Made by a program: the position numbers and the translations under genes. A stretch of DNA of 64,000 bases from Escherichia phage RudolfBernhard_Bas96, in sequence record PQ850623.1; one strand, given 5' to 3'. Positions 1 to 64,000 of this stretch are shown here, one piece after another; position 1 is the stretch's first letter; the number at the start of each line of letters is the position of its first letter. The notes under the pieces are model-generated. The model had not been told where the DNA came from. It made no database searches and worked only from the letters and a program-made list of their open reading frames with translations.

Positions 1-11
1 CATCAAAATAA

Positions 12-46
12 CAAAAAAAAAAAAAAACATCAGCTTTTTGAAGCTG
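12..46 (-). terminator. Putative rho-independent terminator for leftward transcription
   Basis: Hairpin CAGCTT-TTTG-AAGCTG (31-46) followed on the - strand by a 15-nt T run (A15 at 13-27 on +). Confidence 0.35.
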
Positions 47-85
47 GAGTGATGTAGTACACATTGCTGGCACTATTGATAAGCA

Positions 86-110
86 CCCCTCTTCGGAGGG
101 GTTATTTTTA
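86..110 (+). terminator. Rho-independent terminator
   Basis: Perfect 6-bp stem CCCCTC/GAGGGG with TTCG tetraloop followed by TTATTTTTA. Confidence 0.55.
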
Positions 111-136
111 TCATTAGAAAAAGTATTTAATCTTTG

Positions 137-165
137 AAGCCCATTAGGAGAGGGGCTTTTTTGTT
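137..165 (+). terminator. Rho-independent terminator (second of tandem pair)
   Basis: Stem AAGCCC/GGGCTT with 10-nt loop followed by TTTTTT. Confidence 0.5.
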
Positions 166-234
166 GTACCCCAAACTCACCTTTATGTAGACTGTTTCAG
201 TCAATCACGACTTAACTAACCTGAGAAAGTCCCT

Positions 235-567
235 ATGGGAAATGAACCAGATAACGTAACTCTAGCCAGACTCGAAGAGAGACTGAGAAACATTTTCGAA
301 AACCAAACTCGTGAAGCGAGGGAAAGGGAGAAAATGGAAGAGTCTATTAAAAAGCTAAGTGAGTCTATGGGCGACCTTAGTACCCGACTTAAACGGGTAG
401 AGGAAAGCATCACTAAGTCTGAACCTACCATCGAAGAGTTCATCACCATTAAACATAAAGTTGCTGGTGCTGGAATTTTTGGTAAGTGGGTATGGGCTGG
501 AGCAGGTGCAATTATTGGTGTATTGGCTGCTGCAAGACGGGAGATATTCGCATGGTTCGCAAGCTAA
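235..567 (+). CDS. Lysis-cassette membrane protein (holin/antiholin candidate)
   Basis: 110-aa ORF with ATG start; charged coiled-coil-like N-terminus and one C-terminal hydrophobic segment (GAGIFGKWVWAGAGAIIGVLAAA); sits directly upstream of the endolysin. Confidence 0.3.
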   Translation: MGNEPDNVTLARLEERLRNIFENQTREAREREKMEESIKKLSESMGDLSTRLKRVEESITKSEPTIEEFITIKHKVAGAGIFGKWVWAGAGAIIGVLAAARREIFAWFAS

Positions 568-812
568 AAAGAAAGATAGGGCTAGTTCCTAACTGGAAGA
601 AGTCCTGGAAGTGGGCATCTGTTCAGATTAGTGCATTTGGATTAATTCTATTTTCTGCTGTAGATATTATCCAACCAATGCTAACAGGACTACCACGTCA
701 CATCCTTGAAGATATTCCACATGGTTCCAGTATTACAATCGCACTGTTTGCTTTAAACATTGTAGGCAGACTAATACGATTCCATCCAAAGGAAGATTCT
801 CATGAAAGCTAA
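552..812 (+). CDS. Putative holin (two predicted TM segments)
   Basis: Internal ATG at 552 preceded by GGGAG RBS; basic N-terminus then two hydrophobic helices (ISAFGLILFSAV, ITIALFALNIVG); overlaps neighbours on both sides. Confidence 0.35.
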   Translation: MVRKLKRKIGLVPNWKKSWKWASVQISAFGLILFSAVDIIQPMLTGLPRHILEDIPHGSSITIALFALNIVGRLIRFHPKEDSHES

Positions 813-1437
813 ACAGAAACTTGCTGCAAAAGGTGGTGCAGTGGGAGGAGTTGTCGCTGCTATTCTGGGGGCAGTGTTCTATATGGAAGGAGGGTACGTA
901 AACAATCCTCACGACCCAGGTGGGGAAACTAATCATGGTATTACTCAATCAGTAGCCAAGTCTCATAAAGAAGTTCTGGCTACTGAGTATGGTTGGGATG
1001 GTTCCATGAAGGGTTTATCAAAAGAGATGGCTGCTGAGATATACATTGATGACTACGTACTTAAGCCTAACTTCGTAGCCTTCGCTGATATATCTCCTGC
1101 TGTAACACACAAACTGGTTGATGCTGGTGTTAACACTGGTGTAACCAGACCGGCTAAATGGTTGCAGCAATCCCTTAATGAAATGTCCCGTAATGGCAAA
1201 GACTACCCTAAAGTACAAGTTGATGGTAAAGTCGGTGCAGGTACTGTTAATGCATATAAAGCGTTACAGAAAAAACGAGGCAAAGTTGCAGCATGTCAGG
1301 TAATGATTAAGTTGCTTGATGCTAAACAACTGAACCACTACACCTCATTGAACATGCCAGACTTTACGTATGGTTGGGTAGCTAACCGAATCGGCAATGT
1401 GCCACTGGAGGCATGTAATGAAGATGCTAATCTCTAA
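802..1437 (+). CDS. Endolysin, GH108-family N-acetylmuramidase (N4 gp61-like) with SAR-like N-terminus
   Basis: 211 aa; EGGYVNNPHDPGGETNHGITQ matches the GH108 catalytic motif as I recall it; Gly/Ala-rich hydrophobic N-terminus GGAVGGVVAAILGAVF; RBS AAGGAAG. Confidence 0.75.
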   Translation: MKAKQKLAAKGGAVGGVVAAILGAVFYMEGGYVNNPHDPGGETNHGITQSVAKSHKEVLATEYGWDGSMKGLSKEMAAEIYIDDYVLKPNFVAFADISPAVTHKLVDAGVNTGVTRPAKWLQQSLNEMSRNGKDYPKVQVDGKVGAGTVNAYKALQKKRGKVAACQVMIKLLDAKQLNHYTSLNMPDFTYGWVANRIGNVPLEACNEDANL

Positions 1438-1918
1438 AGGTTGGCCTTATCTTCTGGTGGTGGTCCTCGGGGCCACCATTTACTTTTGGGGTAATTCCAA
1501 TGGACAGTCTACTGTTCAAAAGAAGTGGGATGCCCAAAAGGTTGAAGACCTGAAGGCAACACAAAAACTACAGGACAAATACAATGCTCTCCAAAGAAAC
1601 CATAGTTATGAAGTCGGGTTACTCACTTCCCGGTTGCAGACGGCTGAGAGTAATTACGCAAGCGAGCTTGCTCGCGTTAGCAGTGATTACGACAGCCGGA
1701 TGCAACAGTCTGAAAGACGAGCATCGGTATATAAACGTCAAGCCGAAGCCGGAACCCTTGAGTGCAGAAGTCTTGCAAGCCATGCAGCCAGACTCGACAA
1801 CAGTCTTGAAGAAGGCAGACGTTTGGTTGAAGAACTCCGGGCAACTGTTAGACTCCGTGACAACCAACTAATTGGGTTGGGTAAGCAAATTCAGGCTGAC
1901 CGTAAACTTTTTGAATAG
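1418..1918 (+). CDS. Rz-like inner-membrane spanin (i-spanin)
   Basis: ATG at 1418 with GGAGG RBS; N-terminal TM ([16 protein letters not shown]) followed by a long charged coiled-coil region; immediately after the endolysin. Confidence 0.5.
1584..1871 (+). CDS. Rz1-like outer-membrane lipoprotein spanin, embedded in Rz in the +1 frame
   Basis: ORF wholly inside the Rz gene in another frame; signal-peptide-like [12 protein letters not shown] ending in Cys (lipobox-like) then Pro-rich KPKPEPL; start may be ATG 1584 or 1608. Confidence 0.4.
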   Translation: MLSKETIVMKSGYSLPGCRRLRVITQASLLALAVITTAGCNSLKDEHRYINVKPKPEPLSAEVLQAMQPDSTTVLKKADVWLKNSGQLLDSVTTN

Positions 1919-1926
1919 GATTAACT

Positions 1927-4197
1927 ATGGAACACCAAGACACTTTTAAGCCTTTACCAGACCCGGCTCAATCAGAGAAGCTAACGGACTGGAAGAAGGA
2001 ACCAAGTATCCAATTACTGAAGGGTGATTTGGAATCAGCTAAACCTGCTCACGATGCAATTATGGCCCAGATTCGTGAGTGGAATGACCTAATGGAAGTC
2101 AAAGGTAAAGCTAAACCCCCAAAGGTTAAAGGTCGTTCACAAGTCCAACCTAGACTGGTTCGCCGTCAGGCAGAGTGGCGATATGCTCCATTGTCCGAGC
2201 CGTTCCTCTCATCTAATAAACTCTTTAAAGTAACTCCAGTTACTTTTGAAGATGAGTTAGCTGCACGTCAGAACGAATTAGTTCTTAACTACCAATTCCG
2301 TACACAGCTTAATAAAGTAAAACTAGTGGATGATTACGTACACAGTGTCGTAGATGACGGTACTGGTATTGCTCGTATTGGTTGGGAACGTAAGACTGTT
2401 AAGATTAAAACAGAAACACCAGTCTTCCAGTTGTATCCAATTGAGAATCAGGAACAGGCAGATGTTCTTCAACAGGCTTTACAGCTCCAGGCTGAGAATC
2501 CTCGTGAGTATGATGAAACTATGCCGGAAGATATTAAAGAAGCTGTTAACTACTTTAATGAAACTGGAGAAGCTACCTATGCAATCCAGACAGGGGTTAC
2601 TGAGGTAGAAGTAGAGAAGGCACTGGTTAACAGACCTACTGTTGAAATGCTTAACCCCAATAACGTAGTTATTGACCCAAGCTGTAATGGCGATTTGGAA
2701 AAGGCTCTGTACGCAGTTATCTCGTTTGAGACATGCAAAGCAGACCTCATGAAGAATAAAGACCGTTATCACAACTTAGATAAGATTGACTGGGAAAGTT
2801 CTAGTCCTATAACTGACCCAGACCATGAGAGTAAAACCCCTAGTGACTTCCAGTTTAAGGATGCACTTCGTAAGAAGGTTGTTGCTTACGAGTACTGGGG
2901 ATTTTACGACATCAATGATGATGGTTCTCTGGAACCAATTGTTGCTACCTGGATTGGTTCTACTCTTATCCGTATGGAGAAGAACCCATTTCCAGATGGT
3001 AAATTACCCTTAGTAGTTGTTCCTTACATGCCTCGTAAACGCGAACTCTTTGGTGAAGCTGACGCTGAACTGCTGGGGGATAACCAAGCAATTCTTGGTG
3101 CAACTATGCGTGGGATGATTGACCTGTTAGGTCGAAGTGCAAATGGACAACGTGGTTATCCTAAAGGGATGTTGGATACACTGAACCGACGTCGATATGA
3201 CGATGGGCAAGACTATGAATATAACCCAATGCAGGGTAATCCTAGTCAGGCCATTATGGAGCATAAGTTCCCTGAGTTACCCCAGTCGGCAATAGTAATG
3301 ACTCAGATGCAAAACCAGGAAGCTGAATCACTAACTGGTGTTAAAGCATTCTCAGGTGGTGTAACTGGTTCAGCTTATGGAGATGTGGCTGCTGGTATTC
3401 GTGGTGCACTTGATGCAGCATCCAAACGTGAGATGGCAATCCTTCGTCGATTAGCTAAGGGTATGGCAGACATTGGTACTAAGATTTGTGCAATGAATGC
3501 TGTGTTCTTATCTGAGAAAGAAGTAGTACGTATTACTAACGAGCAGTATGTAGAGATTAACCGTGAAGACCTTAAAGGTAACTTCGACATTGAGGTTGAT
3601 ATTAATACTGCTGAAATTGATAACCAGAAATCCCAGGACTTGAGCTTCATGGTTCAAACATTGGGTAATACGGTTGACCAAACTATTACGTTATCTCTTG
3701 TAGCTAAGATTGCAGAACTTAAACGTATGCCTGACCTGGCTCATGAGTTACGTACTTGGCAACCACAACCGGACCCTATGGAAGAACAGCTTAAGCAACT
3801 GGCAATTCAGAAAGCACAGCTTGAGAATGAAGAGTTACAAAGCAAGATTGCACTCAATATGGCTAAGGCTAAAGAGGCTGCTTCTGCTGGTGACCTTAAA
3901 GACCTGGATTATCTGGAACAGGAATCTGGTACTAAACATGCCCGTGATATGGAAAAACAAAAAGCACAATCTCAAGGAAACCAGAACCTTCAAATAACTA
4001 AGGCATTGACAACACCTATTAAAGAAGGGGAAACTACCCCCAACATATCTGCAGCTGTTGGATATAATACTTTGACTAACGGGAACTCTATACCAGAACG
4101 TGATTTAGCTGCTCAGCAAGACCCGGCTTATTCACTTAGTTCCCAATACTATGACCCTCGCCAAGACCCAGCATCGGCTCTTGGCATGAACCTGTAA
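1927..4197 (+). CDS. Portal protein (N4 gp59-like)
   Basis: 756-aa ORF with AGGA RBS; size and position (after lysis genes, before scaffold and capsid genes) match N4 late-gene order; no motif check possible by eye. Confidence 0.6.
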
Positions 4198-4210
4198 GGC
4201 AGACCTTCAC

Positions 4211-4555
4211 ATGAGTAAAGAATCAACAATCGCTGGACTGGAACATCGACTGGAAGCTGCTAAAGGTGCAGTTGCACATGCAGAAGATGTACGTAAACTT
4301 CTGGAGAACCCACTGTTCCGTAAAGTAATCCTTCGCCAGTTCTGTACTGAAGATTGTGCACGTTACGTGCAAGAGTCTGGTGACCCACTGCTTGAAGCAA
4401 ATAACCGTGCAGATGCATTGAACATGGCTCAAGCTGCTGGTCACTTACGTCGTTGGCTCGACCTCGCTATTCGTATGGGCGAAAACGAAGCTGATGTTAT
4501 TCTACAGGTAGAAGAAGAACTCGACGCAGTTCGTGCTGAACCTGAAGACGAATAA
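4211..4555 (+). CDS. Hypothetical late protein
   Basis: 114-aa ORF, ATG start, tightly packed between portal and scaffold-like gene. Confidence 0.5.
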   Translation: MSKESTIAGLEHRLEAAKGAVAHAEDVRKLLENPLFRKVILRQFCTEDCARYVQESGDPLLEANNRADALNMAQAAGHLRRWLDLAIRMGENEADVILQVEEELDAVRAEPEDE

Positions 4556-4574
4556 TTAACCGGAGATATTTCCT

Positions 4575-5795
4575 ATGACTACGGAAGCTGCAACCACAGC
4601 TTCCGACATTCTCGCAATGTCGGATGATGAGATTCTGAATATGGAAGCCCCAGCAATTATCGCTGAGGAAGATACTTCCACTCAGAACAACCCAGAAACC
4701 AACGGCGTACAGACTCCTGATGAAGAAGTTGACACCCCTGCTGTTGAAGACCTACCAACCGAAGAAACCTCCCCTGAAGCCGAACCAGATGAAGAAGATT
4801 CAGCAAATACTTTAACTTCTGATAAAGTTGATGATAAAGTTGTTGACACAGAAGTTGATAGTAACGGTGAGCCGATTACTAAAGCTGAACCTTCTACTAC
4901 TGAACCAGGCCAGGAACAGGAAGAAGAAGGCAAACAGTCTGAAGGTCTGCCTGCTGACTTCAACTATAAGGAAGGTTACGAAAAGTTGATGGCTCCTTTT
5001 AAAGCTAACGGCAAAGTGATTACTCCCCGTTCACCGGAGGAGGCCATTAGCCTGATGCAGATGGGTGCTAACTATACTCGTAAGATGCAAGAACTAAAGC
5101 CTTACCGTAAGGTAATGCTGATGTTACAGAACAACGGTTTAATGGATGAGGATAAACTTTCTTTCCTTATTGACCTGGATAAAAAGAATCCAGAAGCCAT
5201 TAAGAAGTTGCTCAAAGACTCTGGTACAGATCCTCTGGACTTTAACCCAGATGAGGAAATTAACTACCAGGGTGGCAATCACCGTGTTACCGACACCGAA
5301 GCAGATTTTGCAACCGAAATTGACGACTTAAAGTCTACTCAAGAAGGACAAGCTACATTAGGTGTTATCGGCTCGACATGGGATGCTGCCAGTAAAGATG
5401 CTCTTTACCAGAATCGTGGCCTACTCCAGACTATTCACGAACAACGTGAGAATGGTATTTATGACACCATTGCAAACGAAGTGAACCGTCTTCAGATGTT
5501 AGGCCAGATTCCGGTAGGTACTCCGTTCATTCAGGCTTATAACCACGTCGGTAACCTCCTTGCACAACAAGGGGCATTTAACCGAGTGGCTAAGCCAGAA
5601 TCGGTACAAGCAGTCAAGCCAGTGGTTCAGCCGGTAGTGCGTGTAGCACAACCTAAGCAGACTCTGGCTAACAGTGAGCAAGCTAAAGCAGCTTCCCTTA
5701 ATCGGGCTGCTACACGTAAAGCAACACCTATTGTAAACCCACTCGCTATGAGTGATGAAGATTTCGCTAAACTCCCAGTACCGGGTAGTCTTTAA
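4575..5795 (+). CDS. Acidic scaffold-like protein (putative scaffolding protein)
   Basis: 406 aa; highly acidic, Pro/Glu-rich N-terminal third; directly upstream of the capsid gene; GGAG RBS. Confidence 0.4.
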   Translation: MTTEAATTASDILAMSDDEILNMEAPAIIAEEDTSTQNNPETNGVQTPDEEVDTPAVEDLPTEETSPEAEPDEEDSANTLTSDKVDDKVVDTEVDSNGEPITKAEPSTTEPGQEQEEEGKQSEGLPADFNYKEGYEKLMAPFKANGKVITPRSPEEAISLMQMGANYTRKMQELKPYRKVMLMLQNNGLMDEDKLSFLIDLDKKNPEAIKKLLKDSGTDPLDFNPDEEINYQGGNHRVTDTEADFATEIDDLKSTQEGQATLGVIGSTWDAASKDALYQNRGLLQTIHEQRENGIYDTIANEVNRLQMLGQIPVGTPFIQAYNHVGNLLAQQGAFNRVAKPESVQAVKPVVQPVVRVAQPKQTLANSEQAKAASLNRAATRKATPIVNPLAMSDEDFAKLPVPGSL

Positions 5796-5811
5796 ACAGG
5801 AATAAGATGAT

Positions 5812-7014
5812 ATGTTAAATTATAACGCCCCAATTGACGGTCAGAAATCTAGCATTGATGGTGCTGGTTCCGACCAGATGAATACCTATTACTGGCTGAA
5901 GAAGGCTATTATTCAGTCTCGTAAAGACCAGTACTTCATGCCTCTGGCTAACACCATTAACATGCCGAAGAACTACGGTAAAACTGTTAAGGTGTATGAG
6001 TACGTTCCACTGCTTGACGATAAGAACATTAACGACCAGGGTATTGATGCTAATGGCGCTACCATCGTTAATGGTAACCTGTACGGTTCTTCCAGAGACG
6101 TTGGTAACATCACTTCTAAACTGCCTCTGCTGACAGAGAACGGTGGTCGTGTTAACCGTGTGGGCTTTACTCGTCTGTCTCGTGAAGGTTCCATCCATAA
6201 GTTCGGTTTCTTCTACGAATTTACTCAAGAGTCCTTGGACTTTGATTCTGATGATCAACTGAAAGAACACCTGTCTCGTGAACTGATGAACGGTGCTGTA
6301 CAGTTGACTGAAGCTGTTCTCCAGAAAGACCTGTTGGCTGCTGCTGGTACTGTATTGTATGCAGGTGCTGCTACCTCCGATGCCACCATCACTGGTGAAG
6401 GTTCTACCCCGTCCGTAGTTTCTTATAAGAACCTGATGCGTCTTGACCAGATTCTTACTGAGAACCGTACTCCGACTCAGACTACTATCATCACTGGTTC
6501 TAAACTTACCGATACCAAAGTACTTGGTGGTACTCGTGTAATGTACGTTGGTTCTGAACTGGTTCCAGAACTGAAAGCGATGAAAGACCTGTTCGGTAAC
6601 AAAGCATTCATCGAGGTTCAGCACTATGCTGATGCCGGTACTCTGATGAATGGTGAGATTGGTTGTATCGACAAGTTCCGTATTATTCAGGTTCCTGAGA
6701 TGCTGCATTGGGCAGGTGCTGGTGCTCAGGTTACTACTAACCCGGGTTATCGCTCTTCTATGGTTAGTGGGCAAGAACACTACGACGTATTCCCGATGCT
6801 GGTAGTTGGTGATGACTCCTTCTCTACCATTGGCTTCCAGACTGATGGTAAGTCTGTTAAGTTCTCCATCATGACTAAGATGCCTGGTCGAGAAACTGCT
6901 GACCGTAATGACCCGTATGGTGAGACTGGCTTTAGTTCCATCAAGTGGTACTACGGTATTCTGGTTAAACGTCCAGAACGTCTGGCTCTGATTAAGACTG
7001 TTGCTCCTCTGTAA
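5812..7014 (+). CDS. Major capsid protein (N4 gp56-like)
   Basis: 400 aa; strong RBS AGGAATAAG; strongly biased codon use (the antisense strand is stop-free for 472 codons); followed by a hairpin; position matches N4 order. Confidence 0.65.
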
Positions 7015-7032
7015 TAGTCCTAAATAAAACAA

Positions 7033-7058
7033 GGGGGACATAAGTCCCCCTCTTAATA
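7033..7058 (+). terminator. Hairpin terminator after capsid gene
   Basis: Perfect stem GGGGGAC/GTCCCCC with ATAA loop, then T/A-rich tail. Confidence 0.45.
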
Positions 7059-7081
7059 AAACTAGTTGAACCACAGGAAAT

Positions 7082-7723
7082 ATGAACATGAGCATTAACG
7101 ATAAACCGACCACTGACGTAGAACTGGACGTACAGGGCAACGAAGATACCGTTAACGATATTGCAATGCCTAGCGAACTTGAAGTTCTTAAGCAACGTGC
7201 AACGTTGATGAATATTAAGTTCTCTAACAACATCTCCGTTGAGAAGCTCCGTGAGAAGATTGAAGCTGCACAAGCAAAAGACGAACCAGAAGTAAAAGAA
7301 TCTGCTGTTAACCCTTTGGGTGAAAAACAGGAAGCTGGTGTTAAGAAAATGACCCTGGGTCAGAAGATTCGTGCAGAACAGACTCGACTGATTCGTGTAC
7401 GTATCCAGAACCTTGATCCCAAGAAGAAAGACCTGCCGGGTGAGATTATCACCGTAGCTAACGAATATATGGGTACTGTACGTAAGTTTGTTCCATTCGG
7501 TGAAGTCACCGACAATGGTTATCATATTCCGTACTGTATTTACGAGTTCCTTAAAGAGCGTAAGTTCATCAACATTACGACTCGTAAAGGTAAGAATGGC
7601 TTACCGGATATCCGTGCAACAGAAGCACGAGAGTTCTCCATTGAAGTATTGCCTCCGCTGACTGAAGCAGAATTGGCTCAACTGGCTCAAGCACAGATTG
7701 CTGCTGGTAGCCTGAACGATTAA
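7082..7723 (+). CDS. Virion-associated protein (N4 gp55-like position)
   Basis: 213 aa; RBS AGGAAA; synteny only. Confidence 0.45.
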   Translation: MNMSINDKPTTDVELDVQGNEDTVNDIAMPSELEVLKQRATLMNIKFSNNISVEKLREKIEAAQAKDEPEVKESAVNPLGEKQEAGVKKMTLGQKIRAEQTRLIRVRIQNLDPKKKDLPGEIITVANEYMGTVRKFVPFGEVTDNGYHIPYCIYEFLKERKFINITTRKGKNGLPDIRATEAREFSIEVLPPLTEAELAQLAQAQIAAGSLND

Positions 7724-7744
7724 CGTATAAGCTACAGTTCAACA

Positions 7745-7781
7745 CGGCTCACTGGGGTAACTCCGTGGGCCGTTTCTTTTT
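7745..7781 (+). terminator. Putative rho-independent terminator
   Basis: 8-bp stem CGGCTCAC/GTGGGCCG (one G-U) with 11-nt loop, followed by TTTCTTTTT. Confidence 0.45.
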
Positions 7782-7799
7782 GAACCAAGAGGAATGATT

Positions 7800-8636
7800 A
7801 TGTCTTGTTCTGCTGAGGTAGAAGCTAACCGACTCCTAGAAGAGTTAACTAAGGGTGATGACTTTACCCTCCCTGACATTGATATGTCTGGTCCTGAATG
7901 GGATATCCCTGGTGGTGATAATTCCCCAATCTTTGATGCTATTACTAAAGTAACAAATGAATCACTTACTACCCGTGAAGTAGGTGGTAGTGGTACGTTT
8001 GATGCATTAATGGAATCTGCACACAATCACCTTAAAGCTGAGTTTAAAGCTAATCGTATTACTGGTGGTGAATATACCAAAGCATACATTGCTATGATGG
8101 AATCGTGCATGAGTAATGCTGTTCAGTTTTTACTTGGTCGTGACCAAGCATACTGGGCTGCTGCTATGGCACAGATTCAGGCAGTTACTGCACGTGTTCA
8201 ATTGGCAACCTCTAAAGCACAGTTTGTACTGGCTAAGATTCAGGCACTGTCTGCTAAGAGTGAATATGCTCTCACTAAGATGAAGATTGCTACCGAGTCT
8301 GAAACATACTGTGCTGCATTGTTTAATGCTGACCAGATGTTACCTCAACAGCTTAAACTGATTACTGAGCAGACCGAAGCACAACGTGCACAGACACTGG
8401 ATACCCGAAGTGATGGGGCTACTGTTACTGGTTCCGTAGGTAAGCAGAAAGAGTTGTACTCTCAACAGATTACTTCTTATCAACGTGATGCAGAAGTTAA
8501 AGCATCTAAGTTGTTTACCGATGCATGGATTACACAGAAGACTATTGATGAAGGCTTGAACCCACCTAATGGTTTCACTAACGCAAGTATTGATACCATT
8601 CTGACCAAGCTGAAGTCTAACAACGGGCTGAACTAA
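7800..8636 (+). CDS. Virion protein (N4 gp54-like position)
   Basis: ORF 7794-8636; ATG at 7800 has better spacing to the AGAGGA RBS; coiled-coil-rich. Confidence 0.5.
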
Positions 8637-8637
8637 T

Positions 8638-11292
8638 ATGGGCTTATTCAGTGGGAAGACCAAAGTATACGTAGCATCCTCTGTCTATAACATGGCAGGG
8701 GATATACACAAACGTCCAAACTATATGAAGACTGTAGTCATCGGTAAGATTGTTGCTGATACAGGATTCACTATGGCAGACACTATCTCTGATAGTTATC
8801 TGAATGGACCGGGTATTCGTATGCGATTGTTCTCCAGCTGGAGTAAGAATCACTATGATTCAGAAGTTGGTATGGCTGGTTCTTCATTAGGTGTACTGGC
8901 TAAGATTGACCCTACTGTTATAGAGGGTCAAATTACTCCACCTGCTGGTGAATCAGTCTATGTTCAGGCAGCAGAGATTGGCTTTGCTGACTTTGAGCAA
9001 TGGTGTGACCAATATCTTTATGAGAATGCCCCAAGTCGAATCATGGAACGATTCGACGTAGACATTGATGAAGATACCAATGAAATTACTATGACCTCCC
9101 TGGATGGGGGTTCTACCATTACATTCACACCTACTAACTTTGAACCAGGTGCTTTGTATCTCTATGCTGATTACACATTCTATAAGTCTCCATCTACCAA
9201 TCCACCGGTAGTAGGACCGACTACTGTCTATGATAGTGAAGGCGACTTACCGTCTACTTTGTTATGGACCACTATCTCAAGCGATACTACAGCTAATACA
9301 ACCAATCTTACTAAGACTATACAGACCCATTCTGTTTACTCTGATGGTAGACCAGATGAAGACAATACTGTCACTGAACCAAGCGTAGATAACTGGAACT
9401 CTTACGTTAAGGTTTATCGTAGAGGGTTTACTGAGAAACCCGATGATGTGACTGTAGTTGTATCTGACAGGGTAATGACTCATAAAAAGTTTGGTGAGGT
9501 TCAGTCCAGTACTACTGTAACTACTAATGTAGTTGATATAGGTGGTGGTGTTACTCGGACTGACACAATCACCACAACTACAGAGACACTGGTTCGTAAG
9601 TATTCATCCCAGACTACCCGTACTGATACAGAGATGACTGCTGTTGGTACACCTAAGATGCTTATCTATAAGCAGAACTCAGGCAACGTTGCACTCGATT
9701 CACTGTTTGAAACTGAGGCTACTGATAACCGATTCTATCCATTCATTCCAATCAGGAATGATAAACAATGGGTAGAGAATGATCCAATCTACCCCCACTG
9801 TAAGAAGGCACTCTATAAAGCTACTGGTGGTAAGCTTGATAAAGTAGTAACCGAGCTTAAGAAGAACGACGACATAGGTGATATCCAGTACATCTATGGC
9901 ACATTCGGTGTATCTCTTAATACTCCAGAAGATACTGCTAAGGAATACATCTACCGTTTCTTTCAGATGGCTACTGAAGCATTCCCACCTGACCCAACCT
10001 ACCCTACATTGGAAGCAGTGATTGCAGGTTATCAGGCAGCAAATGATGCAGTCGATGCATACGTAGAATGGTGGAACAGGCAGGAAGGTCAGATTGTTGG
10101 AACACCTCCTCCCTTGCCAGAATATCCTGTCATACCTAAGCGAGAGTTTAGGGTACATAGTAATAAGCAGTACAAGTATGACATGACTATTGGTTGGAAC
10201 TATGTGTCTGAAACTGCTCATTCTGGTGAAGCATGGTCTGGTGCTAAGCAAGGACAACTTCGAGCCAGATATGCAGGGGATATAACTCTTACTCGTAAGA
10301 ACATACGTACTGCTAGTAACTCTGGTTCGACTAAGAAGCTGGAAGTTACCACTACGTTTTATTCCATGCAGGAGTATGAGTTGCTTTGGCAGGACGGTAA
10401 CAACACCTACCGTAAACTTAGAGTACTGGGTCTGAACCATAACAATAGGGTATATAAAAATAAGTCAGTGAGTATTGATGTTGCTGAAGCAATGGGCGAT
10501 GCAGAAGAGAGTGGGTTCATTATCCCACTACACACTAACATCTACCGTTCAATGTCACTGACTCGTAGTACCCAACTGTCTACTGCCTGTTCCTACTTAG
10601 TTATGAACTCGTATAAGAAGGTTAAACAGAAGTGGTATCAAACCTCTGCCTTTAAGATTGTAGTTGTTGTGGTTGCTGTCGTTGTATCCGTATTCACTAT
10701 GGGTACTGGTGGTGCAGGTATTCTTGGGGCATATGGTGCAGTTGGTGCATCGCTAGGTTTTGTTGGATTGGCTGCTGTAATAGTGGGTGCTGTAGCAAAC
10801 GCCATTGCTGCAATGATTCTGATATCTATTATTACTAAAGTATCCACTTCACTGTTTGGTGATAAGCTAGGTTTTATCATTGCTGCTGTTGCTTCAATGG
10901 TAGCCATGAACGTTGGTACTGCTATGTCTACTGGTACATCCTTATCTACCTTAGCTAGTGAAATGATGAATGCTCAGAACATCATGCAACTTACCAGTTC
11001 AGTAGGTAACGGCATTAGCCAGTATATTAATGCATCTACGGCTGCTACTATTCAGAAAGCAGAGAGTGTAATGCAGCAGTACAATACTGATATGATGGCA
11101 ATCAATAAGCAGTATGAAGAAATGTTTGGTACTGCTGGGCAGGGTGTAATTGACCCCATGCAATTCGTGTCAATGGAGTCGATGGATTCTTTCCTCTCAC
11201 GTACTCTCATGACTGGTTCGGATATAGCTGACATGTCTTTAAACATGGTTGGCAGCTACTCTGATATGACTCTTAATACTGACCTTGTTTAA
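8638..11292 (+). CDS. Large virion/ejection protein with C-terminal multi-TM region (N4 gp53-like position)
   Basis: 884 aa; Thr-rich central region; about 100 residues of contiguous Gly/Ala/Val-rich hydrophobic sequence (VVVVVAVVVSVF...ILISIITKV) near the C-terminus. Confidence 0.5.
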   Translation: MGLFSGKTKVYVASSVYNMAGDIHKRPNYMKTVVIGKIVADTGFTMADTISDSYLNGPGIRMRLFSSWSKNHYDSEVGMAGSSLGVLAKIDPTVIEGQITPPAGESVYVQAAEIGFADFEQWCDQYLYENAPSRIMERFDVDIDEDTNEITMTSLDGGSTITFTPTNFEPGALYLYADYTFYKSPSTNPPVVGPTTVYDSEGDLPSTLLWTTISSDTTANTTNLTKTIQTHSVYSDGRPDEDNTVTEPSVDNWNSYVKVYRRGFTEKPDDVTVVVSDRVMTHKKFGEVQSSTTVTTNVVDIGGGVTRTDTITTTTETLVRKYSSQTTRTDTEMTAVGTPKMLIYKQNSGNVALDSLFETEATDNRFYPFIPIRNDKQWVENDPIYPHCKKALYKATGGKLDKVVTELKKNDDIGDIQYIYGTFGVSLNTPEDTAKEYIYRFFQMATEAFPPDPTYPTLEAVIAGYQAANDAVDAYVEWWNRQEGQIVGTPPPLPEYPVIPKREFRVHSNKQYKYDMTIGWNYVSETAHSGEAWSGAKQGQLRARYAGDITLTRKNIRTASNSGSTKKLEVTTTFYSMQEYELLWQDGNNTYRKLRVLGLNHNNRVYKNKSVSIDVAEAMGDAEESGFIIPLHTNIYRSMSLTRSTQLSTACSYLVMNSYKKVKQKWYQTSAFKIVVVVVAVVVSVFTMGTGGAGILGAYGAVGASLGFVGLAAVIVGAVANAIAAMILISIITKVSTSLFGDKLGFIIAAVASMVAMNVGTAMSTGTSLSTLASEMMNAQNIMQLTSSVGNGISQYINASTAATIQKAESVMQQYNTDMMAINKQYEEMFGTAGQGVIDPMQFVSMESMDSFLSRTLMTGSDIADMSLNMVGSYSDMTLNTDLV

Positions 11293-11305
11293 CAGGAGAA
11301 TCCCC

Positions 11306-11749
11306 ATGGATTTGTCATTCTTAACAGGCAACCAAACCCCACAGCCAGCTGCTATGTCTTGGATGTCTAATAACAATCAAAACTTTAATACCCCAGCTAT
11401 GAACTACAATCCGGGTGCAACTATTGGTATGAATGCAGGTACAGGGTTAGCTACCCCTGCATCTTTCTTATCTGGTTCAGCTAATCAGTTGGGTATGAAC
11501 GTACCTACCTTTCAACTAGGACTTGGTGCACTTGGTTCCTTAGCTGGTATCTATAGTGGTTTCCAGGCCAACAAACTAGCCAAAGACCAGTTGAACTTCA
11601 CTAAGAGTGTTACTAACACTAACCTGAATAATCAGATTAAGTCTTATAACACTGCACTGGAAGACCGTGCTCGTAGTCGTGCTACAGCAGAGAACCGTGA
11701 CCAGTCTTCGGCTGATGCTTATATTGCAGCTAATAAACTAACCCGTTAA
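11306..11749 (+). CDS. Small virion protein (N4 gp52-like position)
   Basis: ORF track starts at TTG 11285; ATG 11306 follows a strong AGGAGA RBS; Asn/Gly-rich. Confidence 0.5.
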   Translation: MDLSFLTGNQTPQPAAMSWMSNNNQNFNTPAMNYNPGATIGMNAGTGLATPASFLSGSANQLGMNVPTFQLGLGALGSLAGIYSGFQANKLAKDQLNFTKSVTNTNLNNQIKSYNTALEDRARSRATAENRDQSSADAYIAANKLTR

Positions 11750-11761
11750 TAGGAAACCATC

Positions 11762-13726
11762 ATGGCTCAGATAACGTGGAGAAATGTTGATGCACCTAAC
11801 TTCTCTGGAGTTGGTGACAGCATTCGCACATTTGGCAACATGATTGGTAACGCCACCTCCGGCTTAAGTGATGCACTGGGTAATTTCCAGAACGCTGCCA
11901 AGCAGGAGGCTGGCAATGCCGTCATGATGAATGCTATGCAGTACCAAGACCCTAATGAGTACCGTAATGCTTTGGCATCTGGTGCACTGTTTCAGGGAGT
12001 TGACCCTTCACTGGTAAACCAGCGTACCCTCCAAAACCTGGATGAGCGAGCAGGTACACTACTGACTCAACAAGGTCAGCAGGGAACCAATGACTACAAT
12101 TCTTATGTCTTTGACCGTTTACGGAATACTAATACTGCATTAGATAATGCCTCCCCTGCTATCCGTTTACTGTCTGAGGCATACCAGTCTGGTGACCAGA
12201 ATCGTATCAATACTGCGTTGGAACAGACACGTGATACATTGTCTGCACTCCCTGCCGACCAACAGCTTGAGCTGATGACCAGTCTCCAAGGTCAGGGTGG
12301 TCAGGCTATTAATCAGGCACAGAACCGTTTTGATTTGGGTGTTGCTCAACGTAATGATGCTGATAGTCAGGCAGCTATGGGTGTAATGTCACAGATTACT
12401 CGCGGTGCTGAGAACCCCAATGATGCCCGTCTGTTAGCAGAAGCATATAGCAAGAACCTGTCTCCGGTTGCACAGGCACGTTTGCAGGAAATGCTTGCAC
12501 GAGCATATCCGGGTGTTTACGGTAATAATGTTGGTGCTACGTCTGCTCCAGGTACTGCTGGTACACGTCAGGGTTCCCCTTACGATGTTACTTACCAGTT
12601 TGCTGGTACATCTACTCCTATTACTCAAATGAGTATTGGTGATGTAATTAAACACCAGGATGGTATGAAGTCGAAGCAGGGTGCTTCTCCTGTTGGTGCA
12701 TTCCAAATTAACCAAGCTACTCTGCTAGACTTCGCTCCCAAAGTTCTTGGTTCAGATTGGCAAAGCCAGCCTCTTTCTCCTGAGAACCAGGATAAGATTG
12801 GTAAGGCTATCTTCGAGGCCCGTAAGAACGGTAACCTTAAAGATACCTGGGCTGCTCTGCCTAACTCTACCCCAGGTGCTTATAAGGATATGACTTGGGA
12901 ACAGATTAAACCTGTTATTGCCCAAGCAGAAGTGGGGGCTGACCCTCTTGCTATGGTTCAGAATAATCAAGGTAATCAGGCAGTATCTACTCTGACTCAG
13001 GGTATGATTGGTACTCGTTCTATGCAGGATAATACCGGTAGTCTTAATACTGATTTCCTTGGTACTGTCACTGATAATACCCCGGTAGGTGAGATTGCTA
13101 ACCGTCTGTTGGAGGGTGATTTTAAAGGTGCTGACCGTAACTGGGTACTGAACCGACTGAACGATATTTCTCAACGTGGGAACATGTCACCAGCTATGGC
13201 TGCTGCTGTTATGCAACGTGCACAGACTGGCGTACCAGAAGGTTATATTAGCCGTGCTATTGATGCAGTTAACCCATTCATTACTAATGAAGCCGGTAAT
13301 GGTATGCGTCTTAATGACCGTCAGGTAGAACAGTTAATTGAGGGTGTGAAACGGGGAGAGCCACTGGAAGGTAGCGTTCGTAACCTGGGTCGTGCTCAAG
13401 CTATGCAGAATATTCAGGCAGCACAGACTGCATATGATGCTGCTGTAGCTGCACTGGCAAATACCCAGAATAAGATTAACACCGGACAAAGTGGTCTTAC
13501 TGCACTGTTACCTGCACGTCAGGAGGCTGTTACTAAAGCTGCTGCAATGCTCCAAGCTGCACTGGCACAAGTACAAGCTGACCCGGCTAACCTGGCTCCA
13601 AGAGGTTTCCAGTCACAGACTAGTGTGGACAGGGCACGAGCCAAGGAAGATGAAGAACGTGCTGCACGATACTTACGTCAGGCACAAGGATTGCCTGAGT
13701 ATATGCAACCAAGACAAAATCGGTAA
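11762..13726 (+). CDS. Virion/ejection protein (N4 gp51-like position)
   Basis: 654 aa; RBS AGGAAA; Gln/Asn/Ala-rich; segment GAFQINQATL loosely resembles a lytic-transglycosylase motif (weak). Confidence 0.5.
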   Translation: MAQITWRNVDAPNFSGVGDSIRTFGNMIGNATSGLSDALGNFQNAAKQEAGNAVMMNAMQYQDPNEYRNALASGALFQGVDPSLVNQRTLQNLDERAGTLLTQQGQQGTNDYNSYVFDRLRNTNTALDNASPAIRLLSEAYQSGDQNRINTALEQTRDTLSALPADQQLELMTSLQGQGGQAINQAQNRFDLGVAQRNDADSQAAMGVMSQITRGAENPNDARLLAEAYSKNLSPVAQARLQEMLARAYPGVYGNNVGATSAPGTAGTRQGSPYDVTYQFAGTSTPITQMSIGDVIKHQDGMKSKQGASPVGAFQINQATLLDFAPKVLGSDWQSQPLSPENQDKIGKAIFEARKNGNLKDTWAALPNSTPGAYKDMTWEQIKPVIAQAEVGADPLAMVQNNQGNQAVSTLTQGMIGTRSMQDNTGSLNTDFLGTVTDNTPVGEIANRLLEGDFKGADRNWVLNRLNDISQRGNMSPAMAAAVMQRAQTGVPEGYISRAIDAVNPFITNEAGNGMRLNDRQVEQLIEGVKRGEPLEGSVRNLGRAQAMQNIQAAQTAYDAAVAALANTQNKINTGQSGLTALLPARQEAVTKAAAMLQAALAQVQADPANLAPRGFQSQTSVDRARAKEDEERAARYLRQAQGLPEYMQPRQNR

Positions 13727-13736
13727 TACTAATAAA

Positions 13737-13757
13737 AGCCCTACGGGGCTTTTTTCT
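13737..13757 (+). terminator. Rho-independent terminator upstream of vRNAP gene
   Basis: Stem AGCCC/GGGCT with TACG loop followed by TTTTTT. Confidence 0.55.
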
Positions 13758-13820
13758 TTAACTGGCTTACTGTAGAGTAAGTTACCTATATACGATATAA
13801 GTTTGAACAGGAAACATGCT

Positions 13821-16800
13821 ATGTCAACATTTGACCGTCTGGCAGGTTTCGCAGACAGCATCACTAATGCTAAGCAAGTCGATGTCTCTACTGCAACCTC
13901 TCAGAAGCAAGCTGCACAAGGGCAAAGCCCTTTCCAATTAACCCCAGAGAATGCTTACAATCTCCAGACCGGACGAGTAGGTAATCTTGGAATCGGTGCA
14001 TTCGAACCAGGTTCACTTCAGGCAGATTTCACTCAAGCCTCCCCATTAGAAATCATTAATAAATACGGTAATGAGCAAGGTTTACAGATTCTTAATAGCC
14101 GAGCTAATGCTGCTGATGTTGTACGTCAGGACTTATCTAAACAACGTACTAACGCAGAAGCATTTGGCGATACTCTTTCTGGTGTTGGTCTTGGTGTTGC
14201 TAATACCCTTGGGGGCATTGCTGCTCTTGGTACAGGTCTGGTCAATGATAATGCCGGGGCATCCATTGCTTCCGGGATGGATTGGTTGAATGAAGGTGTA
14301 CACAATCTACAGTCTGATGCACTGAATGCTACCCGTAAAGTTGTTCAGAATCAGAACCAGATTTCTGCTCAAAAGAACCAGAAACTCTATGAACAAGACA
14401 TCAAAAATGGGGAGAGCGATTTGGTTGCCTCCTTGTCTCGCATTGGTCGTGACGCTTTCGATTCTGTTGCTAACACACTTGATAATGGTATGGCTGTTTC
14501 CGACGGACTGAGTGAAGGTGTTGGTTCTCTCTTTACTGGTGGTCCACTTATCCGTGGTGTATCTGCACTAGGTAAAGTAATGGTAGGGGGTGATAAAGCT
14601 GTTAAGGGTATTACCTTAGCTGCTGGGTTAGGTTCACGTCCTGCACAGGTTGCATTGTCTGCCGGTCGTGTTGCTGCACCTGCTATCGCAATCGGTGGTA
14701 TGGAAGCAGGTGGTGCATACCAACAGACTGCTTCTGAAATCATGAAGATGTCCCATCAAGAACTGGCAAGTAAGTCTCCTGTTTACCAACAACATATTGC
14801 CGATGGTTTATCTCCTGATGAAGCACGACGTCAGGCTGCATCTGAAACAGGTATTATTGCTGCTGGCTTAACTGCTCCAGTTGCTGCTGCTACCGGTCCA
14901 CTGGTATCTCGCTTTGAACTTAACCCACTTAAGGTAGGTTCACTGGCAGGTGCTGGTTCTAATATGCTGCGTGAAACTGTAGAGGAAGGTATTCAATCCG
15001 GCTTTGGTCAGTTCGCACAGAATACTGCAATCAAAGGAAACGTTGATGCATCCCGTGACACCCTCAAAGGGGTTGGTGAGCAGGCAGGTCTTGGTGCACT
15101 TTATGGGTTCGGTAGTGCTGGGGTTGCTCAGGCTCCTGGTGCAACTGTTAAAGCAGTTGGTGCTTCTGCTGGTCCTGCTCTTCGTACTACCCTGGCTGGT
15201 GCTTCTCTGGTTGGTAAAACATTAGCAAAAGCTGCCTCTCCTCTTACTAACATCCTGGTTCAACGTGGTGAAGAAGTTGCTAAGCGTAATGAACAAGCAT
15301 CCCCTGTAGCTGATGCTACGGTTAATGCTGCTGCACAGGAAGCTGCTGCTCAGGCAGAACAAGCACAAGCAACTGTACAGGAAGCAGTAGATGCAATGGA
15401 TATCACTCCAGAAGAGAAAGCTGCTGCTACCCAATACGCTGCTGATTTAACTCAGGCAATGAAGTTTGACCCAGTAGAATTGGAACAAGCTAACCCAGTA
15501 ATCCGTGAAGCTGTTTCTGGCTCTACTAACCGTGTAGAAGCTATTCAGAAGATGGCTGACCTGGTTAATACTGCTGAAGACCCTAACGTTCAAATGGAAG
15601 CTGCAATCCAGATGTATGACAACATCATGTCTATGGATAGCTTCATTAACCGTGACCCAGGTGCACTGGCTAATCTGGAACAAGGTTCTCCTGCTGCTGC
15701 AATCGTAGACCAGTTCTCTGGCTTGATGGCTAACGTACAGAATACCCCTAAAGTACTTCGCGCATTCCGTGCCATCCATTCCATGATTCAGGAACAGGCT
15801 GAAGCAGGTAAATTGAAAGCTACTGAAGAAGCCAATCAAGCCCAAGCAAACAATATTGCTATGGCTGCTGATGTGTCCCCAGAAGTGCTAGATGCAGATT
15901 CAGTGAACATGGTTCTGAAACATGCAAGTGAAGGTAAGATTACATTGGGGAATCGTCAACGTGCTGCCCTGCAATCTGCTGCTGCCTTGTTACAGGGTGC
16001 ACGAGAGTTCGACGCTAAAGCAGAAGAACTAGGCTTACGTCCTCAAGACATTGTTAGTAAACAGATTAAAACCGACGAGTCTCGTTCTAATGAAGGACAG
16101 TACTCTGCGTTGCAACATGCGAAACGCATTCGTTCTGCGTATAACTCTGGTAACTTCGATTTGGCCTCCGCTTATCTGAGCGACTTTATGAAGTTCGCCC
16201 AGCACATGCAGAATAAGGTCGGAGCGTTGAATGAGCATCTGATTTCGGGGAATGCGGATAAGAATAAGTCTGTTCATTATCAGGCTCTCTCGCCTTCCCG
16301 TGAATGGGTACGTAGTCGTACTGGCCTCGGTGTCAATCCGTATGATACCAAATCTGTTAAGTTTGCCCAGCAAGTAGGACTGGAGGCCAAAACCGTAGCT
16401 GATATTGCTAATGCACTTGCTACGGCTTACCCGGAGCTTAATGTTTCTCATGTGAAGGTTACCCCATTGGATTCACGTCTGGACAAGCCTGCTGCCCAGG
16501 TAGTTAAAGAGTTCCGTCAAGGTGGTCTTGATGCCACTCAGTCTCAACAGACTAATGAACCAGTGAATCAGGTTGATGAAACTCCTGCACCAGTGCAAGA
16601 GGACACTACTACTGTACAGCCTAAAGCTAAACCAGTGGTAGAAAATAAGACTGCTCCTACTAAGGAGACTAGTCCAAAAACAGAAGAAGTCTCTACTACT
16701 AAGCCTGAAACAGTAGATGCTACCCTTACTAATGAGGATACCATCGAGCAACCTACTGAATCGGAAAGAGATGCTTATGTGAAAGAGAATACTATTTCAC

Positions 16801-19800
16801 AAGATACTCTTAATAAGTATGGTGACCGTAGAGAGAGTCCATGGCTCTTTGCTGATGGTACTGTTGTTGGTTCTAACGGTGACCATATCAGTCTGTCTGA
16901 TGTATTTGGTCATGATGGTTATCGTGATATGTCCTTGGATACTGGTGCTATTCGCTCTACTTTCTATAAAGGTAGTGAGCAACCATTTGTATCTCTGCAA
17001 TTGTTTGATAATCAGAAGTTGACTGCTGAACAATTCAATACTGTTCAATCTTTCGTTGAAGCCAATAATGCACAGATTCTGGTTGGTGTAGATACCTCTG
17101 GTCGTAACACTAACAACGTGGAGAAAGATGAGGTATCACTGGCTCAGCTAAAAGCAGGTTATACTGTTGGTGGTAAACCTCTGTCTGAAATGGAAACAGT
17201 GTTCCCTGTCTATAACAATGAAAAGACACCGAACCAGTTCCTGAAAGCATTCTCTCTGCCGGAAGAACCTAAGTCTCGTACCATTGGTTCCGAATCCCCT
17301 TTAGCTGATATTAAGCAAGCACTCTCTTCTGCTGCTCGCTTTGAAGCATTTACTCAAAAAGAAAATAACGCTCTCACAGGTGATGTGTTAAAACGCTATC
17401 AAGACTTGATGGACTTTGGGGAAACTCTGAAGACTACTTTGTCTGAACGACTGGCTAAGTTCCTTGCTAACAAAAATGTTGGTAAACGTTTTGCAGAAGG
17501 TACTGAAGCTAACCGTTGGGTAGGTGGTAAGTTACTTAACATCGTAGAGAAAGATGGAGATACCTTTAAGTTTAATGATCAGTTGTTAGAGACTGCTGTA
17601 CTTGCTGGTCTGCAATGGCGACTAACTGCTACACAGAATGCTGCCATTAAAGATATGAAAGACGTAGCTGCTATTACTGGTGTAGAAGCATCTCTGTTAC
17701 CAGAAGGCATTCTGGCTGAGTTCGAGAATGCCCAGACTTTAGTAGAAGCTACTAGCTCACTGGCTCAGAAGATTGAATCCTACTGGGGTTTGAATCGTAA
17801 CCCTAATGCACCACTGGGTTATACCAAGGGTATTCCAGTGGCAATGGCTACAGAGATTTTGTCTTCCCTCATTGAGATGGGTGCAGTTACTGAGACTATG
17901 CTGGATGTGTCTGAGATTGACCCAGACTCTAATAAGACTGTTGGTCTGTACACTATTAATAAGTTGGCTGATAAAGACCCTATTAATAATTTCCCTACAG
18001 CAATTGAAGAAGCTGTTTTGGTAAACCCGGAAGAGAAAATGTACTTTGGTGATGACATTCCTTCCGTGGCTCAAACTCAGTTACGTAACCCTGCTGTTAA
18101 GAACACCCCTGAACAGAAAGCTGCACTGAAAGCCGAACAGGCTACCGAGTTCCGTGTACACATGCCGATGGTTAACTTCTATGAAGCTTTAGGCCGTGAC
18201 AACATTCTGGAACTAATGGGTGCTGGTACTCTTAATCCTGATTTGCTGAATAAGAACAATGCTAAATCACTGGAAGGTAAGAACTTATCAGTATCTATGG
18301 CATATGATTCCTTGTTTGGTTTAATTAATCAGCTAAAAGAACAAGAGAATGGTTTGGATACCCCTATTCACTATGGCTATAACATGACCCGAGTAGGTCG
18401 TATGCAGATGCTTGGTAAGAACAACCCACAATCCAGTAAGCTGGTTCGTGAAGCAATTCTGCCAACCTTCTCTACTATTGACTTGAGTAATGAAAACAGC
18501 CAAGCGTTCTCTGACTTCCAGTTAGGACTGGCTCAGGCATTAGGCATCAAGGTACACAAAATGTCCCGTGAAGCTATGGCCGAAGAGTTGACTAAAGCTC
18601 TGGAAGGTAAACTGAAACCTGCTGTTGATATGATGGTTGAGTTCGATAAGTCTGGTTACTTACCTACAGATGCAGTAGATATTCTGAAGACCTCTCTGGG
18701 TGATAACAAATCCTTCGTAGCTCTCATGGCTCTGATGGAATATGCCCGTTACCTGAACAGTGATGACCGTGCCAACTTTACTACTCCCCTGTACGTTGAA
18801 GCTGATGGTGTAACCAACGGCCCAATCAACGCAATGGTATTAATGACTGGTGGTAAGTTCACTTCGGACTGGATTAAGAATACTGCCAAAGGTGGTTTGT
18901 TCTTCGGTCGTGCTGGTAAAACGATGAACGAACATTGTTCTATTGACGATAATGTTGACCTGTATGAAGCATCTACTAATGGTCTGCAATTTTATCTAAA
19001 TGAGTTACGTACTACTTACCGTAACAATATTCCGGTTATGAGCCAGATGAATCATCTCCAGAAGTTAATGGATTTGTTCATTAAAGATTTTAACCTGAAT
19101 GAAGACGGTACTCTGGACCTGAAACGTGGCATCGCTAAAAACCCCCTGACCATTACCATCTACGGTTCTGGTGCTCGTGGTATTGCTGGCAAGATGGTTA
19201 GTGCAATCACTGACACCATCTACGAACGCCTCAGTGACGTTCTACAAGCACGGGCTGCTGACCCTAGCATTTCCCCAGCTATGGCAATGTTTGGTAAGGA
19301 GGCTGCGTCTGAGGCAGATGCTCAGGCTATGCTGAATACCTTCCTTACTTCTATGGAAGCACTGACCGGTAAGATTCCAGCTAAGCGTAAAGGTAAGTTA
19401 TTTATTAAGGAAGTAGATGGTGCTCTGACTGGTGAGCTAGATCCCCAGGAGTTTACTGTATCTGGTGATGCCCTTAAGAACTTACAAGAGAATATGTTGC
19501 ACTTCTTCGTTGAACCAATGAGACAAAGTATCCGGTTCACCGTTGGTGAAGGTCTGATGCACTCCACTGAGAACTTACAGAAGGCTACCCAGATTCAGTC
19601 TCTGGTATTGCAGGATATGTTCCAACAAGCAGTACAAGCTAAGCTGGCAGAAAAAGAAAAAGACCCATCCTGGAAGAAGGGTGATTTCTTAACACAGAAA
19701 GAACTGAATGAAATTCAGAAATCATTGTCTCCACTGGCTCCAATGATTGAGACTGGTTCACAGACTTTCTACATTGCAGGAAGTGAGAATACTGATGTTG

Positions 19801-22800
19801 CTAACCAAGTACTGGCTACCAACTTAGATGACCGTATGCGTGTGCCAATGAGCATCTATGCTCCTTCACAGGCAGGCGTTGCAGGTATTCCATTTATGAC
19901 CATTGGTACTGGTGATGGCATGATGATGCAGACCCTTTCTACTATGAAAGGTGCTCCGAAGAATACCCTGAAAATCTTTGATGGTATGAACATTGGTATC
20001 AATGACATCACTGATGCAAGCCGTAAAGCTAATGAGGCTGTATATACTTCCTGGCAGGGCAACCCTATTAAGAACGTGTATGACTCCTTCTCTAAGTTCA
20101 TGAAGAACGTAGACTTTAATAAGTTGTCAGATAAGACAATTGATGACATTGCCCGTTCTGCTTTAGATTTTGAACAGCTTTCTCATATCAGTCGTGTTGA
20201 GGGAGACAGGCAGTATAAGATTGATATGATTAAGAATTCCGGTGTTAACCTTATTGAACGTAACTTGCGTAACATTGCTCTGGGTGTAGATATTCGTCAC
20301 AAAGTAATGAACCAAGTACAGACCACTGTTGACCAGATGGCTGCTGTGGGTGCTCCTTATGTGAACAACGGTAAAATCTCTCTGGAAGGTCTGACTGTAG
20401 ACCAGCAAGTAGCTAAGCTGAACGAACTGTTCGATGCTGAATTAAACAAGCGTCGTGATGCAGTACGTGCTGCTAAAGCAGAACCAGTGAAAGAAGTACC
20501 AGTTATGGAACAAGTTGGTCGTGTACTTAAGTCTGGTGTACGTCTGTTATCTAATACTGCTATCACTAAGCTGGGTAAAGAGATGACCCCTGAACAACAA
20601 GCAGTATTGAAAGAAGTACAGAAATCCCTTGCTGCTAAAGACTACAAGGTTGTTTACGGTACTCCTGCTCAACTGGATGCTTACGCTATTGAGAAGAATA
20701 TTACTCGTCCTGCACCGGAAGATATTGAAGCTGCTGAAGCTGGTAATGCGTATGGCTGGACTAACTTTGATGATAAGACCATCTACTTAGTTACCCCTTC
20801 TTTAGAGACTCTGGTTCACGAACTGGTACATGCTTCTACTTTTGAATCTGTACTGGCTCACTATGAGGGTACTCCTAATGAAGCAGTCCAGAATATTGAA
20901 GACCTGATGAACCAGTTCCGTACTCTGGATGTTAAGAACGAATCCCCGGCAGTACGTGAAGCATATGCTGATGCACTCAATACCATTAATGGTCACTTGT
21001 CTAATGGCTTCATTGAACCAGCAATGGCTAAAGCTGCTGCACTGAATGAGTACATGGCATGGGGCTTAACCAACCGTGAACTGATTGGTAAGCAGAAGAA
21101 GACTACTGCACTGAAGACTATGGTTCAGTCTGTATATGAAGCAATTAAGCGTCTGGTATTTGGGCGTAAGAAAGCACCTGCTAATGCAGATGATATGTTC
21201 TCTGGCTTACTGTTTAACTCTTCAGTAGTTATGCGTGGACAGGCTCCTACGGCTGCTGTATCCAAGGACACTACCTTGTTTCATAACAAGGCATACGGTG
21301 ACAATACCCGTCTGGAAGAGTTGGGACAGACTTTTGATAAACTGATTACTAACTACATTGGTTCTGAACCAGTACAGCAAGTAATTCGTAAAGGTAAGTT
21401 CTCTGATGCAGTAGTGAATGCAACTAAAGTAACTCGTGATGTTCAGGCTCACGGCTTTACCATGAATATGCAGGAACAGCGACTGTTTACTAATATCGTT
21501 GCTGCTTTGGCTACTGAAGCTGCTATTAGCCCGGCTGCTCTTTCTCGTGCACAGGAATATTACGCACACGTCACCAAGAACCTGACCGTTGAAGCATTCA
21601 TGGCTGACCCGGATAGTACTAACCCTGCTGACCGTTATTATGCTCAGCAGAAGTTCGATACTATCATGGGGGCTAACAACATTGAGTTTGATGCACAGGG
21701 TCATTCTTCCTTACTGCCTACCTTTGTTGGTCTGGCAATGGTAAGTGAAGAGGTGCGTAACGTACTGGCTAACATTCCTGTTATGAAAGCAGATAAGAAA
21801 TCTGGTAATACCATTGATGCAATGCTGACTAACATCGGTACTGCTGCAATGTCTAGTCTGAATGCTCGTGTAGCTGGTGATACCAAAGCTACCAACGTAC
21901 AGGAAGGTATGGATGCACTGGCTCAGACAATCATGCAGACTAGCTTAAATGCACAGTCATTCTATGATTCCGTTGCTACACCTAGTGGTAATGCTATTGA
22001 CCGTGCTAATCAGTATCTGGTGGATTCTATTGATGTACTGTCTACTCGTGCTTTAGAAAGTGCCCGTGAAGTTGCAGCTAATACCAAGAATCCATTGGTT
22101 AAGGGTGCTGCTCATGCTGCACAACTGGTAGCTGCCATTGCTACAGAGAAGAATGGTGCAATCGTAGCCGAAGGTGTTATGGCTGCAATGAACCAGGGCA
22201 AGGTATGGCAACCTTTCCACGACTTGGTTAATGACTTAACCGGTCGTACTAAGAGTAATGCTTCTGTGTATGATTTGATTAAAGCAGTTCGTGCACAGGT
22301 ACAAGCAGACCGTCAGCAGTTCCGTGAACATCTGCCTACCACTATTGCATCTAAGTTCAGCCGTAAGCTGACTAATGATGAGTGGAAAGCAATGTACACT
22401 GGTATGGGTAAAACTGACTTAGCTGTTCTGCGTGACACCATGTCTCTGGCTGAAATCCGTGACCTACTGTCTGACCAAAAGATCGTTGACCGTGAAGTGA
22501 ATAAGCTGGAAGCAGATTTGCAGAAGCAAGCTGGTCGTAACTGGCCTCTTATTAGCCGTAAATCTAAGCAACTGGCTCAGTACATGATTAACGGTACAGT
22601 CGGCAATAACCTGCTGCGTAATGCTACTGCAATCTCTCGTATGCTGGGTGAACGTCAGGCTGCTCGCTCTACTGTAGATGTAGCTCAACTGGATAAACTG
22701 ATTACCCTGTATGCACTGGAAGCAATGAATAAGTCTGACCGTGAGATGTTATCTTCACTGGCTCAGGCAGAAGTTGATGGAATGGACTTTGCTACTTCTT

Positions 22801-24620
22801 ACCTGGTTGGTCAGCGTAAAGATGAAATGGCTAAAGCCAAGTCTGATATGCGTGCAACCCTGAACCAGTACAAAGGGCATATCCCTAGTGAGACTAAACA
22901 GAGTGTTAATCTGATTGTTGCTGAAGATAGTCAGTTTGCTGATTTGATTGAGAAGTCCTATGTACGTCTGGGTACTTATCAAGGTAGCTCTGCTAATCGT
23001 GGTCCGGCACGTAGTTACTACTTTGCACCAGTACAGGCACAGGCTCCTTTCTCACAGGGTATCCTACAGAACGTTCGTAATACTGCTGGTGGTGTAGACC
23101 TCGGCACAGGCTTTACGATGGGTTCGATGGTAGCTGGTCGTATTACTGACAAGCCTTCCGTAGACCGTATTACTAAAGCACTGGCTCGTGGTGAACGTGG
23201 TAATGAACCACTGCTGCCTGTGTATGATGACAAAGGTAATGTAGTTGCTTATGAGCAATCTATTGACCCCAACATGCTGAAGCACATTGAAGGTGAAAAC
23301 CACCTTGCCCGTGCAATTGGTGTATGGCGTGGTCGTCAGGTGGAAGAAGCTAAGGCTCAGCGTTTCAACGATATGCTGATTGAGAACCTGCATAGCATGT
23401 ATGAGAATGACATTAAGATGTCTGCCTCTAACAAGTCCCAGTATGTGAACCTTCTTGGTTCTAAACTGGATCCAGTAACTGCTGATGCTCTTAAGCTAAT
23501 GAACAGTGAAACCCGTCAGAAAGCAGAAAGTCTGTTTGGTGAGGGTGAACTGTGGGTACGTCGTGACATGCTGAATGATGCACTTGGTTATCGTGCAGCT
23601 TCTGTTGGTGATGCCTGGTCTGGTAATTCTCGTTGGTCCCCGGAAACTCTGGATACTTTCAAGAAAGCTATGCTGGGTGTATTTGGCAACCGTGCTTATA
23701 AGTACACAATGGGTGGAGAGAACCTGGTTCAAAACTTAGTTAAAGAAGCCAAGACTCTGATTGTAGTTAAGTCAGTAGTCGTACCTGCTGTTAACTTCTT
23801 GGCTAACCTTTACCAGATGGTTGCTCGTGGTGTACCGGTTAAGAACATTGCTAAGAGCATTCCACAGAAGACTGCTGAGATTAACCAGTACCTTAAATCT
23901 CGTCTGCGTCAGGTAGATGCAGAAGCAGAATTACGTGCAGCTACTAACCCGAACCAGATTCGTAAACTTAAGGCTGAGATTCAGTCCATTACTGATAGTC
24001 ATAAGCGTATGAGTATCTGGCCTCTGTTAGAAGCCGGTGAGTTCTCTTCTATTGCAGATGCTGGCATCGGTCGTGATGACATCCTGATTACTGAGGGCAA
24101 ACTTCATGAATACATGGAAAAACTGGCTGATAAGTTACCTAAGTCTGTACGTACTGCCGGACGCTATGCACTTATCACTAAAGATACTGCTCTGTTCCAG
24201 GGTATCCAGAAGACAGTTGAGTACTCTGACTTTATCGCTAAAGCAATCATCTATGATGAACTGACTCAGCGTAAAGGTAAGACTCGTGAAGAAGCACTTG
24301 GACGTGTAACGGAAGAGTTTGTTAACTATGACCGTCTGCCGGGTCGCTTCCGTGGGTATATGGAAAGTGTTGGTTTAATGTGGTTCTACAACTTTAAGAT
24401 TCGTTCAGCTAAGGTTGCAGTGTCCATGATTCGTAATAACCCGGTACACGCAGCAATGGCTATGTTGGCTCCAACCCCTACCATGTTTGGTAACGTTGGT
24501 CTGCCTATTCAAGACAACATCTTTAGCATTGCTGCTAAAGGTAGTCTGGATTACTCATGGGGCTTTGGTCAGGGGCTTCGTGCACACAACCTGAACCCTT
24601 GGATGAACCTGGTAAACTAA
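13821..24620 (+). CDS. Virion-encapsidated RNA polymerase (vRNAP, N4 gp50-like)
   Basis: Single 3599-aa ORF (track begins at TTG 13803; ATG 13821 follows AGGAAA RBS); central region has a T7-like motif B (KRGIAKNPLTITIYGSGARG); size is diagnostic of N4-like phages. Confidence 0.85.
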   Translation: MSTFDRLAGFADSITNAKQVDVSTATSQKQAAQGQSPFQLTPENAYNLQTGRVGNLGIGAFEPGSLQADFTQASPLEIINKYGNEQGLQILNSRANAADVVRQDLSKQRTNAEAFGDTLSGVGLGVANTLGGIAALGTGLVNDNAGASIASGMDWLNEGVHNLQSDALNATRKVVQNQNQISAQKNQKLYEQDIKNGESDLVASLSRIGRDAFDSVANTLDNGMAVSDGLSEGVGSLFTGGPLIRGVSALGKVMVGGDKAVKGITLAAGLGSRPAQVALSAGRVAAPAIAIGGMEAGGAYQQTASEIMKMSHQELASKSPVYQQHIADGLSPDEARRQAASETGIIAAGLTAPVAAATGPLVSRFELNPLKVGSLAGAGSNMLRETVEEGIQSGFGQFAQNTAIKGNVDASRDTLKGVGEQAGLGALYGFGSAGVAQAPGATVKAVGASAGPALRTTLAGASLVGKTLAKAASPLTNILVQRGEEVAKRNEQASPVADATVNAAAQEAAAQAEQAQATVQEAVDAMDITPEEKAAATQYAADLTQAMKFDPVELEQANPVIREAVSGSTNRVEAIQKMADLVNTAEDPNVQMEAAIQMYDNIMSMDSFINRDPGALANLEQGSPAAAIVDQFSGLMANVQNTPKVLRAFRAIHSMIQEQAEAGKLKATEEANQAQANNIAMAADVSPEVLDADSVNMVLKHASEGKITLGNRQRAALQSAAALLQGAREFDAKAEELGLRPQDIVSKQIKTDESRSNEGQYSALQHAKRIRSAYNSGNFDLASAYLSDFMKFAQHMQNKVGALNEHLISGNADKNKSVHYQALSPSREWVRSRTGLGVNPYDTKSVKFAQQVGLEAKTVADIANALATAYPELNVSHVKVTPLDSRLDKPAAQVVKEFRQGGLDATQSQQTNEPVNQVDETPAPVQEDTTTVQPKAKPVVENKTAPTKETSPKTEEVSTTKPETVDATLTNEDTIEQPTESERDAYVKENTISQDTLNKYGDRRESPWLFADGTVVGSNGDHISLSDVFGHDGYRDMSLDTGAIRSTFYKGSEQPFVSLQLFDNQKLTAEQFNTVQSFVEANNAQILVGVDTSGRNTNNVEKDEVSLAQLKAGYTVGGKPLSEMETVFPVYNNEKTPNQFLKAFSLPEEPKSRTIGSESPLADIKQALSSAARFEAFTQKENNALTGDVLKRYQDLMDFGETLKTTLSERLAKFLANKNVGKRFAEGTEANRWVGGKLLNIVEKDGDTFKFNDQLLETAVLAGLQWRLTATQNAAIKDMKDVAAITGVEASLLPEGILAEFENAQTLVEATSSLAQKIESYWGLNRNPNAPLGYTKGIPVAMATEILSSLIEMGAVTETMLDVSEIDPDSNKTVGLYTINKLADKDPINNFPTAIEEAVLVNPEEKMYFGDDIPSVAQTQLRNPAVKNTPEQKAALKAEQATEFRVHMPMVNFYEALGRDNILELMGAGTLNPDLLNKNNAKSLEGKNLSVSMAYDSLFGLINQLKEQENGLDTPIHYGYNMTRVGRMQMLGKNNPQSSKLVREAILPTFSTIDLSNENSQAFSDFQLGLAQALGIKVHKMSREAMAEELTKALEGKLKPAVDMMVEFDKSGYLPTDAVDILKTSLGDNKSFVALMALMEYARYLNSDDRANFTTPLYVEADGVTNGPINAMVLMTGGKFTSDWIKNTAKGGLFFGRAGKTMNEHCSIDDNVDLYEASTNGLQFYLNELRTTYRNNIPVMSQMNHLQKLMDLFIKDFNLNEDGTLDLKRGIAKNPLTITIYGSGARGIAGKMVSAITDTIYERLSDVLQARAADPSISPAMAMFGKEAASEADAQAMLNTFLTSMEALTGKIPAKRKGKLFIKEVDGALTGELDPQEFTVSGDALKNLQENMLHFFVEPMRQSIRFTVGEGLMHSTENLQKATQIQSLVLQDMFQQAVQAKLAEKEKDPSWKKGDFLTQKELNEIQKSLSPLAPMIETGSQTFYIAGSENTDVANQVLATNLDDRMRVPMSIYAPSQAGVAGIPFMTIGTGDGMMMQTLSTMKGAPKNTLKIFDGMNIGINDITDASRKANEAVYTSWQGNPIKNVYDSFSKFMKNVDFNKLSDKTIDDIARSALDFEQLSHISRVEGDRQYKIDMIKNSGVNLIERNLRNIALGVDIRHKVMNQVQTTVDQMAAVGAPYVNNGKISLEGLTVDQQVAKLNELFDAELNKRRDAVRAAKAEPVKEVPVMEQVGRVLKSGVRLLSNTAITKLGKEMTPEQQAVLKEVQKSLAAKDYKVVYGTPAQLDAYAIEKNITRPAPEDIEAAEAGNAYGWTNFDDKTIYLVTPSLETLVHELVHASTFESVLAHYEGTPNEAVQNIEDLMNQFRTLDVKNESPAVREAYADALNTINGHLSNGFIEPAMAKAAALNEYMAWGLTNRELIGKQKKTTALKTMVQSVYEAIKRLVFGRKKAPANADDMFSGLLFNSSVVMRGQAPTAAVSKDTTLFHNKAYGDNTRLEELGQTFDKLITNYIGSEPVQQVIRKGKFSDAVVNATKVTRDVQAHGFTMNMQEQRLFTNIVAALATEAAISPAALSRAQEYYAHVTKNLTVEAFMADPDSTNPADRYYAQQKFDTIMGANNIEFDAQGHSSLLPTFVGLAMVSEEVRNVLANIPVMKADKKSGNTIDAMLTNIGTAAMSSLNARVAGDTKATNVQEGMDALAQTIMQTSLNAQSFYDSVATPSGNAIDRANQYLVDSIDVLSTRALESAREVAANTKNPLVKGAAHAAQLVAAIATEKNGAIVAEGVMAAMNQGKVWQPFHDLVNDLTGRTKSNASVYDLIKAVRAQVQADRQQFREHLPTTIASKFSRKLTNDEWKAMYTGMGKTDLAVLRDTMSLAEIRDLLSDQKIVDREVNKLEADLQKQAGRNWPLISRKSKQLAQYMINGTVGNNLLRNATAISRMLGERQAARSTVDVAQLDKLITLYALEAMNKSDREMLSSLAQAEVDGMDFATSYLVGQRKDEMAKAKSDMRATLNQYKGHIPSETKQSVNLIVAEDSQFADLIEKSYVRLGTYQGSSANRGPARSYYFAPVQAQAPFSQGILQNVRNTAGGVDLGTGFTMGSMVAGRITDKPSVDRITKALARGERGNEPLLPVYDDKGNVVAYEQSIDPNMLKHIEGENHLARAIGVWRGRQVEEAKAQRFNDMLIENLHSMYENDIKMSASNKSQYVNLLGSKLDPVTADALKLMNSETRQKAESLFGEGELWVRRDMLNDALGYRAASVGDAWSGNSRWSPETLDTFKKAMLGVFGNRAYKYTMGGENLVQNLVKEAKTLIVVKSVVVPAVNFLANLYQMVARGVPVKNIAKSIPQKTAEINQYLKSRLRQVDAEAELRAATNPNQIRKLKAEIQSITDSHKRMSIWPLLEAGEFSSIADAGIGRDDILITEGKLHEYMEKLADKLPKSVRTAGRYALITKDTALFQGIQKTVEYSDFIAKAIIYDELTQRKGKTREEALGRVTEEFVNYDRLPGRFRGYMESVGLMWFYNFKIRSAKVAVSMIRNNPVHAAMAMLAPTPTMFGNVGLPIQDNIFSIAAKGSLDYSWGFGQGLRAHNLNPWMNLVN

Positions 24621-24622
24621 AT

Positions 24623-24657
24623 TAAAAAAGCCCCTCAAATGAGGGGCTTCTATTTTA
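24623..24657. terminator. Bidirectional terminator between convergent late (+) and early/middle (-) units
   Basis: Stem AAGCCCCTC/GAGGGGCTT with AAAT loop, A-run on the left and T-rich run on the right. Confidence 0.7.
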
Positions 24658-24948
24658 CTTCTTAACTACAAGAATTTTTCGATCAGTTTTGATTACATAA
24701 TCAATATTGTTGGCTTCAAAATGAATATCTACAAAATCAGCGTGTACACTTTGATAAGTACCATTGTTTCTACGAATACCTAACTTCTTACAGAGAACCA
24801 TTGCAATTCCTGTATCTGGTACAGCAATCCAATTGTTACCATCAATTTGTACATCACAACCAAAGGTTAAACGATGCCTTGCCTTACGGTGTACATGCAA
24901 TCCACCAATACGCTTTGGTATAAGCTGCCCTTTCTTAAAGAGTTCCAT
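24655..24948 (-). CDS. Hypothetical protein
   Basis: 97-aa ORF, last gene of the leftward unit. Confidence 0.4.
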   Translation of the reverse strand: MELFKKGQLIPKRIGGLHVHRKARHRLTFGCDVQIDGNNWIAVPDTGIAMVLCKKLGIRRNNGTYQSVHADFVDIHFEANNIDYVIKTDRKILVVKK

Positions 24949-24956
24949 ATAGTTTC

Positions 24957-25484
24957 CTATAGAATTATCCAGTCATCTGCTAATACATCCGATTGGGATG
25001 GAACCCAAGGCATAAACTGGTCATCAGCAGTTTTGATGCCTAACCATGGGCGAGGCTTCAGTTCATCAGCAAATCTTGGACGTTCTAGACTACTGCTGTT
25101 CCATTCTTCAGCAGCAACGTACTCAATGTACATTCCCTTACCGTTCCAGCCTTTACGGGCTAGTTTGAAGCCTGCCTTAAGAATCTCTATGGCATGACCA
25201 AACGTGCAGCCTTTGTCCACATCGTGGTATGCAGCTTCAAATGCAGCCCTCGGTGACCAGCTAATATAACCACGGAATTGCTCATGGTTAGGTTTAGAAT
25301 CCGGGTATTCTACTAAGTAACCTACTTCTAATGGATCTTCATTAGCAGGCACATCCCATCCACGAAGTTTGCAATATGTTTCCTTGTTCATCCGGAATCC
25401 ATTTACACACTTGGTTCCAATGTAGTTGGTGAAGTGAACTTTAATTTCTTCTGACGTAACTACCTCAAATGATAAAGCCCTCAC
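24957..25484 (-). CDS. gp49-like N-terminal region fused to DUF2829 (Tad2-like) domain
   Basis: 175 aa with GTG start; C-terminal half has ARKGWNGKGMYIEY and PWVPSQSDVLADDW, the two DUF2829 signature blocks as I recall them; N-terminal half resembles the neighbouring 126-aa protein. Confidence 0.55.
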   Translation of the reverse strand: MRALSFEVVTSEEIKVHFTNYIGTKCVNGFRMNKETYCKLRGWDVPANEDPLEVGYLVEYPDSKPNHEQFRGYISWSPRAAFEAAYHDVDKGCTFGHAIEILKAGFKLARKGWNGKGMYIEYVAAEEWNSSSLERPRFADELKPRPWLGIKTADDQFMPWVPSQSDVLADDWIIL

Positions 25485-25575
25485 TAGGAGGGCTTATTTT
25501 GTTTTGGCTTCGTGAGCCTTACCACATGTCGGGTAGTTCAGTACCTTTCGGTAAAAACTACCTTACACTTGTTTA

Positions 25576-25956
25576 TTAAATGGTGCAACCACCACCATCA
25601 CAGGTATTGTTTTCTGCAAAGGAAGCCAGAGCCTTAGCAGTCTCCTCTTTCTCATGCAGTGCCTGACGTAGCAGGTAACCCTCTATTTCCCAAATCTTAT
25701 CGAATGCATTTTCATATGCATACTGACGGCCTTTCTGCTCATCATAGATGGCCGGGTCAACACAGGCAGATTCGCCTGTAACTTTGAAGCCGTTTTCCAG
25801 GATGATAACACAGTAGGTTGTCAGGCCCAGGTTAGCCAAATCGTCTGCCGGAAGTGCAGAAGGGTTAACGAAGGCAGACTTTACTGCATCAGCACCGTTG
25901 AAATAGTAGACGCTCTTAATCTTAGCTTCGATTGATTCTTTACTTACTGTTGCCAT
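25576..25956 (-). CDS. gp49-like family protein (hypothetical)
   Basis: 126 aa; shares motifs with the N-terminal half of 24957-25484 (CV..NGF...E..C); C-terminal CDGGGC. Confidence 0.4.
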   Translation of the reverse strand: MATVSKESIEAKIKSVYYFNGADAVKSAFVNPSALPADDLANLGLTTYCVIILENGFKVTGESACVDPAIYDEQKGRQYAYENAFDKIWEIEGYLLRQALHEKEETAKALASFAENNTCDGGGCTI

Positions 25957-26098
25957 TATTAGCCTCGTAGAGTGGTTTGAGTTTGTATTTAAACATGACT
26001 GCGTTGTTATAGGCTACGCTACCTGCAAACACCAAAGACTTACGTCCTCGGTTATCCGTTACCTCATAGGCATACGGGGTTAAAATTAGGTCAATCAT
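25940..26098 (-). CDS. Small hypothetical protein
   Basis: ORF track 25940-26125 starts at TTG; internal ATG at 26098; weak RBS. Confidence 0.25.
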   Translation of the reverse strand: MIDLILTPYAYEVTDNRGRKSLVFAGSVAYNNAVMFKYKLKPLYEANNGNSK

Positions 26099-26123
26099 AT
26101 AAATCGTCCAATGAGTAGTTCTC

Positions 26124-26161
26124 AAATAAAAAAGTCCCCCAGAGTGACGGCTCTGAGGGAC
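26124..26161 (-). terminator. Rho-independent terminator downstream of the tRNA-like cluster
   Basis: 11-bp stem GTCCCCCAGAG/CTCTGAGGGAC (one mismatch) followed on the - strand by TTTTTTATTT. Confidence 0.6.
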
Positions 26162-26410
26162 TTAGTACTATTTACCCATAGCTGGGAGGCTTGTATGAAC
26201 TTTATGAGTACCAGGTTCAGGTACGCTTAACTGGTGTGCTACTTGGATTGATAGTCCACTCATATCGCTCAGGCTAGGATTTAAGGAGTTCCTATTCTCC
26301 AGCGAAATTCCCGTCGAGGGGAATAACAATACATTAGCAGCCACTGGACTGTCTTACCAGTGTTGTCTTTAGAGTGCTATGCAATCAGGACTATGTTACT
26401 GCTGAATGGG

Positions 26411-26495
26411 TGTCCACTACTGGATTTGAACCAGTGACCCCAGACACCTTGTTCTCTCGAAGCTTTCCTGTGCTCTACCACTGAGCTAAGTGGAC
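26411..26495 (-). tRNA. tRNA-like gene, about 85 nt, isotype unassigned
   Basis: Minus strand reads acceptor GTCCACT/AGTGGAC, canonical D-arm GCTC-AGTGGTA-GAGC and T-arm ACTGG-TTCAAAT-CCAGT; the 35 nt between them did not fold into a standard anticodon arm by eye. Confidence 0.45.
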
Positions 26496-26994
26496 ATAAT
26501 AGAATGAGCTGGGGCAGGATACCTACCCCATCCAACCAAGTTACTCTGTATCTGAAGAACTATATTAAGTAGTTCATTTTACAGCAATAAGTAATTAGCT
26601 ACTGCTTAACCAGGATGATTAGACGTGCTCATATTGGGTGAGTCATGCCAGGCTCTAACTGGCTCCTTCTTCGCAATCCTTACATACCCCTACATAATTA
26701 TTGCGTTAAGCTTTTTTGTTTAAGTTTAAGTGAAGGCGTTCTTGCTGACTCATAATTGGGTGGGCGTTTGACGAATGACTAGTTCGTTACTACCCGTTTG
26801 CCATAAGTACCTGGCGACTATGGTTTGAGATGGGAGTCCGAGTCCTGTACAGCCTTACCGTCTCCACATTGGCAGCGTATCTAGAATAGCACTTCCGGGT
26901 ACGGATTTAACTGTTACATCTCAAATATGGTAGGGGCGTCCAGAGGTTTCATCTGGTACTTACGCCGTCGTATTTACGACTTACCCCCATTGTT

Positions 26995-27075
26995 TGGTTG
27001 CAGGTGGAGGAGTTGAACCTCACTTCACATACAGATTGGGAAACCTGTAGCATAACCGTATGCTCACCCACAATA
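26995..27075 (-). tRNA. tRNA-like element (3' half convincing, 5' boundary uncertain)
   Basis: Minus strand ends ...GAGG-TTCAACT-CCTCC-ACCTGCA-A-CCA (T-arm, acceptor 3' strand, discriminator, encoded CCA); no complementary 5' acceptor found at the expected distance. Confidence 0.3.
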
Positions 27076-27200
27076 ATTCTTCCAATTCAGAGTAGCACTG
27101 TTGCAGTCGTCACTGCCCATAGGTGAGGACTCGAACCTCACAATACCGTATGGCTAACGTCGCTGAACCTTTTCGCGTTCTATGCAGTGCTACTTTGAAT

Positions 27201-27285
27201 TGGTTACCAGTGAAGGATTCGAACCTCCGGTTGGAGTCTATAGCTTACCGCAGCAGCCCTCCAATCTAGCGGTGTCACACTTAGT
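27201..27285 (-). tRNA. tRNA-like element (3' half convincing, 5' boundary uncertain)
   Basis: Minus strand ends GGAGG-TTCGAAT-CCTTC-ACTGGTA-A-CCA; the only perfect 5' acceptor complement (TACCAGT) lies 124 nt upstream. Confidence 0.3.
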
Positions 27286-27326
27286 CCAAACTTGAACATG
27301 CCAAGCCATCTCGTGCAACTGGTAAT

Positions 27327-27405
27327 TGGTTCCGGCGTCTGGACTCGAACCAGAACACTCATGCCGGGCACGACACTAGTACCTACACCGGAATAGTTGC
27401 CAGGG
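27327..27405 (-). tRNA. tRNA-like element (3' half convincing, 5' boundary uncertain)
   Basis: Minus strand ends TCTGG-TTCGAGT-CCAGA-CGCCGGA-A-CCA; nearest acceptor complement (TCCGGTG) gives only 66 nt. Confidence 0.3.
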
Positions 27406-28210
27406 ATTCCACCTGGCTCTATCTGTTTTTATAGTCACTCAGATATTGTCTGGACTTTGACCATCTGGGGATTCGAACCCTCATCTCGGTGGCCAACCGT
27501 GCATTTGCCTCATGCTACTCTGGTCATAGTTGGCCCCCGTTTCTAATACATGGACGGGGGAACTCCACGGTCGTTTGATAATCAGGACGACTCACTCCTG
27601 ACTGAGGTTACGCTGTTAGGCGACCATCAGATACGCTTCTTCGTTTGCATTTATGTTATTGGTTCGTTTCTAAAAAACCGCATAATCGCTACGAAAACTA
27701 TCGGAGAGTGTACTAACTCTGGGCCACGCTTTTGTGGACATCGGCCTACCTTCCACAGCTAATCAGCTAATACACTCACCGATAGCCCGTAATAGGGGGG
27801 AGGGGACGAATCCTCCCTTTATACCCTATATTGCATGTAAGACCTAACAATTCGATGTTGTAGACGGATAGGCTTATGCTTACCGGCATTAAACTCCCGC
27901 CCCCTTAGTGGGCTGGGTTAATTAGTATACTCAACATTGAGCAGTTAGTTTGATAAGGGATCTGAAGCCTTATCCCAAAGATACCAACCTTTGGGATATA
28001 GCCTAAGATTCAGAAATGGCCCCTATAGGAGAGGCCATTGATTAACCCGAATGTTGCTTTACATTTTCTGTGATAACCGGTTCTTAAAATAGTCTGTCTG
28101 ACGGATGGGGGGCCACCCCTAGCGTCAGTGCCATACGGCAAAGATTAAGTTAAGAAAGGTTATGATAGGAGTTCCTATCTCAAAGGATTCTGACAGAACC
28201 CTTCACGATA

Positions 28211-28477
28211 TTAACTACTCTTTTTCAATGCTTCAACTTCGCCATCTTTATACCAAGCATATGGTATTAAGATTTTGCAGCCTTCTGAATCAATGTGGAA
28301 TGCTTTGTTTACTTCAGCAGGTTCTCCACCCATGAAAGAACTAACCTTTCCATTGAGCCAGTGAATAGTAAATTTGTTCATATTAACCCCGGTTGAACCA
28401 ATGGACTGGGGAGAGTATTCCAATCCACTGGTTCGGTTGTTGTTATTCTGGCGGCTTGTCACCACCGTGTTTACCAC
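28211..28477 (-). CDS. Hypothetical protein
   Basis: 88-aa ORF, first gene left of the noncoding region. Confidence 0.4.
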   Translation of the reverse strand: MVNTVVTSRQNNNNRTSGLEYSPQSIGSTGVNMNKFTIHWLNGKVSSFMGGEPAEVNKAFHIDSEGCKILIPYAWYKDGEVEALKKSS

Positions 28478-28612
28478 TGCATTTCCACAGGATAATGACA
28501 GTGATGATAAAAGCTATGTATGGAGCCGACACGTCTATAATCCTGACCAGTAGTAGCATCAGGACTATAAACACTACCACACCTAGCAGCAGCTTCTGAG
28601 CCACCTACCAGA

Positions 28613-29062
28613 TTAACTACGTTTTAGGCCAGCGAACAGTGAAGGCTTCGCAGCAGGTTTCTCTGCTGGTTCTTCAGCCTTAACTTCTTCCTGCACAACT
28701 TCTTCTTGTGCTTCTGGTTCAGCTACTGCTTCTTCAGGTTCCGGCGTAGAACTCTCGTTCGGTCCACCAGTAGAGGTCTGGATTTCTTCTTCCTTTGCCT
28801 CTTCTTCTGCTTCATCCTCAACAACCGGTTCTGGTTCTACCGGACGGTGTTTGGCTTCTTGTGGGTTCTTACGAGGACGGCGAGTCTTCTTCTCTACCAC
28901 GGGGGGGGTGTCATCACTATGACCGACCTCTTCATTGATACCAATGGTGGCAGTACCGTCTGCATTCACCAGGATATTAATGTCCCCGGCAAGATTAACT
29001 TGTTCATTTACATAAGCTTCAATAGCAGCTTCTACTTCAGACTGGTTCAGAACGATTTGCAT
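28613..29062 (-). CDS. Highly acidic protein (Glu/Pro-rich C-terminal half)
   Basis: 149 aa; C-terminal 90 residues dominated by E, P, A, V (EPEPVVEDEAEEEAKEEE...). Confidence 0.5.
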   Translation of the reverse strand: MQIVLNQSEVEAAIEAYVNEQVNLAGDINILVNADGTATIGINEEVGHSDDTPPVVEKKTRRPRKNPQEAKHRPVEPEPVVEDEAEEEAKEEEIQTSTGGPNESSTPEPEEAVAEPEAQEEVVQEEVKAEEPAEKPAAKPSLFAGLKRS

Positions 29063-29063
29063 A

Positions 29064-29618
29064 TTATGCCTTTATTAATTTAATGAGATTCTGGAAAGCT
29101 GGTAGATTTACCCCAGCGTGGATTGCACCGATTGCATCAGCTAAGTGCTCATTCTTATTCAGAAGTTTACCTTTCTTATCCGTGAGCCAGTTGGCTTCAG
29201 GATAGATGGCATGAGCAGCACGAATCATCGTGTCTTTGGATGCTGTTTTATCACCGACCAGTGCAAGTTTGTTTTCAATTGGGGATACTTCAAAGATTGG
29301 ACAATCCAATGCACGGAATGCACCGATTAGTCCTACGCATACACCATAGGACTTCATTCCGTTAGCAGACTGAGAGCCTACTGGTACTTCTACGAATACT
29401 GCTTTAGCAGACCGTAACCATTCCTCACAACCAAGAAACAAATCATGGGCAGCTTGTATATCTTTGGAGTTGGTTCGAACTTGTTTGTTATGGTCAACTT
29501 CAGTTTGAACCAGTTTAAGTTCGACCTGCTCGAAGACACCGGACTCAATGTCCAGCATCCCACGAGCTAATCCCCAATTGCGGAGGCTAATGTCTGCACC
29601 GACAATTGGGATTTTCAT
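29064..29618 (-). CDS. RuvC-like Holliday-junction resolvase (putative)
   Basis: 184 aa; N-terminal IPIVGADISLRNWGLA and C-terminal EHLADAIGAIHAG resemble RuvC catalytic Asp/His motifs. Confidence 0.45.
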   Translation of the reverse strand: MKIPIVGADISLRNWGLARGMLDIESGVFEQVELKLVQTEVDHNKQVRTNSKDIQAAHDLFLGCEEWLRSAKAVFVEVPVGSQSANGMKSYGVCVGLIGAFRALDCPIFEVSPIENKLALVGDKTASKDTMIRAAHAIYPEANWLTDKKGKLLNKNEHLADAIGAIHAGVNLPAFQNLIKLIKA

Positions 29619-30421
29619 TAACGCTTACCGAACAGAGATTTACCACCAGCAGGAGTAGTACCTGTGCCAGCACCTGCACCAGGTTTAGGAGGCAAGCCAC
29701 CTTTACCGTTACCACCAGTAGAACCCTTGGTCTTATCACGGGTTTTACCTTTGTTCTTTTCCAGCCATGCTGCATAGAATACAGCCAGTTCTGGAGTCAG
29801 TTCTTTCTCAGCCTTCTCTGCTTCCTGAGCCTCGACGACTGTGACCAGCAGTTCCGGGTGAAACACTTTCTGAATCTCGTTTACTTCTCGAGTTTCACCG
29901 GAGTCAACGTAACCGTTGTCACCTTTAACCTGCTTAGCTTCCAGAACCTTTTCCAGAGCGAAGGTAACAGTCTGACCAACCAGATCAACTGGAACCATGA
30001 CAGACTTGTTGGTTTCTGCTTTCAGATCGAAGTCATAGACTTTAACAATCTTCTCTTCGAAGTCTGCATCTGGCAGTTCACAACCAGTAGCCATAAGCAT
30101 CATGTCATTAATGACAGTGTAACCAGGCAGGAAGTATTCTTTACCATTCTTCTCGTAAGTCGGCTTATTGCCTTTAGCATTACCAGAAGTAAAGTACACC
30201 TGAGCACGGAACTCACCAGCATCATTGCCGTCAGAACCTTTCAGGTTTTCGATGATTAACTGCATCCAGTCTGCACCAGAGTCAGCTTTACCTACGTAAG
30301 CTACTTTTACAGTACCGGTGTAGATATCGGATTCTTTAGCACCGAAGCCACCCCCACCAAGAGTGTCTTTTGCAGCTTCAACGTTTTTGGTCTTTTCTTT
30401 CAAGTTACCGAACAGTGACAT
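29618..30421 (-). CDS. Single-stranded DNA-binding protein candidate (N4 gp45-like size and position)
   Basis: 267 aa (N4 SSB is about 265 aa); Gly-rich flexible C-terminal tail; assignment by size and position only. Confidence 0.3.
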   Translation of the reverse strand: MSLFGNLKEKTKNVEAAKDTLGGGGFGAKESDIYTGTVKVAYVGKADSGADWMQLIIENLKGSDGNDAGEFRAQVYFTSGNAKGNKPTYEKNGKEYFLPGYTVINDMMLMATGCELPDADFEEKIVKVYDFDLKAETNKSVMVPVDLVGQTVTFALEKVLEAKQVKGDNGYVDSGETREVNEIQKVFHPELLVTVVEAQEAEKAEKELTPELAVFYAAWLEKNKGKTRDKTKGSTGGNGKGGLPPKPGAGAGTGTTPAGGKSLFGKR

Positions 30422-30461
30422 AATATTTTTCCTAATAAGTGATTAACAACCAGGCAAACGC

Positions 30462-30905
30462 TTAAGCGTAGTATTCAGCCAGATGGTCTAAGAGTTTTTG
30501 GGCATCATTGTCGATATAAGTCTGAGATTTATCGAACATACCCATCGGTGAACGAAGTCGTTTACCAACAGACTTCTTGGTTGGACGAGTCTGGAATACG
30601 TGCTTATAGCCTAAGTCACGTTCTTCTTCCGTAATATCAAGCATCTTGTTGCCATACTTTTCCAGTTCTTTGATGTCTACACGTTCTGCGTAAACCACTG
30701 TAGAGAAGTAAGCCTCAAGGCCATTGTTCTTCAGTGAACCCTTAACTGGGATGAATGTTTTCATCACACCAGCAGCTTCGTCGAGTTCATCTTTGGCATG
30801 GGCAGTAATAATTACTGGCTTACCAAACTTAACGACTTTCTGTTGCAGCAGTATTTTAAAGAACTGCGCAAAGTCTCCCCACGATACGTTCAAGAGTGTA
30901 CGCAA
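30462..30905 (-). CDS. C-terminal segment of a split P-loop ATPase (possible exon 2)
   Basis: 147-codon frame with no ATG at its 5' end (track start is TTG); lies downstream of an HNH ORF that follows the Walker A/B half. Confidence 0.4.
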   Translation of the reverse strand: MRTLLNVSWGDFAQFFKILLQQKVVKFGKPVIITAHAKDELDEAAGVMKTFIPVKGSLKNNGLEAYFSTVVYAERVDIKELEKYGNKMLDITEEERDLGYKHVFQTRPTKKSVGKRLRSPMGMFDKSQTYIDNDAQKLLDHLAEYYA

Positions 30906-31050
30906 CTACACTCCCAGCAGCATTACCTGCATCTGCATGTTTCCATGCAGTCCAGACTATATCTTCATCCTCGTTAATTACGATAGGATGCTGACCGCTT
31001 CGAGCAGCATTAGCTTCTGCCCTACTCCATTACTGGATAGTCGTTGCACC

Positions 31051-31542
31051 TTACTTAATCTTTTGTATAGCATGGGGTAAGCCATGCTCAATGATATAGG
31101 CATTTCTCGCTTCCAGAGCTTCAACCTCGGAATCAAAATTACCTACAAAGATTCTTTCATTACCATTGCAGATTCTTGCTGACCATTTTTTCTTAGTGGT
31201 ATTTAAACCTATTCCTAAGTAGGTAGCTTTACTGGTTATTCTTTTTCTGGAATTAATGGCCTGAGTTGTTCTAGTTGCCCATCTCAGATTTCCTGGTACA
31301 TACCCCAGTGAACCATCTATTCTGTCTAAAGTAAGACCCAGCCTTTCCCTGTCTGCATAACCATCTAATGACTCTAGATAGGCAGCAAACACTTTGAAGT
31401 CAGAGAACTCTTCTGCTCTAGTTATCCCCCTAGCCCCATAGTTTTTATAACTAGCGTGCTTAGGGTTGTCACATCTCTGTTTAATGGTTAACCATGTGTA
31501 ATACAGAGGATGTAATTCATTACCGAATCTTTTCTTACTCAT
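31051..31542 (-). CDS. HNH-family homing endonuclease with AP2 DNA-binding domain (degenerate HNH)
   Basis: 163 aa; LDRIDGSLGYVPGNLRWAT (HNH_3-like with His replaced) plus C-terminal AP2-like YLGIGLNTTKKKWSARI...FDSEVEALEARNAY; flanked by about 130-145 bp of noncoding sequence on each side. Confidence 0.55.
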   Translation of the reverse strand: MSKKRFGNELHPLYYTWLTIKQRCDNPKHASYKNYGARGITRAEEFSDFKVFAAYLESLDGYADRERLGLTLDRIDGSLGYVPGNLRWATRTTQAINSRKRITSKATYLGIGLNTTKKKWSARICNGNERIFVGNFDSEVEALEARNAYIIEHGLPHAIQKIK

Positions 31543-31674
31543 GTTTGTAACTCCGTTAATAAAAACCGGAGAAAGATTAAGTCTTGGCTCAGGATTGCCC
31601 TCGTCTTTACGTTAGGGGTTTCCCTGAATTCAATCAGTTATCATTAATCATTACTGACTAACGGGCCTTAGTAG

Positions 31675-32010
31675 TTAAGCCTTTTGGGTATTAGCAGATG
31701 GCAATACATATTGGGATTCCAGCATGTCCATCATAAAGGTAGCAGAGTCGATAATGATACCATCAACATCATCTGCCATTTCACCACCAGGTGATGCAAC
31801 ATCAAATGCTTCCCAAATCTGGTATGGGTCTTCAATGTTGTAAGTATTGAACTTGTTACGGAAAGGCAGACGTTTACCTGCTTCAGTATTCAGATAGAGC
31901 CAGCGTTCCTGGTTCCGGATATTACGCAGTGATGCTGATTTACCACTCGCTGAGAATCCTGCGATCAGGATTAGCTGAGTGTTCATATCATTGGAGATTT
32001 CTTCGGACAT
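31675..32010 (-). CDS. N-terminal segment of a split P-loop ATPase (possible exon 1)
   Basis: 111 aa; Walker A GFSASGKS and Walker B-like GIIIDSATF; too short to be a complete ATPase. Confidence 0.45.
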   Translation of the reverse strand: MSEEISNDMNTQLILIAGFSASGKSASLRNIRNQERWLYLNTEAGKRLPFRNKFNTYNIEDPYQIWEAFDVASPGGEMADDVDGIIIDSATFMMDMLESQYVLPSANTQKA

Positions 32011-32066
32011 TATTTTTCCTCGTTTAGTTTAGGAGTCCTTCAAACCAAAGAAAGACTCCTGTTTAC

Positions 32067-34220
32067 TTACTTGCCAGCGAAGCGTTTAGCCACGGTGACC
32101 ATTACGGTTGAATTCAATTCATCATCCGGCAATGGATTAGCCAGTTTCTTATTGAATGAGTAGACGGCTTGCTGTACTTGAGCAAAGTCCCAACCACTGT
32201 CTACTAATGCCAGTGCGTATTTAATCATTTGATTATTACGATTACCGGAGGCAATACGACCAGCGAACCAACGCTCCAGATTGTCTAACGACTGTACTTC
32301 CTTCATCTGGTTCTGGAACTGCTCGTTCTTACTGGTACGGGGAATAAAGTCACGTACATCCAACAGATTCGCATCAAGATTGTAATGATAGGAACCAGTC
32401 TCACAGGACATCCACTTCTTGGCTCGTTGGTTAGCAGACTCATCCGTTTCGAATGGTAGCCAAGCCATAACGTTATTCATGAACTCTTTGTATTCCTCAG
32501 TGTCGAGGTGTAGCTCATAGTTCATTGGAATAATCAGACGGAAGCGGTTCTCTTCTTCAGTATGACGCTTAGTGGTATAGGTCATGAACTTATATTCCTT
32601 CATCAGTTCATGGCACGTATGCAGTGGTACTCCTCCATCACAGTCAATAACAATCATGTTAAATCCTGGGATAACGTTCTCTTCAGAACGATGCCCATTC
32701 TTCATGTGATGGTTAACCCAGTGCATACCGGGAGCTTGGGTTAATACATGTAATTGGTCAAACGGTACTCGTTCACCAACATAGTCATAAGCAAAGCTAT
32801 CACTATATGCCACTATCATCTCATTGGTGTCAGTCTCTTTCAGAGTCTCACCACGGAAGAATTCAATACCCTCATTGAAGGTCTTCTTAATAATGATGTG
32901 CTGTTTGTAACCCCATGCTGTAGCAAGAGTCATCATCTCATTACGAGCTGCATTACCACTCTTATAGAACGGTAATGACTCCAGCAAGTCAGCATGAGTC
33001 ACTTCTTTACCTACGGAGGCAATGTACTTAGCCAGCTTCACATAGGCTTTCTCACGATTGAGAATACCCTGGAATGCTGCCCCGGATTCTTCTACGAGCA
33101 GGATCGCTTGTTTAAGGTGAGACATCTCAATGAATGAACTCTGGTCAACAAACGCTAGTGCACCTGCCAGCTTAAGAGCCTTAAAGTAACGGTGGGAGAT
33201 TTCAGCCTTACGAATTTCTTCGTGGTCAGCCATAGCTTCTGCTTTCTTCTCACAATCAATTTTGTAAGTAATCAGAGCAATTCCCACTGCATCTTCCACA
33301 ACCATCTTAAAACCAAACAGGTTTGGGTCAGCCAGACTATGGAAGTGGTTAGCCCATTTACCAAGGGACTGTACGTTATCCTGCTTAATCAGGTTACGGT
33401 AGATTTCTTCCGGGGTCAGCGTTGCATGTGCTCGCTTGTCTAAATGCCCGATGGCAAACAGACAACGACGTGCATACCCTGTATCAAGGAAATCATAGAA
33501 CTGATCTTCAGTTTGCCCACCATCCAACAGCTTACTCGGAGTACCGAACAGCAGCAGGTTAGCAGGAGTCTTACCATCCAGTTCTTCACCACGAATACTT
33601 TCAGCAGTGTTCTTGGTTAACTTCTGTTTTACTTTCCCCTGGTCATATAACTCAAGGAACAGGTTAAGCACTTCAACGTTGGCAATGAGGTTAGAACCAA
33701 TCTCATCAATCTGTAAGTTAATAGCACCACAACCAGCCATAAGCAGCTTGTGACGAAGCTGTTTTACAGCAGGTGCTGTACCAGAGTCGAATGTGAATGG
33801 GAATGCCCCAGCACGTTTATACTCTGCTTCAACTTTATCGAACTCATCATTCTGGTCAGTACCTTGACGAGCAGCACGTTCGTTAGCAATCTTCCATAAA
33901 CGGTCATTTGCAATGACGGGCATGGTGTCTTCCATAAAACGTTTACGGAAGCCAGTCATGAACCCGTCTTCAATAATATTTACCGAGTGACCTTTACCGA
34001 AACCAGATGTAGCCAACGCCATAGCGTAGATGTTTACCGGCAGGTCACCACGGTCTTTAGTTACGATGGTTGCACCCATGCAGGATGCCATTTTAGCCAA
34101 GAAGTAGGCTACTTCGACACGGAAGAATCCCCGGTCGTTATTCTGGGTTTTATTGCAGAGCACATCTACGATTTCTTCAATCGCCGGATGGTGCACTACT
34201 CCGGTAAGGTCAATACTCAT
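32067..34220 (-). CDS. Primase-like replication protein (putative DNA primase)
   Basis: About 717 aa from ATG 34220, which overlaps the upstream stop as ATGA (track start 34277); large replication-module protein between nuclease and ATPase genes; function by size and position. Confidence 0.35.
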   Translation of the reverse strand: MSIDLTGVVHHPAIEEIVDVLCNKTQNNDRGFFRVEVAYFLAKMASCMGATIVTKDRGDLPVNIYAMALATSGFGKGHSVNIIEDGFMTGFRKRFMEDTMPVIANDRLWKIANERAARQGTDQNDEFDKVEAEYKRAGAFPFTFDSGTAPAVKQLRHKLLMAGCGAINLQIDEIGSNLIANVEVLNLFLELYDQGKVKQKLTKNTAESIRGEELDGKTPANLLLFGTPSKLLDGGQTEDQFYDFLDTGYARRCLFAIGHLDKRAHATLTPEEIYRNLIKQDNVQSLGKWANHFHSLADPNLFGFKMVVEDAVGIALITYKIDCEKKAEAMADHEEIRKAEISHRYFKALKLAGALAFVDQSSFIEMSHLKQAILLVEESGAAFQGILNREKAYVKLAKYIASVGKEVTHADLLESLPFYKSGNAARNEMMTLATAWGYKQHIIIKKTFNEGIEFFRGETLKETDTNEMIVAYSDSFAYDYVGERVPFDQLHVLTQAPGMHWVNHHMKNGHRSEENVIPGFNMIVIDCDGGVPLHTCHELMKEYKFMTYTTKRHTEEENRFRLIIPMNYELHLDTEEYKEFMNNVMAWLPFETDESANQRAKKWMSCETGSYHYNLDANLLDVRDFIPRTSKNEQFQNQMKEVQSLDNLERWFAGRIASGNRNNQMIKYALALVDSGWDFAQVQQAVYSFNKKLANPLPDDELNSTVMVTVAKRFAGK

Positions 34221-35197
34221 GATGGAAAATATCTCTCTCTTTGTTTGCAAATAGATGCGACAGGGCAGTAAAGACATCTTTTAACCTGTCCCTCCACGAC
34301 CTTGATAGCACCCTTGCCACCTTTTTCAGCCATGAAGATACGAGCAGATGCCATATCGTCAAAGTTTTTGGTACTTCTGGCTCCAGGTACATCTACCTTA
34401 GAAGCATCAGAGAAGTATTTGAACTGTGGCTCTGTTCGCCACAACTCCTCGTCAGTACATTCCGGGATTTCCTCTTCCGGTGCATCCCAGTACTTTTCGA
34501 TTAGGTGAATCTTCTCCTCTACCCAACGCTCAGTTTTCTCGACAGACAGCAACGGAATATCCTTATGCATAATGCGATTAGCAGGATAGTTCGGATTGCT
34601 ATTAGCCATGTGTTTCATGAAGTCAGTGAAGATGTAGTTAATACGGATTACATCCTCAGTAATGATGTCGTTGTGAATCCAACGGTACAAGCTGCCTTGC
34701 ATCTTGTGTTCATCATCACGGGAACCAGCAACCCAGGAATAGGTTGAGGTAGACTTGAAGTCTTGTAACAGACCTTCTGTTACGATGTCGAATTTACCAC
34801 CAATAGTCCATCCCTTAACCTGCTTGGTTCCACGCTGTTCAATGTAGATTGGGATAAGGTCAGGATTAGCAGCAAAGTCTGCTTTGGTTGGGTTAATGAC
34901 TACTGCATCAATTACTCGCTGAGGATAACCTAGCTTCTTCAATGCAGTCTTATGGCCTAGCTTCCAGGCTTTCTCGATAGAATCATGTAAGCCAGTACCC
35001 ATTGATGTGGAGACGAAATCCATGACATCAATTGACTGGTCACTAAAATCTACACGATGCTTCATGACGATTTGCTTAATAGGCTTAAGCAATGTAGTAG
35101 CAGACAGGTACTTAGGATTGTCTACGTAATCGTACTCATCATGTAATAGCCATACAGCCAGAGCCAGTGAGACATCATGATTGTTGGTTACCTTCAT
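34217..35197 (-). CDS. PD-(D/E)xK-type nuclease with C-terminal Cys cluster (RecB/Cas4-like)
   Basis: 326 aa; GKFDIVTEG...QDFK fits a D...(D/E)xK core; C-terminal CLYCPVASIC. Confidence 0.4.
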   Translation of the reverse strand: MKVTNNHDVSLALAVWLLHDEYDYVDNPKYLSATTLLKPIKQIVMKHRVDFSDQSIDVMDFVSTSMGTGLHDSIEKAWKLGHKTALKKLGYPQRVIDAVVINPTKADFAANPDLIPIYIEQRGTKQVKGWTIGGKFDIVTEGLLQDFKSTSTYSWVAGSRDDEHKMQGSLYRWIHNDIITEDVIRINYIFTDFMKHMANSNPNYPANRIMHKDIPLLSVEKTERWVEEKIHLIEKYWDAPEEEIPECTDEELWRTEPQFKYFSDASKVDVPGARSTKNFDDMASARIFMAEKGGKGAIKVVEGQVKRCLYCPVASICKQRERYFPS

Positions 35198-35459
35198 TGT
35201 AAGCCTTTTTCAATATTCGATTAGCATAATGCACAATCTTCTCTGAGTCGTACACCGAAGAGTTACCTGGTTTACCATTACCCATACGGGCAGCAGCATT
35301 TCGCCATAGAGCTTTAAAGGCACAACCTTCATCGAAGGTCATGCCCAGTGCTTGGATAATATCCTCACACTCTGCTTGATATGGCTCTTGCTCTTTCCGT
35401 TGGGGATTCTTAATTAAAACTACATAGTAGTTATTAAGACCACCGGAGAGCTTAGTCAT
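35175..35459 (-). CDS. Hypothetical protein
   Basis: 94-aa ORF; coupled to neighbours (overlapping stop/start). Confidence 0.4.
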   Translation of the reverse strand: MTKLSGGLNNYYVVLIKNPQRKEQEPYQAECEDIIQALGMTFDEGCAFKALWRNAAARMGNGKPGNSSVYDSEKIVHYANRILKKAYNEGNQQS

Positions 35460-35764
35460 TATTCCCCCTTGGGAATCATGTTTGCCTGGAACTCTGGTTC
35501 AGACATCAGACCCAGGTTGCTAAGAGACAGATAAACAATATCTTTCAGGTCAACTGAGGTGTCGAAACGCTGGTCCAGACTAATCTTCAGGGAGTGATTG
35601 ACACGGGCCAAATCTTTATAAGTCACATGAGGTTCGTCAGTGAGCAGCATTGTATTCATGGTAAGCAGGGAACCATCATCTGCTTTAGGAAGCTGGAAGA
35701 TTACCTGTGCTGCCACCATCCAATGATACTTTTTGACGACGGTTTCTTTAGTACTTTTAGTCAT
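35459..35764 (-). CDS. Hypothetical protein
   Basis: 101-aa ORF; ATGA-type overlap with the DNA polymerase gene. Confidence 0.4.
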   Translation of the reverse strand: MTKSTKETVVKKYHWMVAAQVIFQLPKADDGSLLTMNTMLLTDEPHVTYKDLARVNHSLKISLDQRFDTSVDLKDIVYLSLSNLGLMSEPEFQANMIPKGE

Positions 35765-38340
35765 GCGAATGCCTTTTGAATTATTTGATTAACTTCTTCT
35801 GGGGTAGCGTGATTTGGAATCTCAATCTCGTTAGCCCACGTTGGGTAAAACAAGGATAGTTCCCCACCCAAACCAACTTCTGGATGAGCAATATCAGGAT
35901 GGTCTTGCCAGTTAACGGCTTTAACCAAGTGCTTGTTCGTGTACTGCAAGGTATCCATGTTGTCACGAATCATGAAGTACTGAGCATCATGAATGTGAAT
36001 ACTAGGACGTATATCTAATCTGAACTCACTGGCTCTGACTTTACGCATAAATTCTGAACCAGCACGGTTATTCAGTAGACACCAGCTTTGTCCCAAGGCA
36101 TTACCAGCAGTTCTACCTTCAGCCTCTGCTTCATATGGAGTCTTACATGTCCCACGTAAAACCTGAGCCAGTAAAGGAGTACGCACTCTCAAACCAAATG
36201 CAGCAGTTATATATCCAGTCTTGGCAGCTTCGTCTAGCTTAGCCTGAACCCACATATCACTAACTACATAGAGGTCGTGATAACGTTTCTCTGTTGTTTT
36301 AGCTTTCTCTTCTGAGAAGCCACAGTTTTTCATCAAGCCCATGTACGTGCCACCATAGGTAAGCAAGAATGTTGGGGCTTTAGAATCACTACGCAAGTGC
36401 TTGTACTTCGTCTGAATAGAATTAATTGACTCAACTGTATCTACAATATCTGGCATCTGCTCACCGAAGTAAGCATACGCACGAAGACTATGCCCATCGT
36501 AACCATCGGTATACACCTTAAGTTTCTGAGGGTCTTTCGTAGTCAATGCAGATATTCTGTCTTCCAGTGAGGCGAAGTCCAAACCGCAAAATATCCAGCC
36601 AGGAGGGGCTTCGAAGCATTTCTTAATCTTCTTGGCATATTTAGAACCGGATGGAATTGTTTGTAGATTTGGCTCTGAAGCCGATAGCCTACCGGAGACT
36701 GTGCCTCCCAGATTGAGGTTGCCGAACAGATAGTGCCAGCCATCCGGCCCCGGTTGGGCATTCCTGAAAGCTGGTATAAAACTAGTGATAATCTTATCCA
36801 CGAGTTTATAGTCGATAAGTGCATTGAGCAGTTCCTTAACATCTTCACTCTGCGTATGTGTACGCAGTGCTTTAATAGTGTCACCGTCAGTAGCAGGTTG
36901 CTTGCTCTTAGTAAGACTAAGAACCGGTAAACCAATGTAATCAAATAACAGTTTCTGTAATTGTGGACCGGAGTTAGGATTAAACTCGATGTCACAATCA
37001 GCCAATGTTACCTGCTTCTTCTTAAGCTTAGCATTCTTATCGTCTACCCATTCCTGACGAAGCATCAGGGTGAAATTCTTCATGAGCTTAGACTCACGAA
37101 TAGTTTTCAAAGCCTGGTTCCTGTCAGTTTCCATTTCTTCAGCCACTTGGTTAACGGTTTCCATATTCATAGGCATACCGGTTAACTGCATCTGAATAAT
37201 GTCTTCACAGGCTGGTTTAAAGATGTTGTTGTAAACATCCAGTTGATCGTCAGCAATGAGAGTATCCCAGTGCTTCTCGTAGGTGTACCACGTACACAAA
37301 CCATCAATGAGGTTGTAGCGTAACAGTTGCTCATTAGGAATAAGACGTATGTCTTTAATATCATCCTGAGCGTAGTTACCTGCATACTCCTGAGCCTGGT
37401 CTTTCAGACTAAGGTGATTACCAGCACAACTGTTAGTAGCCAGGTAGGTGATTAACTTAGTACAGTCCCAATTACGTAGCATGATTTCCATGCCATGCAG
37501 TAAGCCTTCTGTATCAATCAGGTTATCCATGAATAACTGATAGATAAGTATGTACACGTCATAGCTAATGTTGTGATACATCTGCCGTTGAGTGTATTTA
37601 ATGAAGAACTCACGCAATAGGTTACGAACAACATCATTCCTGTTGATACGCCCATAAGGAGCTTCAGTAGCCCCCTTAATTGGCTCGTAGTCCACATTAA
37701 AAGCTATGCCTTGTGTCTTACTCCAACAGAATGTAATCGTTCCTATGCCTGCGTTATAGTGCTTTAAACCGAAGGATTCGATGTCTATAGCCAGAGGCTT
37801 ATTCATCTCAAGCAACTGGTCTAGCCAGGCTTTAATCTTTTCGGGTGTATCTGGGTAGGCCTCAAACTCAATGATTCCCTGACCTGGTTCAGCATACTGT
37901 CCACGAATGTGGTTAAGTAATGCATCCATACCCTGAGCAATCTTAGCTTTTACTACGGGTGGGTCGTAAAAGACCTGTCTGTAGCTGGGTGTATAGATAA
38001 CCTTCTGCTTACCCCATACTGAGTCACAAACATAGCCGAGGTTAGCCTCTGCTTTAGCTTCTTTAGTCAGTATTTTGAAATAGTCAGAATCGGTACAGAT
38101 AATGTACTGAGTCTCTGCATCGTCCAGTACTTGTTGCAGTTCCTGCTGTATGAACTCCTTAATCTCCCTTGCAGGAGTCTTCTTCTTGCCTGGGGCAGAA
38201 TGAAGTTCAAGGAAGATGAAATCTTCCATACTTAGGTCATAAGGCAGCAGGTAGGTTTTAATCATCTCCTCCCTTCGGATTTGATGACCGAGGATAGCAA
38301 TAGGATACTTGCCAGTATCCTGAGAGGTGATGTAACGCAT
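35761..38340 (-). CDS. DNA polymerase, family A, with 3'-5' exonuclease domain (N4 gp39-like)
   Basis: 859 aa; exo motif AIDIESFGL; Pol A motif A LDFASLEDR, motif B KAPTFLLTYGG, motif C IHDAQ. Confidence 0.85.
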   Translation of the reverse strand: MRYITSQDTGKYPIAILGHQIRREEMIKTYLLPYDLSMEDFIFLELHSAPGKKKTPAREIKEFIQQELQQVLDDAETQYIICTDSDYFKILTKEAKAEANLGYVCDSVWGKQKVIYTPSYRQVFYDPPVVKAKIAQGMDALLNHIRGQYAEPGQGIIEFEAYPDTPEKIKAWLDQLLEMNKPLAIDIESFGLKHYNAGIGTITFCWSKTQGIAFNVDYEPIKGATEAPYGRINRNDVVRNLLREFFIKYTQRQMYHNISYDVYILIYQLFMDNLIDTEGLLHGMEIMLRNWDCTKLITYLATNSCAGNHLSLKDQAQEYAGNYAQDDIKDIRLIPNEQLLRYNLIDGLCTWYTYEKHWDTLIADDQLDVYNNIFKPACEDIIQMQLTGMPMNMETVNQVAEEMETDRNQALKTIRESKLMKNFTLMLRQEWVDDKNAKLKKKQVTLADCDIEFNPNSGPQLQKLLFDYIGLPVLSLTKSKQPATDGDTIKALRTHTQSEDVKELLNALIDYKLVDKIITSFIPAFRNAQPGPDGWHYLFGNLNLGGTVSGRLSASEPNLQTIPSGSKYAKKIKKCFEAPPGWIFCGLDFASLEDRISALTTKDPQKLKVYTDGYDGHSLRAYAYFGEQMPDIVDTVESINSIQTKYKHLRSDSKAPTFLLTYGGTYMGLMKNCGFSEEKAKTTEKRYHDLYVVSDMWVQAKLDEAAKTGYITAAFGLRVRTPLLAQVLRGTCKTPYEAEAEGRTAGNALGQSWCLLNNRAGSEFMRKVRASEFRLDIRPSIHIHDAQYFMIRDNMDTLQYTNKHLVKAVNWQDHPDIAHPEVGLGGELSLFYPTWANEIEIPNHATPEEVNQIIQKAFA

Positions 38341-38349
38341 AGCTTTACC

Positions 38350-38880
38350 TTAGAAGATCAGATGTGAAGCTGCATAGTACTCAATAGAAGGTAGAATCTT
38401 CTCATACTGTTTGATTGCCATAGCATCACCAGCAAGAGTCCAAGCTGCTTCACGAGTACGTGGTAGCCCTTTGTACTGACCAGTCTGGTCTTGTGCTACC
38501 AGACATTCAGGTAGAGCATCACGTACATCCTGATAGGACATACAACCACGAACCAGACGATATACAGTCTGGTTTACAAGGTGTACTTCCATAATCAGAC
38601 GACTGGAGGCTTTCAGATACTTGTCCATTGCAGGCCAAAGTTCTGGATTAAGTGTTAACCGCTCACCGTAGGTTGGAGGTCTGGTAGCATTAGAACGCTG
38701 ATAGAACTCCCCTTGATGAAGAAATCCAGCCGATACATCTACACCATTGATACGGTCATTCTTATCAATGATGCCATTTAACACACCATCAAGGCGAACC
38801 AGTTCTGCTAAGAACAGGTGCTTGACTATCTCACTACTATTGGCAACCTGACCAATAGTTGCTGAACCAATCTGAGGCAT
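38350..38880 (-). CDS. Hypothetical protein
   Basis: 176-aa ORF between helicase and polymerase genes. Confidence 0.45.
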   Translation of the reverse strand: MPQIGSATIGQVANSSEIVKHLFLAELVRLDGVLNGIIDKNDRINGVDVSAGFLHQGEFYQRSNATRPPTYGERLTLNPELWPAMDKYLKASSRLIMEVHLVNQTVYRLVRGCMSYQDVRDALPECLVAQDQTGQYKGLPRTREAAWTLAGDAMAIKQYEKILPSIEYYAASHLIF

Positions 38881-38890
38881 ATACCCTCCC

Positions 38891-40201
38891 TTAGAAAGTT
38901 AGACCACCGTACTTACTGGCAAGATTGCCATAGAACACTACACGCTTACGGGCACGTGACACAGCGACGTAAAGCAGACGGGCAACCATATCAGGTTGGC
39001 GACAGCTTGAGAGGTCATTTGCATCAATGAAGATTGTGTCGTAAGTAGAGCCTTGTGATTTATGAACAGTACATGCATGAGTAGCACGCAGGTCTGGAAT
39101 GGTTTCTTTAAGACGGAAGTAAGGTTCCCAGTTCTTCTCTTTACCTAACCACTTAACCAAACGGTTGAAGTAGTCTGGGTCAGTAGGAATTGGAACTTCA
39201 CTAACAATACCACCATAACCAAGGTCTAGAGTACTATCACGGACTTCCAGTTCCAGGTCACCTGTAACCTTAATCATGCGAGTACTGCTATCCTGGTCAA
39301 TGAGTTTTACGTCCTGCTCGATAGACAGACGGTCTTCCACGCCCAAGCGAACAGCAGAGTTAGATACCAACTGTTCACCAATGGAGTATTCACCTACGTA
39401 GCCATTAGCTTCACGAATGTAGTTATTGTAATTAATAACCTGGTCATTGGTGTAAGCAACAATACGGCTATTGGTGGGTTGGGTGAAGTGACTGAGAACC
39501 AGTTTCTCCATCTCTTCCCCTTGCACCCAGTCAATAATGCCTGGAATACATTTAATAGGTAGGAAGCCTGTCTTACCTTCCACCGTATCACGCAATTGCT
39601 GGTGCAATGCTTTGAGTTCTGGTGTATCGGTACGCATCTGTTCAGTCAGATAGTGTGTTGGGATATTGCCAGCATACACTGGAGACTTACTCTCTTTAAC
39701 AGGTAGAAGCTGAGAAGCATCACCTACGAATACCAGTTTACACTGGTGAGTACCTTCACGAGCATACTTAAGTAACTGACGGTCAATCATGGATGCTTCG
39801 TCTACGAAGATAATTTTGTTCTTCTTAATATTGAATGATTTAGACGGTACAACATTAGCCTCACCAGTCTTAAAGTCATTCTTAACAATCAGCCCCTGAA
39901 AGGAATGATAGGTAGAGGTTGGACGCCCAGTAGCTTGAGCCAGAACTTCAGCAGCTTTGTTCGTGGTCGCAGTCATGACAACTTCGTTATACAGGGGCTT
40001 GGTTCCCATTAGAGAACAGGTTTCCATATATGCAGGCATAGTGTCATCAATAAGGTGCGACATCAGGAATGTCTTACCAGTTCCTCCAGGTCCACTGATT
40101 CCGAACTCTGTGGCATTAGGGTCGAGCAGGAAGTCGAAGAACTCCTTCGCAACCGCTTCTTGCCCCTGGTTCAATGGGGCTTTGGTAGGTTTGGAAAACA
40201 T
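38891..40201 (-). CDS. SF1 DNA helicase (Dda/RecD-like)
   Basis: 436 aa; Walker A GPGGTGKTF near the N-terminus, Walker B-like IIFVDEASMI. Confidence 0.7.
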   Translation of the reverse strand: MFSKPTKAPLNQGQEAVAKEFFDFLLDPNATEFGISGPGGTGKTFLMSHLIDDTMPAYMETCSLMGTKPLYNEVVMTATTNKAAEVLAQATGRPTSTYHSFQGLIVKNDFKTGEANVVPSKSFNIKKNKIIFVDEASMIDRQLLKYAREGTHQCKLVFVGDASQLLPVKESKSPVYAGNIPTHYLTEQMRTDTPELKALHQQLRDTVEGKTGFLPIKCIPGIIDWVQGEEMEKLVLSHFTQPTNSRIVAYTNDQVINYNNYIREANGYVGEYSIGEQLVSNSAVRLGVEDRLSIEQDVKLIDQDSSTRMIKVTGDLELEVRDSTLDLGYGGIVSEVPIPTDPDYFNRLVKWLGKEKNWEPYFRLKETIPDLRATHACTVHKSQGSTYDTIFIDANDLSSCRQPDMVARLLYVAVSRARKRVVFYGNLASKYGGLTF

Positions 40202-40213
40202 TTAAATCTCCAG

Positions 40214-40236
40214 TAAAAAACCCTCCGTAGAGGGTT
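40214..40236 (-). terminator. Rho-independent terminator
   Basis: Stem AACCCTC/GAGGGTT with CGTA loop; T run on the - strand. Confidence 0.55.
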
Positions 40237-40693
40237 AGATGTAAGGGGTTAAATCCGGGGGAGTGTAGTCTTTCCCCTTCATGACTTTCTTGTTCTCGTT
40301 GAAGATAGGTTCCCCATCTTCGAACTTGGAATAGTTTGAGCGATTGACTTCAGCCAATGCTCCAGGGACATTCATCCCAAGGAAAGTACCGACGCCAGTT
40401 GCTGTAACAATCTGATCTGCCAGTGCATCCAGTAGTTCTACTGAGTCTTTGATAACAATATTGTTATCCTTTTTAAGCAGGTTGCCTACATGGTCAATTG
40501 CTGCACGTAGTGCCTCGATTTGTGAGGCACGTTCCAGGTTTTTACTGGTAATAGCGTTTAGCATTTCTGCTACTTCTTCCAGATGGCAACCAATCTGTGT
40601 ATTGATGTTCTTACTCGTCGGATTCGGTACGGCTTTTAGAAACCATTGCCGTGTGTTTTCCAGCGTACAAACGGATGAACTTGTCATGCTCAC
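40235..40693 (-). CDS. MazG-like nucleotide pyrophosphohydrolase (putative)
   Basis: 152 aa; HLEEVAEML and ELLDALADQIV resemble the paired EExxE/D-rich helices of MazG/HisE-type NTP pyrophosphatases; weak. Confidence 0.3.
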   Translation of the reverse strand: MSMTSSSVCTLENTRQWFLKAVPNPTSKNINTQIGCHLEEVAEMLNAITSKNLERASQIEALRAAIDHVGNLLKKDNNIVIKDSVELLDALADQIVTATGVGTFLGMNVPGALAEVNRSNYSKFEDGEPIFNENKKVMKGKDYTPPDLTPYI

Positions 40694-41006
40694 TCTCTTG
40701 GTTAAGGTGGCGATTATTATATGCCTCCAGAATCAAGTCCCTTACGTATGAACGAATCTCATAAGCAGGGCCAACTTGCTCTGATAGCCAATATACCACA
40801 TGGGTTGGTAATGGACGGAGTACATTCTCCATGAACGTCCGACGTGTGTCGGCTGGTTCAATGTTTAAAGAACGCAATCGCAAAGTAACCGTAGTGGGGT
40901 GAACCCCCAACGTCTTAGCGATAGTTGCGAGGGACAGACCAACAGCATTCATACGAATGATGTCTTCATCAGTTGCTTTGCGATTAACTCTGTAAACTTT
41001 ACTCAT
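40611..41006 (-). CDS. Helix-turn-helix DNA-binding protein
   Basis: ORF track 40611-41036; likely start MSKVYR at 41006; HTH-like segment LSLATIAKTLGVHPTTVTLRLR. Confidence 0.4.
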   Translation of the reverse strand: MSKVYRVNRKATDEDIIRMNAVGLSLATIAKTLGVHPTTVTLRLRSLNIEPADTRRTFMENVLRPLPTHVVYWLSEQVGPAYEIRSYVRDLILEAYNNRHLNQESEHDKFIRLYAGKHTAMVSKSRTESDE

Positions 41007-41232
41007 AGTACATTTCCTCTTCAAATTTACCCTCACTTTATTATAAGTGAGGGCATTTGAACAGGCTAGGACTGGTTCTTATACCATTCCCCGAACTCTT
41101 TCATTGCATCTTCTAAGGATAAGCCTTCGAAGAATTGACCAAAGTGTCCGTTGTACTTCACACAAATCCTTGTAACGGTTTGCTTTTGGGGTGTGATTAC
41201 TTCCCGTATATCCACCTTATCAATGCTAACCA

Positions 41233-43284
41233 TTACTTAGCAGCCTTGACCAGCTTAGTAGCTAACTTAGCTTCTTCTTCAGTCAGTCCCATTGCAGTGA
41301 ATGACTTCTTGGCATGACGCTTATAGTCTTGCAGAGCATGGCCTTTCTGATAGTCAGAGTAGGACGTATCGTTCAGGATGCTACGCAGGTTATCAACGTG
41401 TTTACCAGACGGTGCTACCTTAGTGGCAGTAGCCGAGCGGTGAACCTTAGCTTGCTTCACTGGTTTTGGTTTGCCGATAGGTTTAGCTGTGTAAGTTGTA
41501 CGTACATCTGCAATCTTAGCCACCACATCAGAACTAACACCTAAAGCAGCCCATGGCTTACGAGCCTTACCTCGCATTTCCACAAGTAAATCAGCAGCAG
41601 CTAATTTATCTTCCGGGGAAGTAGCGTTAAGGAACTCTTTGATCAGTTCCTGAATTTGTTCTTTCACAGTAGGAGCCTTATTAACAATAGGTTTAAGGTC
41701 AGTAGCCTTCACTGGTTCAGCAGCTACAGCTTCATTTAGTGACTCTTCCATATTCAGTGCTTCTTTATTAGCAACTGTACGGAATTGTTCTACGGAACCG
41801 GATGAGAGATTGGTGTATTTGAGGTTAGTACCACGATGCCCACCAACCATAACAAGTGTGGTAGGTGAACTATGGTTCCCAACGATGGCATCGTTAAGTA
41901 ACTTCTTACCCACTTCTGTCTTAGACAGGTAGATACCATTGTTAACGTTGCAACGTTCCTCTTCCGGTAGTTCAGCAATAATGTGATACGCAGCTACACG
42001 CATCTTATTAGTGTTGTACTCAGGAACAGCAAATACATCTTCTGGTGCTACTTTACCAAGGATAGTTACGTTACCACCGAAGGTACGGATGTAACTCATG
42101 GATGCTACGTGCAGGCCGTTGGAGCAGTCCTGACGACGGTCAGGGTCTACCAGGTCTTCTCGCACCTGTACTTTACAACCTACCCACTGACGAATGTTGC
42201 CTGAGTGACAGTCAACGAATACACGTTTACCATTTTCTTCACCACTGAACTTAAGGCGTTTCAGGAACAGGATGGAACCATCATCAGCAATAGGCAGTTC
42301 AGCAGTTTCCATGAACTTCATCAGGTCTTCTACTGAGTGCAGACGGTCTTTAATAACCGGAGCCAGACGTTCAAGGAACTTAGTAAAGCCCTTATAGTCT
42401 TTTAGCTGGGCAGACTGACGCAGGTGACGTTGCAGGTTCTCAACTCCAGGGATAACCCCATTGTTGGTAACAGCAACAACCACTTCATCTTCCTTCACAT
42501 CAGTGTGAAAGTAAGCATCATCGGTACTGATAGCACCTAATGCAGCCAGCTTCTCAGAAGCAGCAGCCAACTTATCCTGGTTCGTAGTTTTAGCTACTTC
42601 CACATAAGGCAGTGGTGTTTCCTCACGGTTGGTAAATACAACATGTACACCTTTGATGTTCTGGGCTTGTTTAGCAAACTCACCCATTTCATCGTCAGAT
42701 ACTGCACGAATTCCAATTGGCCATTCTTGTGAAAGAGTATGGTTGGTATGGTCATAACCCCAGCCTAGTACGTCGTTAATAAAACGAACCAGTGCAGGAT
42801 GGTTATGGTCTTTGCCCCAGCCAGTAACCCACATCAGATTGTCACGTTTGTCATAGTAACCATCTGCTACCGTTACTTCTGGTTCATTAGCCTGGACAGC
42901 CAGAAAAGTATCCATAGCTTTAGACACTAGCGTCTTAGTAGGATTACCTAGCTTAATATCTGAGACGGTACGGGCTGGTGAAACACCTGTACCATCTTCG
43001 AAGAACTCTTTAAGTTTAGCTTTAGCTATCTTGAAGAAACGGACGAATCCGTTGGTGTTCTTTTCTGCTTCCAGGTATTCAGTACGTAGTTCTACTTCTG
43101 GTGCAATGTTTACTTCTATTTGGTCTTGGGTAGTACCCAGACCTTTAGTCTGTGCTTCAGATACAATGCGAGCAACCCGTGGGTCGCTCTGAGGATATAC
43201 AACCGTGGAGCCATCAGGCTTCCACAGTGTGAGGTTTCGACTGTCAACTGCCAGTGCGATGATAGAAATCAATTCGATTTTCAT
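41233..43284 (-). CDS. rIIB: rIIB-like protein
   Basis: 683 aa, immediately downstream of the rIIA-like gene; assignment rests on the conserved rIIA-rIIB pairing in N4-like phages. Confidence 0.4.
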   Translation of the reverse strand: MKIELISIIALAVDSRNLTLWKPDGSTVVYPQSDPRVARIVSEAQTKGLGTTQDQIEVNIAPEVELRTEYLEAEKNTNGFVRFFKIAKAKLKEFFEDGTGVSPARTVSDIKLGNPTKTLVSKAMDTFLAVQANEPEVTVADGYYDKRDNLMWVTGWGKDHNHPALVRFINDVLGWGYDHTNHTLSQEWPIGIRAVSDDEMGEFAKQAQNIKGVHVVFTNREETPLPYVEVAKTTNQDKLAAASEKLAALGAISTDDAYFHTDVKEDEVVVAVTNNGVIPGVENLQRHLRQSAQLKDYKGFTKFLERLAPVIKDRLHSVEDLMKFMETAELPIADDGSILFLKRLKFSGEENGKRVFVDCHSGNIRQWVGCKVQVREDLVDPDRRQDCSNGLHVASMSYIRTFGGNVTILGKVAPEDVFAVPEYNTNKMRVAAYHIIAELPEEERCNVNNGIYLSKTEVGKKLLNDAIVGNHSSPTTLVMVGGHRGTNLKYTNLSSGSVEQFRTVANKEALNMEESLNEAVAAEPVKATDLKPIVNKAPTVKEQIQELIKEFLNATSPEDKLAAADLLVEMRGKARKPWAALGVSSDVVAKIADVRTTYTAKPIGKPKPVKQAKVHRSATATKVAPSGKHVDNLRSILNDTSYSDYQKGHALQDYKRHAKKSFTAMGLTEEEAKLATKLVKAAK

Positions 43285-43288
43285 CAGA

Positions 43289-45850
43289 TTATTTACCTTT
43301 CAGTTTATTTAGACGATTACGGTAGAGGGACTTAAACCCAGGAATATCCTCTGGATTCTTCTTGAGATGTTTAACTAAACTACCTAAGTCTAGGCTCTGT
43401 AGGATGTCACCAGCACTCCAGCTGTAACTGAATAGTCCTTTGTACTCGTTAAGTACTTCGAAATGCTTGTGCATACGAGGATTAACCATCCTTACATATG
43501 GCTCTAAGACATCTACTGACTTAATGAGGCCCAGCTCAACAAGTCTCTCTTTGTTACGTGGATGGTTTCTTAGGAAGTCACATGCCCATTCATATTCTGG
43601 TTTAAAAGTCAGACTCTGTAATGGTTTAAATGTTAGACCCAGGATGTCGAGGATTTCCCAATATTCTCTGTCATCCAGACCTACGTATTCCAGAACACCG
43701 ATACGCTGTTCAGTGGCATACTTCTTAAATCCCTTGCTGGTAATAACAGACATCAATTCATTAAGACGAATATCGTCAATGTGAATAGCACCACGGCGTT
43801 TGGCCTTGTTAACTTCGATTTGATTACGACAGACAACAGTCTCTGCTTTCATCTCATCAGATAACTCCCACCATTTCCACATGGTTCCAATCTTGGCAGT
43901 TTCTGGTCTACCAGAAACAACCTGATTGGCTAGCACGTAGTACTTTGGCAGTTCTACTTCAACGAACCCGTATTTCTCATGATAGATTGGATCAGCAAAT
44001 TCACTCCGAATAAGTGGCTTGGATTCCCAATCACCACTCGTATTTCGTTCACGAATAGTACCTAGTACAGCATTCAATGAAACCAGTGCATTAGTTTTAC
44101 CTCCTGCTTTGGTTTTATTGGCAGCTATTGTCTTAGCACGCTTCTCAGCAGCTATCTTAGCTTGTTCTCTGCGGAAGTTAGTTGGCTTGTCCCACTCATT
44201 ATACTGAGTAAGGTCAATTACCCGATAACCCATAGCAGTGAACTTAGCTACAGCTTTTTCTGCTTCCCCTTTCTTAGGACTAACAACGTGAACAAAAGCA
44301 GTACGCTCCAGGTCACCTCGGTTGTATTCTGGGAAGTATGAGAAAGAATCTGCACAGTCAGATAAACGACGAGTAACTACAACGTTCTTAGTAGTGAATA
44401 TGCCAATACTCTGGTGGGAGTTATTGTATATCCTAAAGTAATCAGTGAGTTTACCTTTTACTAAGTCAACACGGTTACCCTGGTTCATTATGTAACCAGA
44501 CCACTTAATACCTGTAGCTTTTAAAGCAGCAAGCTGAGGTAGGTGCAGATGACGGTATACTAAATCCTGGAATAAGGATGTACCGTCTGCACGGGTATCC
44601 TTAAGAGCACTCATAGCTTTACTATACAGTTTCTTAAGACCTGCATACTCAGGGCGAGCTAATAATGCCTTATTGGATAGATTACGCCAGTGCTTAATAT
44701 GATGCTTACGTTGCTTAGCCCACAAGCTAGAGGACATATAGCGTTGAACGATTCTGTCTGTAACAGCACCCAGGAAAGACGGATATTCCCAATAGCGAGT
44801 AGAAGATTCGGAGGCATACTCTTCAACCTGCTTAATGGCTTCAGGAATCTTAGCCTTAATCTCTTTCTCCATACGGTCTACTAAATCTACACATAGAGCA
44901 GTAATACCATCGTCGGTTAACTTCTGGTTAGATAGAGTTTCACGACTAGGGGCAATAGCTAAGGTGTCTGGTGCAGCCTGAACTACTAAAGTCTCAGCAC
45001 CAATGATATTCATAAAGTTGAGAATAAGACCTACAGCCTCTTCACTAGCTGGACTATATACTATTGGGTACATTACGTTACCGTAGCGAACGAAGATGTT
45101 ACTGCTACCCATATAGCTTTGATACCAGCTATCAGACATATCATAAGAACCAGGTTCAAATGACATACCTAGTGTTTTTAGTAGAGTGTAGTCACCTTGC
45201 TGAATACTATTGCCTGTTTCTTCACGAATTAATTTGGGAAGACTAAGCTCAGCCTTAATCTCTCCGTTAAATACAATTGATGTGATGTAATGCACAAAGG
45301 TATTTACATCATGCTTACCCAGTTGGAATTTAACTTCCAGACCAGATTCCTCAGTAGGAATACCAGTAATGATAGGAACAATACCCGGTTTACCATCATT
45401 CTCAATTGCAGCCTTAGCTACGTTATATACCGACATCTTTCCTTGGTTCCATGAAGTAACCTGGAAGCTATCTGTATAAGCAAATGGGGATTTACAACCC
45501 AGACCAAAGCCACCAGTAACACTACTGTTGGACTTCTTAGTAGATGCACCATATACACCATAAATGGAACCAATGAGTTCATCCGGGATACCGTTACCAA
45601 AGTCACGGAAAGTAATAAAATTGTCAGTATCAATGGTGATACGGATAGGAGTATCAGTATTACCTGCTTCAATATGAGCATCCCAACTGTTACAGATAGT
45701 CTCACGGACTACTGCCAGAGTAGGGTTGTTATATAAGGAAGTACTTAATACGTGAAAGAATGCCGGGTCATCAGAGATGCCAAAGGCGATTGCTTCTTTG
45801 CCACCCAGTGTCGCTGAAGTGGCTGATTGATTGGTATCTGCAACTAACAT
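43289..45850 (-). CDS. rIIA: rIIA-like protein (N-terminal GHKL ATPase fold)
   Basis: 853 aa; N-terminal GHKL motifs (ETICNSWDA, RDFGNGI, GGFGLGCKS) typical of rIIA proteins. Confidence 0.6.
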   Translation of the reverse strand: MLVADTNQSATSATLGGKEAIAFGISDDPAFFHVLSTSLYNNPTLAVVRETICNSWDAHIEAGNTDTPIRITIDTDNFITFRDFGNGIPDELIGSIYGVYGASTKKSNSSVTGGFGLGCKSPFAYTDSFQVTSWNQGKMSVYNVAKAAIENDGKPGIVPIITGIPTEESGLEVKFQLGKHDVNTFVHYITSIVFNGEIKAELSLPKLIREETGNSIQQGDYTLLKTLGMSFEPGSYDMSDSWYQSYMGSSNIFVRYGNVMYPIVYSPASEEAVGLILNFMNIIGAETLVVQAAPDTLAIAPSRETLSNQKLTDDGITALCVDLVDRMEKEIKAKIPEAIKQVEEYASESSTRYWEYPSFLGAVTDRIVQRYMSSSLWAKQRKHHIKHWRNLSNKALLARPEYAGLKKLYSKAMSALKDTRADGTSLFQDLVYRHLHLPQLAALKATGIKWSGYIMNQGNRVDLVKGKLTDYFRIYNNSHQSIGIFTTKNVVVTRRLSDCADSFSYFPEYNRGDLERTAFVHVVSPKKGEAEKAVAKFTAMGYRVIDLTQYNEWDKPTNFRREQAKIAAEKRAKTIAANKTKAGGKTNALVSLNAVLGTIRERNTSGDWESKPLIRSEFADPIYHEKYGFVEVELPKYYVLANQVVSGRPETAKIGTMWKWWELSDEMKAETVVCRNQIEVNKAKRRGAIHIDDIRLNELMSVITSKGFKKYATEQRIGVLEYVGLDDREYWEILDILGLTFKPLQSLTFKPEYEWACDFLRNHPRNKERLVELGLIKSVDVLEPYVRMVNPRMHKHFEVLNEYKGLFSYSWSAGDILQSLDLGSLVKHLKKNPEDIPGFKSLYRNRLNKLKGK

Positions 45851-45877
45851 TTATTTACTCTCCAGTTTAAATGTTGC

Positions 45878-46069
45878 TTATAGAAGTACTTGTTTACACT
45901 TATAAAAAATAGCTTTACGTAGTTCAGCTTCTTCCAGTGGTTCATCATTAGGATGATGACCTACTGGACTGTTTTGAAAAGCACTCATTAGGAATAAGAC
46001 CTGATATTCGGTTAAGCCATTAATCTGAATGCTATACGTTTTCTCTGAGGCGATGTTTACATTAGCCAT
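45878..46069 (-). CDS. Small hypothetical protein
   Basis: Track ORF 45878-46189 overlaps the upstream gene by 128 nt; internal start MANVNI at 46069 removes most overlap. Confidence 0.3.
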   Translation of the reverse strand: MANVNIASEKTYSIQINGLTEYQVLFLMSAFQNSPVGHHPNDEPLEEAELRKAIFYKCKQVLL

Positions 46070-46436
46070 TGCGTTTACCCGCCATTGCTTGAAGAACGAA
46101 TACAGCCATATCTGATGCCATATCGTCAGTAATGTCATTAACCGTACCGTAAGGTAACGGACCATTATCTTCCCAGTTATCGAGTACATTCTGCACTTCA
46201 GCTAATCCAGCCTGAATCATCTCTTTGTTTGGTTCTAGCCATAATTTACGTTCCTCTGCCAGTGCAGCAATGCACATACACAAGGAAGCGATATTAGCTG
46301 GGCAAGCAGCAATATCACCGGTAACTGCAATATCACTAAGTGGAACAGCCTTACCAGTTTTACTATGAATAACTTCAGGATTAATCACGGATTTGCTCCA
46401 GGTTGTGGGCAGGAATAGGGAAACATGGATAGTCAC
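46062..46436 (-). CDS. Hypothetical protein
   Basis: 124-aa ORF. Confidence 0.4.
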   Translation of the reverse strand: MTIHVSLFLPTTWSKSVINPEVIHSKTGKAVPLSDIAVTGDIAACPANIASLCMCIAALAEERKLWLEPNKEMIQAGLAEVQNVLDNWEDNGPLPYGTVNDITDDMASDMAVFVLQAMAGKRNG

Positions 46437-46593
46437 CGGTAGGATCCAGTGTTACTGATACATGCAGTGTATTTGTCATTTGGGTTAACATCAGAGCAGC
46501 ATTGAAATCGTCTTGGATACAGGCATATACAATGTCACCCTTCTCACCCTCACACATTATAGGTGTGTCTTTGATACGGTATTTAGCAGGCAT
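46381..46593 (-). CDS. Hypothetical protein
   Basis: 70-aa ORF. Confidence 0.35.
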   Translation of the reverse strand: MPAKYRIKDTPIMCEGEKGDIVYACIQDDFNAALMLTQMTNTLHVSVTLDPTGDYPCFPIPAHNLEQIRD

Positions 46594-46602
46594 ATTATTT
46601 CC

Positions 46603-46827
46603 TTATTTTTTACTAACAATGGGGTTTCTGTAATTCCAGGCTTTACTAAGTTTTTCTAACTTAAATCCTGCATACCCATATTCTTTAGACAGGATTTCTT
46701 CTGCAATATCCAATGCATTAATTTTGCATAAACGCCCGTCTATGCAGATGTTTTTAAAACTACCGACGGATTCCCTGTATAGTCCATTGGAATCTTTCTC
46801 CAACATAGTTGCATACCAACTTGCCAT
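46603..46827 (-). CDS. Hypothetical protein
   Basis: ATG at 46827 preceded by a perfect AGGAGG RBS (track start 46857 is TTG inside the terminator). Confidence 0.45.
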   Translation of the reverse strand: MASWYATMLEKDSNGLYRESVGSFKNICIDGRLCKINALDIAEEILSKEYGYAGFKLEKLSKAWNYRNPIVSKK

Positions 46828-46852
46828 AAATCCTCCTGGGACAGTAATTGAA

Positions 46853-46880
46853 ACCAAAAAAAGACCTCCCGGAGGAGGTC
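46853..46880 (-). terminator. Rho-independent terminator
   Basis: 8-bp stem AGACCTCC/GGAGGTCT with CGGA loop; TTTTTTT on the - strand. Confidence 0.65.
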
Positions 46881-46886
46881 TTAGGT

Positions 46887-47123
46887 TTACTTACGATTCC
46901 GTCCTACGAATTGTAATAGACGTTCCTTAGCATCATCCTGTTCCTTGATAGCTACATAGTCGCGTGCATAGTAATACACACACCATAAGCCAATAGAACA
47001 TGCAGAATATCGAGCCACTACGAAGAACATCTCTTCCAGGCTCTGTGCACCATGCAGTGTAAATACAAATTCCAGAACCAGGATGATACTTATAAACATT
47101 GCTTGAATAGCTAAACGTTTCAT
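46887..47123 (-). CDS. Small membrane protein
   Basis: 78 aa with two hydrophobic helices; ATGA overlap with thyX. Confidence 0.45.
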   Translation of the reverse strand: MKRLAIQAMFISIILVLEFVFTLHGAQSLEEMFFVVARYSACSIGLWCVYYYARDYVAIKEQDDAKERLLQFVGRNRK

Positions 47124-48064
47124 TCTGTAATTGTTTCTCCGGGAATTAGTTTACGGAATTGGATGAAATCCAGTAAGTTGCCTGAATATAGCTTACCTTC
47201 ACGGTCCATTGAAGTAACACCCTGTTCCCAGGTTAATGGGTTCTGGTTGTTAACAAACTTGGTACTGAAGTCCATCGGGGTAGCCTGATGTTCAGTAGGT
47301 GATGCATGAATTGGCTGTTTCTCTACCAACTTAGCAAACAGAACAAGATCATCACTGATAGTAGATGGCTTGCCTTCAAAGTTGTTATAGGAGGCACGAG
47401 CACAACGAGCAGCAGAGACTTTAAGCAGTAGACCTAAAATTTCTCCATCACTTGGTTCATCACGAGTAATTCGTTGATATTTGCAATGATTGTAAGCATT
47501 AGCACAATCAGTATTGCGAATATAAGGCAGATGCCAGTCACCTTTCTTGAGCTTTTGCGGAACAGATTCTTCATGAGCCTTCTTCATGGCCTGAGCCAGT
47601 AAACGGATTTCCGGTTGGGCATCTTCATGGTCACGTAAGCCATAGAAGTTAGCCCAGCTAGTTGAAGTTACCACTACACGGATATGTGTGAATGGTTCCA
47701 GAATACGGTTAACAATCTGCTTATGTACTTGTCCACGACGCAGTTGTTCAGCATATACAGCAGCAGCAGATGCAGCGTTATCCCAGATAAACTTAGCATC
47801 CTCAATCTCCATAGGAGTGAGTTCTTCTTCTGCTTGCATACCTTTCTGATTCTTGCCCCAGTGACTTGGCATCACTGGTTCATTACGAACCTGCTCGATG
47901 AACTTAGACGTAGGTATAGCACGACTGCTTGAAGCATTGCGGTTGAATACACGGTGAGTCATAAACTCACTGTGAATGAATCGGGGGTAGACCAATTCAA
48001 AGGTAGTAATACGAGTACCAGTTGCATGATGAACGGAATCTGCAATGACAGTTGCCTTAATCAT
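47120..48064 (-). CDS. thyX: Flavin-dependent thymidylate synthase (ThyX-like)
   Basis: 314 aa; HRVFNRNASSSR fits the ThyX signature RHRxxxxxxxSxR. Confidence 0.55.
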   Translation of the reverse strand: MIKATVIADSVHHATGTRITTFELVYPRFIHSEFMTHRVFNRNASSSRAIPTSKFIEQVRNEPVMPSHWGKNQKGMQAEEELTPMEIEDAKFIWDNAASAAAVYAEQLRRGQVHKQIVNRILEPFTHIRVVVTSTSWANFYGLRDHEDAQPEIRLLAQAMKKAHEESVPQKLKKGDWHLPYIRNTDCANAYNHCKYQRITRDEPSDGEILGLLLKVSAARCARASYNNFEGKPSTISDDLVLFAKLVEKQPIHASPTEHQATPMDFSTKFVNNQNPLTWEQGVTSMDREGKLYSGNLLDFIQFRKLIPGETITE

Positions 48065-48507
48065 TAGAATGACCTTAGATAGTTGGTTATACCACTACGG
48101 CTTTCTGTAATCCTCTTGGCCTGAACATACACCAGCTTAAACTCACTACGAGGCAGTTCCTGTAATATTGCTATACCTTCAGTAAGAGCCACAGAACACG
48201 CTACAGCGGTTTCTTTTTTAAAGGAGTACAAGTCTTCATACATGAGGGCTTCATACTCTTTCCGGAGCATACAGAGAGCATCTCTTGCCTTATCACTTAC
48301 TTCTTGTGAACCAGCAGACATAGCTAAGCTGTATATGATAAAGACTTGTTCGAAAACAAAGTCCAGTAATCTATCAGGGGTATTAGTCCCCATAAATAAT
48401 TTTGTTGCGTAGGAACGGGCCTTACGGTTGAGTTCATACTCATCCTCTATACCTTTATTATAAAGAACAGGATTCCGTTCCCTTTTTCTTAGAAATGGGA
48501 TACGCAT
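48064..48507 (-). CDS. Hypothetical protein
   Basis: 147-aa ORF; stop/start abut thyX. Confidence 0.45.
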   Translation of the reverse strand: MRIPFLRKRERNPVLYNKGIEDEYELNRKARSYATKLFMGTNTPDRLLDFVFEQVFIIYSLAMSAGSQEVSDKARDALCMLRKEYEALMYEDLYSFKKETAVACSVALTEGIAILQELPRSEFKLVYVQAKRITESRSGITNYLRSF

Positions 48508-48890
48508 TAGTATTTACTACCTCTTCTATACCAAGGGTAATGATGGGTAGTGCTCTTACCTTTAAACACATCCTTAGTACGAGGATTCTTTTGTATTTGA
48601 GCCAGGTAAAGATGCATTTCGTCACACGGACTAAGCCAGAACTTATCTATGATTCGGTCTACCTTAGATTTTAGATGAGGCTCAGGAGGGATGTATGGGA
48701 AAACATTAAATGATCTACTAGTCCATCCTTTCTGAATAGCAGCTTGCATTGCTGCGTAAACATCAGGACCAATTCCATTTTCTTCTACTTGGTCATGTAT
48801 AGTTTTGCCTAAAGTAAGCATTGCAGTTTGTTCCAGTTTACTTAAGTCCAGTCCATATAAGATAGACTTACCATTTTGTCTGTTTGACAT
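48507..48890 (-). CDS. Hypothetical protein
   Basis: Track ORF extends to 48992 through a terminator hairpin; ATG at 48890 lies just downstream of the hairpin. Confidence 0.45.
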   Translation of the reverse strand: MSNRQNGKSILYGLDLSKLEQTAMLTLGKTIHDQVEENGIGPDVYAAMQAAIQKGWTSRSFNVFPYIPPEPHLKSKVDRIIDKFWLSPCDEMHLYLAQIQKNPRTKDVFKGKSTTHHYPWYRRGSKY

Positions 48891-48904
48891 AAGAGTACCT
48901 GTAA

Positions 48905-48932
48905 TTAAAAAAGCCCACGGGTTAGGTGGGCT
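48905..48932 (-). terminator. Rho-independent terminator
   Basis: Stem AGCCCAC/GTGGGCT with 7-nt loop; TTTTTTAA on the - strand. Confidence 0.6.
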
Positions 48933-49007
48933 TGGATTAGGAGATGGATAAGCAATGAGCTGGAAGTAACTTCCACAAGCACCACTATACAATGATGCTT
49001 AGGTTAG

Positions 49008-49304
49008 TTACTTATCAGACTGGCTCGTTTGAGACACGTTGTACTGGTTCCCACTACCAACGTTAACGATTGTAGTCTGAGACTGTCCTTTATTAGACAG
49101 TGACCAAATCAGTGCTACTACCCAGAAGACTAAAGACCAGCCTAATACGATATTGAGTACACCAATGCCCCACTTAGAGACATGGCCCCGTGCAAAAGCA
49201 ATAATGGTAGGGATAAGGTATACAGCTAGTGCAAATAAAAGAACGAGGATTGCTGCTAAAGATTCCATGATGGTTCCTATGTGGGGTTGAGTTAGTTTCT
49301 TCAC
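49008..49304 (-). CDS. Membrane protein (two TM helices)
   Basis: 98 aa; helices LAAILVLLFALAVYLIPTIIAF and IGVLNIVLGWSLVFWVVALIW. Confidence 0.5.
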   Translation of the reverse strand: MKKLTQPHIGTIMESLAAILVLLFALAVYLIPTIIAFARGHVSKWGIGVLNIVLGWSLVFWVVALIWSLSNKGQSQTTIVNVGSGNQYNVSQTSQSDK

Positions 49305-49341
49305 AAATAGCCCAACTATGCTGGGCTATTTAGGCAGCTAC

Positions 49342-49554
49342 TTACTCATCTAAAGCTTTACGAACGTAACCACGTACTGAACGATAGCTTTCTTTTGCAG
49401 TTACAGTTCGTCCATCAATGAGATGAATTACAGCACCAGCCGGAGTTTCATCTACATCTACTACGTTAGTTGCAACAATAGTTTTACGCTGGGTACTGTC
49501 AACAGGAGTTACTTGAAATACAGACATGTTGTTTCCTTTAGGCATTTCTGCCAT
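49342..49554 (-). CDS. Hypothetical protein
   Basis: 70-aa ORF. Confidence 0.4.
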   Translation of the reverse strand: MAEMPKGNNMSVFQVTPVDSTQRKTIVATNVVDVDETPAGAVIHLIDGRTVTAKESYRSVRGYVRKALDE

Positions 49555-50104
49555 GGTTGGGGTTATAACCGAAAAGTATTTCGGCTTCTTTTCTTGTGGC
49601 TACTGCGTCATCTAACTCAGCAAACCATCCCAGGTGGATTTTATTCCCATTATCATAAATGGAAACATTCCATAAATTATGACGTTTACTATAGCTTACT
49701 CCGTGGTAACCACTTGTATTATTCGAGCTTAATGCCCTATTTTTTAAGTTATCTGACCTTGACCGGCTAAATAAATTAAAATGCCTGTTATTAGTGCGTA
49801 CACCATCATCATGGTCTATATCTTCTGGCTCAGTACCATGAAGCATTTTCCAGATAATACGGTGAGCATAGTAAAACTCACCATTTAATGTTCCGCGCAA
49901 ATAACCATTTTTAGATAATGAGGCTAGTGCAGGTTTCCCTGCCCATGCAGAATTCCATACATTAGCTACATGTTCTGGACTTCTTAGTGGGTTGCTGTTA
50001 AATGTCCACTCTGGTCTTACCTTCCAGGTTAATCCCCCAGTTAGTGGGTCATAATCTAAGCAAGCTAGTAACAACAAGCGATTTGGTAAAACCTTTGCTT
50101 TCAT
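49538..50104 (-). CDS. HNH homing endonuclease with AP2 domain
   Basis: 188 aa; HNH core IDHDDGVRTNNRHFNL and AP2-like GYHGVSYSKRHNLWNVSI...GWFAELDDAVATRKEAE. Confidence 0.7.
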   Translation of the reverse strand: MKAKVLPNRLLLLACLDYDPLTGGLTWKVRPEWTFNSNPLRSPEHVANVWNSAWAGKPALASLSKNGYLRGTLNGEFYYAHRIIWKMLHGTEPEDIDHDDGVRTNNRHFNLFSRSRSDNLKNRALSSNNTSGYHGVSYSKRHNLWNVSIYDNGNKIHLGWFAELDDAVATRKEAEILFGYNPNHGRNA

Positions 50105-50107
50105 TTT

Positions 50108-50614
50108 TTACTTACTTTCCCTAGCCTCTACCGGCATATTCGGTTGATTATTGTACTTGCCATTGTAATTAGCAGGCTCTTGAACCAGATGAAATAATAC
50201 TTGAGCTATCCCAGCACCAGCCGGGATATGCAGTTTCTTGCGACCTTGATAGACCAGTTCGAGGGTAAGATACCCTTTCCATCCTGGTTCTATTACGGTA
50301 TTGAACACTGATAATGCACGCCTTGCCCAGGTAGATTTATCGTGAACGATTGCTACACAGGAAGGGGACATGTTGAACTTCTCAATTGCTGAAGCCAATG
50401 CGAATTTACCGAAGTGGCGTTTAACAACCCCAGCATCGACAGTCTTCACCATTGGAATCAACCCAAATAAGCGATAGAAGGTGATGTCTTGTTTGATACG
50501 AATATCATAACCGGCTTCACCTAATCCATAACTTACACCATGCTCGGATACCTTACGGTCTGGTACATCCAGCAATTGAGATGAACGGTATAGAGAATTA
50601 CCATTAACAACCAT
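50108..50614 (-). CDS. dcd: dCTP deaminase-like (dUTPase superfamily)
   Basis: 168 aa; VIEPGWKGYLTLELV resembles the dCTP deaminase/dUTPase signature. Confidence 0.5.
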   Translation of the reverse strand: MVVNGNSLYRSSQLLDVPDRKVSEHGVSYGLGEAGYDIRIKQDITFYRLFGLIPMVKTVDAGVVKRHFGKFALASAIEKFNMSPSCVAIVHDKSTWARRALSVFNTVIEPGWKGYLTLELVYQGRKKLHIPAGAGIAQVLFHLVQEPANYNGKYNNQPNMPVEARESK

Positions 50615-51789
50615 TATTTCATTCCTTTAGGGATGTGAACTACCCCCCCAAAAGGTACGGTAGCATTAGGATTATTCAGAACACACCAGATGATAGGGAT
50701 ATCAAATGGCAATTCTTCCATTGGACGAACATACATATCGGAGAATACGATTGCAGCGGTTGGCTTATTCTTAATAATCCATTCACGCACTGGCTCAAGG
50801 TTTGTGCCACCACGACCAGTAATCTTAATCTCTTCAAAAGTATCTTCTTCAGTGATGTCTATTTCTTCTTGGATAATATCGTCGAAGGTAATAAGGGTCA
50901 TCTTCTTAGGATTGAACTGGCTCTTAACGTAGGCAACCTCTGAGTTAAAACGCAGAGAGTCAGCACTACTAATAGAACCAGATACATCCTCAAAGTAGGC
51001 TAAGTGTCGTAAGCGTCCTTCATCATCTTCCAGCGATGGTAGATAGATATCAGTGAAACGACGGTTAGGTCTGGCCCACGTATAGTGTGTATCATCAATG
51101 TCGGTAAAGAAGTTCAGCAGGACTTCCTGCCAAGGAACCACTGGTTTAAGGAATTGGGTAATTACCTCTTCCATACGACCAGCACCCTTACCTGGCATCA
51201 TTCCACCAGCCATCTTCTGGCTTTGCATTGCACGAACTACGTTGTTGACAACAGCGCCCTGGGACTGCCCCGAAGAGGGGGCTTTCATGTCGCCAGCAAG
51301 ACCTGCTCCAGCACCCCCTGACGGCTTCTGCCTTTTCTGAGGGTTCTTCATCAAGTCGTCGTAGATGTCTTCTTCGACCCATCCTTTATATTGAGGATCT
51401 TTGCAAATGCCTTCGTCAATACCGGTGAACTTGTAACCATCCTCTTCTAACTGAAGGTTAATGAAGTGGTCACATGCCTGGTTCCAGACTTCCGGGTCAC
51501 GGCTTCCACGACGGATGCCATGTAGATATGCCACATGCCAGAGTTCGTGCATTAGCACTGTTTCTCTTGTATCGGGACACATCCATATAAAGAAGTCTGG
51601 GTTGAAATGGAGTTCTATCCCATCAGTACATGCAGTGGGACAGTCTTCACGTTTCCATGAGAACTTAAGACTACACAGCAGTGAACCAAAAAACGCTGCA
51701 CTACGTCCGAGAAAGGCGTTAGCTTGGATCCTGTCGTACTCACGCATGAGTTGTTCATCACTAAGTGTGTGCTGAGGTATCTGGTTCAT
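50614..51789 (-). CDS. VWA-domain protein with N-terminal HExxH metallopeptidase-like motif
   Basis: ATG at 51789 (track start 52023 overlaps the AAA gene by 227 nt); HELWHVAYLHG motif; MIDAS-like DVSGSIS. Confidence 0.5.
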   Translation of the reverse strand: MNQIPQHTLSDEQLMREYDRIQANAFLGRSAAFFGSLLCSLKFSWKREDCPTACTDGIELHFNPDFFIWMCPDTRETVLMHELWHVAYLHGIRRGSRDPEVWNQACDHFINLQLEEDGYKFTGIDEGICKDPQYKGWVEEDIYDDLMKNPQKRQKPSGGAGAGLAGDMKAPSSGQSQGAVVNNVVRAMQSQKMAGGMMPGKGAGRMEEVITQFLKPVVPWQEVLLNFFTDIDDTHYTWARPNRRFTDIYLPSLEDDEGRLRHLAYFEDVSGSISSADSLRFNSEVAYVKSQFNPKKMTLITFDDIIQEEIDITEEDTFEEIKITGRGGTNLEPVREWIIKNKPTAAIVFSDMYVRPMEELPFDIPIIWCVLNNPNATVPFGGVVHIPKGMK

Positions 51790-51796
51790 GTTGTGA

Positions 51797-52849
51797 TTAT
51801 CCGTGAATGTAACGAGAGATATTGGCAGCAGCCTTACGCCACTCAGGGGTAGCCTGAATTTCTGGTAATGCTCTGCCCACTGTACGGAAGTACAGAATCT
51901 TATGGGTGAACGTTTTAAAGCGTTCAATGTACTGAAGAACATCTGTGAAGTTATCTTCAGTAGTTTTGTTAGCCAGATGGTTAACGGTAGCCCAACACAG
52001 GTTATTATCTTCAGGCAATGCACAGCCCAGAGGGTCTTTGACTACCTTCTCAATCGTAATCATACGATTGTATACCTGAGTGAACTGAACAAACTCTACG
52101 GCCTTACCTGGTGTAACAAAACCGCTGTAGTACAAGGAATCTTCATCAGGCAGAGCACCTTCTGGTTGGTTCTTGAGGTCTTTGTTAATGAAGTCCCAGG
52201 TACGTGGGCAGCAGAATGTCTTGTTCTTATGGGCGGGGTCGAAGTCGTGTAGATAGCCAGGGTTAGCATGTAAGAATGCAACCAGACGCTCATCCCATTC
52301 TTGCGGAATCATTACGTCTTCAACAAAGATGTCGAAGTTAAGTTCCATTTCAAAGTGAACAACACGAGACTGCATTGCAGTACCCAGTGGGTTAACGATA
52401 GCACGGTCAGTAGCTTTGTTACCGGCACAGATAATCATCACATTAGGGTGAAGTTTTTTCTGTCCAGTCATACGGTCTAGAATCAGTTTGTATGCAGCAG
52501 CTACTACTTCTTTCTTAGCTGAGTTGAACTCATCAAGGAACAGGAGCCAGCCATTATAACCTTCTGGTACTTCATCCCCCTCGATAGGGAATAAGTCAGC
52601 AAAGGGAATAAACTCTGCACGGTCACCTTTACGGAATGGTAGACCAGACAAGTCTTCCGGGGCAGAAGTAGACAGACGATGGTCAATCAGCTTCATACCA
52701 AATTCTTCTGCAACAGAACGAATAATTGCAGACTTACCCATGCCTGGTGATGAAGTCAGGAATGGTACGTTACCTGCTTGCAAGGCACGGATAATAAAGT
52801 TACGGGCTTGGCGTGTATTACATACAGTCAAGGAGTCAATGCTCGCCAT
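51797..52849 (-). CDS. AAA+ ATPase (MoxR-like, paired with the VWA protein)
   Basis: 350 aa; Walker A SPGMGKS, Walker B LLFLDEFN. Confidence 0.6.
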   Translation of the reverse strand: MASIDSLTVCNTRQARNFIIRALQAGNVPFLTSSPGMGKSAIIRSVAEEFGMKLIDHRLSTSAPEDLSGLPFRKGDRAEFIPFADLFPIEGDEVPEGYNGWLLFLDEFNSAKKEVVAAAYKLILDRMTGQKKLHPNVMIICAGNKATDRAIVNPLGTAMQSRVVHFEMELNFDIFVEDVMIPQEWDERLVAFLHANPGYLHDFDPAHKNKTFCCPRTWDFINKDLKNQPEGALPDEDSLYYSGFVTPGKAVEFVQFTQVYNRMITIEKVVKDPLGCALPEDNNLCWATVNHLANKTTEDNFTDVLQYIERFKTFTHKILYFRTVGRALPEIQATPEWRKAAANISRYIHG

Positions 52850-52883
52850 TTACTTACTCTCCTAAAGTTAATGGAATTACTAA

Positions 52884-53210
52884 TTAAGATTTAACGCATG
52901 GATACGCTGTATCAATTGCTAACAGAATCATGTCTGATGGTTTTTCTACTGCATTAACCTTTCGGTCATACAGAATAATAGAGGCCACTTTGTCAAAAAG
53001 GTGACCTAACTTAATACCATCAGGTACACAGTTATTTCCTGCTTCTGCTCCCATGGTAACCATGCCCATGAAGTAACCCTGGTTCAAAAAGTTACCCTTA
53101 TCTGCTTTGTAATCAGCAGCAGCTTCCAATAAGGTTGCACGACTGGATGCTTGAGCACCGAAGGAAAGAACTGATAAAGCTACTAGAACAACAGCAATTA
53201 AAGTTTTCAT
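52884..53210 (-). CDS. Secreted/periplasmic protein with cleavable signal peptide
   Basis: 108 aa; N-terminus MKTLIAVVLVALSVLSFGAQA looks like a Sec signal peptide with AxA site. Confidence 0.5.
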   Translation of the reverse strand: MKTLIAVVLVALSVLSFGAQASSRATLLEAAADYKADKGNFLNQGYFMGMVTMGAEAGNNCVPDGIKLGHLFDKVASIILYDRKVNAVEKPSDMILLAIDTAYPCVKS

Positions 53211-53396
53211 TTAGTCACCTTTTAACTCGTTGAGTTGAAGTACTCCGGTAGGGGTTAATGACCACCCAAAACCAGCATTGAATTGTACTAAGCCCAGTTT
53301 CTTAAGAGACTGTGCTGTTTTGTTATTATGGTTGCGGGTAGCAGAACCACCTTGAACCATGCGAAGGAAGATTGCTTGGGACTGGGTAAGTTTCAT
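53211..53396 (-). CDS. Hypothetical protein
   Basis: 61-aa ORF; coupled to flanking genes. Confidence 0.35.
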   Translation of the reverse strand: MKLTQSQAIFLRMVQGGSATRNHNNKTAQSLKKLGLVQFNAGFGWSLTPTGVLQLNELKGD

Positions 53397-53581
53397 TTCT
53401 TCTCCGGTACGAACTGCATTACGCAGCTTTGATTACGAGGGATATTCAATTCACATTCATGCTTGAGGGTTTGTGTTACAGAATTTGGAGTAGAACCAAA
53501 GTAGGTATTAGAAATAGCTACAATTCCCGCACCAATTAACCCACCTAACAAGAATGAGAAGAATGCAATCTCTTTATACAT
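53393..53581 (-). CDS. Small membrane protein
   Basis: 62 aa; one TM helix (IAFFSFLLGGLIGAGIVAI). Confidence 0.4.
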   Translation of the reverse strand: MYKEIAFFSFLLGGLIGAGIVAISNTYFGSTPNSVTQTLKHECELNIPRNQSCVMQFVPEKK

Positions 53582-53605
53582 TTCCTGGCTCCAGGTTGTT
53601 TAAGT

Positions 53606-53635
53606 CAAAAAAAGACCTCCCTTTATTAGGGAGGT
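53606..53635 (-). terminator. Rho-independent terminator
   Basis: 8-bp stem GACCTCCC/GGGAGGTC; TTTTTTT on the - strand. Confidence 0.65.
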
Positions 53636-53686
53636 CAATCTTGAGGGTTTCCTTTCAGGGTTTATAACCCCAAATAAGGGATACCC

Positions 53687-54520
53687 TTATTCTGCAACAG
53701 TAACAGCGATGGTTACATCGACAGTACCGTTGGTAACTACTACAGAAGTAGCATCACCAGCAGCCACTGGTTTAACTGTCAGTACGTTACCAGCAATAGT
53801 AGCTGTAGCACGACCTGAATCTGGAGCAGTCTTGATAGACAAAGTACCAGCAGATGAACCAACAGGCATAGCTGCAATGGTTACATTCTTACCTTCAGCA
53901 GTATCAGCAGCAACAGACAGAGCCAGTGAAGCAGGGGTAGCTACCAGTGAGCTTGCTTTGTAGTAACCTACAGCCAGCAACGAGGTATCTTCTACCGTGG
54001 TTCCATTAGCATCAGTAACAATCACTTTATAAGTACCAGCAGAAGTAGCTGTTACGTTGTTAAGGGTCAATGTTGCAGTAGCAGCAGAAGGGTTAGTACT
54101 GGAACTAATATCAGCGAATGCTGCACCAGCAGTATCAGTTTTGAATTGCCATTTATAAGTAAATGGTGCTTTACCACCTGCTACCTCAATATGCCAGTTA
54201 ATATCTTCATCTTTAATGGCAGAGATTACACGAGGCAGTTTGGTAGCAATAGTCAGGCGTGGAGTAGCTTTCATGTCGATAGTGACCGACTGCATATCCA
54301 CGATGTTGTCAGGCCAGAAGCCTTCTTCAGCAGGGTTTTTAGCAGAGCGTTTATACAGCAGGTCACGTACACCGTGAAAAATAACTAAGCTATCAGGGTA
54401 AGTGGCATCCGGATGTACAAAAGTACCTACTTCCACAGAACCACCTGGAACACTACCACCCGAATCAAGCACGGTAGCAACGTTGGTAGTTTTATTAAAC
54501 GCAATCTTTAAGGTTGGCAT
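53687..54520 (-). CDS. Ig-like domain capsid decoration protein (N4 gp17-like)
   Basis: 277 aa; Thr/Ala/Val-rich beta-strand repeats typical of bacterial Ig-like domains; next to the RNAPII genes as in N4. Confidence 0.5.
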   Translation of the reverse strand: MPTLKIAFNKTTNVATVLDSGGSVPGGSVEVGTFVHPDATYPDSLVIFHGVRDLLYKRSAKNPAEEGFWPDNIVDMQSVTIDMKATPRLTIATKLPRVISAIKDEDINWHIEVAGGKAPFTYKWQFKTDTAGAAFADISSSTNPSAATATLTLNNVTATSAGTYKVIVTDANGTTVEDTSLLAVGYYKASSLVATPASLALSVAADTAEGKNVTIAAMPVGSSAGTLSIKTAPDSGRATATIAGNVLTVKPVAAGDATSVVVTNGTVDVTIAVTVAE

Positions 54521-54566
54521 GCATGTATCCTCTTGAGTAAATATGCCTAATCATTATGAAGGCTGA

Positions 54567-54597
54567 TAAAAAAGAAAGCCACCCTCAAGGGTGGCTA
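54567..54597 (-). terminator. Rho-independent terminator
   Basis: Perfect 8-bp stem AGCCACCC/GGGTGGCT with TCAA loop; T-rich run on the - strand. Confidence 0.65.
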
Positions 54598-54792
54598 GTT
54601 GTTGATGTGGTAAATCCAGTAAGCTATCCAACCGGCTAATACAAAACATCCGGCAGAGTATGCTCCATAGTAGCAATAGGCAAACTTGGATTTGTGGGCG
54701 TTAACTATAGTGAGTATCATAATAGCAGATAAAACTATCAGTACAGTTTTAGTAATAACATCATAGATGTCTGGCATGTTGACTACCTCCAA
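54595..54792 (-). CDS. Small membrane protein
   Basis: 65 aa; two hydrophobic helices. Confidence 0.45.
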   Translation of the reverse strand: MEVVNMPDIYDVITKTVLIVLSAIMILTIVNAHKSKFAYCYYGAYSAGCFVLAGWIAYWIYHINN

Positions 54793-54829
54793 GCAAAAAA
54801 TAAAAGCCCCATACCCGAAGGTATGAGGC
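54793..54829 (-). terminator. Rho-independent terminator after RNAPII genes
   Basis: 10-bp stem (one mismatch) with CGAA loop; TTTTATTTTTT on the - strand. Confidence 0.7.
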
Positions 54830-54836
54830 CAGTTTA

Positions 54837-56054
54837 TTAACTTAATGCATAGTCTGTTTCAAGAATGTCCTGCCAGAGGCTGTCATCCAGCTTACCAGCG
54901 GAGAACTCTTGTCCCAGTACCTGAGACAGGATGAAGCCCAGCAGGTCACTCTTAGCAATGTCAGACAGAATCTGATTGTACTGACGACGCAAGTCATTGC
55001 CATAGTTAGGGTGGCAACGGAAGCAGTCATGTACAGTCATTACAGGGAATGGTTTCTTAGGCATGGTATTGAGCGTAGCCATGATTACATCTGTATCAAC
55101 CAATGCAATCGTTACTGAGTCCAGATAATCAAAGATACGGGTAGACAGGAATCCCGACTTCTCATAGTTAGTCCACAGTGTGTTAACCATTTCATAGTTA
55201 TCATTGGAGCCAACCATGTAATCACTGGTTCCTTCGCAGAGGGACTTAATATAGTTCACCTGGTTCATGCTGAAGTTACAACGACGTAGCATCTCGCGTA
55301 CCACCATCCCATCAATAGAGTGGGTGATGTTAGCAGATAGCATACGGGTCTTTTCTTCAGTACCCTGAACCATACGAGTGATATCGAATGGTTTACCTAA
55401 GAAGTTAACAGTCTGTACTTCAGGAACCATGACCTTAATGACAGCGTGGAAGTTGTCAGGCAGTACCCATACGTAACGGTTAGCATCCGGGTTGCCACAT
55501 TGCAGTAAGAACTTGTTCAGTGCCCAAGGACCACTAGCAACAGTTTTCATTACATTCTCAAAAGTCTTGATACGGATACCTTCACCGAATACTTCTTTCG
55601 GCTTAGCTTCTGAACCATAGAATGCAGTCATAACTGCCTGCTTAGTATCACTACGTTTAATACGAGATGCTTCTCCAAGGATGTCCAGCATCTTGTGGTA
55701 GATAACTGTGTAAGCATCACGACGTAATGGCTTACCATTCTCTCCCATGTAGTTAACTACGTTACACAGTTCAGCAGCAGAACGGTCACCAGTCAGGCAA
55801 GCCAGTAACTGTAAGCCAGATGATGTAGCATCCAGAGCTACGGCATAACCGATAGGCTTACCGGCTTTCATATCTTTCCATGCGTTTACACCAGCGTAGA
55901 ACAGCGCAGATTCTTCAGCTTCATCTACCAGATTGAACAGGTTAGCTTCATTCTCGTCGAACCAGCTAATACGTTCATCCCATGTCTTCTTATCCAGACC
56001 GTAAGAGTTCGCAATATCAATTTTTAAATACTCTTTAGCTGTGAAAATCTGCAT
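54837..56054 (-). CDS. N4-type RNA polymerase II large (catalytic) subunit, T7-like
   Basis: 405 aa; T7 RNAP motif A-like DATSSGLQLLACL, motif B KQAVMTAFYGS, motif C VHDCF. Confidence 0.75.
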   Translation of the reverse strand: MQIFTAKEYLKIDIANSYGLDKKTWDERISWFDENEANLFNLVDEAEESALFYAGVNAWKDMKAGKPIGYAVALDATSSGLQLLACLTGDRSAAELCNVVNYMGENGKPLRRDAYTVIYHKMLDILGEASRIKRSDTKQAVMTAFYGSEAKPKEVFGEGIRIKTFENVMKTVASGPWALNKFLLQCGNPDANRYVWVLPDNFHAVIKVMVPEVQTVNFLGKPFDITRMVQGTEEKTRMLSANITHSIDGMVVREMLRRCNFSMNQVNYIKSLCEGTSDYMVGSNDNYEMVNTLWTNYEKSGFLSTRIFDYLDSVTIALVDTDVIMATLNTMPKKPFPVMTVHDCFRCHPNYGNDLRRQYNQILSDIAKSDLLGFILSQVLGQEFSAGKLDDSLWQDILETDYALS

Positions 56055-56055
56055 C

Positions 56056-56637
56056 TTAGGCTCCTAGTTTCCACTTATATCCGTATACTTGTGCATACGT
56101 ACCATTAATTACTTGATTAATATTAGAAGGTATACCATTAACACTTCGTGCAGCAGCACTAAGTGAATGGAACGTCTTAATGTATTCGCCATCTAGTGAG
56201 TACTGCTCAACAGGCTTAGCTGATTTAGTATTGATGCCATTAATTGCATCAGAGTAGTACCTCTTTACGTTGGTATTAGCTGTAACAATACGAATGTTAT
56301 CCAAGGAATAACCTTTGTAATCATCCAACCTGTCTAAGCTAGGCTTCAAGGCAGTTGGATAATCTTCTAATACCCACTTGTCATACAATGTGTGAAATTC
56401 TTTGTTTGAATATACCCATTTCTTTAGCTCCTCCTTAGTGAAGGACACAGGAGTAAATCCTTTCTTCTTGGTTCTACTAATAGAATTGGAGTACATTTGA
56501 TTAATGACCCCATGTTTTGAACGGGTAAAGCGTTTAAGGCAGTCTTTACAGTCTGCCCTTACACCTTGTTTGCCAGTGGACTGTTTATTGAACATGTCCA
56601 GAGGCAAGTTCTTCTTACATACTGAACATGTCTTCAT
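56056..56637 (-). CDS. Homing-endonuclease-like protein inserted between RNAPII subunit genes
   Basis: 193 aa; N-terminal Cys cluster CSVCKK...CKDC, central YSLDNIRIV, C-terminal repeated DNA-binding-like modules; sits exactly between the two RNAPII genes. Confidence 0.4.
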   Translation of the reverse strand: MKTCSVCKKNLPLDMFNKQSTGKQGVRADCKDCLKRFTRSKHGVINQMYSNSISRTKKKGFTPVSFTKEELKKWVYSNKEFHTLYDKWVLEDYPTALKPSLDRLDDYKGYSLDNIRIVTANTNVKRYYSDAINGINTKSAKPVEQYSLDGEYIKTFHSLSAAARSVNGIPSNINQVINGTYAQVYGYKWKLGA

Positions 56638-56638
56638 A

Positions 56639-57457
56639 CTAATCCTCGTTTACTAGTTCTTTATCTGCAAATTCAATCACTGCCTTGTTGTAGGATGTCC
56701 CTTGAAAATTAATATGGTATCCACAGGCATAGGTTCTGCCCCTCTTGTCATACTTATGCGCTAGTGAGAAGTTATTGCCTTCCTGAGTCACTAATTCCAT
56801 TACTTCTTTAGCAGTACGACTGTACTTCTCAAAGGCTTTAACTCGTTTCTCATAGTCCTGACGGGTTTCACCCTCTTTGGGTTTATCCATATTAGGACGA
56901 GAGTCTTTTACATAGTTAGCAACGTCCCAGTTAATACAGAGGCGTTGGTTGTTCATACGGTTGATGTGGTCAAGGCAGACGTCCATCTCATGATGGTTCT
57001 TCTTGAGGATGATGCTTCCTTTAGTCTGGTAGTAACCAGTATCCCTGTTAGTTCTGACGGGATTGGGAGCACTTACTATAGGTAATGGATACTGGAATGC
57101 TTCCAGTTCCATCTGAACATCTTCACTAATCTCATAGATAACACCGAACTTGTCGATGGTAGGGTCATAGTTGAAGCAGTCATTCTCTGCCATCTTATGC
57201 AGACAGTCAGCGATGTACTGAGCATCATCTGAGTGACTCATGAGAGAGCCAATCATAGTCTGGATGTCAGCACGTTTATGTAGGGCAATCTGCACCATTG
57301 CATCAATGAGCAGCTTATAATCAATATCTAAATAGGCAGCGAATGCCTTAAAGTCAATTTCTTTGGAGTCCTCGAATTCCTTCCTCATGCGAGGCAGTAA
57401 TTGATTTTTATTGAATAGGACTTCAAGCTGCTTCTGATGTTCAATAGATGAGTACAT
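56639..57457 (-). CDS. N4-type RNA polymerase II small (N-terminal) subunit
   Basis: 272 aa; GGAGA RBS; assignment by adjacency to the catalytic subunit and N4 gp15/gp16 arrangement. Confidence 0.5.
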   Translation of the reverse strand: MYSSIEHQKQLEVLFNKNQLLPRMRKEFEDSKEIDFKAFAAYLDIDYKLLIDAMVQIALHKRADIQTMIGSLMSHSDDAQYIADCLHKMAENDCFNYDPTIDKFGVIYEISEDVQMELEAFQYPLPIVSAPNPVRTNRDTGYYQTKGSIILKKNHHEMDVCLDHINRMNNQRLCINWDVANYVKDSRPNMDKPKEGETRQDYEKRVKAFEKYSRTAKEVMELVTQEGNNFSLAHKYDKRGRTYACGYHINFQGTSYNKAVIEFADKELVNED

Positions 57458-57488
57458 CGCATATTCTCCAATTAGTTAATTACCACAA

Positions 57489-57501
57489 GGTGCGGAGCAC
57501 C
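57489..57501 (-). promoter_or_regulatory. Candidate vRNAP early-promoter hairpin GGTGC-GGA-GCACC
   Basis: Perfect 5-bp inverted repeat around a GGA triloop on the template (+) strand, 38 nt upstream of the RNAPII small-subunit start. Confidence 0.5.
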
Positions 57502-57505
57502 CTTC

Positions 57506-57856
57506 TTATGACCAGTAGTTGTAAGCATCACCTAAGTGTTTACGCCATGCTTCAGGTAACAGTACATTGCCAGTAACATTATTGAACAGGTATGGGTCCA
57601 GAAAGTCATCTCCCATTACTTTGAAATCCCACTGTGGATTAGTAGATGCATAGGAAATAAAGCCTTCAACGAAGCCATAGATAGCACCCTCTTTAATTCG
57701 GTTACCATTGCCATCCCTTACTGGAATGGCAAAGCTATTACCATAATGACCGTAGGCCATACCCCAACGTGCACCGTGCTTCTTATAGGCTAACTTGGCA
57801 GCAGCATTGGTATGCTGACCTAATGTGTTAGTAGTGAATACGAAGATTTCTTTCAT
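57506..57856 (-). CDS. Hypothetical early protein with Gly-rich Rossmann-like N-terminus
   Basis: 116 aa; IFVFTTNTLGQHTNAAAKLA...GNSFAIP pattern. Confidence 0.45.
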   Translation of the reverse strand: MKEIFVFTTNTLGQHTNAAAKLAYKKHGARWGMAYGHYGNSFAIPVRDGNGNRIKEGAIYGFVEGFISYASTNPQWDFKVMGDDFLDPYLFNNVTGNVLLPEAWRKHLGDAYNYWS

Positions 57857-57859
57857 TAG

Positions 57860-58240
57860 TTACCCTTTTGGATTTTCTACAAAATAGTTATACATAGCCC
57901 GAACGAGCTTCTCTTTAATAACCTCACCATGACATGGTTTCGGATAACAGAAGCATTGTAAGGCTAGGCCTTTTTCATCAATGGCTTTATTACCAAGACG
58001 ATTGAGTTCATCCAGTACAACTGGATTACCTTTATCAATCTGTTCTTGCAGCCAGACTTTATACTTAGCAATTACTTGCTCTCTGGTTCCATGCTTACCA
58101 ATGACGAATGGATTGCCTAACGGTGAGCCACGACCAATGTACTCACCGTATTTACCGTGATGTTTATTAACAATGATAATCGGACGTGCGGATATACCCA
58201 ACAGAGCATTGGTGTTATCACCTAATGAGATAGTTTTCAT
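57860..58240 (-). CDS. DUF4326-like protein
   Basis: 126 aa; GNPF motif and LQCFCYPKPCHG Cys/His motif as I recall DUF4326. Confidence 0.4.
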   Translation of the reverse strand: MKTISLGDNTNALLGISARPIIIVNKHHGKYGEYIGRGSPLGNPFVIGKHGTREQVIAKYKVWLQEQIDKGNPVVLDELNRLGNKAIDEKGLALQCFCYPKPCHGEVIKEKLVRAMYNYFVENPKG

Positions 58241-58551
58241 GGTTTAAGTACCTGAAATGCGAATACAGGGCGTTTACTACGCCATTGATTCATAGCCAGT
58301 TCACTGGCAGGAGAGCCATCATGTAAGTCATATATGAATGTAATCATATACTCTGGTTTCTCTGGGAAGTTCTCTGTAGAGAATGGTAGACCTGCTTCCT
58401 TTAATACAGGAACCAGTGGTGATTTGGCTTCACAGTAAATAGTGAACTCTTCATTGAATGCTTTACTAGTCTGAGATACATAATCAATATTACGCATCAT
58501 CTTATCGACATCAGTAAATGTATTATCATGTACTACTACAATGTTATTCAC
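58237..58551 (-). CDS. Hypothetical early protein
   Basis: 104 aa; ATGA overlap with both neighbours. Confidence 0.45.
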   Translation of the reverse strand: MNNIVVVHDNTFTDVDKMMRNIDYVSQTSKAFNEEFTIYCEAKSPLVPVLKEAGLPFSTENFPEKPEYMITFIYDLHDGSPASELAMNQWRSKRPVFAFQVLKP

Positions 58552-58805
58552 TCTACTTTCTCCAGGGTTAGGTATACTGTATTTGGTTGAGGTACATAGT
58601 CACAAAAACCAATTTCCTCTTGTCTGCCACTAGACTTCCAAATACAGTTTTCGGTTAGCTTAGGCTTTCTACTAAATCCAATTAGTGAGGCATTCTTACT
58701 CTTCTGGGGACGAGGTAATAAGGCTACATATTTAACCCATAATGGGACTTCAATAGTTTGCCCCATATAGTTAAATGATTTAGTTACAGGGAATGTAATA
58801 ATCAC
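58548..58805 (-). CDS. Hypothetical early protein
   Basis: 85 aa; ATGA overlaps. Confidence 0.45.
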   Translation of the reverse strand: MIITFPVTKSFNYMGQTIEVPLWVKYVALLPRPQKSKNASLIGFSRKPKLTENCIWKSSGRQEEIGFCDYVPQPNTVYLTLEKVE

Positions 58806-59023
58806 TTTTGGTATCCTTGTATATAGTTAATACGGCGAATACGCTGAGTAGATGCCTTAACAGCCATCTGCTGATTCTCTTCTTTATGCTGATTCTTTAA
58901 CAACTTATCCCATTCTTCCTGGTTCCGTTGTTTCTGCAATATACGACTACAACGCTTATGATTGGCAACTCCACGTCCTTTCTTACAGACTGGGCAGATA
59001 CCATAATCGCTCGTGTACATCAT
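58802..59023 (-). CDS. Small Cys-containing basic protein
   Basis: 73 aa; CPVCKK...HKRC; Lys/Arg/Gln-rich C-terminus. Confidence 0.4.
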   Translation of the reverse strand: MMYTSDYGICPVCKKGRGVANHKRCSRILQKQRNQEEWDKLLKNQHKEENQQMAVKASTQRIRRINYIQGYQK

Positions 59024-59328
59024 TGGCTTAAAGCCTCCATTAATATTTTACGAATAACGTTAACATCAGATTCAGTACCAATTAAACCAACAGGTTTCTT
59101 TGTACTATCTGTGACAAAGGATGCAATCCTTTCCATCTCTGCTGTAATTAATTTGTCACCACTAATAAGACGATTACGAAGGTAGGCTTCATAAGCTACT
59201 TCTATATCCTCTACTGTGGTTCTTTCATTACGAGTGAATGGATTACTTAATGGGAAGGGTAAATGTATCCGTATATTCCTGTCAGCTACCTTAGCTAAGT
59301 GAGGAAGTATACATACTATTTCATTCAA
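59020..59328 (-). CDS. Hypothetical early protein, weakly DUF4326-like
   Basis: 102 aa; PLSNPF...VAYEAYLRNRL parallels the GNPF...KYKVWL block of 57860-58240 but lacks the Cys/His motif. Confidence 0.4.
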   Translation of the reverse strand: MNEIVCILPHLAKVADRNIRIHLPFPLSNPFTRNERTTVEDIEVAYEAYLRNRLISGDKLITAEMERIASFVTDSTKKPVGLIGTESDVNVIRKILMEALSQ

Positions 59329-59365
59329 GGTTCTTTCTCCTATTTAAATACATATCTAACTATTC

Positions 59366-59403
59366 AAAAATAAAAAATAGGAGCCTCCTATTGGAGGACT
59401 CCT
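59366..59403 (-). terminator. Rho-independent terminator
   Basis: Imperfect stem AGGAGCCTCC/GGAGGACTCCT; ATTTTTTATTTTT on the - strand. Confidence 0.6.
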
Positions 59404-59405
59404 TA

Positions 59406-59534
59406 CTATTTAATACATGGGTGATTGAAGGTAACAATCTTACGTACTGGTTCAGATGCCTGTTTCTTAGCAGCCAGACGTTCTTTCATCTTCTGTACGT
59501 CAGATTTATTACCTAAAATAAGTGATTTACGCAT
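59406..59534 (-). CDS. Small basic ORF (42 aa), unannotated in the ORF track
   Basis: ATG at 59534 with AAGGA RBS 9 nt upstream; Lys-rich product MRKSLILGNKSDVQKMKERLAAKK...; ends right at the terminator hairpin. Confidence 0.25.
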   Translation of the reverse strand: MRKSLILGNKSDVQKMKERLAAKKQASEPVRKIVTFNHPCIK

Positions 59535-59538
59535 TATA

Positions 59539-60012
59539 TTAATCCTTACCATGATTAGAGTGGAAACCATATTCATTGTTAGCTAACTCTCTAGCTTCTA
59601 CAGCTTCGTCGAAAGTGTTGAATCTACCTAAATGCTTTAGCTTACCATTAATCTTTATACGAACTCTCCATTTACCAGCTTCATATCTTACTCCCGTTGC
59701 ACCCGACATATTATTAGAAGCTCTACTTCTATTACGATTGTTATCTTGGGAAGATACTGCCCTTAGGTTTTCTAAACGGTCATCTGTTCGTATGTGATTG
59801 ATATGGTCAACCATATAACCGTCAGGCAATTTACCGTTGTGCATTTCCCAGATTATAGTAGCTGCCTTAAGATGTCGGTATTTTACTTGGACATATACAT
59901 ATCCACTGTACGTGTCGAAACTTCCAGCAATATCCCCACTTTTAGCTCTGCCACTACTAACCTTCCAGTAGAGTTTGCCTTCACGGTAGGAGAAGAATTC
60001 ATGCCAGTCCAT
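59539..60012 (-). CDS. HNH homing endonuclease with AP2 domain
   Basis: 157 aa; HNH core VDHINHIRTDDRLENLR; AP2-like GVRYEAGKWRVRIKINGKLKHLGRFNTFDEAVEAR. Confidence 0.7.
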   Translation of the reverse strand: MDWHEFFSYREGKLYWKVSSGRAKSGDIAGSFDTYSGYVYVQVKYRHLKAATIIWEMHNGKLPDGYMVDHINHIRTDDRLENLRAVSSQDNNRNRSRASNNMSGATGVRYEAGKWRVRIKINGKLKHLGRFNTFDEAVEARELANNEYGFHSNHGKD

Positions 60013-60205
60013 ATTTGGTTCCCATGATTAATGACTTACGCATGTTTAGTACTCCACATAAAGTTAAAAGGTTTATTGTTACGTACAATTCTTACAGCCA
60101 TTTGATAGCCATTGAGTTGCACAACACCATAGTGTCGCTTCTGTACTCCAGTGTGATATCTACGGAAGATACATTCTTCAATGGCATCCTCAATGTTAGT
60201 GAATA

Positions 60206-60394
60206 TCACTGGTTCCTCTTTGCAAACTCTTCTGCTTGTTGCTTGTAATACTGAGTCATTGCTTTTTTGTGTTTAACACTGGCAATGAGACACTCGATAG
60301 TAACGAATGGCAGCTTAGCAATAAGCAACCATTTATGACGTAACTTCCAGCCTAGAAAGTAGAAGATTACACAGAAAGCGATGAAGTCTAACAT
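60206..60394 (-). CDS. Small membrane protein
   Basis: 62 aa; N-terminal TM helix FIAFCVIFYFLGW. Confidence 0.4.
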   Translation of the reverse strand: MLDFIAFCVIFYFLGWKLRHKWLLIAKLPFVTIECLIASVKHKKAMTQYYKQQAEEFAKRNQ

Positions 60395-60494
60395 GGTTAA
60401 TTCCTCTTCTAAGATAGCTCTATTGAGATAGCTTTACTTTCTAGGGACTCTTCGTCGAAAACCCCTGAAAAGTAGAACTTATCTTATCGTCTAG

Positions 60495-60526
60495 TTAAAA
60501 ATAAAAGGACTACCCGAAGGTAGTCC
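60495..60526 (-). terminator. Rho-independent terminator
   Basis: Perfect 8-bp stem GGACTACC/GGTAGTCC with CGAA loop; TTTTATTTTT on the - strand. Confidence 0.7.
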
Positions 60527-60535
60527 AGTTGTTGA

Positions 60536-60919
60536 TTAGAAAGTCAGTTTACGAGCATATTTATTCTCGTCTGCTGGGATGTCAGCAGCCTCTGCTTTCA
60601 CACGACGAAGTTGAACTTGCAGGTTAATGATACCTTCTTCACCTGGTTTCAGGTTCTGAGCATATTCGATTAACTGTTCCAGCAAATCGTTCTGTGCACA
60701 ACGCATAGCACGGAAGTCAGCATTGCTGCTATTAGTAGGCAGTGGTTCCTGAGTATCCAGTGGGATACCAGTAGGCAGAGAGATGAATTTCTCATCATCA
60801 GAGCCTTCATTAGCAATATAACCAATGTTCAGCCAGAACTGAGCTTTTGGCTTATCAGTTTTAGCAGTAGAAGTAGCAGCAGCGTTAGATTGACCGAAAG
60901 TGAATTTTTGAATAGACAT
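60536..60919 (-). CDS. Early protein (hypothetical)
   Basis: ATG at 60919 with GGAGAG RBS (track start 61018 lies too close to the promoter hairpin); 127 aa. Confidence 0.5.
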
Positions 60920-61030
60920 TTTGTACTCTCCAGATTGATAAATGTTTGATTTATGGGTTTGTCCGTCGGTGACTAAACCCAAGAAAAGACTTAGGATTTC
61001 GATAAGAAGTGGATTCATTCTTATCCTTTA

Positions 61031-61043
61031 GACGCGGAGCGTC
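61031..61043 (-). promoter_or_regulatory. Candidate vRNAP early-promoter hairpin GACGC-GGA-GCGTC
   Basis: Perfect 5-bp inverted repeat around GGA on the template strand, between a terminator hairpin and the next early gene; preceded by ATCCTTTA. Confidence 0.5.
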
Positions 61044-61102
61044 TTGGTTTTTAGAAGTAGAAGTAAAGTAGATAAATATCTACTTTTGACTATCTATCTA
61101 AT

Positions 61103-61133
61103 CTTTATAAAAGGAGACTCCGAAGAGCCTCCT
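61103..61133 (-). terminator. Putative terminator
   Basis: Stem AGGAGACTC/GAGCCTCCT (one mismatch) with CGAA loop; modest T/A run. Confidence 0.45.
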
Positions 61134-61139
61134 ATTGAT

Positions 61140-61463
61140 TTAGTCTTTAGTCAGGATGTCGATTACTTTTGAATATTCTGCGTTATAGATACGAGCGTTC
61201 TCTGAATCTTTGCAGAATTCTTCGATACTTTTCTTACGCATAGTCTCGTTCATAGCTGTTTCTTCAGCTAATTTGTTTACGAATGTATGCATTTCTAATT
61301 TAGTACGAATGGCTTGTTTCTCTGCCATAGTAGATACATATGAGTTAAGCATACCTACTGCTTTAGTAGCTGTGCTGAATGTATCTGCAACAGTAGTAGC
61401 AGCAGAGTTAACAGTACCCAGTAAAGTTCCTGCGGTCATACGTACAGTAGCGGCAGTAGTCAT
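61140..61463 (-). CDS. Early protein (hypothetical)
   Basis: 107 aa; Thr/Ala-rich N-terminus; 50 nt downstream of a candidate promoter hairpin. Confidence 0.5.
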   Translation of the reverse strand: MTTAATVRMTAGTLLGTVNSAATTVADTFSTATKAVGMLNSYVSTMAEKQAIRTKLEMHTFVNKLAEETAMNETMRKKSIEEFCKDSENARIYNAEYSKVIDILTKD

Positions 61464-61506
61464 GATGATAGCTCCAATAGTTGATGATAGGACGACATGT
61501 CCATAA

Positions 61507-61519
61507 CATGCGGAGCATG
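61507..61519 (-). promoter_or_regulatory. Candidate vRNAP early-promoter hairpin CATGC-GGA-GCATG
   Basis: Perfect 5-bp inverted repeat around GGA in a 215-bp noncoding G-rich gap; preceded by TCCATAA. Confidence 0.5.
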
Positions 61520-61678
61520 TGTAACGTGTAAGGTGGGGTAGGGTAGTGGCTACAGGGTCAACATACCGGGGGGGCTAGTTGAGTGTAAGGGTGTAGCCCC
61601 AGCCACACCACTGTAGCCATACATAGCTATCACAATTTTGACATGCAAAAATATTATAACTATCCCACTTATAAGCAG

Positions 61679-62017
61679 TTAAATAGGAGGTGAGATTCGG
61701 GTGATAATACGAGCTATGTCAGAGTAATAATCAGGATGGTTAGGGTTACCACTACTATGTCTTACGGCAGCATCTTTGATAAACACATGAGCATAATCAC
61801 CTAATAAGATGAAGGCTGACTCACCATTTTGCAAGATAACTATCTTTGCATTGCTGTTAGTAAGAATCTTATGCCCTTGTGCAAAGTCTGCTAACTCTCC
61901 TGGTTCCATTATTAGTGTGGAATCCCCATAGGACATAAGGTGGATGATTGCTTTCTCTGGTTCAGAAGAGTAGTGCAGTAAGTCAGTACCACTCATGCCT
62001 AAGAGTTTAACGTTCAT
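61679..62017 (-). CDS. Early protein, member of tandem paralog array
   Basis: 112 aa; shares hydrophobic core motif with neighbours (STLIMEPGELADFAQG). Confidence 0.45.
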   Translation of the reverse strand: MNVKLLGMSGTDLLHYSSEPEKAIIHLMSYGDSTLIMEPGELADFAQGHKILTNSNAKIVILQNGESAFILLGDYAHVFIKDAAVRHSSGNPNHPDYYSDIARIITRISPPI

Positions 62018-62056
62018 GCTTCAGTACCTGTACCAGATATGGGGATGAGTTTAGTT

Positions 62057-62341
62057 TCACCGTCTTTCCTTATAGATTGGGGTGTTATCCTCGAAGGATA
62101 GGATGTACTTATCTGTATTGAGATGCCACGGACTGAATCTATCCTGCCAGGACATAGGTGTTCCTGGTTCAAGTAGATGTACTTCTGCTTTCTTATTGTA
62201 TAAGAAAAGCAATCCCTGTAGTTCGTGCAAGGACTGTTCGTCTGGAACCAGGATAAGTACATCAGCGTCTAGGTTAGCTACTTCTTTATGGTGGGTGTAT
62301 TCATCCCAAGACAGAACTGAATAAATTTTACTGATAACCAT
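62057..62341 (-). CDS. Early protein, member of tandem paralog array
   Basis: 94 aa; DADVLILVPDEQSLHELQGLLFLYNKKAEVHLLEP aligns with 63539-63829. Confidence 0.5.
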   Translation of the reverse strand: MVISKIYSVLSWDEYTHHKEVANLDADVLILVPDEQSLHELQGLLFLYNKKAEVHLLEPGTPMSWQDRFSPWHLNTDKYILSFEDNTPIYKERR

Positions 62342-62658
62342 TAGTAGCTCTCGTCGCTAGATAAATATGAGGAAGGATAGAGGGTAATGAGTCTACCTGT
62401 AAGAGTAGTATCTACCATAGGCTCACAAGTGGAATAGATATATACCCGTGCAAACTCAGATACTTCAACCGATGTATCTATCTTAGTGAATGTAATTGGT
62501 ATGCCTAACATTAGACAAGAACCAATAAGCTCATCAGCTTCTTCACTAGGTTCATATAAGATAGTAGCACCATCCAGTTTACCACTTAAGCAATCTTGCT
62601 TAGTTACCTTACTGAGATAGCAGCTTGTACTTAGTGCAATTAATGAGTAGAAGTGCAT
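62341..62658 (-). CDS. Early protein, member of tandem paralog array
   Basis: 105 aa; GATILYEPSEEADELIGSCLMLG core. Confidence 0.45.
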   Translation of the reverse strand: MHFYSLIALSTSCYLSKVTKQDCLSGKLDGATILYEPSEEADELIGSCLMLGIPITFTKIDTSVEVSEFARVYIYSTCEPMVDTTLTGRLITLYPSSYLSSDESY

Positions 62659-62661
62659 AAC

Positions 62662-62976
62662 TTACATCCTTACATAGTAGTAACGGTACTCATCGTTCTC
62701 ATAGCGGCTACCCCATTGGTATTCATCAGATACCATCATGTACGGGATAGGGTCATTAGCGTTATAGTTGGTATAGACAGAAGGAGGAATGATACATACA
62801 ACCTTACGGTCATTACCTGCTAGGAAGAGTTGGCCCCTTACTTCATGATAATCTTCTAAGGTAGGAACCAGTATTACTTGTTGAGGGTTGCTGTTCATGA
62901 CTTCTTCTAAAGTGAAGTCGGTTGTGTACATGGACTCCCCCTTAACAAAACTGGGGACGGTCATTATGAATTTCAT
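62662..62976 (-). CDS. Early protein, member of tandem paralog array
   Basis: ATG at 62976 preceded by AGGAAGGA RBS (track start 63051 overlaps the upstream gene); QQVILVPTLEDYHEVRGQLFLAG core. Confidence 0.5.
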   Translation of the reverse strand: MKFIMTVPSFVKGESMYTTDFTLEEVMNSNPQQVILVPTLEDYHEVRGQLFLAGNDRKVVCIIPPSVYTNYNANDPIPYMMVSDEYQWGSRYENDEYRYYYVRM

Positions 62977-63337
62977 GATTAATTTTCCTTCCTTTAGGGA
63001 TAGGTCTGAAGAAAATGGAAAGTGTTTTATTAAAGAGGTTATGTTCAACAATCATTTCCCAGCCAGGTACTTTATAGAACCTAACTCCTGGGAAGAATGT
63101 TTCGAAGTCTACATACTCAGTAAGGTCGTATACAACTGGTTCAGTAAGTATACGCGTATTGATTTGTAGGTTACTTAAGAAAAATGAACCAACTATCTCA
63201 TGGGATTCTTCGCAGTCTGGTAGGAAGACTACATGTTTAGATAGGAACTTACTTACCATCTCTGGTTCCCCTAGGTAGTAGGGTTCCTGCTTACGTAGTA
63301 CTCCAGTAATATCAATATCAAAAGCGTAGATGCACAT
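62942..63337 (-). CDS. Early protein, member of tandem paralog array
   Basis: 131 aa; GGAGGT RBS; KHVVFLPDCEESHEIVGSFFLSN core. Confidence 0.5.
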   Translation of the reverse strand: MCIYAFDIDITGVLRKQEPYYLGEPEMVSKFLSKHVVFLPDCEESHEIVGSFFLSNLQINTRILTEPVVYDLTEYVDFETFFPGVRFYKVPGWEMIVEHNLFNKTLSIFFRPIPKGRKINHEIHNDRPQFC

Positions 63338-63349
63338 AATTGCATACCT

Positions 63350-63389
63350 CCAGAAAAAGAAATGGGGTAGAGCCTCTCGACCCTACCCC
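63350..63389 (-). terminator. Terminator/attenuator-like hairpin directly upstream of an early gene RBS
   Basis: Stem GGGGTAG/CTACCCC enclosing a 12-nt loop, followed on the - strand by ATTTCTTTTTCTGGAGGT (T run merging into the RBS). Confidence 0.4.
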
Positions 63390-63445
63390 TTACCGTTTTC
63401 AATCACGGGTCAGTTCATCCCCCTAGGTACTTATGTACCGTTAGA

Positions 63446-63458
63446 CCTACGGAGTAGG
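63446..63458 (-). promoter_or_regulatory. Candidate vRNAP early-promoter hairpin CCTAC-GGA-GTAGG
   Basis: Perfect 5-bp inverted repeat around GGA on the template strand, between the first two early genes in the window. Confidence 0.45.
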
Positions 63459-63538
63459 AAAGGAGCCGGGGAACCCTGACTGTAGAAGTTATTAACTCTT
63501 TACGAGTACCGCCACTGTCTACTAGGCGGTATGACTAA

Positions 63539-63829
63539 TCACATCATCACCGTCATCCGAACGCTGTCTTTGCTTCGTTTGATGGAGACACTATGAGGTA
63601 ATTTTGTGAAGAACACAAGAGCTGAAAATCGTTTTTCTAAAGAGTAAGTTTCTCTTGGTTCTAAAATCTTAATGCCTGGACGATTCTCTAACAGCATCAT
63701 CCCAGCTAATTCATGATAGGTATCTTCATCATGTGTAATGATAATATCATCCGGTAGAATACCAGCCTTGGTGTGGTCTAGCTCTTTGTATTCATCTTTA
63801 GAGTCGTGGACTCTCATATAGATTCTCAA
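63539..63829 (-). CDS. Early protein, member of tandem paralog array
   Basis: 96 aa; PDDIIITHDEDTYHELAGMMLLENRPGIKILEP aligns with 62057-62341. Confidence 0.5.
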   Translation of the reverse strand: MRIYMRVHDSKDEYKELDHTKAGILPDDIIITHDEDTYHELAGMMLLENRPGIKILEPRETYSLEKRFSALVFFTKLPHSVSIKRSKDSVRMTVMM

Positions 63830-64000
63830 GATAATACTCCTTGGGGAATAGGGTCATCGGAACATTACATACTATTTAGTATCATGAACTTTTTCTATAT
63901 CATGACTAAAGTGTAACTGTATGATATGGTTTCTACAAGGGGTATCTCACCCCAAGAAAAGAATCTTCGTTAATAGACATAACTTTGTAGAGAGATAAGT

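Follow-up and report, generated by a model that had tools for sequence, protein, structure and literature searches.

Positions 235-1918 of the window, a 64,000-nucleotide stretch of DNA from Escherichia phage RudolfBernhard_Bas96 (PQ850623.1), very probably form a multigene lysis cassette, expressed late, of an N4-like podophage of the G7C type (Gamaleyavirus), gene-for-gene orthologous to the gp63-gp62-gp61-gp60/gp60a genes of phage N4. The cassette is already known. It is annotated in close relatives, and its N4 counterpart has been tested experimentally, where gp60-63 proved sufficient for rapid lysis (10.1101/2025.11.12.688109). Every open reading frame described for this region in a sequence-only reading is present, and the observation is confirmed. 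That reading counted four overlapping genes. The overlaps are real, but the genes number five, four in series and one embedded, all on the + strand. The genes and flanking features are as follows.

85 to 110, + strand: intrinsic-terminator-like hairpin, ACCCCTC-TTCG-GAGGGGT followed by a T run (terminator scan)
136 to 165, + strand: second hairpin, AAGCCC...GGGCTT followed by TTTTTGTTG (weak; read by eye from the sequence)
235 to 567, + strand: gp63-like protein, 110 aa (PHROG 5211; homology to N4 gp63)
552 to 812, + strand: gp62-like holin, 86 aa (DUF7940; PHROG 1356)
802 to 1437, + strand: predicted SAR endolysin of the GH108 N-acetylmuramidase type, 211 aa (Pfam, PDB, fold)
1418 or 1424 to 1918, + strand: i-spanin (gp60-like, Rz equivalent), 166 aa, or 164 aa from ATG1424 (PHROG 6197)
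1608 to 1871, + strand: o-spanin lipoprotein (gp60'/gp60a-like, Rz1 equivalent), 87 aa (ORF, lipoprotein rule, conservation)
1927 to 4197: portal gene, beginning 8 nt past the end of the cassette

The genes are tightly packed. gp63 and gp62 overlap by 16 nt, gp62 and gp61 by 11 nt, and gp61 and gp60 by 20 nt with ATG1418 as the gp60 start or 14 nt with ATG1424. No terminator lies between the cassette and the portal gene, which together with the close gene overlaps suggests that the cassette is co-transcribed with the structural genes and translationally coupled. On the upstream side, the hairpin at 85-110, also seen in the RNA fold of window 60-234, probably terminates the transcription unit that precedes the cassette. 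The hairpin at 136-165 was not reported by the terminator scan because its loop exceeds 8 nt, and it is absent from the minimum-free-energy fold of 60-234. No sigma-70 consensus promoter was found in the 70 nt separating this hairpin from ATG235, nor any promoter-like site on the + strand in a sigma-70 scan of window 1-2400. N4 late promoters are atypical, so the null result of the scan is uninformative.

The region is closely matched in the Gamaleyavirus vB_EcoP_G7C (NC_015933). The DNA is 96% identical over window 86-2400, and G7C carries the same five genes (gp63, gp62, gp61, gp60 and gp60') with the same order and overlaps. At the protein level identity is 96-98%, reaching 100% for the mature o-spanin. 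Such agreement with an annotated region bears out the compact cassette of overlapping genes that had been proposed. G7C differs in having no match to window 1-85, upstream of the cassette, and in the annotated start of its gp60', an ATG corresponding to window 1500. N4 is orthologous gene for gene and has the same architecture, down to an embedded o-spanin that is likewise 56 residues long when mature. Its proteins are 61, 54, 67, 55 and 80% identical to those of the window for gp63, gp62, gp61, gp60 and mature gp60a, respectively. Gene structures, family memberships, fold, SAR-type composition, lipoprotein signal and dual coding are established in the window itself. The functional roles of the cassette proteins are all predictions carried over from N4, whose proteins are 54-80% identical.

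The assignment of the third gene to the GH108 endolysins held up, with Pfam, PDB sequence matches and the fold of a predicted model in agreement. Glyco_hydro_108 covers residues 24-113 (72.3 bits, cut-off 21.2) and PG_binding_3 covers residues 117-196 of the C-terminal part (33.7 bits, cut-off 24.6). The protein also matches PHROG 315 (endolysin). An NCBIfam profile search with the five cassette proteins placed none of them above the curated cut-off, the endolysin scoring 59.6 bits for "holin-associated N-acetylmuramidase", a profile whose cut-off is 240. The PDB sequence matches are 6v3z (Sen1395, 2e-27) and 6v40 (TtsA, 3e-20). The AlphaFold2 model (pLDDT 93.7, pTM 0.89) has a predicted two-domain all-helical GH108 fold. 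Its top Foldseek matches in the PDB are 6v40 TtsA, 6v3z Sen1395, 7dnp SagA and 2ikb NMB1012, all with probability 1.00 and TM of 0.63-0.81. These bacterial enzymes, of which TtsA and Sen1395 are muramidases of Salmonella typhoid-toxin secretion, share the two-domain fold and the EGGY...GG.T catalytic region with the window endolysin but lack a hydrophobic N-terminal helix. The residues E29, G31, D38, G40 and T43 are invariant among 62 homologues, with Glu29 and Thr43 as the aligned counterparts of TtsA E14 and T28. The position of TtsA Asp19 is occupied by Asn34. Since Asn is also found here in Sen1395 and in the characterised N4 gp61, an Asp at this position is evidently not required across the family. 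N-acetylmuramidase activity is predicted from the 67% identity to N4 gp61, the founding GH108 N-acetylmuramidase, whose activity is credited to Stojkovic & Rothman-Denes 2007 as cited in 10.1101/2025.11.12.688109.

The N-terminus of the endolysin had been described as Gly/Ala-rich and SAR-like, and this description stands. Four basic residues (K2, K4, K6 and K10) precede the segment G11-M28, which is encoded at 832-885 and consists of 18 uncharged residues, 50% of them Gly or Ala. The codon of the catalytic Glu29 (886-888), the first residue of the EGGY motif, follows immediately. The catalytic motif was located in 101 of the 120 homologues retrieved, and 100 of these 101 keep a SAR-type segment. 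Summed hydrophobicity, a crude scale, did not separate the SAR helix from other helices because the scored windows included charged residues; composition and run length were used for the call instead. With a weakly hydrophobic Gly/Ala-rich N-terminal helix after basic residues, the endolysin is predicted from its sequence to be of the SAR type. N4 gp61 has the same design, a SAR segment abutting the EGGY motif, and differs in its GTG start and shorter basic N-terminus. N4 gp61 behaves as a SAR endolysin: it complements endolysin defects with a pinholin and with a large-hole holin alike, it rounds up cells when expressed alone, and charge substitutions in its SAR domain lead to rapid lysis (10.1101/2025.11.12.688109). 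By analogy with this demonstrated behaviour, the window endolysin would remain uncleaved, membrane-tethered and inactive until released, whether by depolarisation or spontaneously.

The two genes ahead of the endolysin had been taken as a holin-like pair, and both find a family. The gp62-like product matches Pfam DUF7940 (54.2 bits against a cut-off of 27, 2e-14) and PHROG 1356 "holin" (3e-30), and it is 54% identical to N4 gp62. Its two uncharged runs, residues 21-37 and 55-72, correspond to a pair of membrane helices at about W21-V37 and I55-G72; the termini are both basic. On these features it falls among the N4 gp62/DUF7940 holins and is predicted to form holes. N4 gp62 is a late-triggering large-hole holin that kills cells when triggered by CCCP and allows late release of soluble lambda R (10.1101/2025.11.12.688109). 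A GGGAG Shine-Dalgarno sequence stands 8 nt ahead of ATG552. The frame is also open upstream from GTG486/ATG492, a 22-codon extension that is open in six of seven phages and absent in Paxi. Conservation of the extension is no evidence of its use because the stop and start codons arise from the conserved gp63 "GKWVW" codons, read in another frame. The long isoform was not adopted and ATG552, with its Shine-Dalgarno sequence, was kept; 552 and 486/492 both remain candidate starts, and use of the extension is putative.

The gp63-like product matches PHROG 5211 over its full length (6e-49) and is 96% identical to G7C gp63 and 61% to N4 gp63. From the N-terminus onward, hydropathy shows a coiled-coil region, then a conserved juxtamembrane segment and finally a single membrane helix at the C-terminus. 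The hydrophilic coiled-coil region comprises 75 residues, and the single hydrophobic segment, W85-A100, is Gly/Ala-rich (56% G+A) with VAGAGIFGK before it. The residues S62, T65, I70, T71 and I72 are the same as at the "LIN domain" positions of N4 gp63, an identical juxtamembrane motif. Homology, the LIN segment and the helix together place the protein in the N4 gp63 family. It does not conform to the S21 68 type of pinholin, with two helices of which helix 1 is a SAR domain that exits the membrane, since it has a single C-terminal helix. N4 gp63 is a pinholin in that it complements the S21 pinholin and not lambda S (10.1101/2025.11.12.688109), and the window protein would be a pinholin solely in the functional sense established there. 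An XhlA-type haemolysin was considered on the basis of a weak match to PHROG 1193 "hemolysin" (3e-4) and rejected, no Pfam XhlA match being found at E<=0.1. Public records label gp63 "hypothetical" or, wrongly, "tape measure".

The Rz-like i-spanin is likewise borne out, by a full-length match to PHROG 6197 "Rz-like spanin" at 3e-77. After the short basic N-terminus MKMLISK comes a 27-residue uncharged run, G8-Q34, containing a membrane helix at about G8-W24, and then a periplasmic domain of about 140 residues with a single Cys. This is the layout of an i-spanin, an N-terminal membrane helix followed by a large periplasmic domain. ATG1418 is preceded at 6 nt by GGAGG and matches the N4 start in the alignment, and the start annotated in G7C is the equivalent of ATG1424; both remain candidates. 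In Pfam only a sub-threshold DUF2514 match was seen (E 0.019; 15.5 bits, cut-off 26), and no other Rz family of Pfam or PHROG was matched.

The o-spanin gene lies wholly inside the i-spanin gene (1418-1918) in the +1 frame (start mod 3 of 0 against 2). From ATG1608 the signal peptide is 31 residues and ends in ITTAGC, with the predicted lipid-modified Cys32 encoded at 1701-1703. The alternative start ATG1584 would give a 39-residue signal peptide and a 95-aa protein with the same mature product, and both starts remain candidates. The long gp60' start of G7C does not apply to the window because the extension from 1500 is closed by a TGA, common to about half of the close relatives, which puts the real start downstream at 1584 or 1608. 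The signal peptide ending in AGC that had been noticed stands in part. It passes the lipoprotein rule with Cys32; Thr at -3 of the T-A-G-C lipobox, on the other hand, falls outside the strict consensus [LVI][ASTVI][GAS]C (PMC6139136). The site reads IVGC, LTAC, LIGC or LAGC in relatives. N4 has the canonical I-V-G-C and an internal Met near the h-region, whereas the window start lies further upstream. The mature protein has 56 residues, with Asn at +2 and hence no Asp inner-membrane retention signal. Its description as Pro-rich holds for the cluster KPKPEP and is weak overall, with 4 Pro in 56 residues (7%).

The pair resembles lambda Rz/Rz1 in its nesting, the o-spanin being encoded entirely in the +1 frame of the i-spanin gene, and in that a type II i-spanin with an N-terminal helix is paired with a small o-spanin lipoprotein without Asp at +2. 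Lambda Rz1 has about 40 residues, about 25% of them Pro, and a Cys that forms an intermolecular disulfide. The mature o-spanin of the window is unlike it in length and Pro content, and its sole Cys is the lipidated one. The window i-spanin belongs to a separate sequence family, PHROG 6197, and no sequence homology of the window spanins to Rz and Rz1 themselves was found. The window spanins are predicted to work like Rz/Rz1 yet belong to the N4-type spanin family.

A mechanism can be proposed by homology to the N4 experiments, from which export, tethering, hole size, timing and outer-membrane disruption are read across. The endolysin would be exported by Sec and retained in the inner membrane by its Gly/Ala-rich, weakly hydrophobic N-terminal helix. 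The tethered enzyme would be inactive because the catalytic Glu29 sits right at the end of the membrane helix. The C-tail-anchored gp63-like protein would meanwhile build up in the membrane and, at the trigger time, form small holes that collapse the membrane potential. Depolarisation would free the SAR helix around the whole cell and so activate the muramidase. The two-helix gp62-like holin may act as a second, later-triggering hole former, a back-up or modulator. Degradation of the peptidoglycan meshwork would leave the spanin complex, the inner-membrane i-spanin joined to the 56-residue outer-membrane o-spanin lipoprotein, free to disrupt or fuse the outer membrane and finish lysis.

The same logic, a tethered endolysin freed by the depolarisation that a small-hole holin causes, is found in phage 21 (S21 68/R21) and P1 Lyz, systems with no sequence relationship to the window cassette. 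R21 and P1 Lyz also have a Gly/Ala-rich N-terminal helix after basic residues, as in the window endolysin. They differ in having a T4-lysozyme-like (GH24) fold rather than GH108, and the catalytic Glu of the window endolysin, compared with theirs, directly follows the SAR helix. S21 has two helices, whereas in the pinholin-type protein of the window a cytoplasmic coiled coil is combined with one helix at the C-terminus.

The SAR and o-spanin assignments each have a rival. An ordinary cleavable Sec signal peptide, which would yield a secreted, soluble enzyme like Oenococcus fOg44 Lys44, is very improbable for the endolysin even though a basic n-region followed by a hydrophobic h-region is a layout common to signal peptides. 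In 97 of 100 homologues no residue separates the uncharged stretch from the invariant Glu29, leaving no room in the sequence for a cleavage region, and a c-region cannot fit. Signal peptidase I needs small residues at -1 and -3; the residues there are M/F in the window and V/F in N4. In the AlphaFold2 model residues 12-29 are a confident helix continuous with the fold. N4 gp61 reportedly associates with the membrane, and one acidic substitution in its N-terminal segment is enough to cause premature lysis, a SAR phenotype (10.1101/2025.11.12.688109). Harder still to credit is that the embedded +1-frame ORF is a chance occurrence or a mis-annotation, leaving the phage with only an i-spanin-like protein or some other means of outer-membrane disruption. 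The nested ORF is present in 28 of 28 related loci (six annotated N4-like phages and 22 IMG/VR loci), across genera from Escherichia to Stenotrophomonas phages. The Cys and a mature length of 55-56 aa are kept in the six annotated phages and in 19 of the 22 IMG/VR loci; the other three have the ORF too but lack a located anchoring motif and were left unscored for Cys and mature length. In an i-spanin alignment of 12 homologues from 12 phages, identity at the wobble position is 0.74 over the mature o-spanin and 0.35, 0.43 and 0.39 in the other three segments, so that third codon positions are constrained solely over the overlap. The mature o-spanin is also better conserved relative to N4 than the i-spanin that encloses it (80% against 55%). 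Chance would sit well with the poor Shine-Dalgarno sequence before ATG1608, the non-canonical -3 residue of the lipobox and an 87-aa product without a Pfam, PHROG or NCBIfam family. A PROSITE-like lipoprotein rule, applied to candidate starts of at least 50 aa in six frames of the whole window, was nevertheless passed by only 4 of 1212 starts (0.3%), ATG1608 among them, and N4 gp60 and gp60a complement lambda Rz/Rz1 amber mutants (10.1101/2025.11.12.688109). The claim of a lipoprotein ORF fully inside the +1 frame of the i-spanin gene is borne out by the 28 loci and the wobble signature. The nested ORF is accordingly judged from the sequences to be a real gene, not chance, with both frames evidently under selection.

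The division of labour between the two small membrane proteins is the part most exposed to doubt. In G7C-type phages their roles may differ from those in N4, the gp62-like protein being, for example, the principal holin and the gp63-like protein a regulator, antiholin or endolysin activator. N4 shows lysis inhibition and G7C-type phages reportedly do not (10.1101/2025.11.12.688109), so the gp63/gp62 pair may indeed differ in its regulatory behaviour. Identity to N4 is just 54% for gp62 and 61% for gp63, and Met17, an alternative start in N4 gp63, is Leu in the window. An earlier thesis, as cited in 10.1101/2025.11.12.688109, regarded gp63 as an "activator of gp61", and the departure from the two-helix S21 pinholin and the uninformative public labels lean the same way. 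Such an exchange of roles is still unlikely. By manual count the C-terminal 53 residues of the gp63-like protein, juxtamembrane segment and helix, are about 85% identical to N4, and the positions at which mutations alter the timing of N4 gp63 are all identical in the window. gp62 and gp63 occur together in 60 of 65 N4-like genomes, suggesting a conserved division of labour (10.1101/2025.11.12.688109). The N4-like assignment, with the gp63-like protein as the pinholin-type trigger and the gp62-like protein as the later holin, is preferred.

P1 Lyz is kept inactive by disulfide caging and R21 by domain repositioning. A further idea, to which we lend less than even confidence, is that zero-spacer SAR tethering itself inactivates the GH108 enzyme and that the LIN motif is a general pinholin timing element. 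With the SAR helix directly against the catalytic Glu, tethering would bury or mis-fold the active site, and if true this would be a third way to silence a SAR endolysin. G7C-type and JWDelta-type phages have the same LIN motif and are reportedly without lysis inhibition (10.1101/2025.11.12.688109). Because the LIN residues are kept in such phages, the motif may be a general timing element and the lysis-inhibition signal of N4 may be encoded elsewhere. The window phage would then be a natural LIN-negative comparator for mapping that signal.

As a discovery the cassette carries little weight, being annotated in the 96%-identical G7C and many relatives, with N4 orthologues dissected experimentally. 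Its practical value lies in correct annotation of the phage genome, as many public records omit the embedded o-spanin. The locus is also a clean example of dual coding with a measurable wobble-position signature, and a possible comparator for the lysis inhibition seen in N4 and not in G7C-type phages that share the pinholin motif. Elsewhere in the window, a 472-aa antisense ORF opposite the capsid gene was dismissed as a by-product of codon bias.

The lysis cassette and its flank comprise the following features, the genes being named after their orthologues in phages G7C and N4:

85-110, upstream of the cassette: clear terminator-like hairpin and T run
136-165, upstream of the cassette: second, weaker terminator-like candidate
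235..567, + strand: gp63-like ORF, 110 aa
552..812, + strand: gp62-like ORF, 86 aa; reading frame open also from GTG486/ATG492
802..1437, + strand: gp61-like endolysin ORF, 211 aa
1418..1918, + strand: gp60-like i-spanin ORF, 166 aa; second ATG at 1424
1584 or 1608..1871, + strand: embedded o-spanin ORF, 95 or 87 aa; wholly within the i-spanin gene, +1 frame

Consecutive genes overlap by 16, 11 and 20 nt (the last by 14 nt with ATG1424), and good Shine-Dalgarno sequences precede ATG552 (GGGAG), ATG802 (AAGGAAG) and ATG1418 (GGAGG). The portal gene (756 aa; SU10_portal match, 8e-151) begins 8 nt past the cassette end, and a terminator scan of this junction showed no terminator between the two. 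Over window 86-2400 the DNA shares 96.3% identity with Escherichia phage vB_EcoP_G7C (Schitoviridae, Gamaleyavirus), and 57 phage records have a query coverage of at least 80%. In the G7C RefSeq record the corresponding genes are labeled hypothetical (gp63), holin (gp62), endolysin (gp61), Rz-like spanin (gp60), embedded Rz/Rz1-like spanin (gp60') and portal (gp59). This gene structure is established for the window, and its five proteins are straightforward members of N4 families. As nothing departs from the G7C annotation or the N4 demonstrations, the cassette is one that is already known.

Identity (%) of the window proteins to those of relatives
Protein: G7C, N4, KP8, inbricus, JWDelta, Paxi
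gp63: 96, 61, 68, 49, 43, 38
gp62: 98, 54, 53, 19 (low because a stop codon shortens the annotated CDS to 44 aa), 30, 35
gp61: 97, 67, 79, 60, 58, 54
gp60: 97, 55, 57, 55, 48, 41
Mature o-spanin: 100, 80, 80, 84, 73, 61

The gp61-like protein matches Glyco_hydro_108 with 72.3 bits (cut-off 21.2) and PG_binding_3 with 33.7 bits (cut-off 24.6), and among solved GH108 structures its sequence matches those of Sen1395 (2e-27) and TtsA (3e-20). An AlphaFold2 model built with 62 homologues (pLDDT 93.7, pTM 0.89) has as its best PDB fold matches TtsA, Sen1395, Brucella SagA and NMB1012, each with a probability of 1.00. The catalytic residues of TtsA, E14, D19 and T28 (PMC6996933), align with E29, N34 and T43 of the window endolysin; the Asn at the D19 position is shared with Sen1395 and N4 gp61. 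The protein begins with MKAKQKLAAK and continues with GGAVGGVVAAILGAVFYM; an uncharged stretch of 18 residues comes after four lysines, and residues 12-29 are helical in the model. The catalytic motif could be placed with a simple EGG[YWFL] pattern in 101 of 120 database homologues. In 100 of the 101 the motif is preceded by a run of 15-23 uncharged residues (median 18, median G+A 47%), and in 97 of these homologues the run adjoins the catalytic Glu with zero spacer, leaving no space for a signal-peptidase cleavage region. In GenBank the homologue from Stenotrophomonas phage Philippe already carries the name "SAR endolysin N-acetylmuramidase". As the sequence-only reading had proposed, the enzyme is a GH108 endolysin with a signal-anchor-release (SAR)-like N-terminus; its Pfam family, its fold and the composition of the 18-residue uncharged stretch, 50% Gly+Ala, are all established.

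The same reading had called the two proteins preceding the endolysin a holin-like pair, and this is supported. The gp62-like protein matches Pfam DUF7940 (54.2 bits, cut-off 27) and PHROG 1356 "holin" (3e-30) and has uncharged runs at 21-37 and 55-72. The gp63-like protein matches PHROG 5211 (6e-49), its Pfam matches being sub-threshold and of coiled-coil type only, and has one C-terminal Gly/Ala-rich hydrophobic segment. Public labels of gp63 homologues (G7C 3914-4285 and relatives) vary among "hypothetical", "tail length tape-measure protein" and "RIIA/RIIB lysis inhibitor".

Upstream of gp62, window 486-551 (+ strand) holds a 22-codon extension from GTG486/ATG492 that is open in 6 of 7 N4-like phages. 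It corresponds to a possible dual-start, antiholin-like form according to the N4 preprint (10.1101/2025.11.12.688109). The stop and start codons of this extension are set by the conserved "GKWVW" codons of gp63 in the overlapping frame, and thus conservation alone is no proof of translation.

The i-spanin matches PHROG 6197 "Rz-like spanin" over its full length (3e-77); it has a basic N-terminus, a single hydrophobic helix and about 140 residues beyond. The o-spanin-like lipoprotein ORF, which had been placed entirely inside this gene in the +1 frame, is upheld by its frame, its conservation and the constraint on third codon positions. Every one of the six annotated N4-like phages in the comparison has the ORF, as does each of the 22 retrieved IMG/VR loci; where the anchoring motif could be located (in 19 of these IMG/VR loci), the mature part is 55-56 residues long. 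The clearest evidence for dual coding comes from the third codon positions of the i-spanin gene, which are second positions in the o-spanin frame. Their mean pairwise identity across 12 diverse phages is 0.74 where the gene overlaps the mature o-spanin, 0.43 where it overlaps the o-spanin signal peptide, 0.35 in the 5' non-overlapping part and 0.39 in the 3' tail. The embedded gene is absent from the annotation records of N4, KP8, inbricus and JWDelta.

From ATG1608 the o-spanin passes a PROSITE-style lipoprotein rule; across the window, only 4 candidate starts out of 1212 do so. Its lipobox is T-A-G-C, and the Thr at -3 fails the strict consensus [LVI][ASTVI][GAS]C (Kongari et al., PMC6139136); at the homologous position relatives have IVGC, LTAC, LIGC or LAGC. 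The lipoprotein signal is followed by a mature part of 56 residues with Asn at +2. The description of this part as Pro-rich holds only modestly, with 4 Pro in 56 residues. ATG1608 has a poor Shine-Dalgarno sequence and ATG1584 has AGGA. In N4 the o-spanin has a canonical lipobox and a Met near the h-region, whereas the start in the window necessarily lies further upstream. The start annotated for G7C gp60' is equivalent to window 1500, unusable here because a TGA closes that extension; in G7C it is probably annotated too far upstream.

The N4 orthologues have been characterized by experiment in the Ramsey laboratory (10.1101/2025.11.12.688109). N4 gp60-63 cloned together caused rapid lysis. 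N4 gp61 complemented endolysin defects both with a large-hole holin and with the phage 21 pinholin S21; alone it caused slow rounding of cells, and introducing single acidic residues into its SAR segment led to rapid lysis. G15 of the window endolysin aligns with the position of the N4 substitution G12E. N4 gp63, described as C-terminally anchored, is lethal and complemented S21 but not the lambda holin S. N4 gp62 is non-essential and late-triggering, lethal after CCCP treatment and able to release the soluble lambda endolysin. N4 gp60/gp60a fully complemented lambda spanin amber mutants, and the mature N4 o-spanin has 56 residues (10.1101/2025.11.12.688109). Since the window proteins share all the structural features behind the N4 conclusions, lysis would most likely follow the same pinholin, SAR-endolysin and spanin pathway. 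Export, tethering, hole size, timing and outer-membrane disruption by the window cassette would, by homology, be as in N4.

Lysis-timing mutations of N4 gp63 cluster at S62, T65, I70, T71 and I72 (10.1101/2025.11.12.688109), and all five positions are identical in the gp63-like protein of the window. Met17, a proposed alternative start in N4 gp63, is in contrast replaced by Leu. The S..T....ITI motif is common to gp63 of N4, G7C-type phages and JWDelta, but G7C, JWAlpha and JWDelta show no lysis inhibition (10.1101/2025.11.12.688109), which suggests that this segment would not be sufficient for it.

Functionally the cassette resembles that of phage 21, a pinholin, SAR-endolysin and two-component-spanin system. 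However, the window enzyme has the GH108 and not the GH24 fold, and its pinholin type, with one C-terminal helix, fails the two-helix definition of S21. The spanins differ from lambda Rz/Rz1 in belonging to another sequence family, with no profile match to Rz/Rz1.

A terminator-like site also lies at 1456-1490 (+ strand), inside the region coding for the i-spanin membrane helix. Here GGTGGTGGTCC...GGCCACCATT form a GC-rich hairpin of 11 bp, with TACTTTTGGG after it. Six terminator-like sites were found in window 1-2400 against 1.9 expected from shuffles. The hairpin could be due to chance, or it could be an internal attenuator between the endolysin and the spanin and portal genes. Window 1-85 has no match to G7C; within it are an A16 run (11-26) and, at 31-46, a small hairpin resembling a - strand terminator. 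The sequence ahead of the lysis cassette, where G7C has tail-fibre genes, appears to be the variable part among these phages.

Elsewhere in the window, a 472-aa ORF (5815..7233, - strand) is exactly codon-antisense to the major capsid gene (5812..7014). Among 61 Leu/Ser codons the capsid gene has one TTA (codon 2), no CTA and no TCA (P ~7e-7 at genome-average codon usage), and every other rare codon is avoided too, a strong general codon bias. The antisense frame contains 2 stops in OLB145 (an isolate classified as species Enquatrovirus N4), 2 in Pylas, 1 in PEV2 and 16 in Vibrio phage D498, and its product had no match in PHROG. The ORF was thus rejected as a gene; it is a codon-bias by-product of a highly expressed gene, and its frame is broken in relatives. 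A search for tRNA genes across the whole 64 kb found none. The ORF at 13803-24620 (+ strand), which starts with TTG and is 3605 aa long, presumably encodes a virion RNA polymerase of the N4 type.

Follow-up and report, generated by a model that had tools for sequence, protein, structure and literature searches.

The DNA analysed here, a stretch of 64,000 nucleotides of Escherichia phage RudolfBernhard_Bas96 (PQ850623.1; hereafter the window), contains a giant gene whose product is about 100 residues longer than gp50, the virion RNA polymerase (vRNAP) of coliphage N4, and this raises the question of what the extra residues are. On the plus strand, a single uninterrupted ORF extends from 13821 to 24620 and encodes 3599 aa plus a stop codon (24618-24620), as the preliminary description had reported, and the excess over the 3500 aa of N4 gp50 is 99 residues, close to its estimate. 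The longest version of the frame begins with a TTG at 13803 and gives 3605 aa; the ATG at 13821, which gives 3599 aa, yields the N-terminus MS(T/V)FDRLAGF, as in N4 and G7C. The ribosome binding site lies in a block, GATATAAGTTTG-A-AGGAAAC, that is kept in N4. The gene and its ribosome binding site are as follows.

13821..24620, plus strand: coding sequence of the gp50-type virion RNA polymerase (ORF, PDB matches with E=0 and annotated relatives)
13809..13812, plus strand: Shine-Dalgarno-like AGGA, read from the sequence, 8 nt 5' of the ATG

A PDB sequence search aligned the whole protein with the full-length N4 gp50 structures 9PNR and 11GP (E=0). The protein is 94.5% identical to G7C gp50 over 3599 aligned residues and 66.6% identical to N4 gp50, and the coding sequence shares 92-94% nucleotide identity with the annotated virion RNA polymerase genes of F22, E20, and G7C. 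The gene order gp53-gp52-gp51-gp50 is common to the window, G7C, and N4, with ORFs of 884, 154, and 654 aa preceding gp50 in the window on the same strand; N4-like vRNAPs, a hallmark of the Schitoviridae, are each encoded by a single ORF of about 3400-3750 aa, and in the window too this ORF closes the ejection-protein operon after the gp52 and gp51 homologs. The genome is G7C-like and of the N4 family, and the gene is orthologous to N4 gp50 and of the Gamaleyavirus (G7C) type. The gene is already known: its annotation dates back to the sequencing of G7C and has been repeated in dozens of phages. The polymerase itself is routine and is now understood structurally from its N4 counterpart; a length of about 3600 aa is simply the usual vRNAP size in one G7C-like subgroup (3604 aa in E20, 3609 in F22, and 3748 in G7C).

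The assignment to the N4-type virion RNA polymerases had been made to depend on the alignment of the central domain with N4 mini-vRNAP, and it was upheld by structure and family matches alike. Residues 1136-2216 aligned with the mini-vRNAP structures 2PO4, 3C2P, and 3Q0A (E=0), and four vRNAP Pfam domains were found far over their cut-offs (vRNAP_plug, 9e-25; N4_RNAP_helical, 4e-100; vRNAP_dom_2, 3e-57; vRNAP_dom, 1e-51), including the vRNAP-specific plug insertion and helical domain. The polymerase domain and its motifs are located as follows.

17187..20480, plus strand: single-subunit RNA polymerase domain, the mini-vRNAP equivalent (aa 1123-2220; structure and Pfam matches)
18399..18401, plus strand: R1527 of the T/DxxGR motif (TRVGR), mapped from mini-vRNAP R424
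18804..18806, plus strand: motif A catalytic Asp D1662, mapped from mini-vRNAP D559
19125..19163, plus strand: motif B (R1769, K1773, Y1781), mapped from mini-vRNAP R666, K670, and Y678
19980..19982, plus strand: motif C catalytic Asp D2054, mapped from mini-vRNAP D951

The residue numbers of the N4 motifs are reportedly those of Kazmierczak et al. 2002, a paper cited in PMC5512222. The polymerase domain is 70.8% identical to that of N4, and alignment to N4 showed that R1527, D1662, R1769, K1773, Y1781, and D2054 are all conserved in identical local contexts, the context of motif A being TPLYVEADGVTNGPI in both phages. The three motif B residues lie within RGIAKNPLTITIYG, at 49% of the protein length, which agrees with the earlier placement of this motif in the central third. 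The promoter-contact residue W1233 (mini-vRNAP W129) is also conserved.

On either side of the polymerase lie the two terminal domains.

13821..16523, plus strand: N-terminal domain (NTD, aa 1-901), aligned to N4 aa 1-906 with 60.4% identity
20511..24617, plus strand: C-terminal domain (CTD, aa 2231-3599), aligned to N4 2123-3500 with 69.2% identity and covered by 9PNR and 11GP
20817..20831, plus strand: HELVH (HExxH) of a predicted zincin-like metallopeptidase module (aa 2333-2337), found by motif search

The NTD of N4 inserts in nanodiscs, and its residues 224-278 are predicted to span the membrane (PMC13434306); the NTD of the window holds a homologous Gly/Ala-rich hydrophobic stretch around aa 220-300. 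The HExxH of the CTD has its counterpart at 2228 in N4, and the assignment of this vRNAP module to the zincin-like metallopeptidases (MPTase) comes from PMC5512222. That the terminal domains mediate ejection and encapsidation, as had been proposed, agrees with the older literature as summarised there; further functions come from papers of 2026, namely autoinhibition of the polymerase by the CTD and membrane insertion of the NTD (PMC13434306, PMC13492108). By orthology with N4, for which these roles were shown, gp50 of the window would be packaged in the capsid and leave it ahead of the DNA, would be anchored in the inner membrane, as is thought, through its NTD, and would use its central single-subunit polymerase, which is T7-like, for transcription of the early genes from promoters in hairpin form, while the CTD would be needed for encapsidation and would autoinhibit the polymerase.

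The gene is flanked by two hairpins.

13734..13759, plus strand: intrinsic-terminator-like hairpin (8-bp stem, TACG loop) with a T-tract, between gp51 and gp50 (terminator scan)
24626..24651, no single strand: bidirectional hairpin terminator directly 3' of the stop codon (scan; the equivalent is annotated in G7C)

Convergent transcription units meet at the downstream hairpin. Upstream, a terminator had been placed at 13737-13757; the hairpin is real, but these coordinates were about 3 nt off, and the stem-loop (AAAAGCCC-TACG-GGGCTTTT, followed by TTCTTT) occupies 13734-13753. It folds with an energy of -12 kcal/mol (z = -2.15 relative to shuffled sequences). It is identical in G7C, SP5M, and KKP3715 and near-identical in N4, which has a TTCG loop, and phage B2 has a counterpart that differs in its stem bases. 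Most likely, this hairpin would attenuate late transcription and keep the output of polymerase below that of gp51. The copy numbers behind this idea are about 4 polymerases per virion in N4 and a decamer of gp51. Full termination combined with an atypical late promoter for gp50 is the alternative; the scan found no sigma-70-like promoter between the hairpin and the ATG.

With the three domains aligned to N4, the extra residues were found between the NTD and the polymerase.

16524..16772, plus strand: linker 1 (aa 902-984), of low complexity and rich in T/E/K/Q/P (composition)
16773..17162, plus strand: inserted globular alpha/beta domain (aa 985-1114, about 130 aa), from indel mapping against N4, G7C, and SP5M

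The N4 counterpart of linker 1 is the low-complexity linker 907-1006; according to PMC13434306, its 100 disordered residues tether the RNAP to the membrane-bound NTD, and the protein resembles beads on a string. In comparison with N4, the sole indel of more than 9 aa falls at aa 996-1133, and about 22 disordered residues are all that N4 has in place of the folded domain of about 130 aa of the window protein; the alignment with SP5M skips straight over the insert. The 99-residue excess over N4 is almost wholly one domain at the C-terminal end of the NTD-RNAP linker. Literature searches found no account of a G7C-type linker insert in the papers that could be reached.

The insert was present in 28 of the 119 vRNAP-bearing phage records. 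The other 91 records come from phages of Escherichia, Shigella, Klebsiella, Achromobacter, Stenotrophomonas, Burkholderia, Pseudomonas, and Xanthomonas, and the Gamaleyavirus relatives among them have flanks that are about 90-93% identical. Because many related, apparently viable phages are without the insert, it is dispensable for the core function of the vRNAP.

We predicted the structure of the insert with AF2. With an alignment of 19 sequences, the model reached a pLDDT of 88.5 and a pTM of 0.80, with order throughout residues 1-130 of the insert; it supersedes a single-sequence run with a pLDDT of 52. The insert is predicted to be a compact alpha/beta domain, an alpha/beta sandwich. A discrete, polymorphic, in-frame insertion within an essential gene might also be a selfish element, for instance a mini-intein, which splicing would remove from the mature protein, and introns or homing elements are known in other polymerase genes of G7C-like phages (bioRxiv 10.1101/542787). 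However, the junctions (...DAT|LTNED... and ...KPLSE|METV) carry no intein signatures: there is no block A initiated by Cys, Ser, or Thr, and no His-Asn followed by Cys, Ser, or Thr at the C-terminal junction. The insert also has no endonuclease or Hint-like Pfam match, its predicted fold is not Hint, and its homologs, of which one is free-standing, occur in many unrelated proteins and at positions that do not correspond. We rejected this explanation on the junction sequence and the predicted fold and regard it as extremely improbable.

No family match to the insert was found in Pfam (including the LPD models), NCBIfam, PADLOC, or the PDB, and the window copy had no match in PHROG. An AHJR-like Pfam match (E=0.23) was below significance, and the domain is without a PD-(D/E)xK signature; fold searches against the PDB and BFVD gave recurrent echoes of gelsolin/ADF, archaeal Hjc, and splicing endonuclease folds, all weak and under significance, and these candidates were set aside. 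An exhaustive HMMER search collected 21 homolog clusters, with phmmer E-values from 1e-46 to 1e-4 against the 20 other clusters. The proteins that contain the homologs carry SLT, SNF2 helicase, methyltransferase, ddrB-ParB, LPD22, LPD38, LPD39, InPase, and TrwC/Mob relaxase domains. P0010 is a free-standing homolog of 166 aa and the sole protein that the homolog search returned with the domain alignment, P0003 lies in the late region of a temperate phage, and P0011 is a distant vRNAP. Among plasmids, one distant copy came to light, on a Vibrio plasmid, in a MobC-adjacent LPD7 protein whose LPD7 annotation covers another region than the copy. A degenerate DNA pattern, SPWL..DG(7)DH, searched in viral contigs matched in two high-GC contigs only, with no ORF of at least 150 aa over the match. 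As judged from sequence, the family is otherwise found in large polyvalent proteins of phages, conjugative relaxases of the TrwC/Mob type, and a distant vRNAP. The insert belongs to this small unnamed family, and by domain content and some gene context, its other members occur in proteins of the kinds that enter cells with invading DNA. Taken jointly, it is highly probable that the gene is the gp50 ortholog and that the insert is a discrete folded domain of a family associated with polyvalent proteins.

Eight columns (S1006, P1007, L1009, G1013, D1021, H1022, R1045, and Q1071) do not vary among 19 sequences whose identity to the window copy is 23-59%. The core of the domain reads S-P-(W/Y)-L, D-G, G-D-H, T-G-A-(I/L)-R, and a Q in an L-T-x-x-Q helix, and the window copy has all eight invariant residues. 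The presence of D, D-H, R, and Q among the invariant residues hints at a site of catalysis or ligand binding. The family is small, and these residues may have been kept for structure and not for function. This conservation bears on another explanation, in which the insert is only a structural spacer, an inactive bead that makes the tether between the NTD and the RNAP longer or stiffer, for example to suit the geometry of the envelope or the ejectosome. The linker does vary freely in length and sequence, with an identity of 51% to N4 and 70% to G7C, compared with 95% elsewhere; a second, unrelated insert is tolerated in the same linker of G7C, relatives without the insert exist, and no catalytic fold was recognised in it. 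A mere spacer, however, would not keep eight invariant, largely polar residues across relaxases, polyvalent proteins of the SNF2/methylase kind, and a stand-alone protein, and the free-standing P0010 cannot be a spacer. We consider the spacer explanation unlikely.

We also weighed whether the domain was ancestral to the vRNAPs and was lost in N4, in SP5M-like phages, and in most other lineages, instead of being a mobile module of recent acquisition. P0011, which is 23-24% identical overall, has the domain at the same junction, just before the polymerase, with an alignment that spans the junction. This position is compatible with ancestral presence followed by repeated loss. Against such a history stand the absence of the domain from 91 of 119 records across several host genera and the flips between presence and absence among phages whose flanks are about 90-93% identical. 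The nearest homologs (61-67% identical) sit in non-vRNAP polyvalent proteins, and the GC3 of the insert is 0.27 compared with 0.37 for the whole gene. In addition, an analogous second insert in G7C (insert 2) is 75% identical to its copy in a phage of another subfamily, Shigella phage B2, the vRNAPs being otherwise barely alignable. An ancestral origin with many losses appears improbable to us, and insert 2 has evidently been exchanged horizontally.

We prefer to regard the insert as an exchangeable passenger module that would ride on the ejected polymerase and be delivered with it. It would be small enough to travel through the tail channel like a further bead on the string, and once inside, it would work next to the incoming DNA, where the ejectosome opens into the cytoplasm. 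Its most likely role would be counter-defence or the handling of incoming DNA; the specific proposal that it is an effector acting in the host is offered tentatively. More speculative still, and somewhat doubtful as a whole, is the extended proposal that the NTD-RNAP linker of schitovirus vRNAPs is a general landing pad for cargo modules and that the insert is an effector injected into the host, with D/D-H/R/Q residues that serve in catalysis or ligand binding, and which may act at the ejectosome exit in the first seconds, for example against host defence or on the entering DNA end, and may do the same job on relaxases and polyvalent proteins.

These results indicate that the 100-aa linker that is 'invisible' in the 2026 structures of N4 is more than a tether, since small folded modules occupy it in natural relatives. 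The modules are swapped between phages and are common to injected polyvalent proteins and to the relaxases of other mobile elements. Near-isogenic phages exist with the module (PhAPEC5, E20, and G7C) and without it (PhAPEC7, SP5M, and KKP 3715), and therefore the function of a domain delivered with the DNA can be tested directly. The insert would also allow a test of the beads-on-a-string model of ejection, namely of the size of bead that the channel tolerates.

Among known systems, the vRNAPs of the Gamaleyavirus phages G7C, E20, F22, PhAPEC5, Bp4, and St11Ph5 are the closest, being the same gene at the same operon position and carrying the same insert domain at 92-97% identity; E20 is 98% identical around the linker. 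N4 gp50 (2PO4, 3C2P, 9PNR, and 11GP) shares with the window the three-domain architecture, the polymerase motifs, the plug, the HExxH of the CTD, and the position of the linker, and N4 also shares the upstream terminator hairpin and the conserved ribosome binding site block. Insert 2 of G7C and Shigella phage B2 is likewise a compact module, not of low complexity, in the same linker; it adds about 140 aa in G7C (3748 aa in total), is unrelated in sequence to the insert studied here, and is absent from the window. Iyer, Burroughs, Anand, de Souza, and Aravind (2017) classed N4-like vRNAPs, with their MPTase, as polyvalent proteins, used N4 gp50 as a worked example, and reported ART, lysozyme, or PBECR1 fusions in some N4-like vRNAPs (PMC5512222); the part of that paper covered here contains no vRNAP with a module in the NTD-RNAP linker. 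Polyvalent proteins unite domains of disparate biochemical activity in one polypeptide and are encoded among late or packaging genes, and the gene of the window combines an RNAP, a predicted HExxH MPTase, and the insert domain in one ORF of a late ejection operon. The large polyvalent proteins of phages and conjugative elements are giant and multidomain, like the protein studied here, which would likewise be delivered with the DNA, and the insert domain is shared with proteins that carry LPD22, LPD38, LPD39, InPase, SLT, SNF2, methylase, ddrB-ParB, and relaxase domains.

The gp50 gene of the window occupies one plus-strand ORF with its stop at 24618-24620, and the longest version of this ORF starts at TTG 13803 (3605 aa). 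Translation from the ATG at 13821 begins as in N4 and G7C gp50 (MSTFDRLAGF vs MSVFDRLAGF). This ATG is preceded by AGGA 8 nt 5' of it and gives the giant 3599-aa ORF claimed by the preliminary description, which is confirmed from ATG 13821 to the stop. The protein, described there as about 100 residues longer than N4 gp50 (3500 aa), is longer by exactly 99. The features discussed are as follows.

Features of the gp50 region and of the virion RNA polymerase (vRNAP); residue numbers are those of the window protein
13734-13753 (element 13734-13759), hairpin between gp51 and gp50: AAAAGCCC-TACG-GGGCTTTT, then TTCTTT
13821-24620, plus strand, gp50, vRNAP
aa 985-1114, inserted domain in linker 1, between NTD and polymerase domain
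W1233, -11G-stacking Trp, mapped from N4, conserved
R1527, T/DxxGR motif, mapped from N4, conserved
D1662, motif A, mapped from N4, conserved
R1769, K1773 and Y1781, motif B, mapped from N4, conserved
D2054, motif C, mapped from N4, conserved
aa 2333, HExxH of the predicted zincin-like CTD module, found in the sequence; module assignment from PMC5512222
24626-24651, strong bidirectional hairpin terminator with an 11-bp stem, directly after the gp50 stop

The window comes from a coliphage of the G7C-like type (Gamaleyavirus, Enquatrovirinae, Schitoviridae). Over nucleotides 17000-21000 it shares 92-94.5% identity with phages F22, E20 and G7C, whose records name the gene virion RNA polymerase, and the gp53-gp52-gp51-gp50 gene order is common to the window, G7C and N4. 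At the protein level, identity is 94.5% to G7C gp50 and 66.6% to N4 gp50 (for N4 by region: NTD 60%, polymerase 71%, CTD 69%). A search of PDB sequences gave E=0 to the cryo-EM entries of full-length N4 vRNAP (9PNQ/R/T/V/W and 11GP/11GO/11FW) and, over aa 1136-2216, to the mini-vRNAP crystal structures 2PO4, 3C2P and 3Q0A, so that the identification as an N4-type vRNAP is clearly upheld. Four vRNAP-specific Pfam domains scored far above threshold. Catalytic and contact residues were located by mapping N4 residues through the alignment, which placed motifs A, B and C, and every residue checked was conserved in an identical local context. The gene was already known, with annotations in dozens of genomes; the preliminary description was correct but ordinary. 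Among deposited orthologs, those of U1G, PD205, ST4, UE-M6 and PBM-2 are mislabelled 'DNA polymerase', those of ECBP1 and phi G17 are recorded as 'gram positive anchor domain protein' and 'translation initiation factor 2', and that of pSb-1 is split into two hypothetical proteins.

The terminator reported upstream of gp50 is a real hairpin (fold energy -12 kcal/mol, z = -2.15 against dinucleotide shuffles), but its coordinates, given as 13737-13757, were about 3 nt off. The hairpin is identical in G7C, SP5M and KKP 3715 and near-identical in N4, where the loop alone differs (TTCG), and phage B2 has in its place a hairpin of equivalent form whose stem bases differ (TCCCTC...GAGGGA); this conservation with compensatory change argues for function. 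It is unannotated in the G7C GenBank record. Since N4 contains about 4 vRNAP copies per virion versus a decameric gp51, the simplest reading is that the hairpin would attenuate read-through into gp50. Scanning with a promoter consensus turned up nothing of the sigma-70 type between this hairpin and the gp50 ATG. The late promoters of N4 are atypical, and a dedicated gp50 promoter is therefore possible despite the empty scan. Just 5' of the gp50 start, the block GATATAAGTTTG(A/T)A(C/T)AGGAAAC (13780-13815), which contains the RBS, is kept in N4 and the G7C-like phages, in contrast to the diverged intergenic sequence around it; TATAAG inside this block is possibly a -10-like element. The terminator at 24626-24651 stands where gp50 meets minus-strand genes transcribed towards it, and the G7C record annotates the corresponding pair.

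Through a three-way MAFFT alignment, we found that indels of more than 9 aa relative to N4 were confined to one region (window aa 996-1133 vs N4 1004-1024), at the C-terminal end of the ~100-aa low-complexity linker between the NTD and the polymerase (N4 907-1006), which is invisible in both 2026 cryo-EM studies of N4 (PMC13434306; PMC13492108). In SP5M, an insert-less Gamaleyavirus (vRNAP 3443 aa), ...TVDAT-QEVVETKTE runs straight into METVFPVYNNEK..., whereas the window has ~150 residues at this point. The linker is rich in T, E, K, Q and P; the insert, by contrast, reads as normal globular sequence, and its GC3 (0.27) is below that of the whole gene (0.37). AlphaFold2 with a 19-sequence alignment predicted aa 985-1114 as a compact alpha/beta domain (mean pLDDT 88.5, pTM 0.80), followed by ~25 low-confidence residues leading into the polymerase. 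These results show that the window linker carries an extra autonomous domain of ~130 aa. Outside the linker, indels of at least 4 aa relative to N4 are limited to a 9-aa insertion near the C-terminal end of the polymerase domain (20190-20216, aa 2125-2133), 4-5-aa deletions around the RNAP-CTD linker (N4 2106-2118 and 2246-2250), and a 4-aa gap at aa 267.

A tblastn search with aa 850-1250 returned 119 phage records, 28 of which covered the insert; all 28 were G7C-like Escherichia or Shigella phages, with 92-97% identity in the insert. It was lacking in the Gamaleyaviruses PhAPEC7, ST4, KKP 3715, NAN33P5, UE-S5b, PGN829.1, phi G17 and SP5M, whose flanks are ~90-93% identical, in IME11 (flanks 87% identical), and in all N4-like, KP8-like, Achromobacter, Stenotrophomonas, Burkholderia and Pseudomonas relatives of this set. 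The change between presence and absence is recent; a rival account holds that the domain is ancestral and has been repeatedly lost. The pattern across the 119 records indicates that ~3600 aa is the usual vRNAP length in one subgroup (E20, 3604 aa; F22, 3609 aa).

G7C gp50 (3748 aa) differs from the window vRNAP in carrying a second module of ~140 aa, unrelated to the insert and slightly upstream in the same linker (G7C gp50 aa 969-1109, about 8290-8715 of the G7C locus; non-low-complexity). It had no match in a Pfam search and a weak PHROG match to 'HTH DNA binding' (E=0.039). The phage collection contains just one further copy, 75% identical, in the vRNAP of Shigella phage B2 (4001-4342 of the B2 locus), an Ithacavirus from a subfamily other than that of G7C. 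Outside the module the two vRNAPs are barely alignable, suggesting that a linker module was horizontally exchanged and that the linker behaves as a landing pad for such modules.

The inserted domain matches no named family: the window copy had no match in Pfam at E<=10 (best E among all 19 aligned members, 0.042) or in PHROGs; NCBIfam and PADLOC gave only noise, and a profile search of PDB sequences had E=0.032 as its best value. When 1.84 billion cluster representatives were searched exhaustively with phmmer, 21 clusters matched, which include fragments of the same vRNAP.

Proteins carrying the inserted domain
P0003, 3675 aa: SLT, SNF2 helicase, methyltransferase, LPD39; gene follows tail genes and precedes the lysis cassette in an integrase-bearing phage
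P0004, 3253 aa: methyltransferase, ddrB-ParB, LPD39
P0005 and P0016: LPD38
P0007: LPD22
P0009: SLT
P0014: InPase
P0018: TrwC relaxase, with the domain between relaxase and helicase parts
Vibrio plasmid protein, 1417 aa: MobC-adjacent 'LPD7 domain' protein, with the domain at ~1082-1217, separate from LPD7 at 699-777
P0010: free-standing 166-aa protein beside a large ParB
P0011: 3597-aa vRNAP only 23-24% identical to the window vRNAP, with the domain in the same position and the alignment continuing into the polymerase

All other detected members lie in multidomain proteins of kinds delivered with DNA, except one free-standing copy. This copy (7294-7794 of metagenome contig ERZ23491061, which looks like a phage) is flanked by an unannotated 239-aa gene, with a DNA_pol_B_exo2 gene one further upstream, and by a 585-aa ParB_N/HTH_ParB gene; a Prok_Ub/Prok-E2/JAB/ThiF cluster lies a few genes away. 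An intein-like selfish element, another way in which the insert might be read, is effectively ruled out by the junction sequence, the fold and the family distribution.

An N4 virion contains 4 +/- 1 copies of its vRNAP, which leaves through the gp51/gp52 channel as a series of loosely connected 'beads', stays anchored to the membrane by its NTD and linker, and refolds to transcribe early genes, with the CTD as autoinhibitor (PMC13434306, PMC13492108); by strong orthology, all of this probably carries over to the window vRNAP. The insert would be a passenger module, its ~130 aa well below the 250-300-aa bead size proposed for a ~30-35 Å channel. It would be held ~10-25 residues from the polymerase N-terminus, and so after ejection would be placed at the ejectosome's cytoplasmic mouth, beside the incoming DNA. 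Eight alignment columns are invariant (S1006, P1007, L1009, G1013, D1021, H1022, R1045 and Q1071) and three nearly so (D1002, D1012 and G1042); among the invariant ones, the acidic, His, Arg and Gln residues hint at a binding or catalytic site. The insert may alternatively be a pure spacer, and its most likely role, as a passenger module, would be in counter-defence or in handling the end of the entering DNA. Phages with and without the insert exist in nature, so that its function can readily be tested.

In the searchable literature we found no description of the length difference as a discrete, polymorphic folded module, from an unnamed polyvalent-protein-associated family, in vRNAP linker 1. 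The Pfam partner domains of the insert are exactly those defining the 'polyvalent proteins' of Iyer et al. 2017, which are injected or conjugatively transferred together with DNA (PMC5512222). N4 gp50 is a worked example there, and some N4-like vRNAPs also carry ART, lysozyme or PBECR1 modules (PMC5512222); the insert extends this known principle, that vRNAPs are polyvalent proteins, and founds no new one.

Follow-up and report, generated by a model that had tools for sequence, protein, structure and literature searches.

A predicted two-domain anti-defence protein, orthologous to phage N4 gp49, with a Tad2-family domain and a sponge-associated N-terminal module in a Gamaleyavirus-like coliphage

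The question raised by this locus is what kind of protein is encoded by a small minus-strand gene near the virion RNA polymerase (vRNAP) gene of an N4-like coliphage, where its N-terminal half comes from and at which codon its translation begins. The gene was taken from a mechanically called ORF of 175 codons (24957..25484, minus strand) in the window, which is the whole 64,000 nt stretch of DNA analysed here. The original prediction described the product as a Tad2-like anti-Thoeris candidate formed by duplication of the adjacent gene and fusion to a DUF2829 domain. The reading that we favour, with good confidence, is that of a predicted two-domain anti-defence protein, an ortholog of phage N4 gp49 in which a Tad2-family sponge is joined to a dimeric accessory module, and which is paired with the sponge Acb4 and probably under-expressed in this phage.

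The window represents a Gamaleyavirus-like coliphage (N4-like, Schitoviridae), and the best DNA matches to positions 24600-26200 were Escherichia phages E20 (93.5%) and F22 (92.3%). Four minus-strand ORFs converge on the plus-strand vRNAP ORF (13803..24620, 3,605 codons), and PADLOC returned zero matches for all four of the small proteins they encode. These are a 61-aa ORF (25940..26125), an Acb4-family cyclic-nucleotide sponge of 126 aa (25576..25956; PF13876, Phage_gp49_66, 5e-27) whose gene is intact with an ATG start, the target ORF, and a 97-aa ORF (24655..24948) that had no Pfam or PADLOC match and was assigned to phrog_29107 (unknown function, 2e-47). A bidirectional terminator-like hairpin (24626..24651) lies between the convergent vRNAP gene and the 97-aa ORF, and terminators are annotated at the equivalent place in PhAPEC7. 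The target gene had been placed next to the vRNAP gene; it does lie in that neighbourhood, but the 97-aa ORF intervenes.

The target gene is orthologous to gene 49 of phage N4, of which it is the Gamaleyavirus counterpart, and its 126-aa neighbour is the ortholog of N4 gp48. The neighbour, which had been called gp49-like, does match Phage_gp49_66, but the label suits the target gene, and that by accident only: in GenBank N4 gp49 is the Tad2 fusion and N4 gp48 is the PF13876 protein (8.8e-35). The Pfam name of PF13876, 'N4 Gp49/Sf6 gene 66', is at odds with the GenBank numbering. The family is now known as Acb4, a group of cyclic-nucleotide sponges (10.1101/2024.12.30.630793; 10.1101/2025.07.12.664507), and N4 gp48, itself named Acb4, was both necessary and sufficient to trigger the sponge-sensing system Panoptes (PMC12657230).

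The gene order Acb4, N-domain plus Tad2, small ORFs and vRNAP was common to N4, KP8, PhAPEC7, E20 and Moonfish, with an identical layout of the locus in Klebsiella phage KP8. An 'anti-signalling hotspot' of N4-like phages is said to hold Tad2, Tad3, Acb4 and Sequestin (10.64898/2026.06.04.730250), and the Acb4 and Tad2-fusion genes by the vRNAP gene are this published hotspot. A 294-nt CDS was present at the position of the 97-aa ORF in E20 and none was found there in PhAPEC7 or N4; the 97-aa ORF is variable cargo of the hotspot.

The start of the target gene was determined by alignment with related phages. The GTG at 25484, proposed as a start codon buried in a hairpin, does lie within a terminator-like hairpin between the Acb4 and Tad2-fusion genes (AAGCCCTC-CTAGT-GAGGGCTT, 8-bp stem and 5-nt loop), which had been claimed at 25476-25494 and was present at 25475..25495; the PhAPEC5 record has an annotated terminator at this place. 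Its use as a start was not upheld. The GTG has no Shine-Dalgarno-like sequence, whereas the gene is annotated in PhAPEC7, E20 and Moonfish as starting at an ATG that lies 27 nt downstream of the GTG and is preceded by GAGG. This Shine-Dalgarno-like GAGG (25463..25466, minus strand) stands 5 nt upstream of the codon and does not vary among the four phages aligned. The GTG start is an artefact of mechanical ORF calling, and the probable true coding sequence is 24957..25457 on the minus strand, comprising 166 codons and a TAG stop. Homologues of the 166-aa protein were 160-167 aa long, with M in the column where the window has ACG, so that the first codon of the gene (25455..25457) reads ACG here and ATG in its relatives.

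The region upstream of this codon (25458..25575, minus strand) is structured, with three hairpins including the terminator and one with a GAAA tetraloop, and is nearly invariant among Gamaleyaviruses. The RNA fold of 25455-25580 had a free energy of -39.1 kcal/mol (z = -4.6), and the search of Rfam with the intergenic region gave nothing credible (best E 0.26). The structured region is missing in N4, where gp48 and gp49 overlap.

The ACG codon was found to be private to the window. A 41-nt megablast query was centred on the codon such that every 28-mer seed included the C; the ACG version matched none of 50,697 phage records and the ATG version matched 28 records in the same collection. Likewise, the exact 175-aa product had no record in the assembly collection. 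All columns conserved in at least 90% of 81 homologues were kept in the window protein except the initiator Met. As the frame is otherwise intact and the conserved residues are kept, the ACG change is either recent or tolerated, or else it is an error of base calling. In E. coli, codons of the class that includes ACG initiate translation at 0.1-1% of the AUG rate (10.1101/063800); should the codon be real, much less of the protein is probably made here than in the relatives. The lost start codon may be neutral or erroneous, or it may serve to make a sponge less costly in hosts with sponge-sensing systems.

The first alternative to be weighed is that the gene is being silenced or lost, with the ATG to ACG change cutting expression about 100-fold or more, either by neutral decay or under selection imposed by Panoptes-like sensors. 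The absence of the ACG from the phage collection and the low rate of initiation at such codons are both consistent with this. Panoptes is triggered by sponges, including Acb2 and N4 Acb4 (PMC12657230; 10.64898/2026.06.04.730250), and Tad1/2 are cited by Fedorova et al. (10.64898/2026.06.04.730250) as triggering it as well; in addition, naturally Panoptes-resistant T4-like phages have loss-of-function acb1 or acb2 (PMC12657230; 10.64898/2026.06.04.730250). However, the intact frame and the retention of all highly conserved residues suggest that the change is recent or that the protein is still made, a single-base sequencing or assembly error is possible, and the neighbouring Acb4, the proven Panoptes trigger in N4, retains its ATG start. 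Silencing or loss of the gene is considered possible but somewhat unlikely, and the preferred reading remains that of a probably under-expressed anti-defence protein.

The C-terminal domain of this protein (24963..25205, minus strand; residues 85-165 of the 166-aa protein) is, as judged by profile comparison, a member of the Tad2 family (DUF2829, PF11195). The two peptides quoted in the original prediction as signature blocks, ARKGWNGKGMYIEY and PWVPSQSDVLADDW, were both present in the translation of the target ORF, and the expected DUF2829 domain was recovered by Pfam at residues 94-174 in the 175-aa numbering (E 3e-24, 85.8 bits against a cut-off of 25), spanning profile positions 2-72 of 73. 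A repeat Pfam scan of the target protein gave 2.6e-24. Against solved Tad2 proteins, the same residues matched ModTad2 (9EIB, 2e-20), SPO1 Tad2 (8SME, 6.5e-14), HgmTad2/AcrIIA7 (8KBI, 8.5e-12) and SptTad2 (1.2e-9), with identities over 82 residues of 46% to ModTad2 and 40% to SPO1 Tad2.

The pocket of SPO1 Tad2 was compared residue by residue. The residues of SPO1 Tad2 that touch gcADPR or ordered waters are W25, N26, I63, T65, D67, H71, W73, S76, T78 and D79, and their counterparts in the window protein are W113, N114, I150, T152, D154, M158, W160, S163, S165 and D166 (175-aa numbering). Eight of the ten are therefore identical, the T78 to S replacement is conservative and H71 is changed to M. 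In HgmTad2, binding of gcADPR was abolished by mutating W21/N22 or S90/T92/D93 (Li et al.), and these binding-critical positions are W/N and S/S/D in the window protein.

The predicted structure was consistent with this assignment. The full-length AF2 model (pLDDT 88.8) contained the elements H86-94, E99-101, E110-114, H116-119, H127-130, E138-142, E148-151, H155-159 and E163-165. The C-terminal half thus runs helix, two strands, short helices, two strands, helix and strand, which is the same order as in SPO1 Tad2, the comparison being one of the order of secondary-structure elements with the published description. In that description the Tad2 fold starts with an N-terminal helix and continues as an antiparallel sheet of five strands, in which the beta2-beta3 and beta4-beta5 loops contain short helices. 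The beta2-beta3 insertion was poorly modelled (pLDDT ~59), so the second (cyclic-nucleotide) pocket cannot be judged from the model. The domain match, the identity to solved Tad2 proteins and the kept pocket residues all fit the description of the protein as a Tad2-like anti-Thoeris candidate, by homology.

Ligand specificity within the Tad2 family cannot be read from sequence, and ModTad2, the closest solved relative of the window protein, does not block type I Thoeris. Tad2 sequesters gcADPR (10.1101/2023.05.01.538930), one Tad2 clade binds His-ADPR (10.1101/2024.01.03.573942), and further Tad2 proteins bind N7-cADPR, cUMP or cyclic dinucleotides (10.1101/2025.08.24.671296; 10.1101/2023.11.15.567273). 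It could accordingly be proposed that the Tad2 domain of the N4 clade mainly targets signals other than those of Thoeris, such as CBASS cyclic dinucleotides, Pycsar cUMP/cCMP or housekeeping c-di-GMP. A second pocket, which takes up cGG/cGAMP, is present in some Tad2 proteins (10.1101/2023.11.15.567273); ModTad2 (MoTad2) also binds cUMP/cCMP; and the beta2-beta3 insertion of the window protein is equal in length to that of ModTad2. Against this, no part of the domain is better conserved than the canonical gcADPR pocket, whereas the beta2-beta3 insertion, besides being poorly modelled, is the least conserved, and HgmTad2 aligns in two separate stretches only, such that the residues of its cyclic-dinucleotide pocket are not mappable. 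A mainly non-Thoeris target is therefore regarded as improbable, and a Tad2-family sponge of TIR-made signals is retained as the favoured reading of the C-terminal half.

The N-terminal half had no Pfam match even at E<=10. Within it, a module of ~70 aa (25218..25433, minus strand; residues ~9-80 of the 166-aa protein) was delimited, with the motif YIGTK..A.PM.R.EYN.LRGW.hP..E....GYLVEY.D...N....GYISWSPK.VFE.AY and near-invariant K, R, W, E, E, N and W residues. Mean pairwise identity within N4-type proteins was 0.59 for the N-domain and 0.60 for the Tad2 core. A word-index protein search with the N-domain alone returned 4 proteins, and an exhaustive HMMER search of residues 1-83 against 1.84 billion representative proteins returned 1,098 clusters at E<=1e-3 and 449 at E<=1e-10. 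AF2 modelled the isolated module as a small beta-alpha-beta-beta-alpha unit (pLDDT 94), in which the YIGTK segment is coil; it is a strand in the full-length model.

No relative of the module was found among solved structures, either by sequence profile, which returned nothing, or by Foldseek (best E-value 1.3). In the viral structure library the module matched only proteins bearing the same module, among them a 'Thoeris anti-defense 2-like' protein and a 'Ryanodine receptor Ryr domain' protein of Yersinia phage TG1 (Foldseek probability 1.0). The module profile also aligned with residues 2-67 of Pectobacterium phage CB1 gp68 over 66 columns (hhalign probability 96.9%, E 1.3e-10). The N-terminal half is, on this profile evidence, an independent and widespread module homologous to the N-terminal dimerisation domain of RyR Tad, the name given to CB1 gp68 by Fedorova et al. 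(10.64898/2026.06.04.730250). In that work the RyR Tad N-domain was a beta1-swapped dimer in the crystal and by itself showed no activity against type I Thoeris; the C-terminal RyR-like domain sponged gcADPR unaided, and the N-domain was dispensable for 3'cADPR sponging (10.64898/2026.06.04.730250). Tad3 is annotated in the same figure, yet the gp68 N-domain is called a fold of unknown function (10.64898/2026.06.04.730250), which argues, if only indirectly, against the N-domain being identical to Tad3.

These relationships differ from the proposed origin of the N-terminal half as a duplicated PF13876 neighbour fused to DUF2829, with translation from the GTG in the hairpin. The half had been thought to resemble the adjacent 126-aa protein, and BLASTP did return a match between the two, the only one found, extending over 21 residues at E 0.033. 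The two domain types are also fused elsewhere, for example in phrog_9467, P0222 and Axy13 gp069. However, PF13876 was not detected in residues 1-92 at E<=10, and hhalign of an 82-sequence N-domain profile with the PF13876 profile trimmed to the neighbour columns gave a probability of 0.5% (E 0.11). Another hhalign comparison reached 84%, a score traced to an N-domain-like extension of one member (P0222) and not to the PF13876 core, and the two window proteins match separate, non-overlapping parts of the phrog_9467 profile. With the relatives starting at the downstream ATG behind GAGG and no detectable homology between the two sequences by BLASTP, Pfam or hhalign, neither the resemblance nor the duplication and fusion was borne out. 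This origin is highly improbable; the neighbour is an Acb4 sponge ortholog, not a paralog.

An AcrIIA7-type anti-CRISPR function deserves the least credence of all. In its favour, AcrIIA7 is a DUF2829 protein (E 4e-12 and 8.5e-12), and the GenBank records of phages Mimir124 and 24-32N label the orthologous genes 'anti-CRISPR protein'. The label rests on AcrIIA7, however, and attempts by Li et al. to repeat the inhibition of Cas9 with HgmTad2/AcrIIA7 and other Tad2 homologues failed in vitro and in vivo; Yirmiya et al. make the case that the DUF2829 family is one of anti-Thoeris proteins.

To describe the partners of the module, a Pfam scan was run on 149 proteins, being the 148 best-matching of the 1,098 clusters together with the window protein. 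The module was joined to PF21825 (crAss001_48), which is the 3'cADPR sponge Sequestin, in 50 proteins, to Tad2-like domains in 40, to PF13876 (Acb4) in 18 and to the Acb2/Tad1 hairpin in 5, with AP2 and HNH found in 1 protein each. The recurrent Pfam-annotated partners among the 149 scanned were thus immune-signal sponges only. The module was N-terminal in 109 proteins, internal in 25, C-terminal in 8 and alone in 7. Individual cases included N-domain plus Lockin in P0317 (51% identity to LockinA, E 8e-24), N-domain plus Tad1 in P0311 (E 2e-12), N-domain plus RyR in CB1 gp68, and a triple arrangement of N-domain, Acb4 and Sequestin in Achromobacter phage Axy13 gp069. In Erwinia phage phiEaP8 a 78-aa stand-alone module is located directly beside the vRNAP gene.

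The six partner families, Tad2, Sequestin, Acb4, Tad1, Lockin and RyR Tad, are all immune-signal sponges. The oligomers reported for them are dimers, tetramers or hexamers, all of which are compatible with a dimeric add-on. The module motif was also found N-terminally in entries of the Sequestin and Lockin homologue tables of Tal et al. No description of a general association between the module and sponges was found in the literature surveyed. The module lacks a Pfam model, and screens for fusions that rely on Pfam are therefore blind to it. None of the Tad2 homologues in table entries 68-84 of Hadary et al. carries the module, and a motif search of the supplements of that work did not find it. 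One assayed Tad2 homologue with a different N-terminal extension was inactive, a point against the favoured reading.

Taken as a mechanism, the favoured reading would run as follows. By analogy with characterised Tad2 proteins, the C-terminal domain would form a homotetramer with pockets between protomers, and these pockets would bind and hide TIR-made ADP-ribose-derived signals, the candidate ligands being 3'cADPR (1''-3' gcADPR) and/or His-ADPR and possibly others. With the TIR-made signal hidden, the Thoeris effector would never be switched on. The N-terminal ~70 residues would act as a dimeric accessory or second-function module, attachable to any even-numbered sponge oligomer. Together with Acb4, encoded by the upstream gene, the Tad2 fusion would blunt both CBASS-type and Thoeris-type signalling, with the protein probably made at a much reduced level in this phage owing to the ATG to ACG change.

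A bolder interpretation of the N-terminal module is that it works against defence in its own right, as a new sponge of a signal or as an inhibitor that binds a protein, with a ligand or target of its own. It is based on the repeated fusion to six sponge families, the existence of stand-alone copies and a conservation equal to that of the Tad2 core, and we put it forward only tentatively. The same reasoning, from a domain of unknown function repeatedly fused to known sponges, had revealed Sequestin. On this interpretation it would follow that further families of sponges could be looked for among the partner regions of these fusions that lack a Pfam match.

As a model phage N4 is a classic, and phage therapy makes use of its relatives. 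An assignment of gp48 and gp49 as an Acb4 and Tad2 sponge pair would help to account for the way in which these phages withstand CBASS-type and Thoeris-type immunity. The N-terminal module is the more useful lead, as identifying what it binds could reveal a new anti-defence function or shed light on the stabilisation or regulation of sponges. The private ATG to ACG change, in turn, offers a natural low-expression allele for testing the cost of a sponge, for example through exposure to Panoptes-like sensors.

Among known systems, the nearest is N4 gp49 itself (ABK54417.1, EF056009 34003..34485), with 76% identity to the window protein over its full length. It and its Gamaleyavirus/Kaypoctavirus orthologs share the architecture of an N-domain followed by PF11195, and like the window gene it lies downstream of the Acb4 gene (gp48) and by the vRNAP gene. 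The two loci differ in that gp48 and gp49 overlap in N4, whereas in the window they are separated by a structured spacer of about 119 nt with a terminator-like hairpin, and in that the window has an ACG start codon and the additional 97-aa ORF before the vRNAP gene. Some orthologs carry the GenBank labels 'DUF2829 domain-containing', 'Thoeris anti-defense 2-like' or 'anti-CRISPR'.

The solved Tad2 proteins share with the window protein the pocket motifs GWNG and W-x-x-S-Q-S/T-D, with the H71 of SPO1 Tad2 being M in the window protein. They have been solved with different ligands, namely His-ADPR and also cUMP for ModTad2 (9EIB), gcADPR for SPO1 Tad2 (8SME-G), and gcADPR and cGG for HgmTad2/AcrIIA7 (8KBI-M). 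All three are single-domain proteins of ~90-100 aa, whereas the window protein has an extra N-terminal module of ~80 residues. RyR Tad (CB1 gp68) has the same N-terminal module followed by a C-terminal gcADPR sponge and is likewise found in the N4-like hotspot, but its sponge domain is RyR Repeat12-like and all-helical (PF02026) rather than Tad2, its N-domain is a divergent member without the RGW motif, and it is a dimer where the window protein would be expected, by analogy, to form a tetramer.

The double sponges Acb4-Tad2 of Pasteurella phage Pm86 and Acb4-Sequestin of Pseudomonas phage Ab09 (gp59) resemble the window protein in carrying two small anti-signalling modules per polypeptide, one of them Tad2 or Acb4, and in being encoded in anti-defence loci of phages. 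They differ in that both halves of those fusions are proven sponges, whereas in the window Acb4 is encoded by a separate adjacent gene. The Tad2 family and the presence of Tad2 in the N4-like hotspot are thus already known, and what goes beyond the ordinary in this gene is its sponge-specific N-terminal module and its private loss of the start codon.

The Tad2-fusion protein carries an N-terminal module of ~70 aa (window 25218-25433, minus strand) for which Pfam holds no model. This module was contained in 1,098 representative clusters, stand-alone in some proteins and otherwise recurrently partnered with six families of immune-signal sponges, namely Sequestin, Tad2, Acb4, Tad1/Acb2, Lockin and RyR Tad. 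Further module proteins are P0225-P0371, L005:17142-17693, L007:1504-1740 and L008:1492-2190. Among the 149 module proteins scanned, comprising the 148 best-matching and the window protein, the partner region lacked a Pfam match in ~30, and these regions may be where further sponge families are hiding.

The neighbouring gene (25576-25956, minus strand), called 'gp49-like', is the ortholog of N4 gp48 and encodes a PF13876 protein. Under current naming, the PF13876 family corresponds to the Acb4 cyclic-nucleotide sponges (10.1101/2024.12.30.630793; 10.1101/2025.07.12.664507), one of which, N4 gp48, acts as a trigger of the Panoptes defence (PMC12657230). The Pfam name for this family, 'N4 Gp49', is at odds with GenBank, where the number gp49 belongs to the Tad2 fusion.

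The start codon of the Tad2-fusion gene is ACG (25455-25457, minus strand), where relatives have the canonical ATG. The GAGG ahead of it is invariant, and apart from the start codon all highly conserved residues of the protein are kept. A search of 50,697 phage records recovered the ATG form in 28 and the ACG form in none. In Escherichia phage vB_Eco_F22, the orthologous gene (P0016; F22_0059, 209 aa) is called from a far-upstream start in GenBank. As called, its reading frame crosses the structured spacer between the genes, terminator hairpin included; the upstream start is probably a mis-annotation.

The spacer separating the Acb4 and Tad2-fusion genes (119 nt; 25458-25575, minus strand) was almost invariant across four Gamaleyaviruses, the window phage, PhAPEC7, E20 and Moonfish, whereas their flanking genes differed by 7-14%. 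Its predicted fold (z = -4.6) has three hairpins, among which are the terminator and one capped by a GAAA tetraloop. The spacer had no family match in Rfam and is absent from N4.

Further upstream, an ORF-poor stretch of ~2 kb contains two Rfam tRNA-type matches on the minus strand, a tRNA (26411-26495; 85 nt, 54 bits) and a weak, below-threshold tRNA-Sec-like match (26998-27073; 31.7 bits). ARAGORN reported no tRNA in window 24000-30000; relatives have a tRNA-Ile or 'tRNA-Xle' annotated at this site.

On the other side of the locus, the convergent vRNAP ORF (13803-24620, plus strand) opens mechanically at a TTG, but the true start is more likely the in-frame Met of MSTFDRLAG..., five codons downstream. 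A bidirectional terminator-like hairpin (24626-24651; stem of 9-11 bp) exactly separates the vRNAP gene from a 97-aa ORF (phrog_29107; 24655-24948, minus strand), which lies between the Tad2-fusion and vRNAP genes and had no match in Pfam or PADLOC. In E20, Moonfish and KP8 this slot is occupied by other small ORFs, and in PhAPEC7 and N4 it is empty; the 97-aa ORF looks like variable cargo of the anti-defence hotspot.
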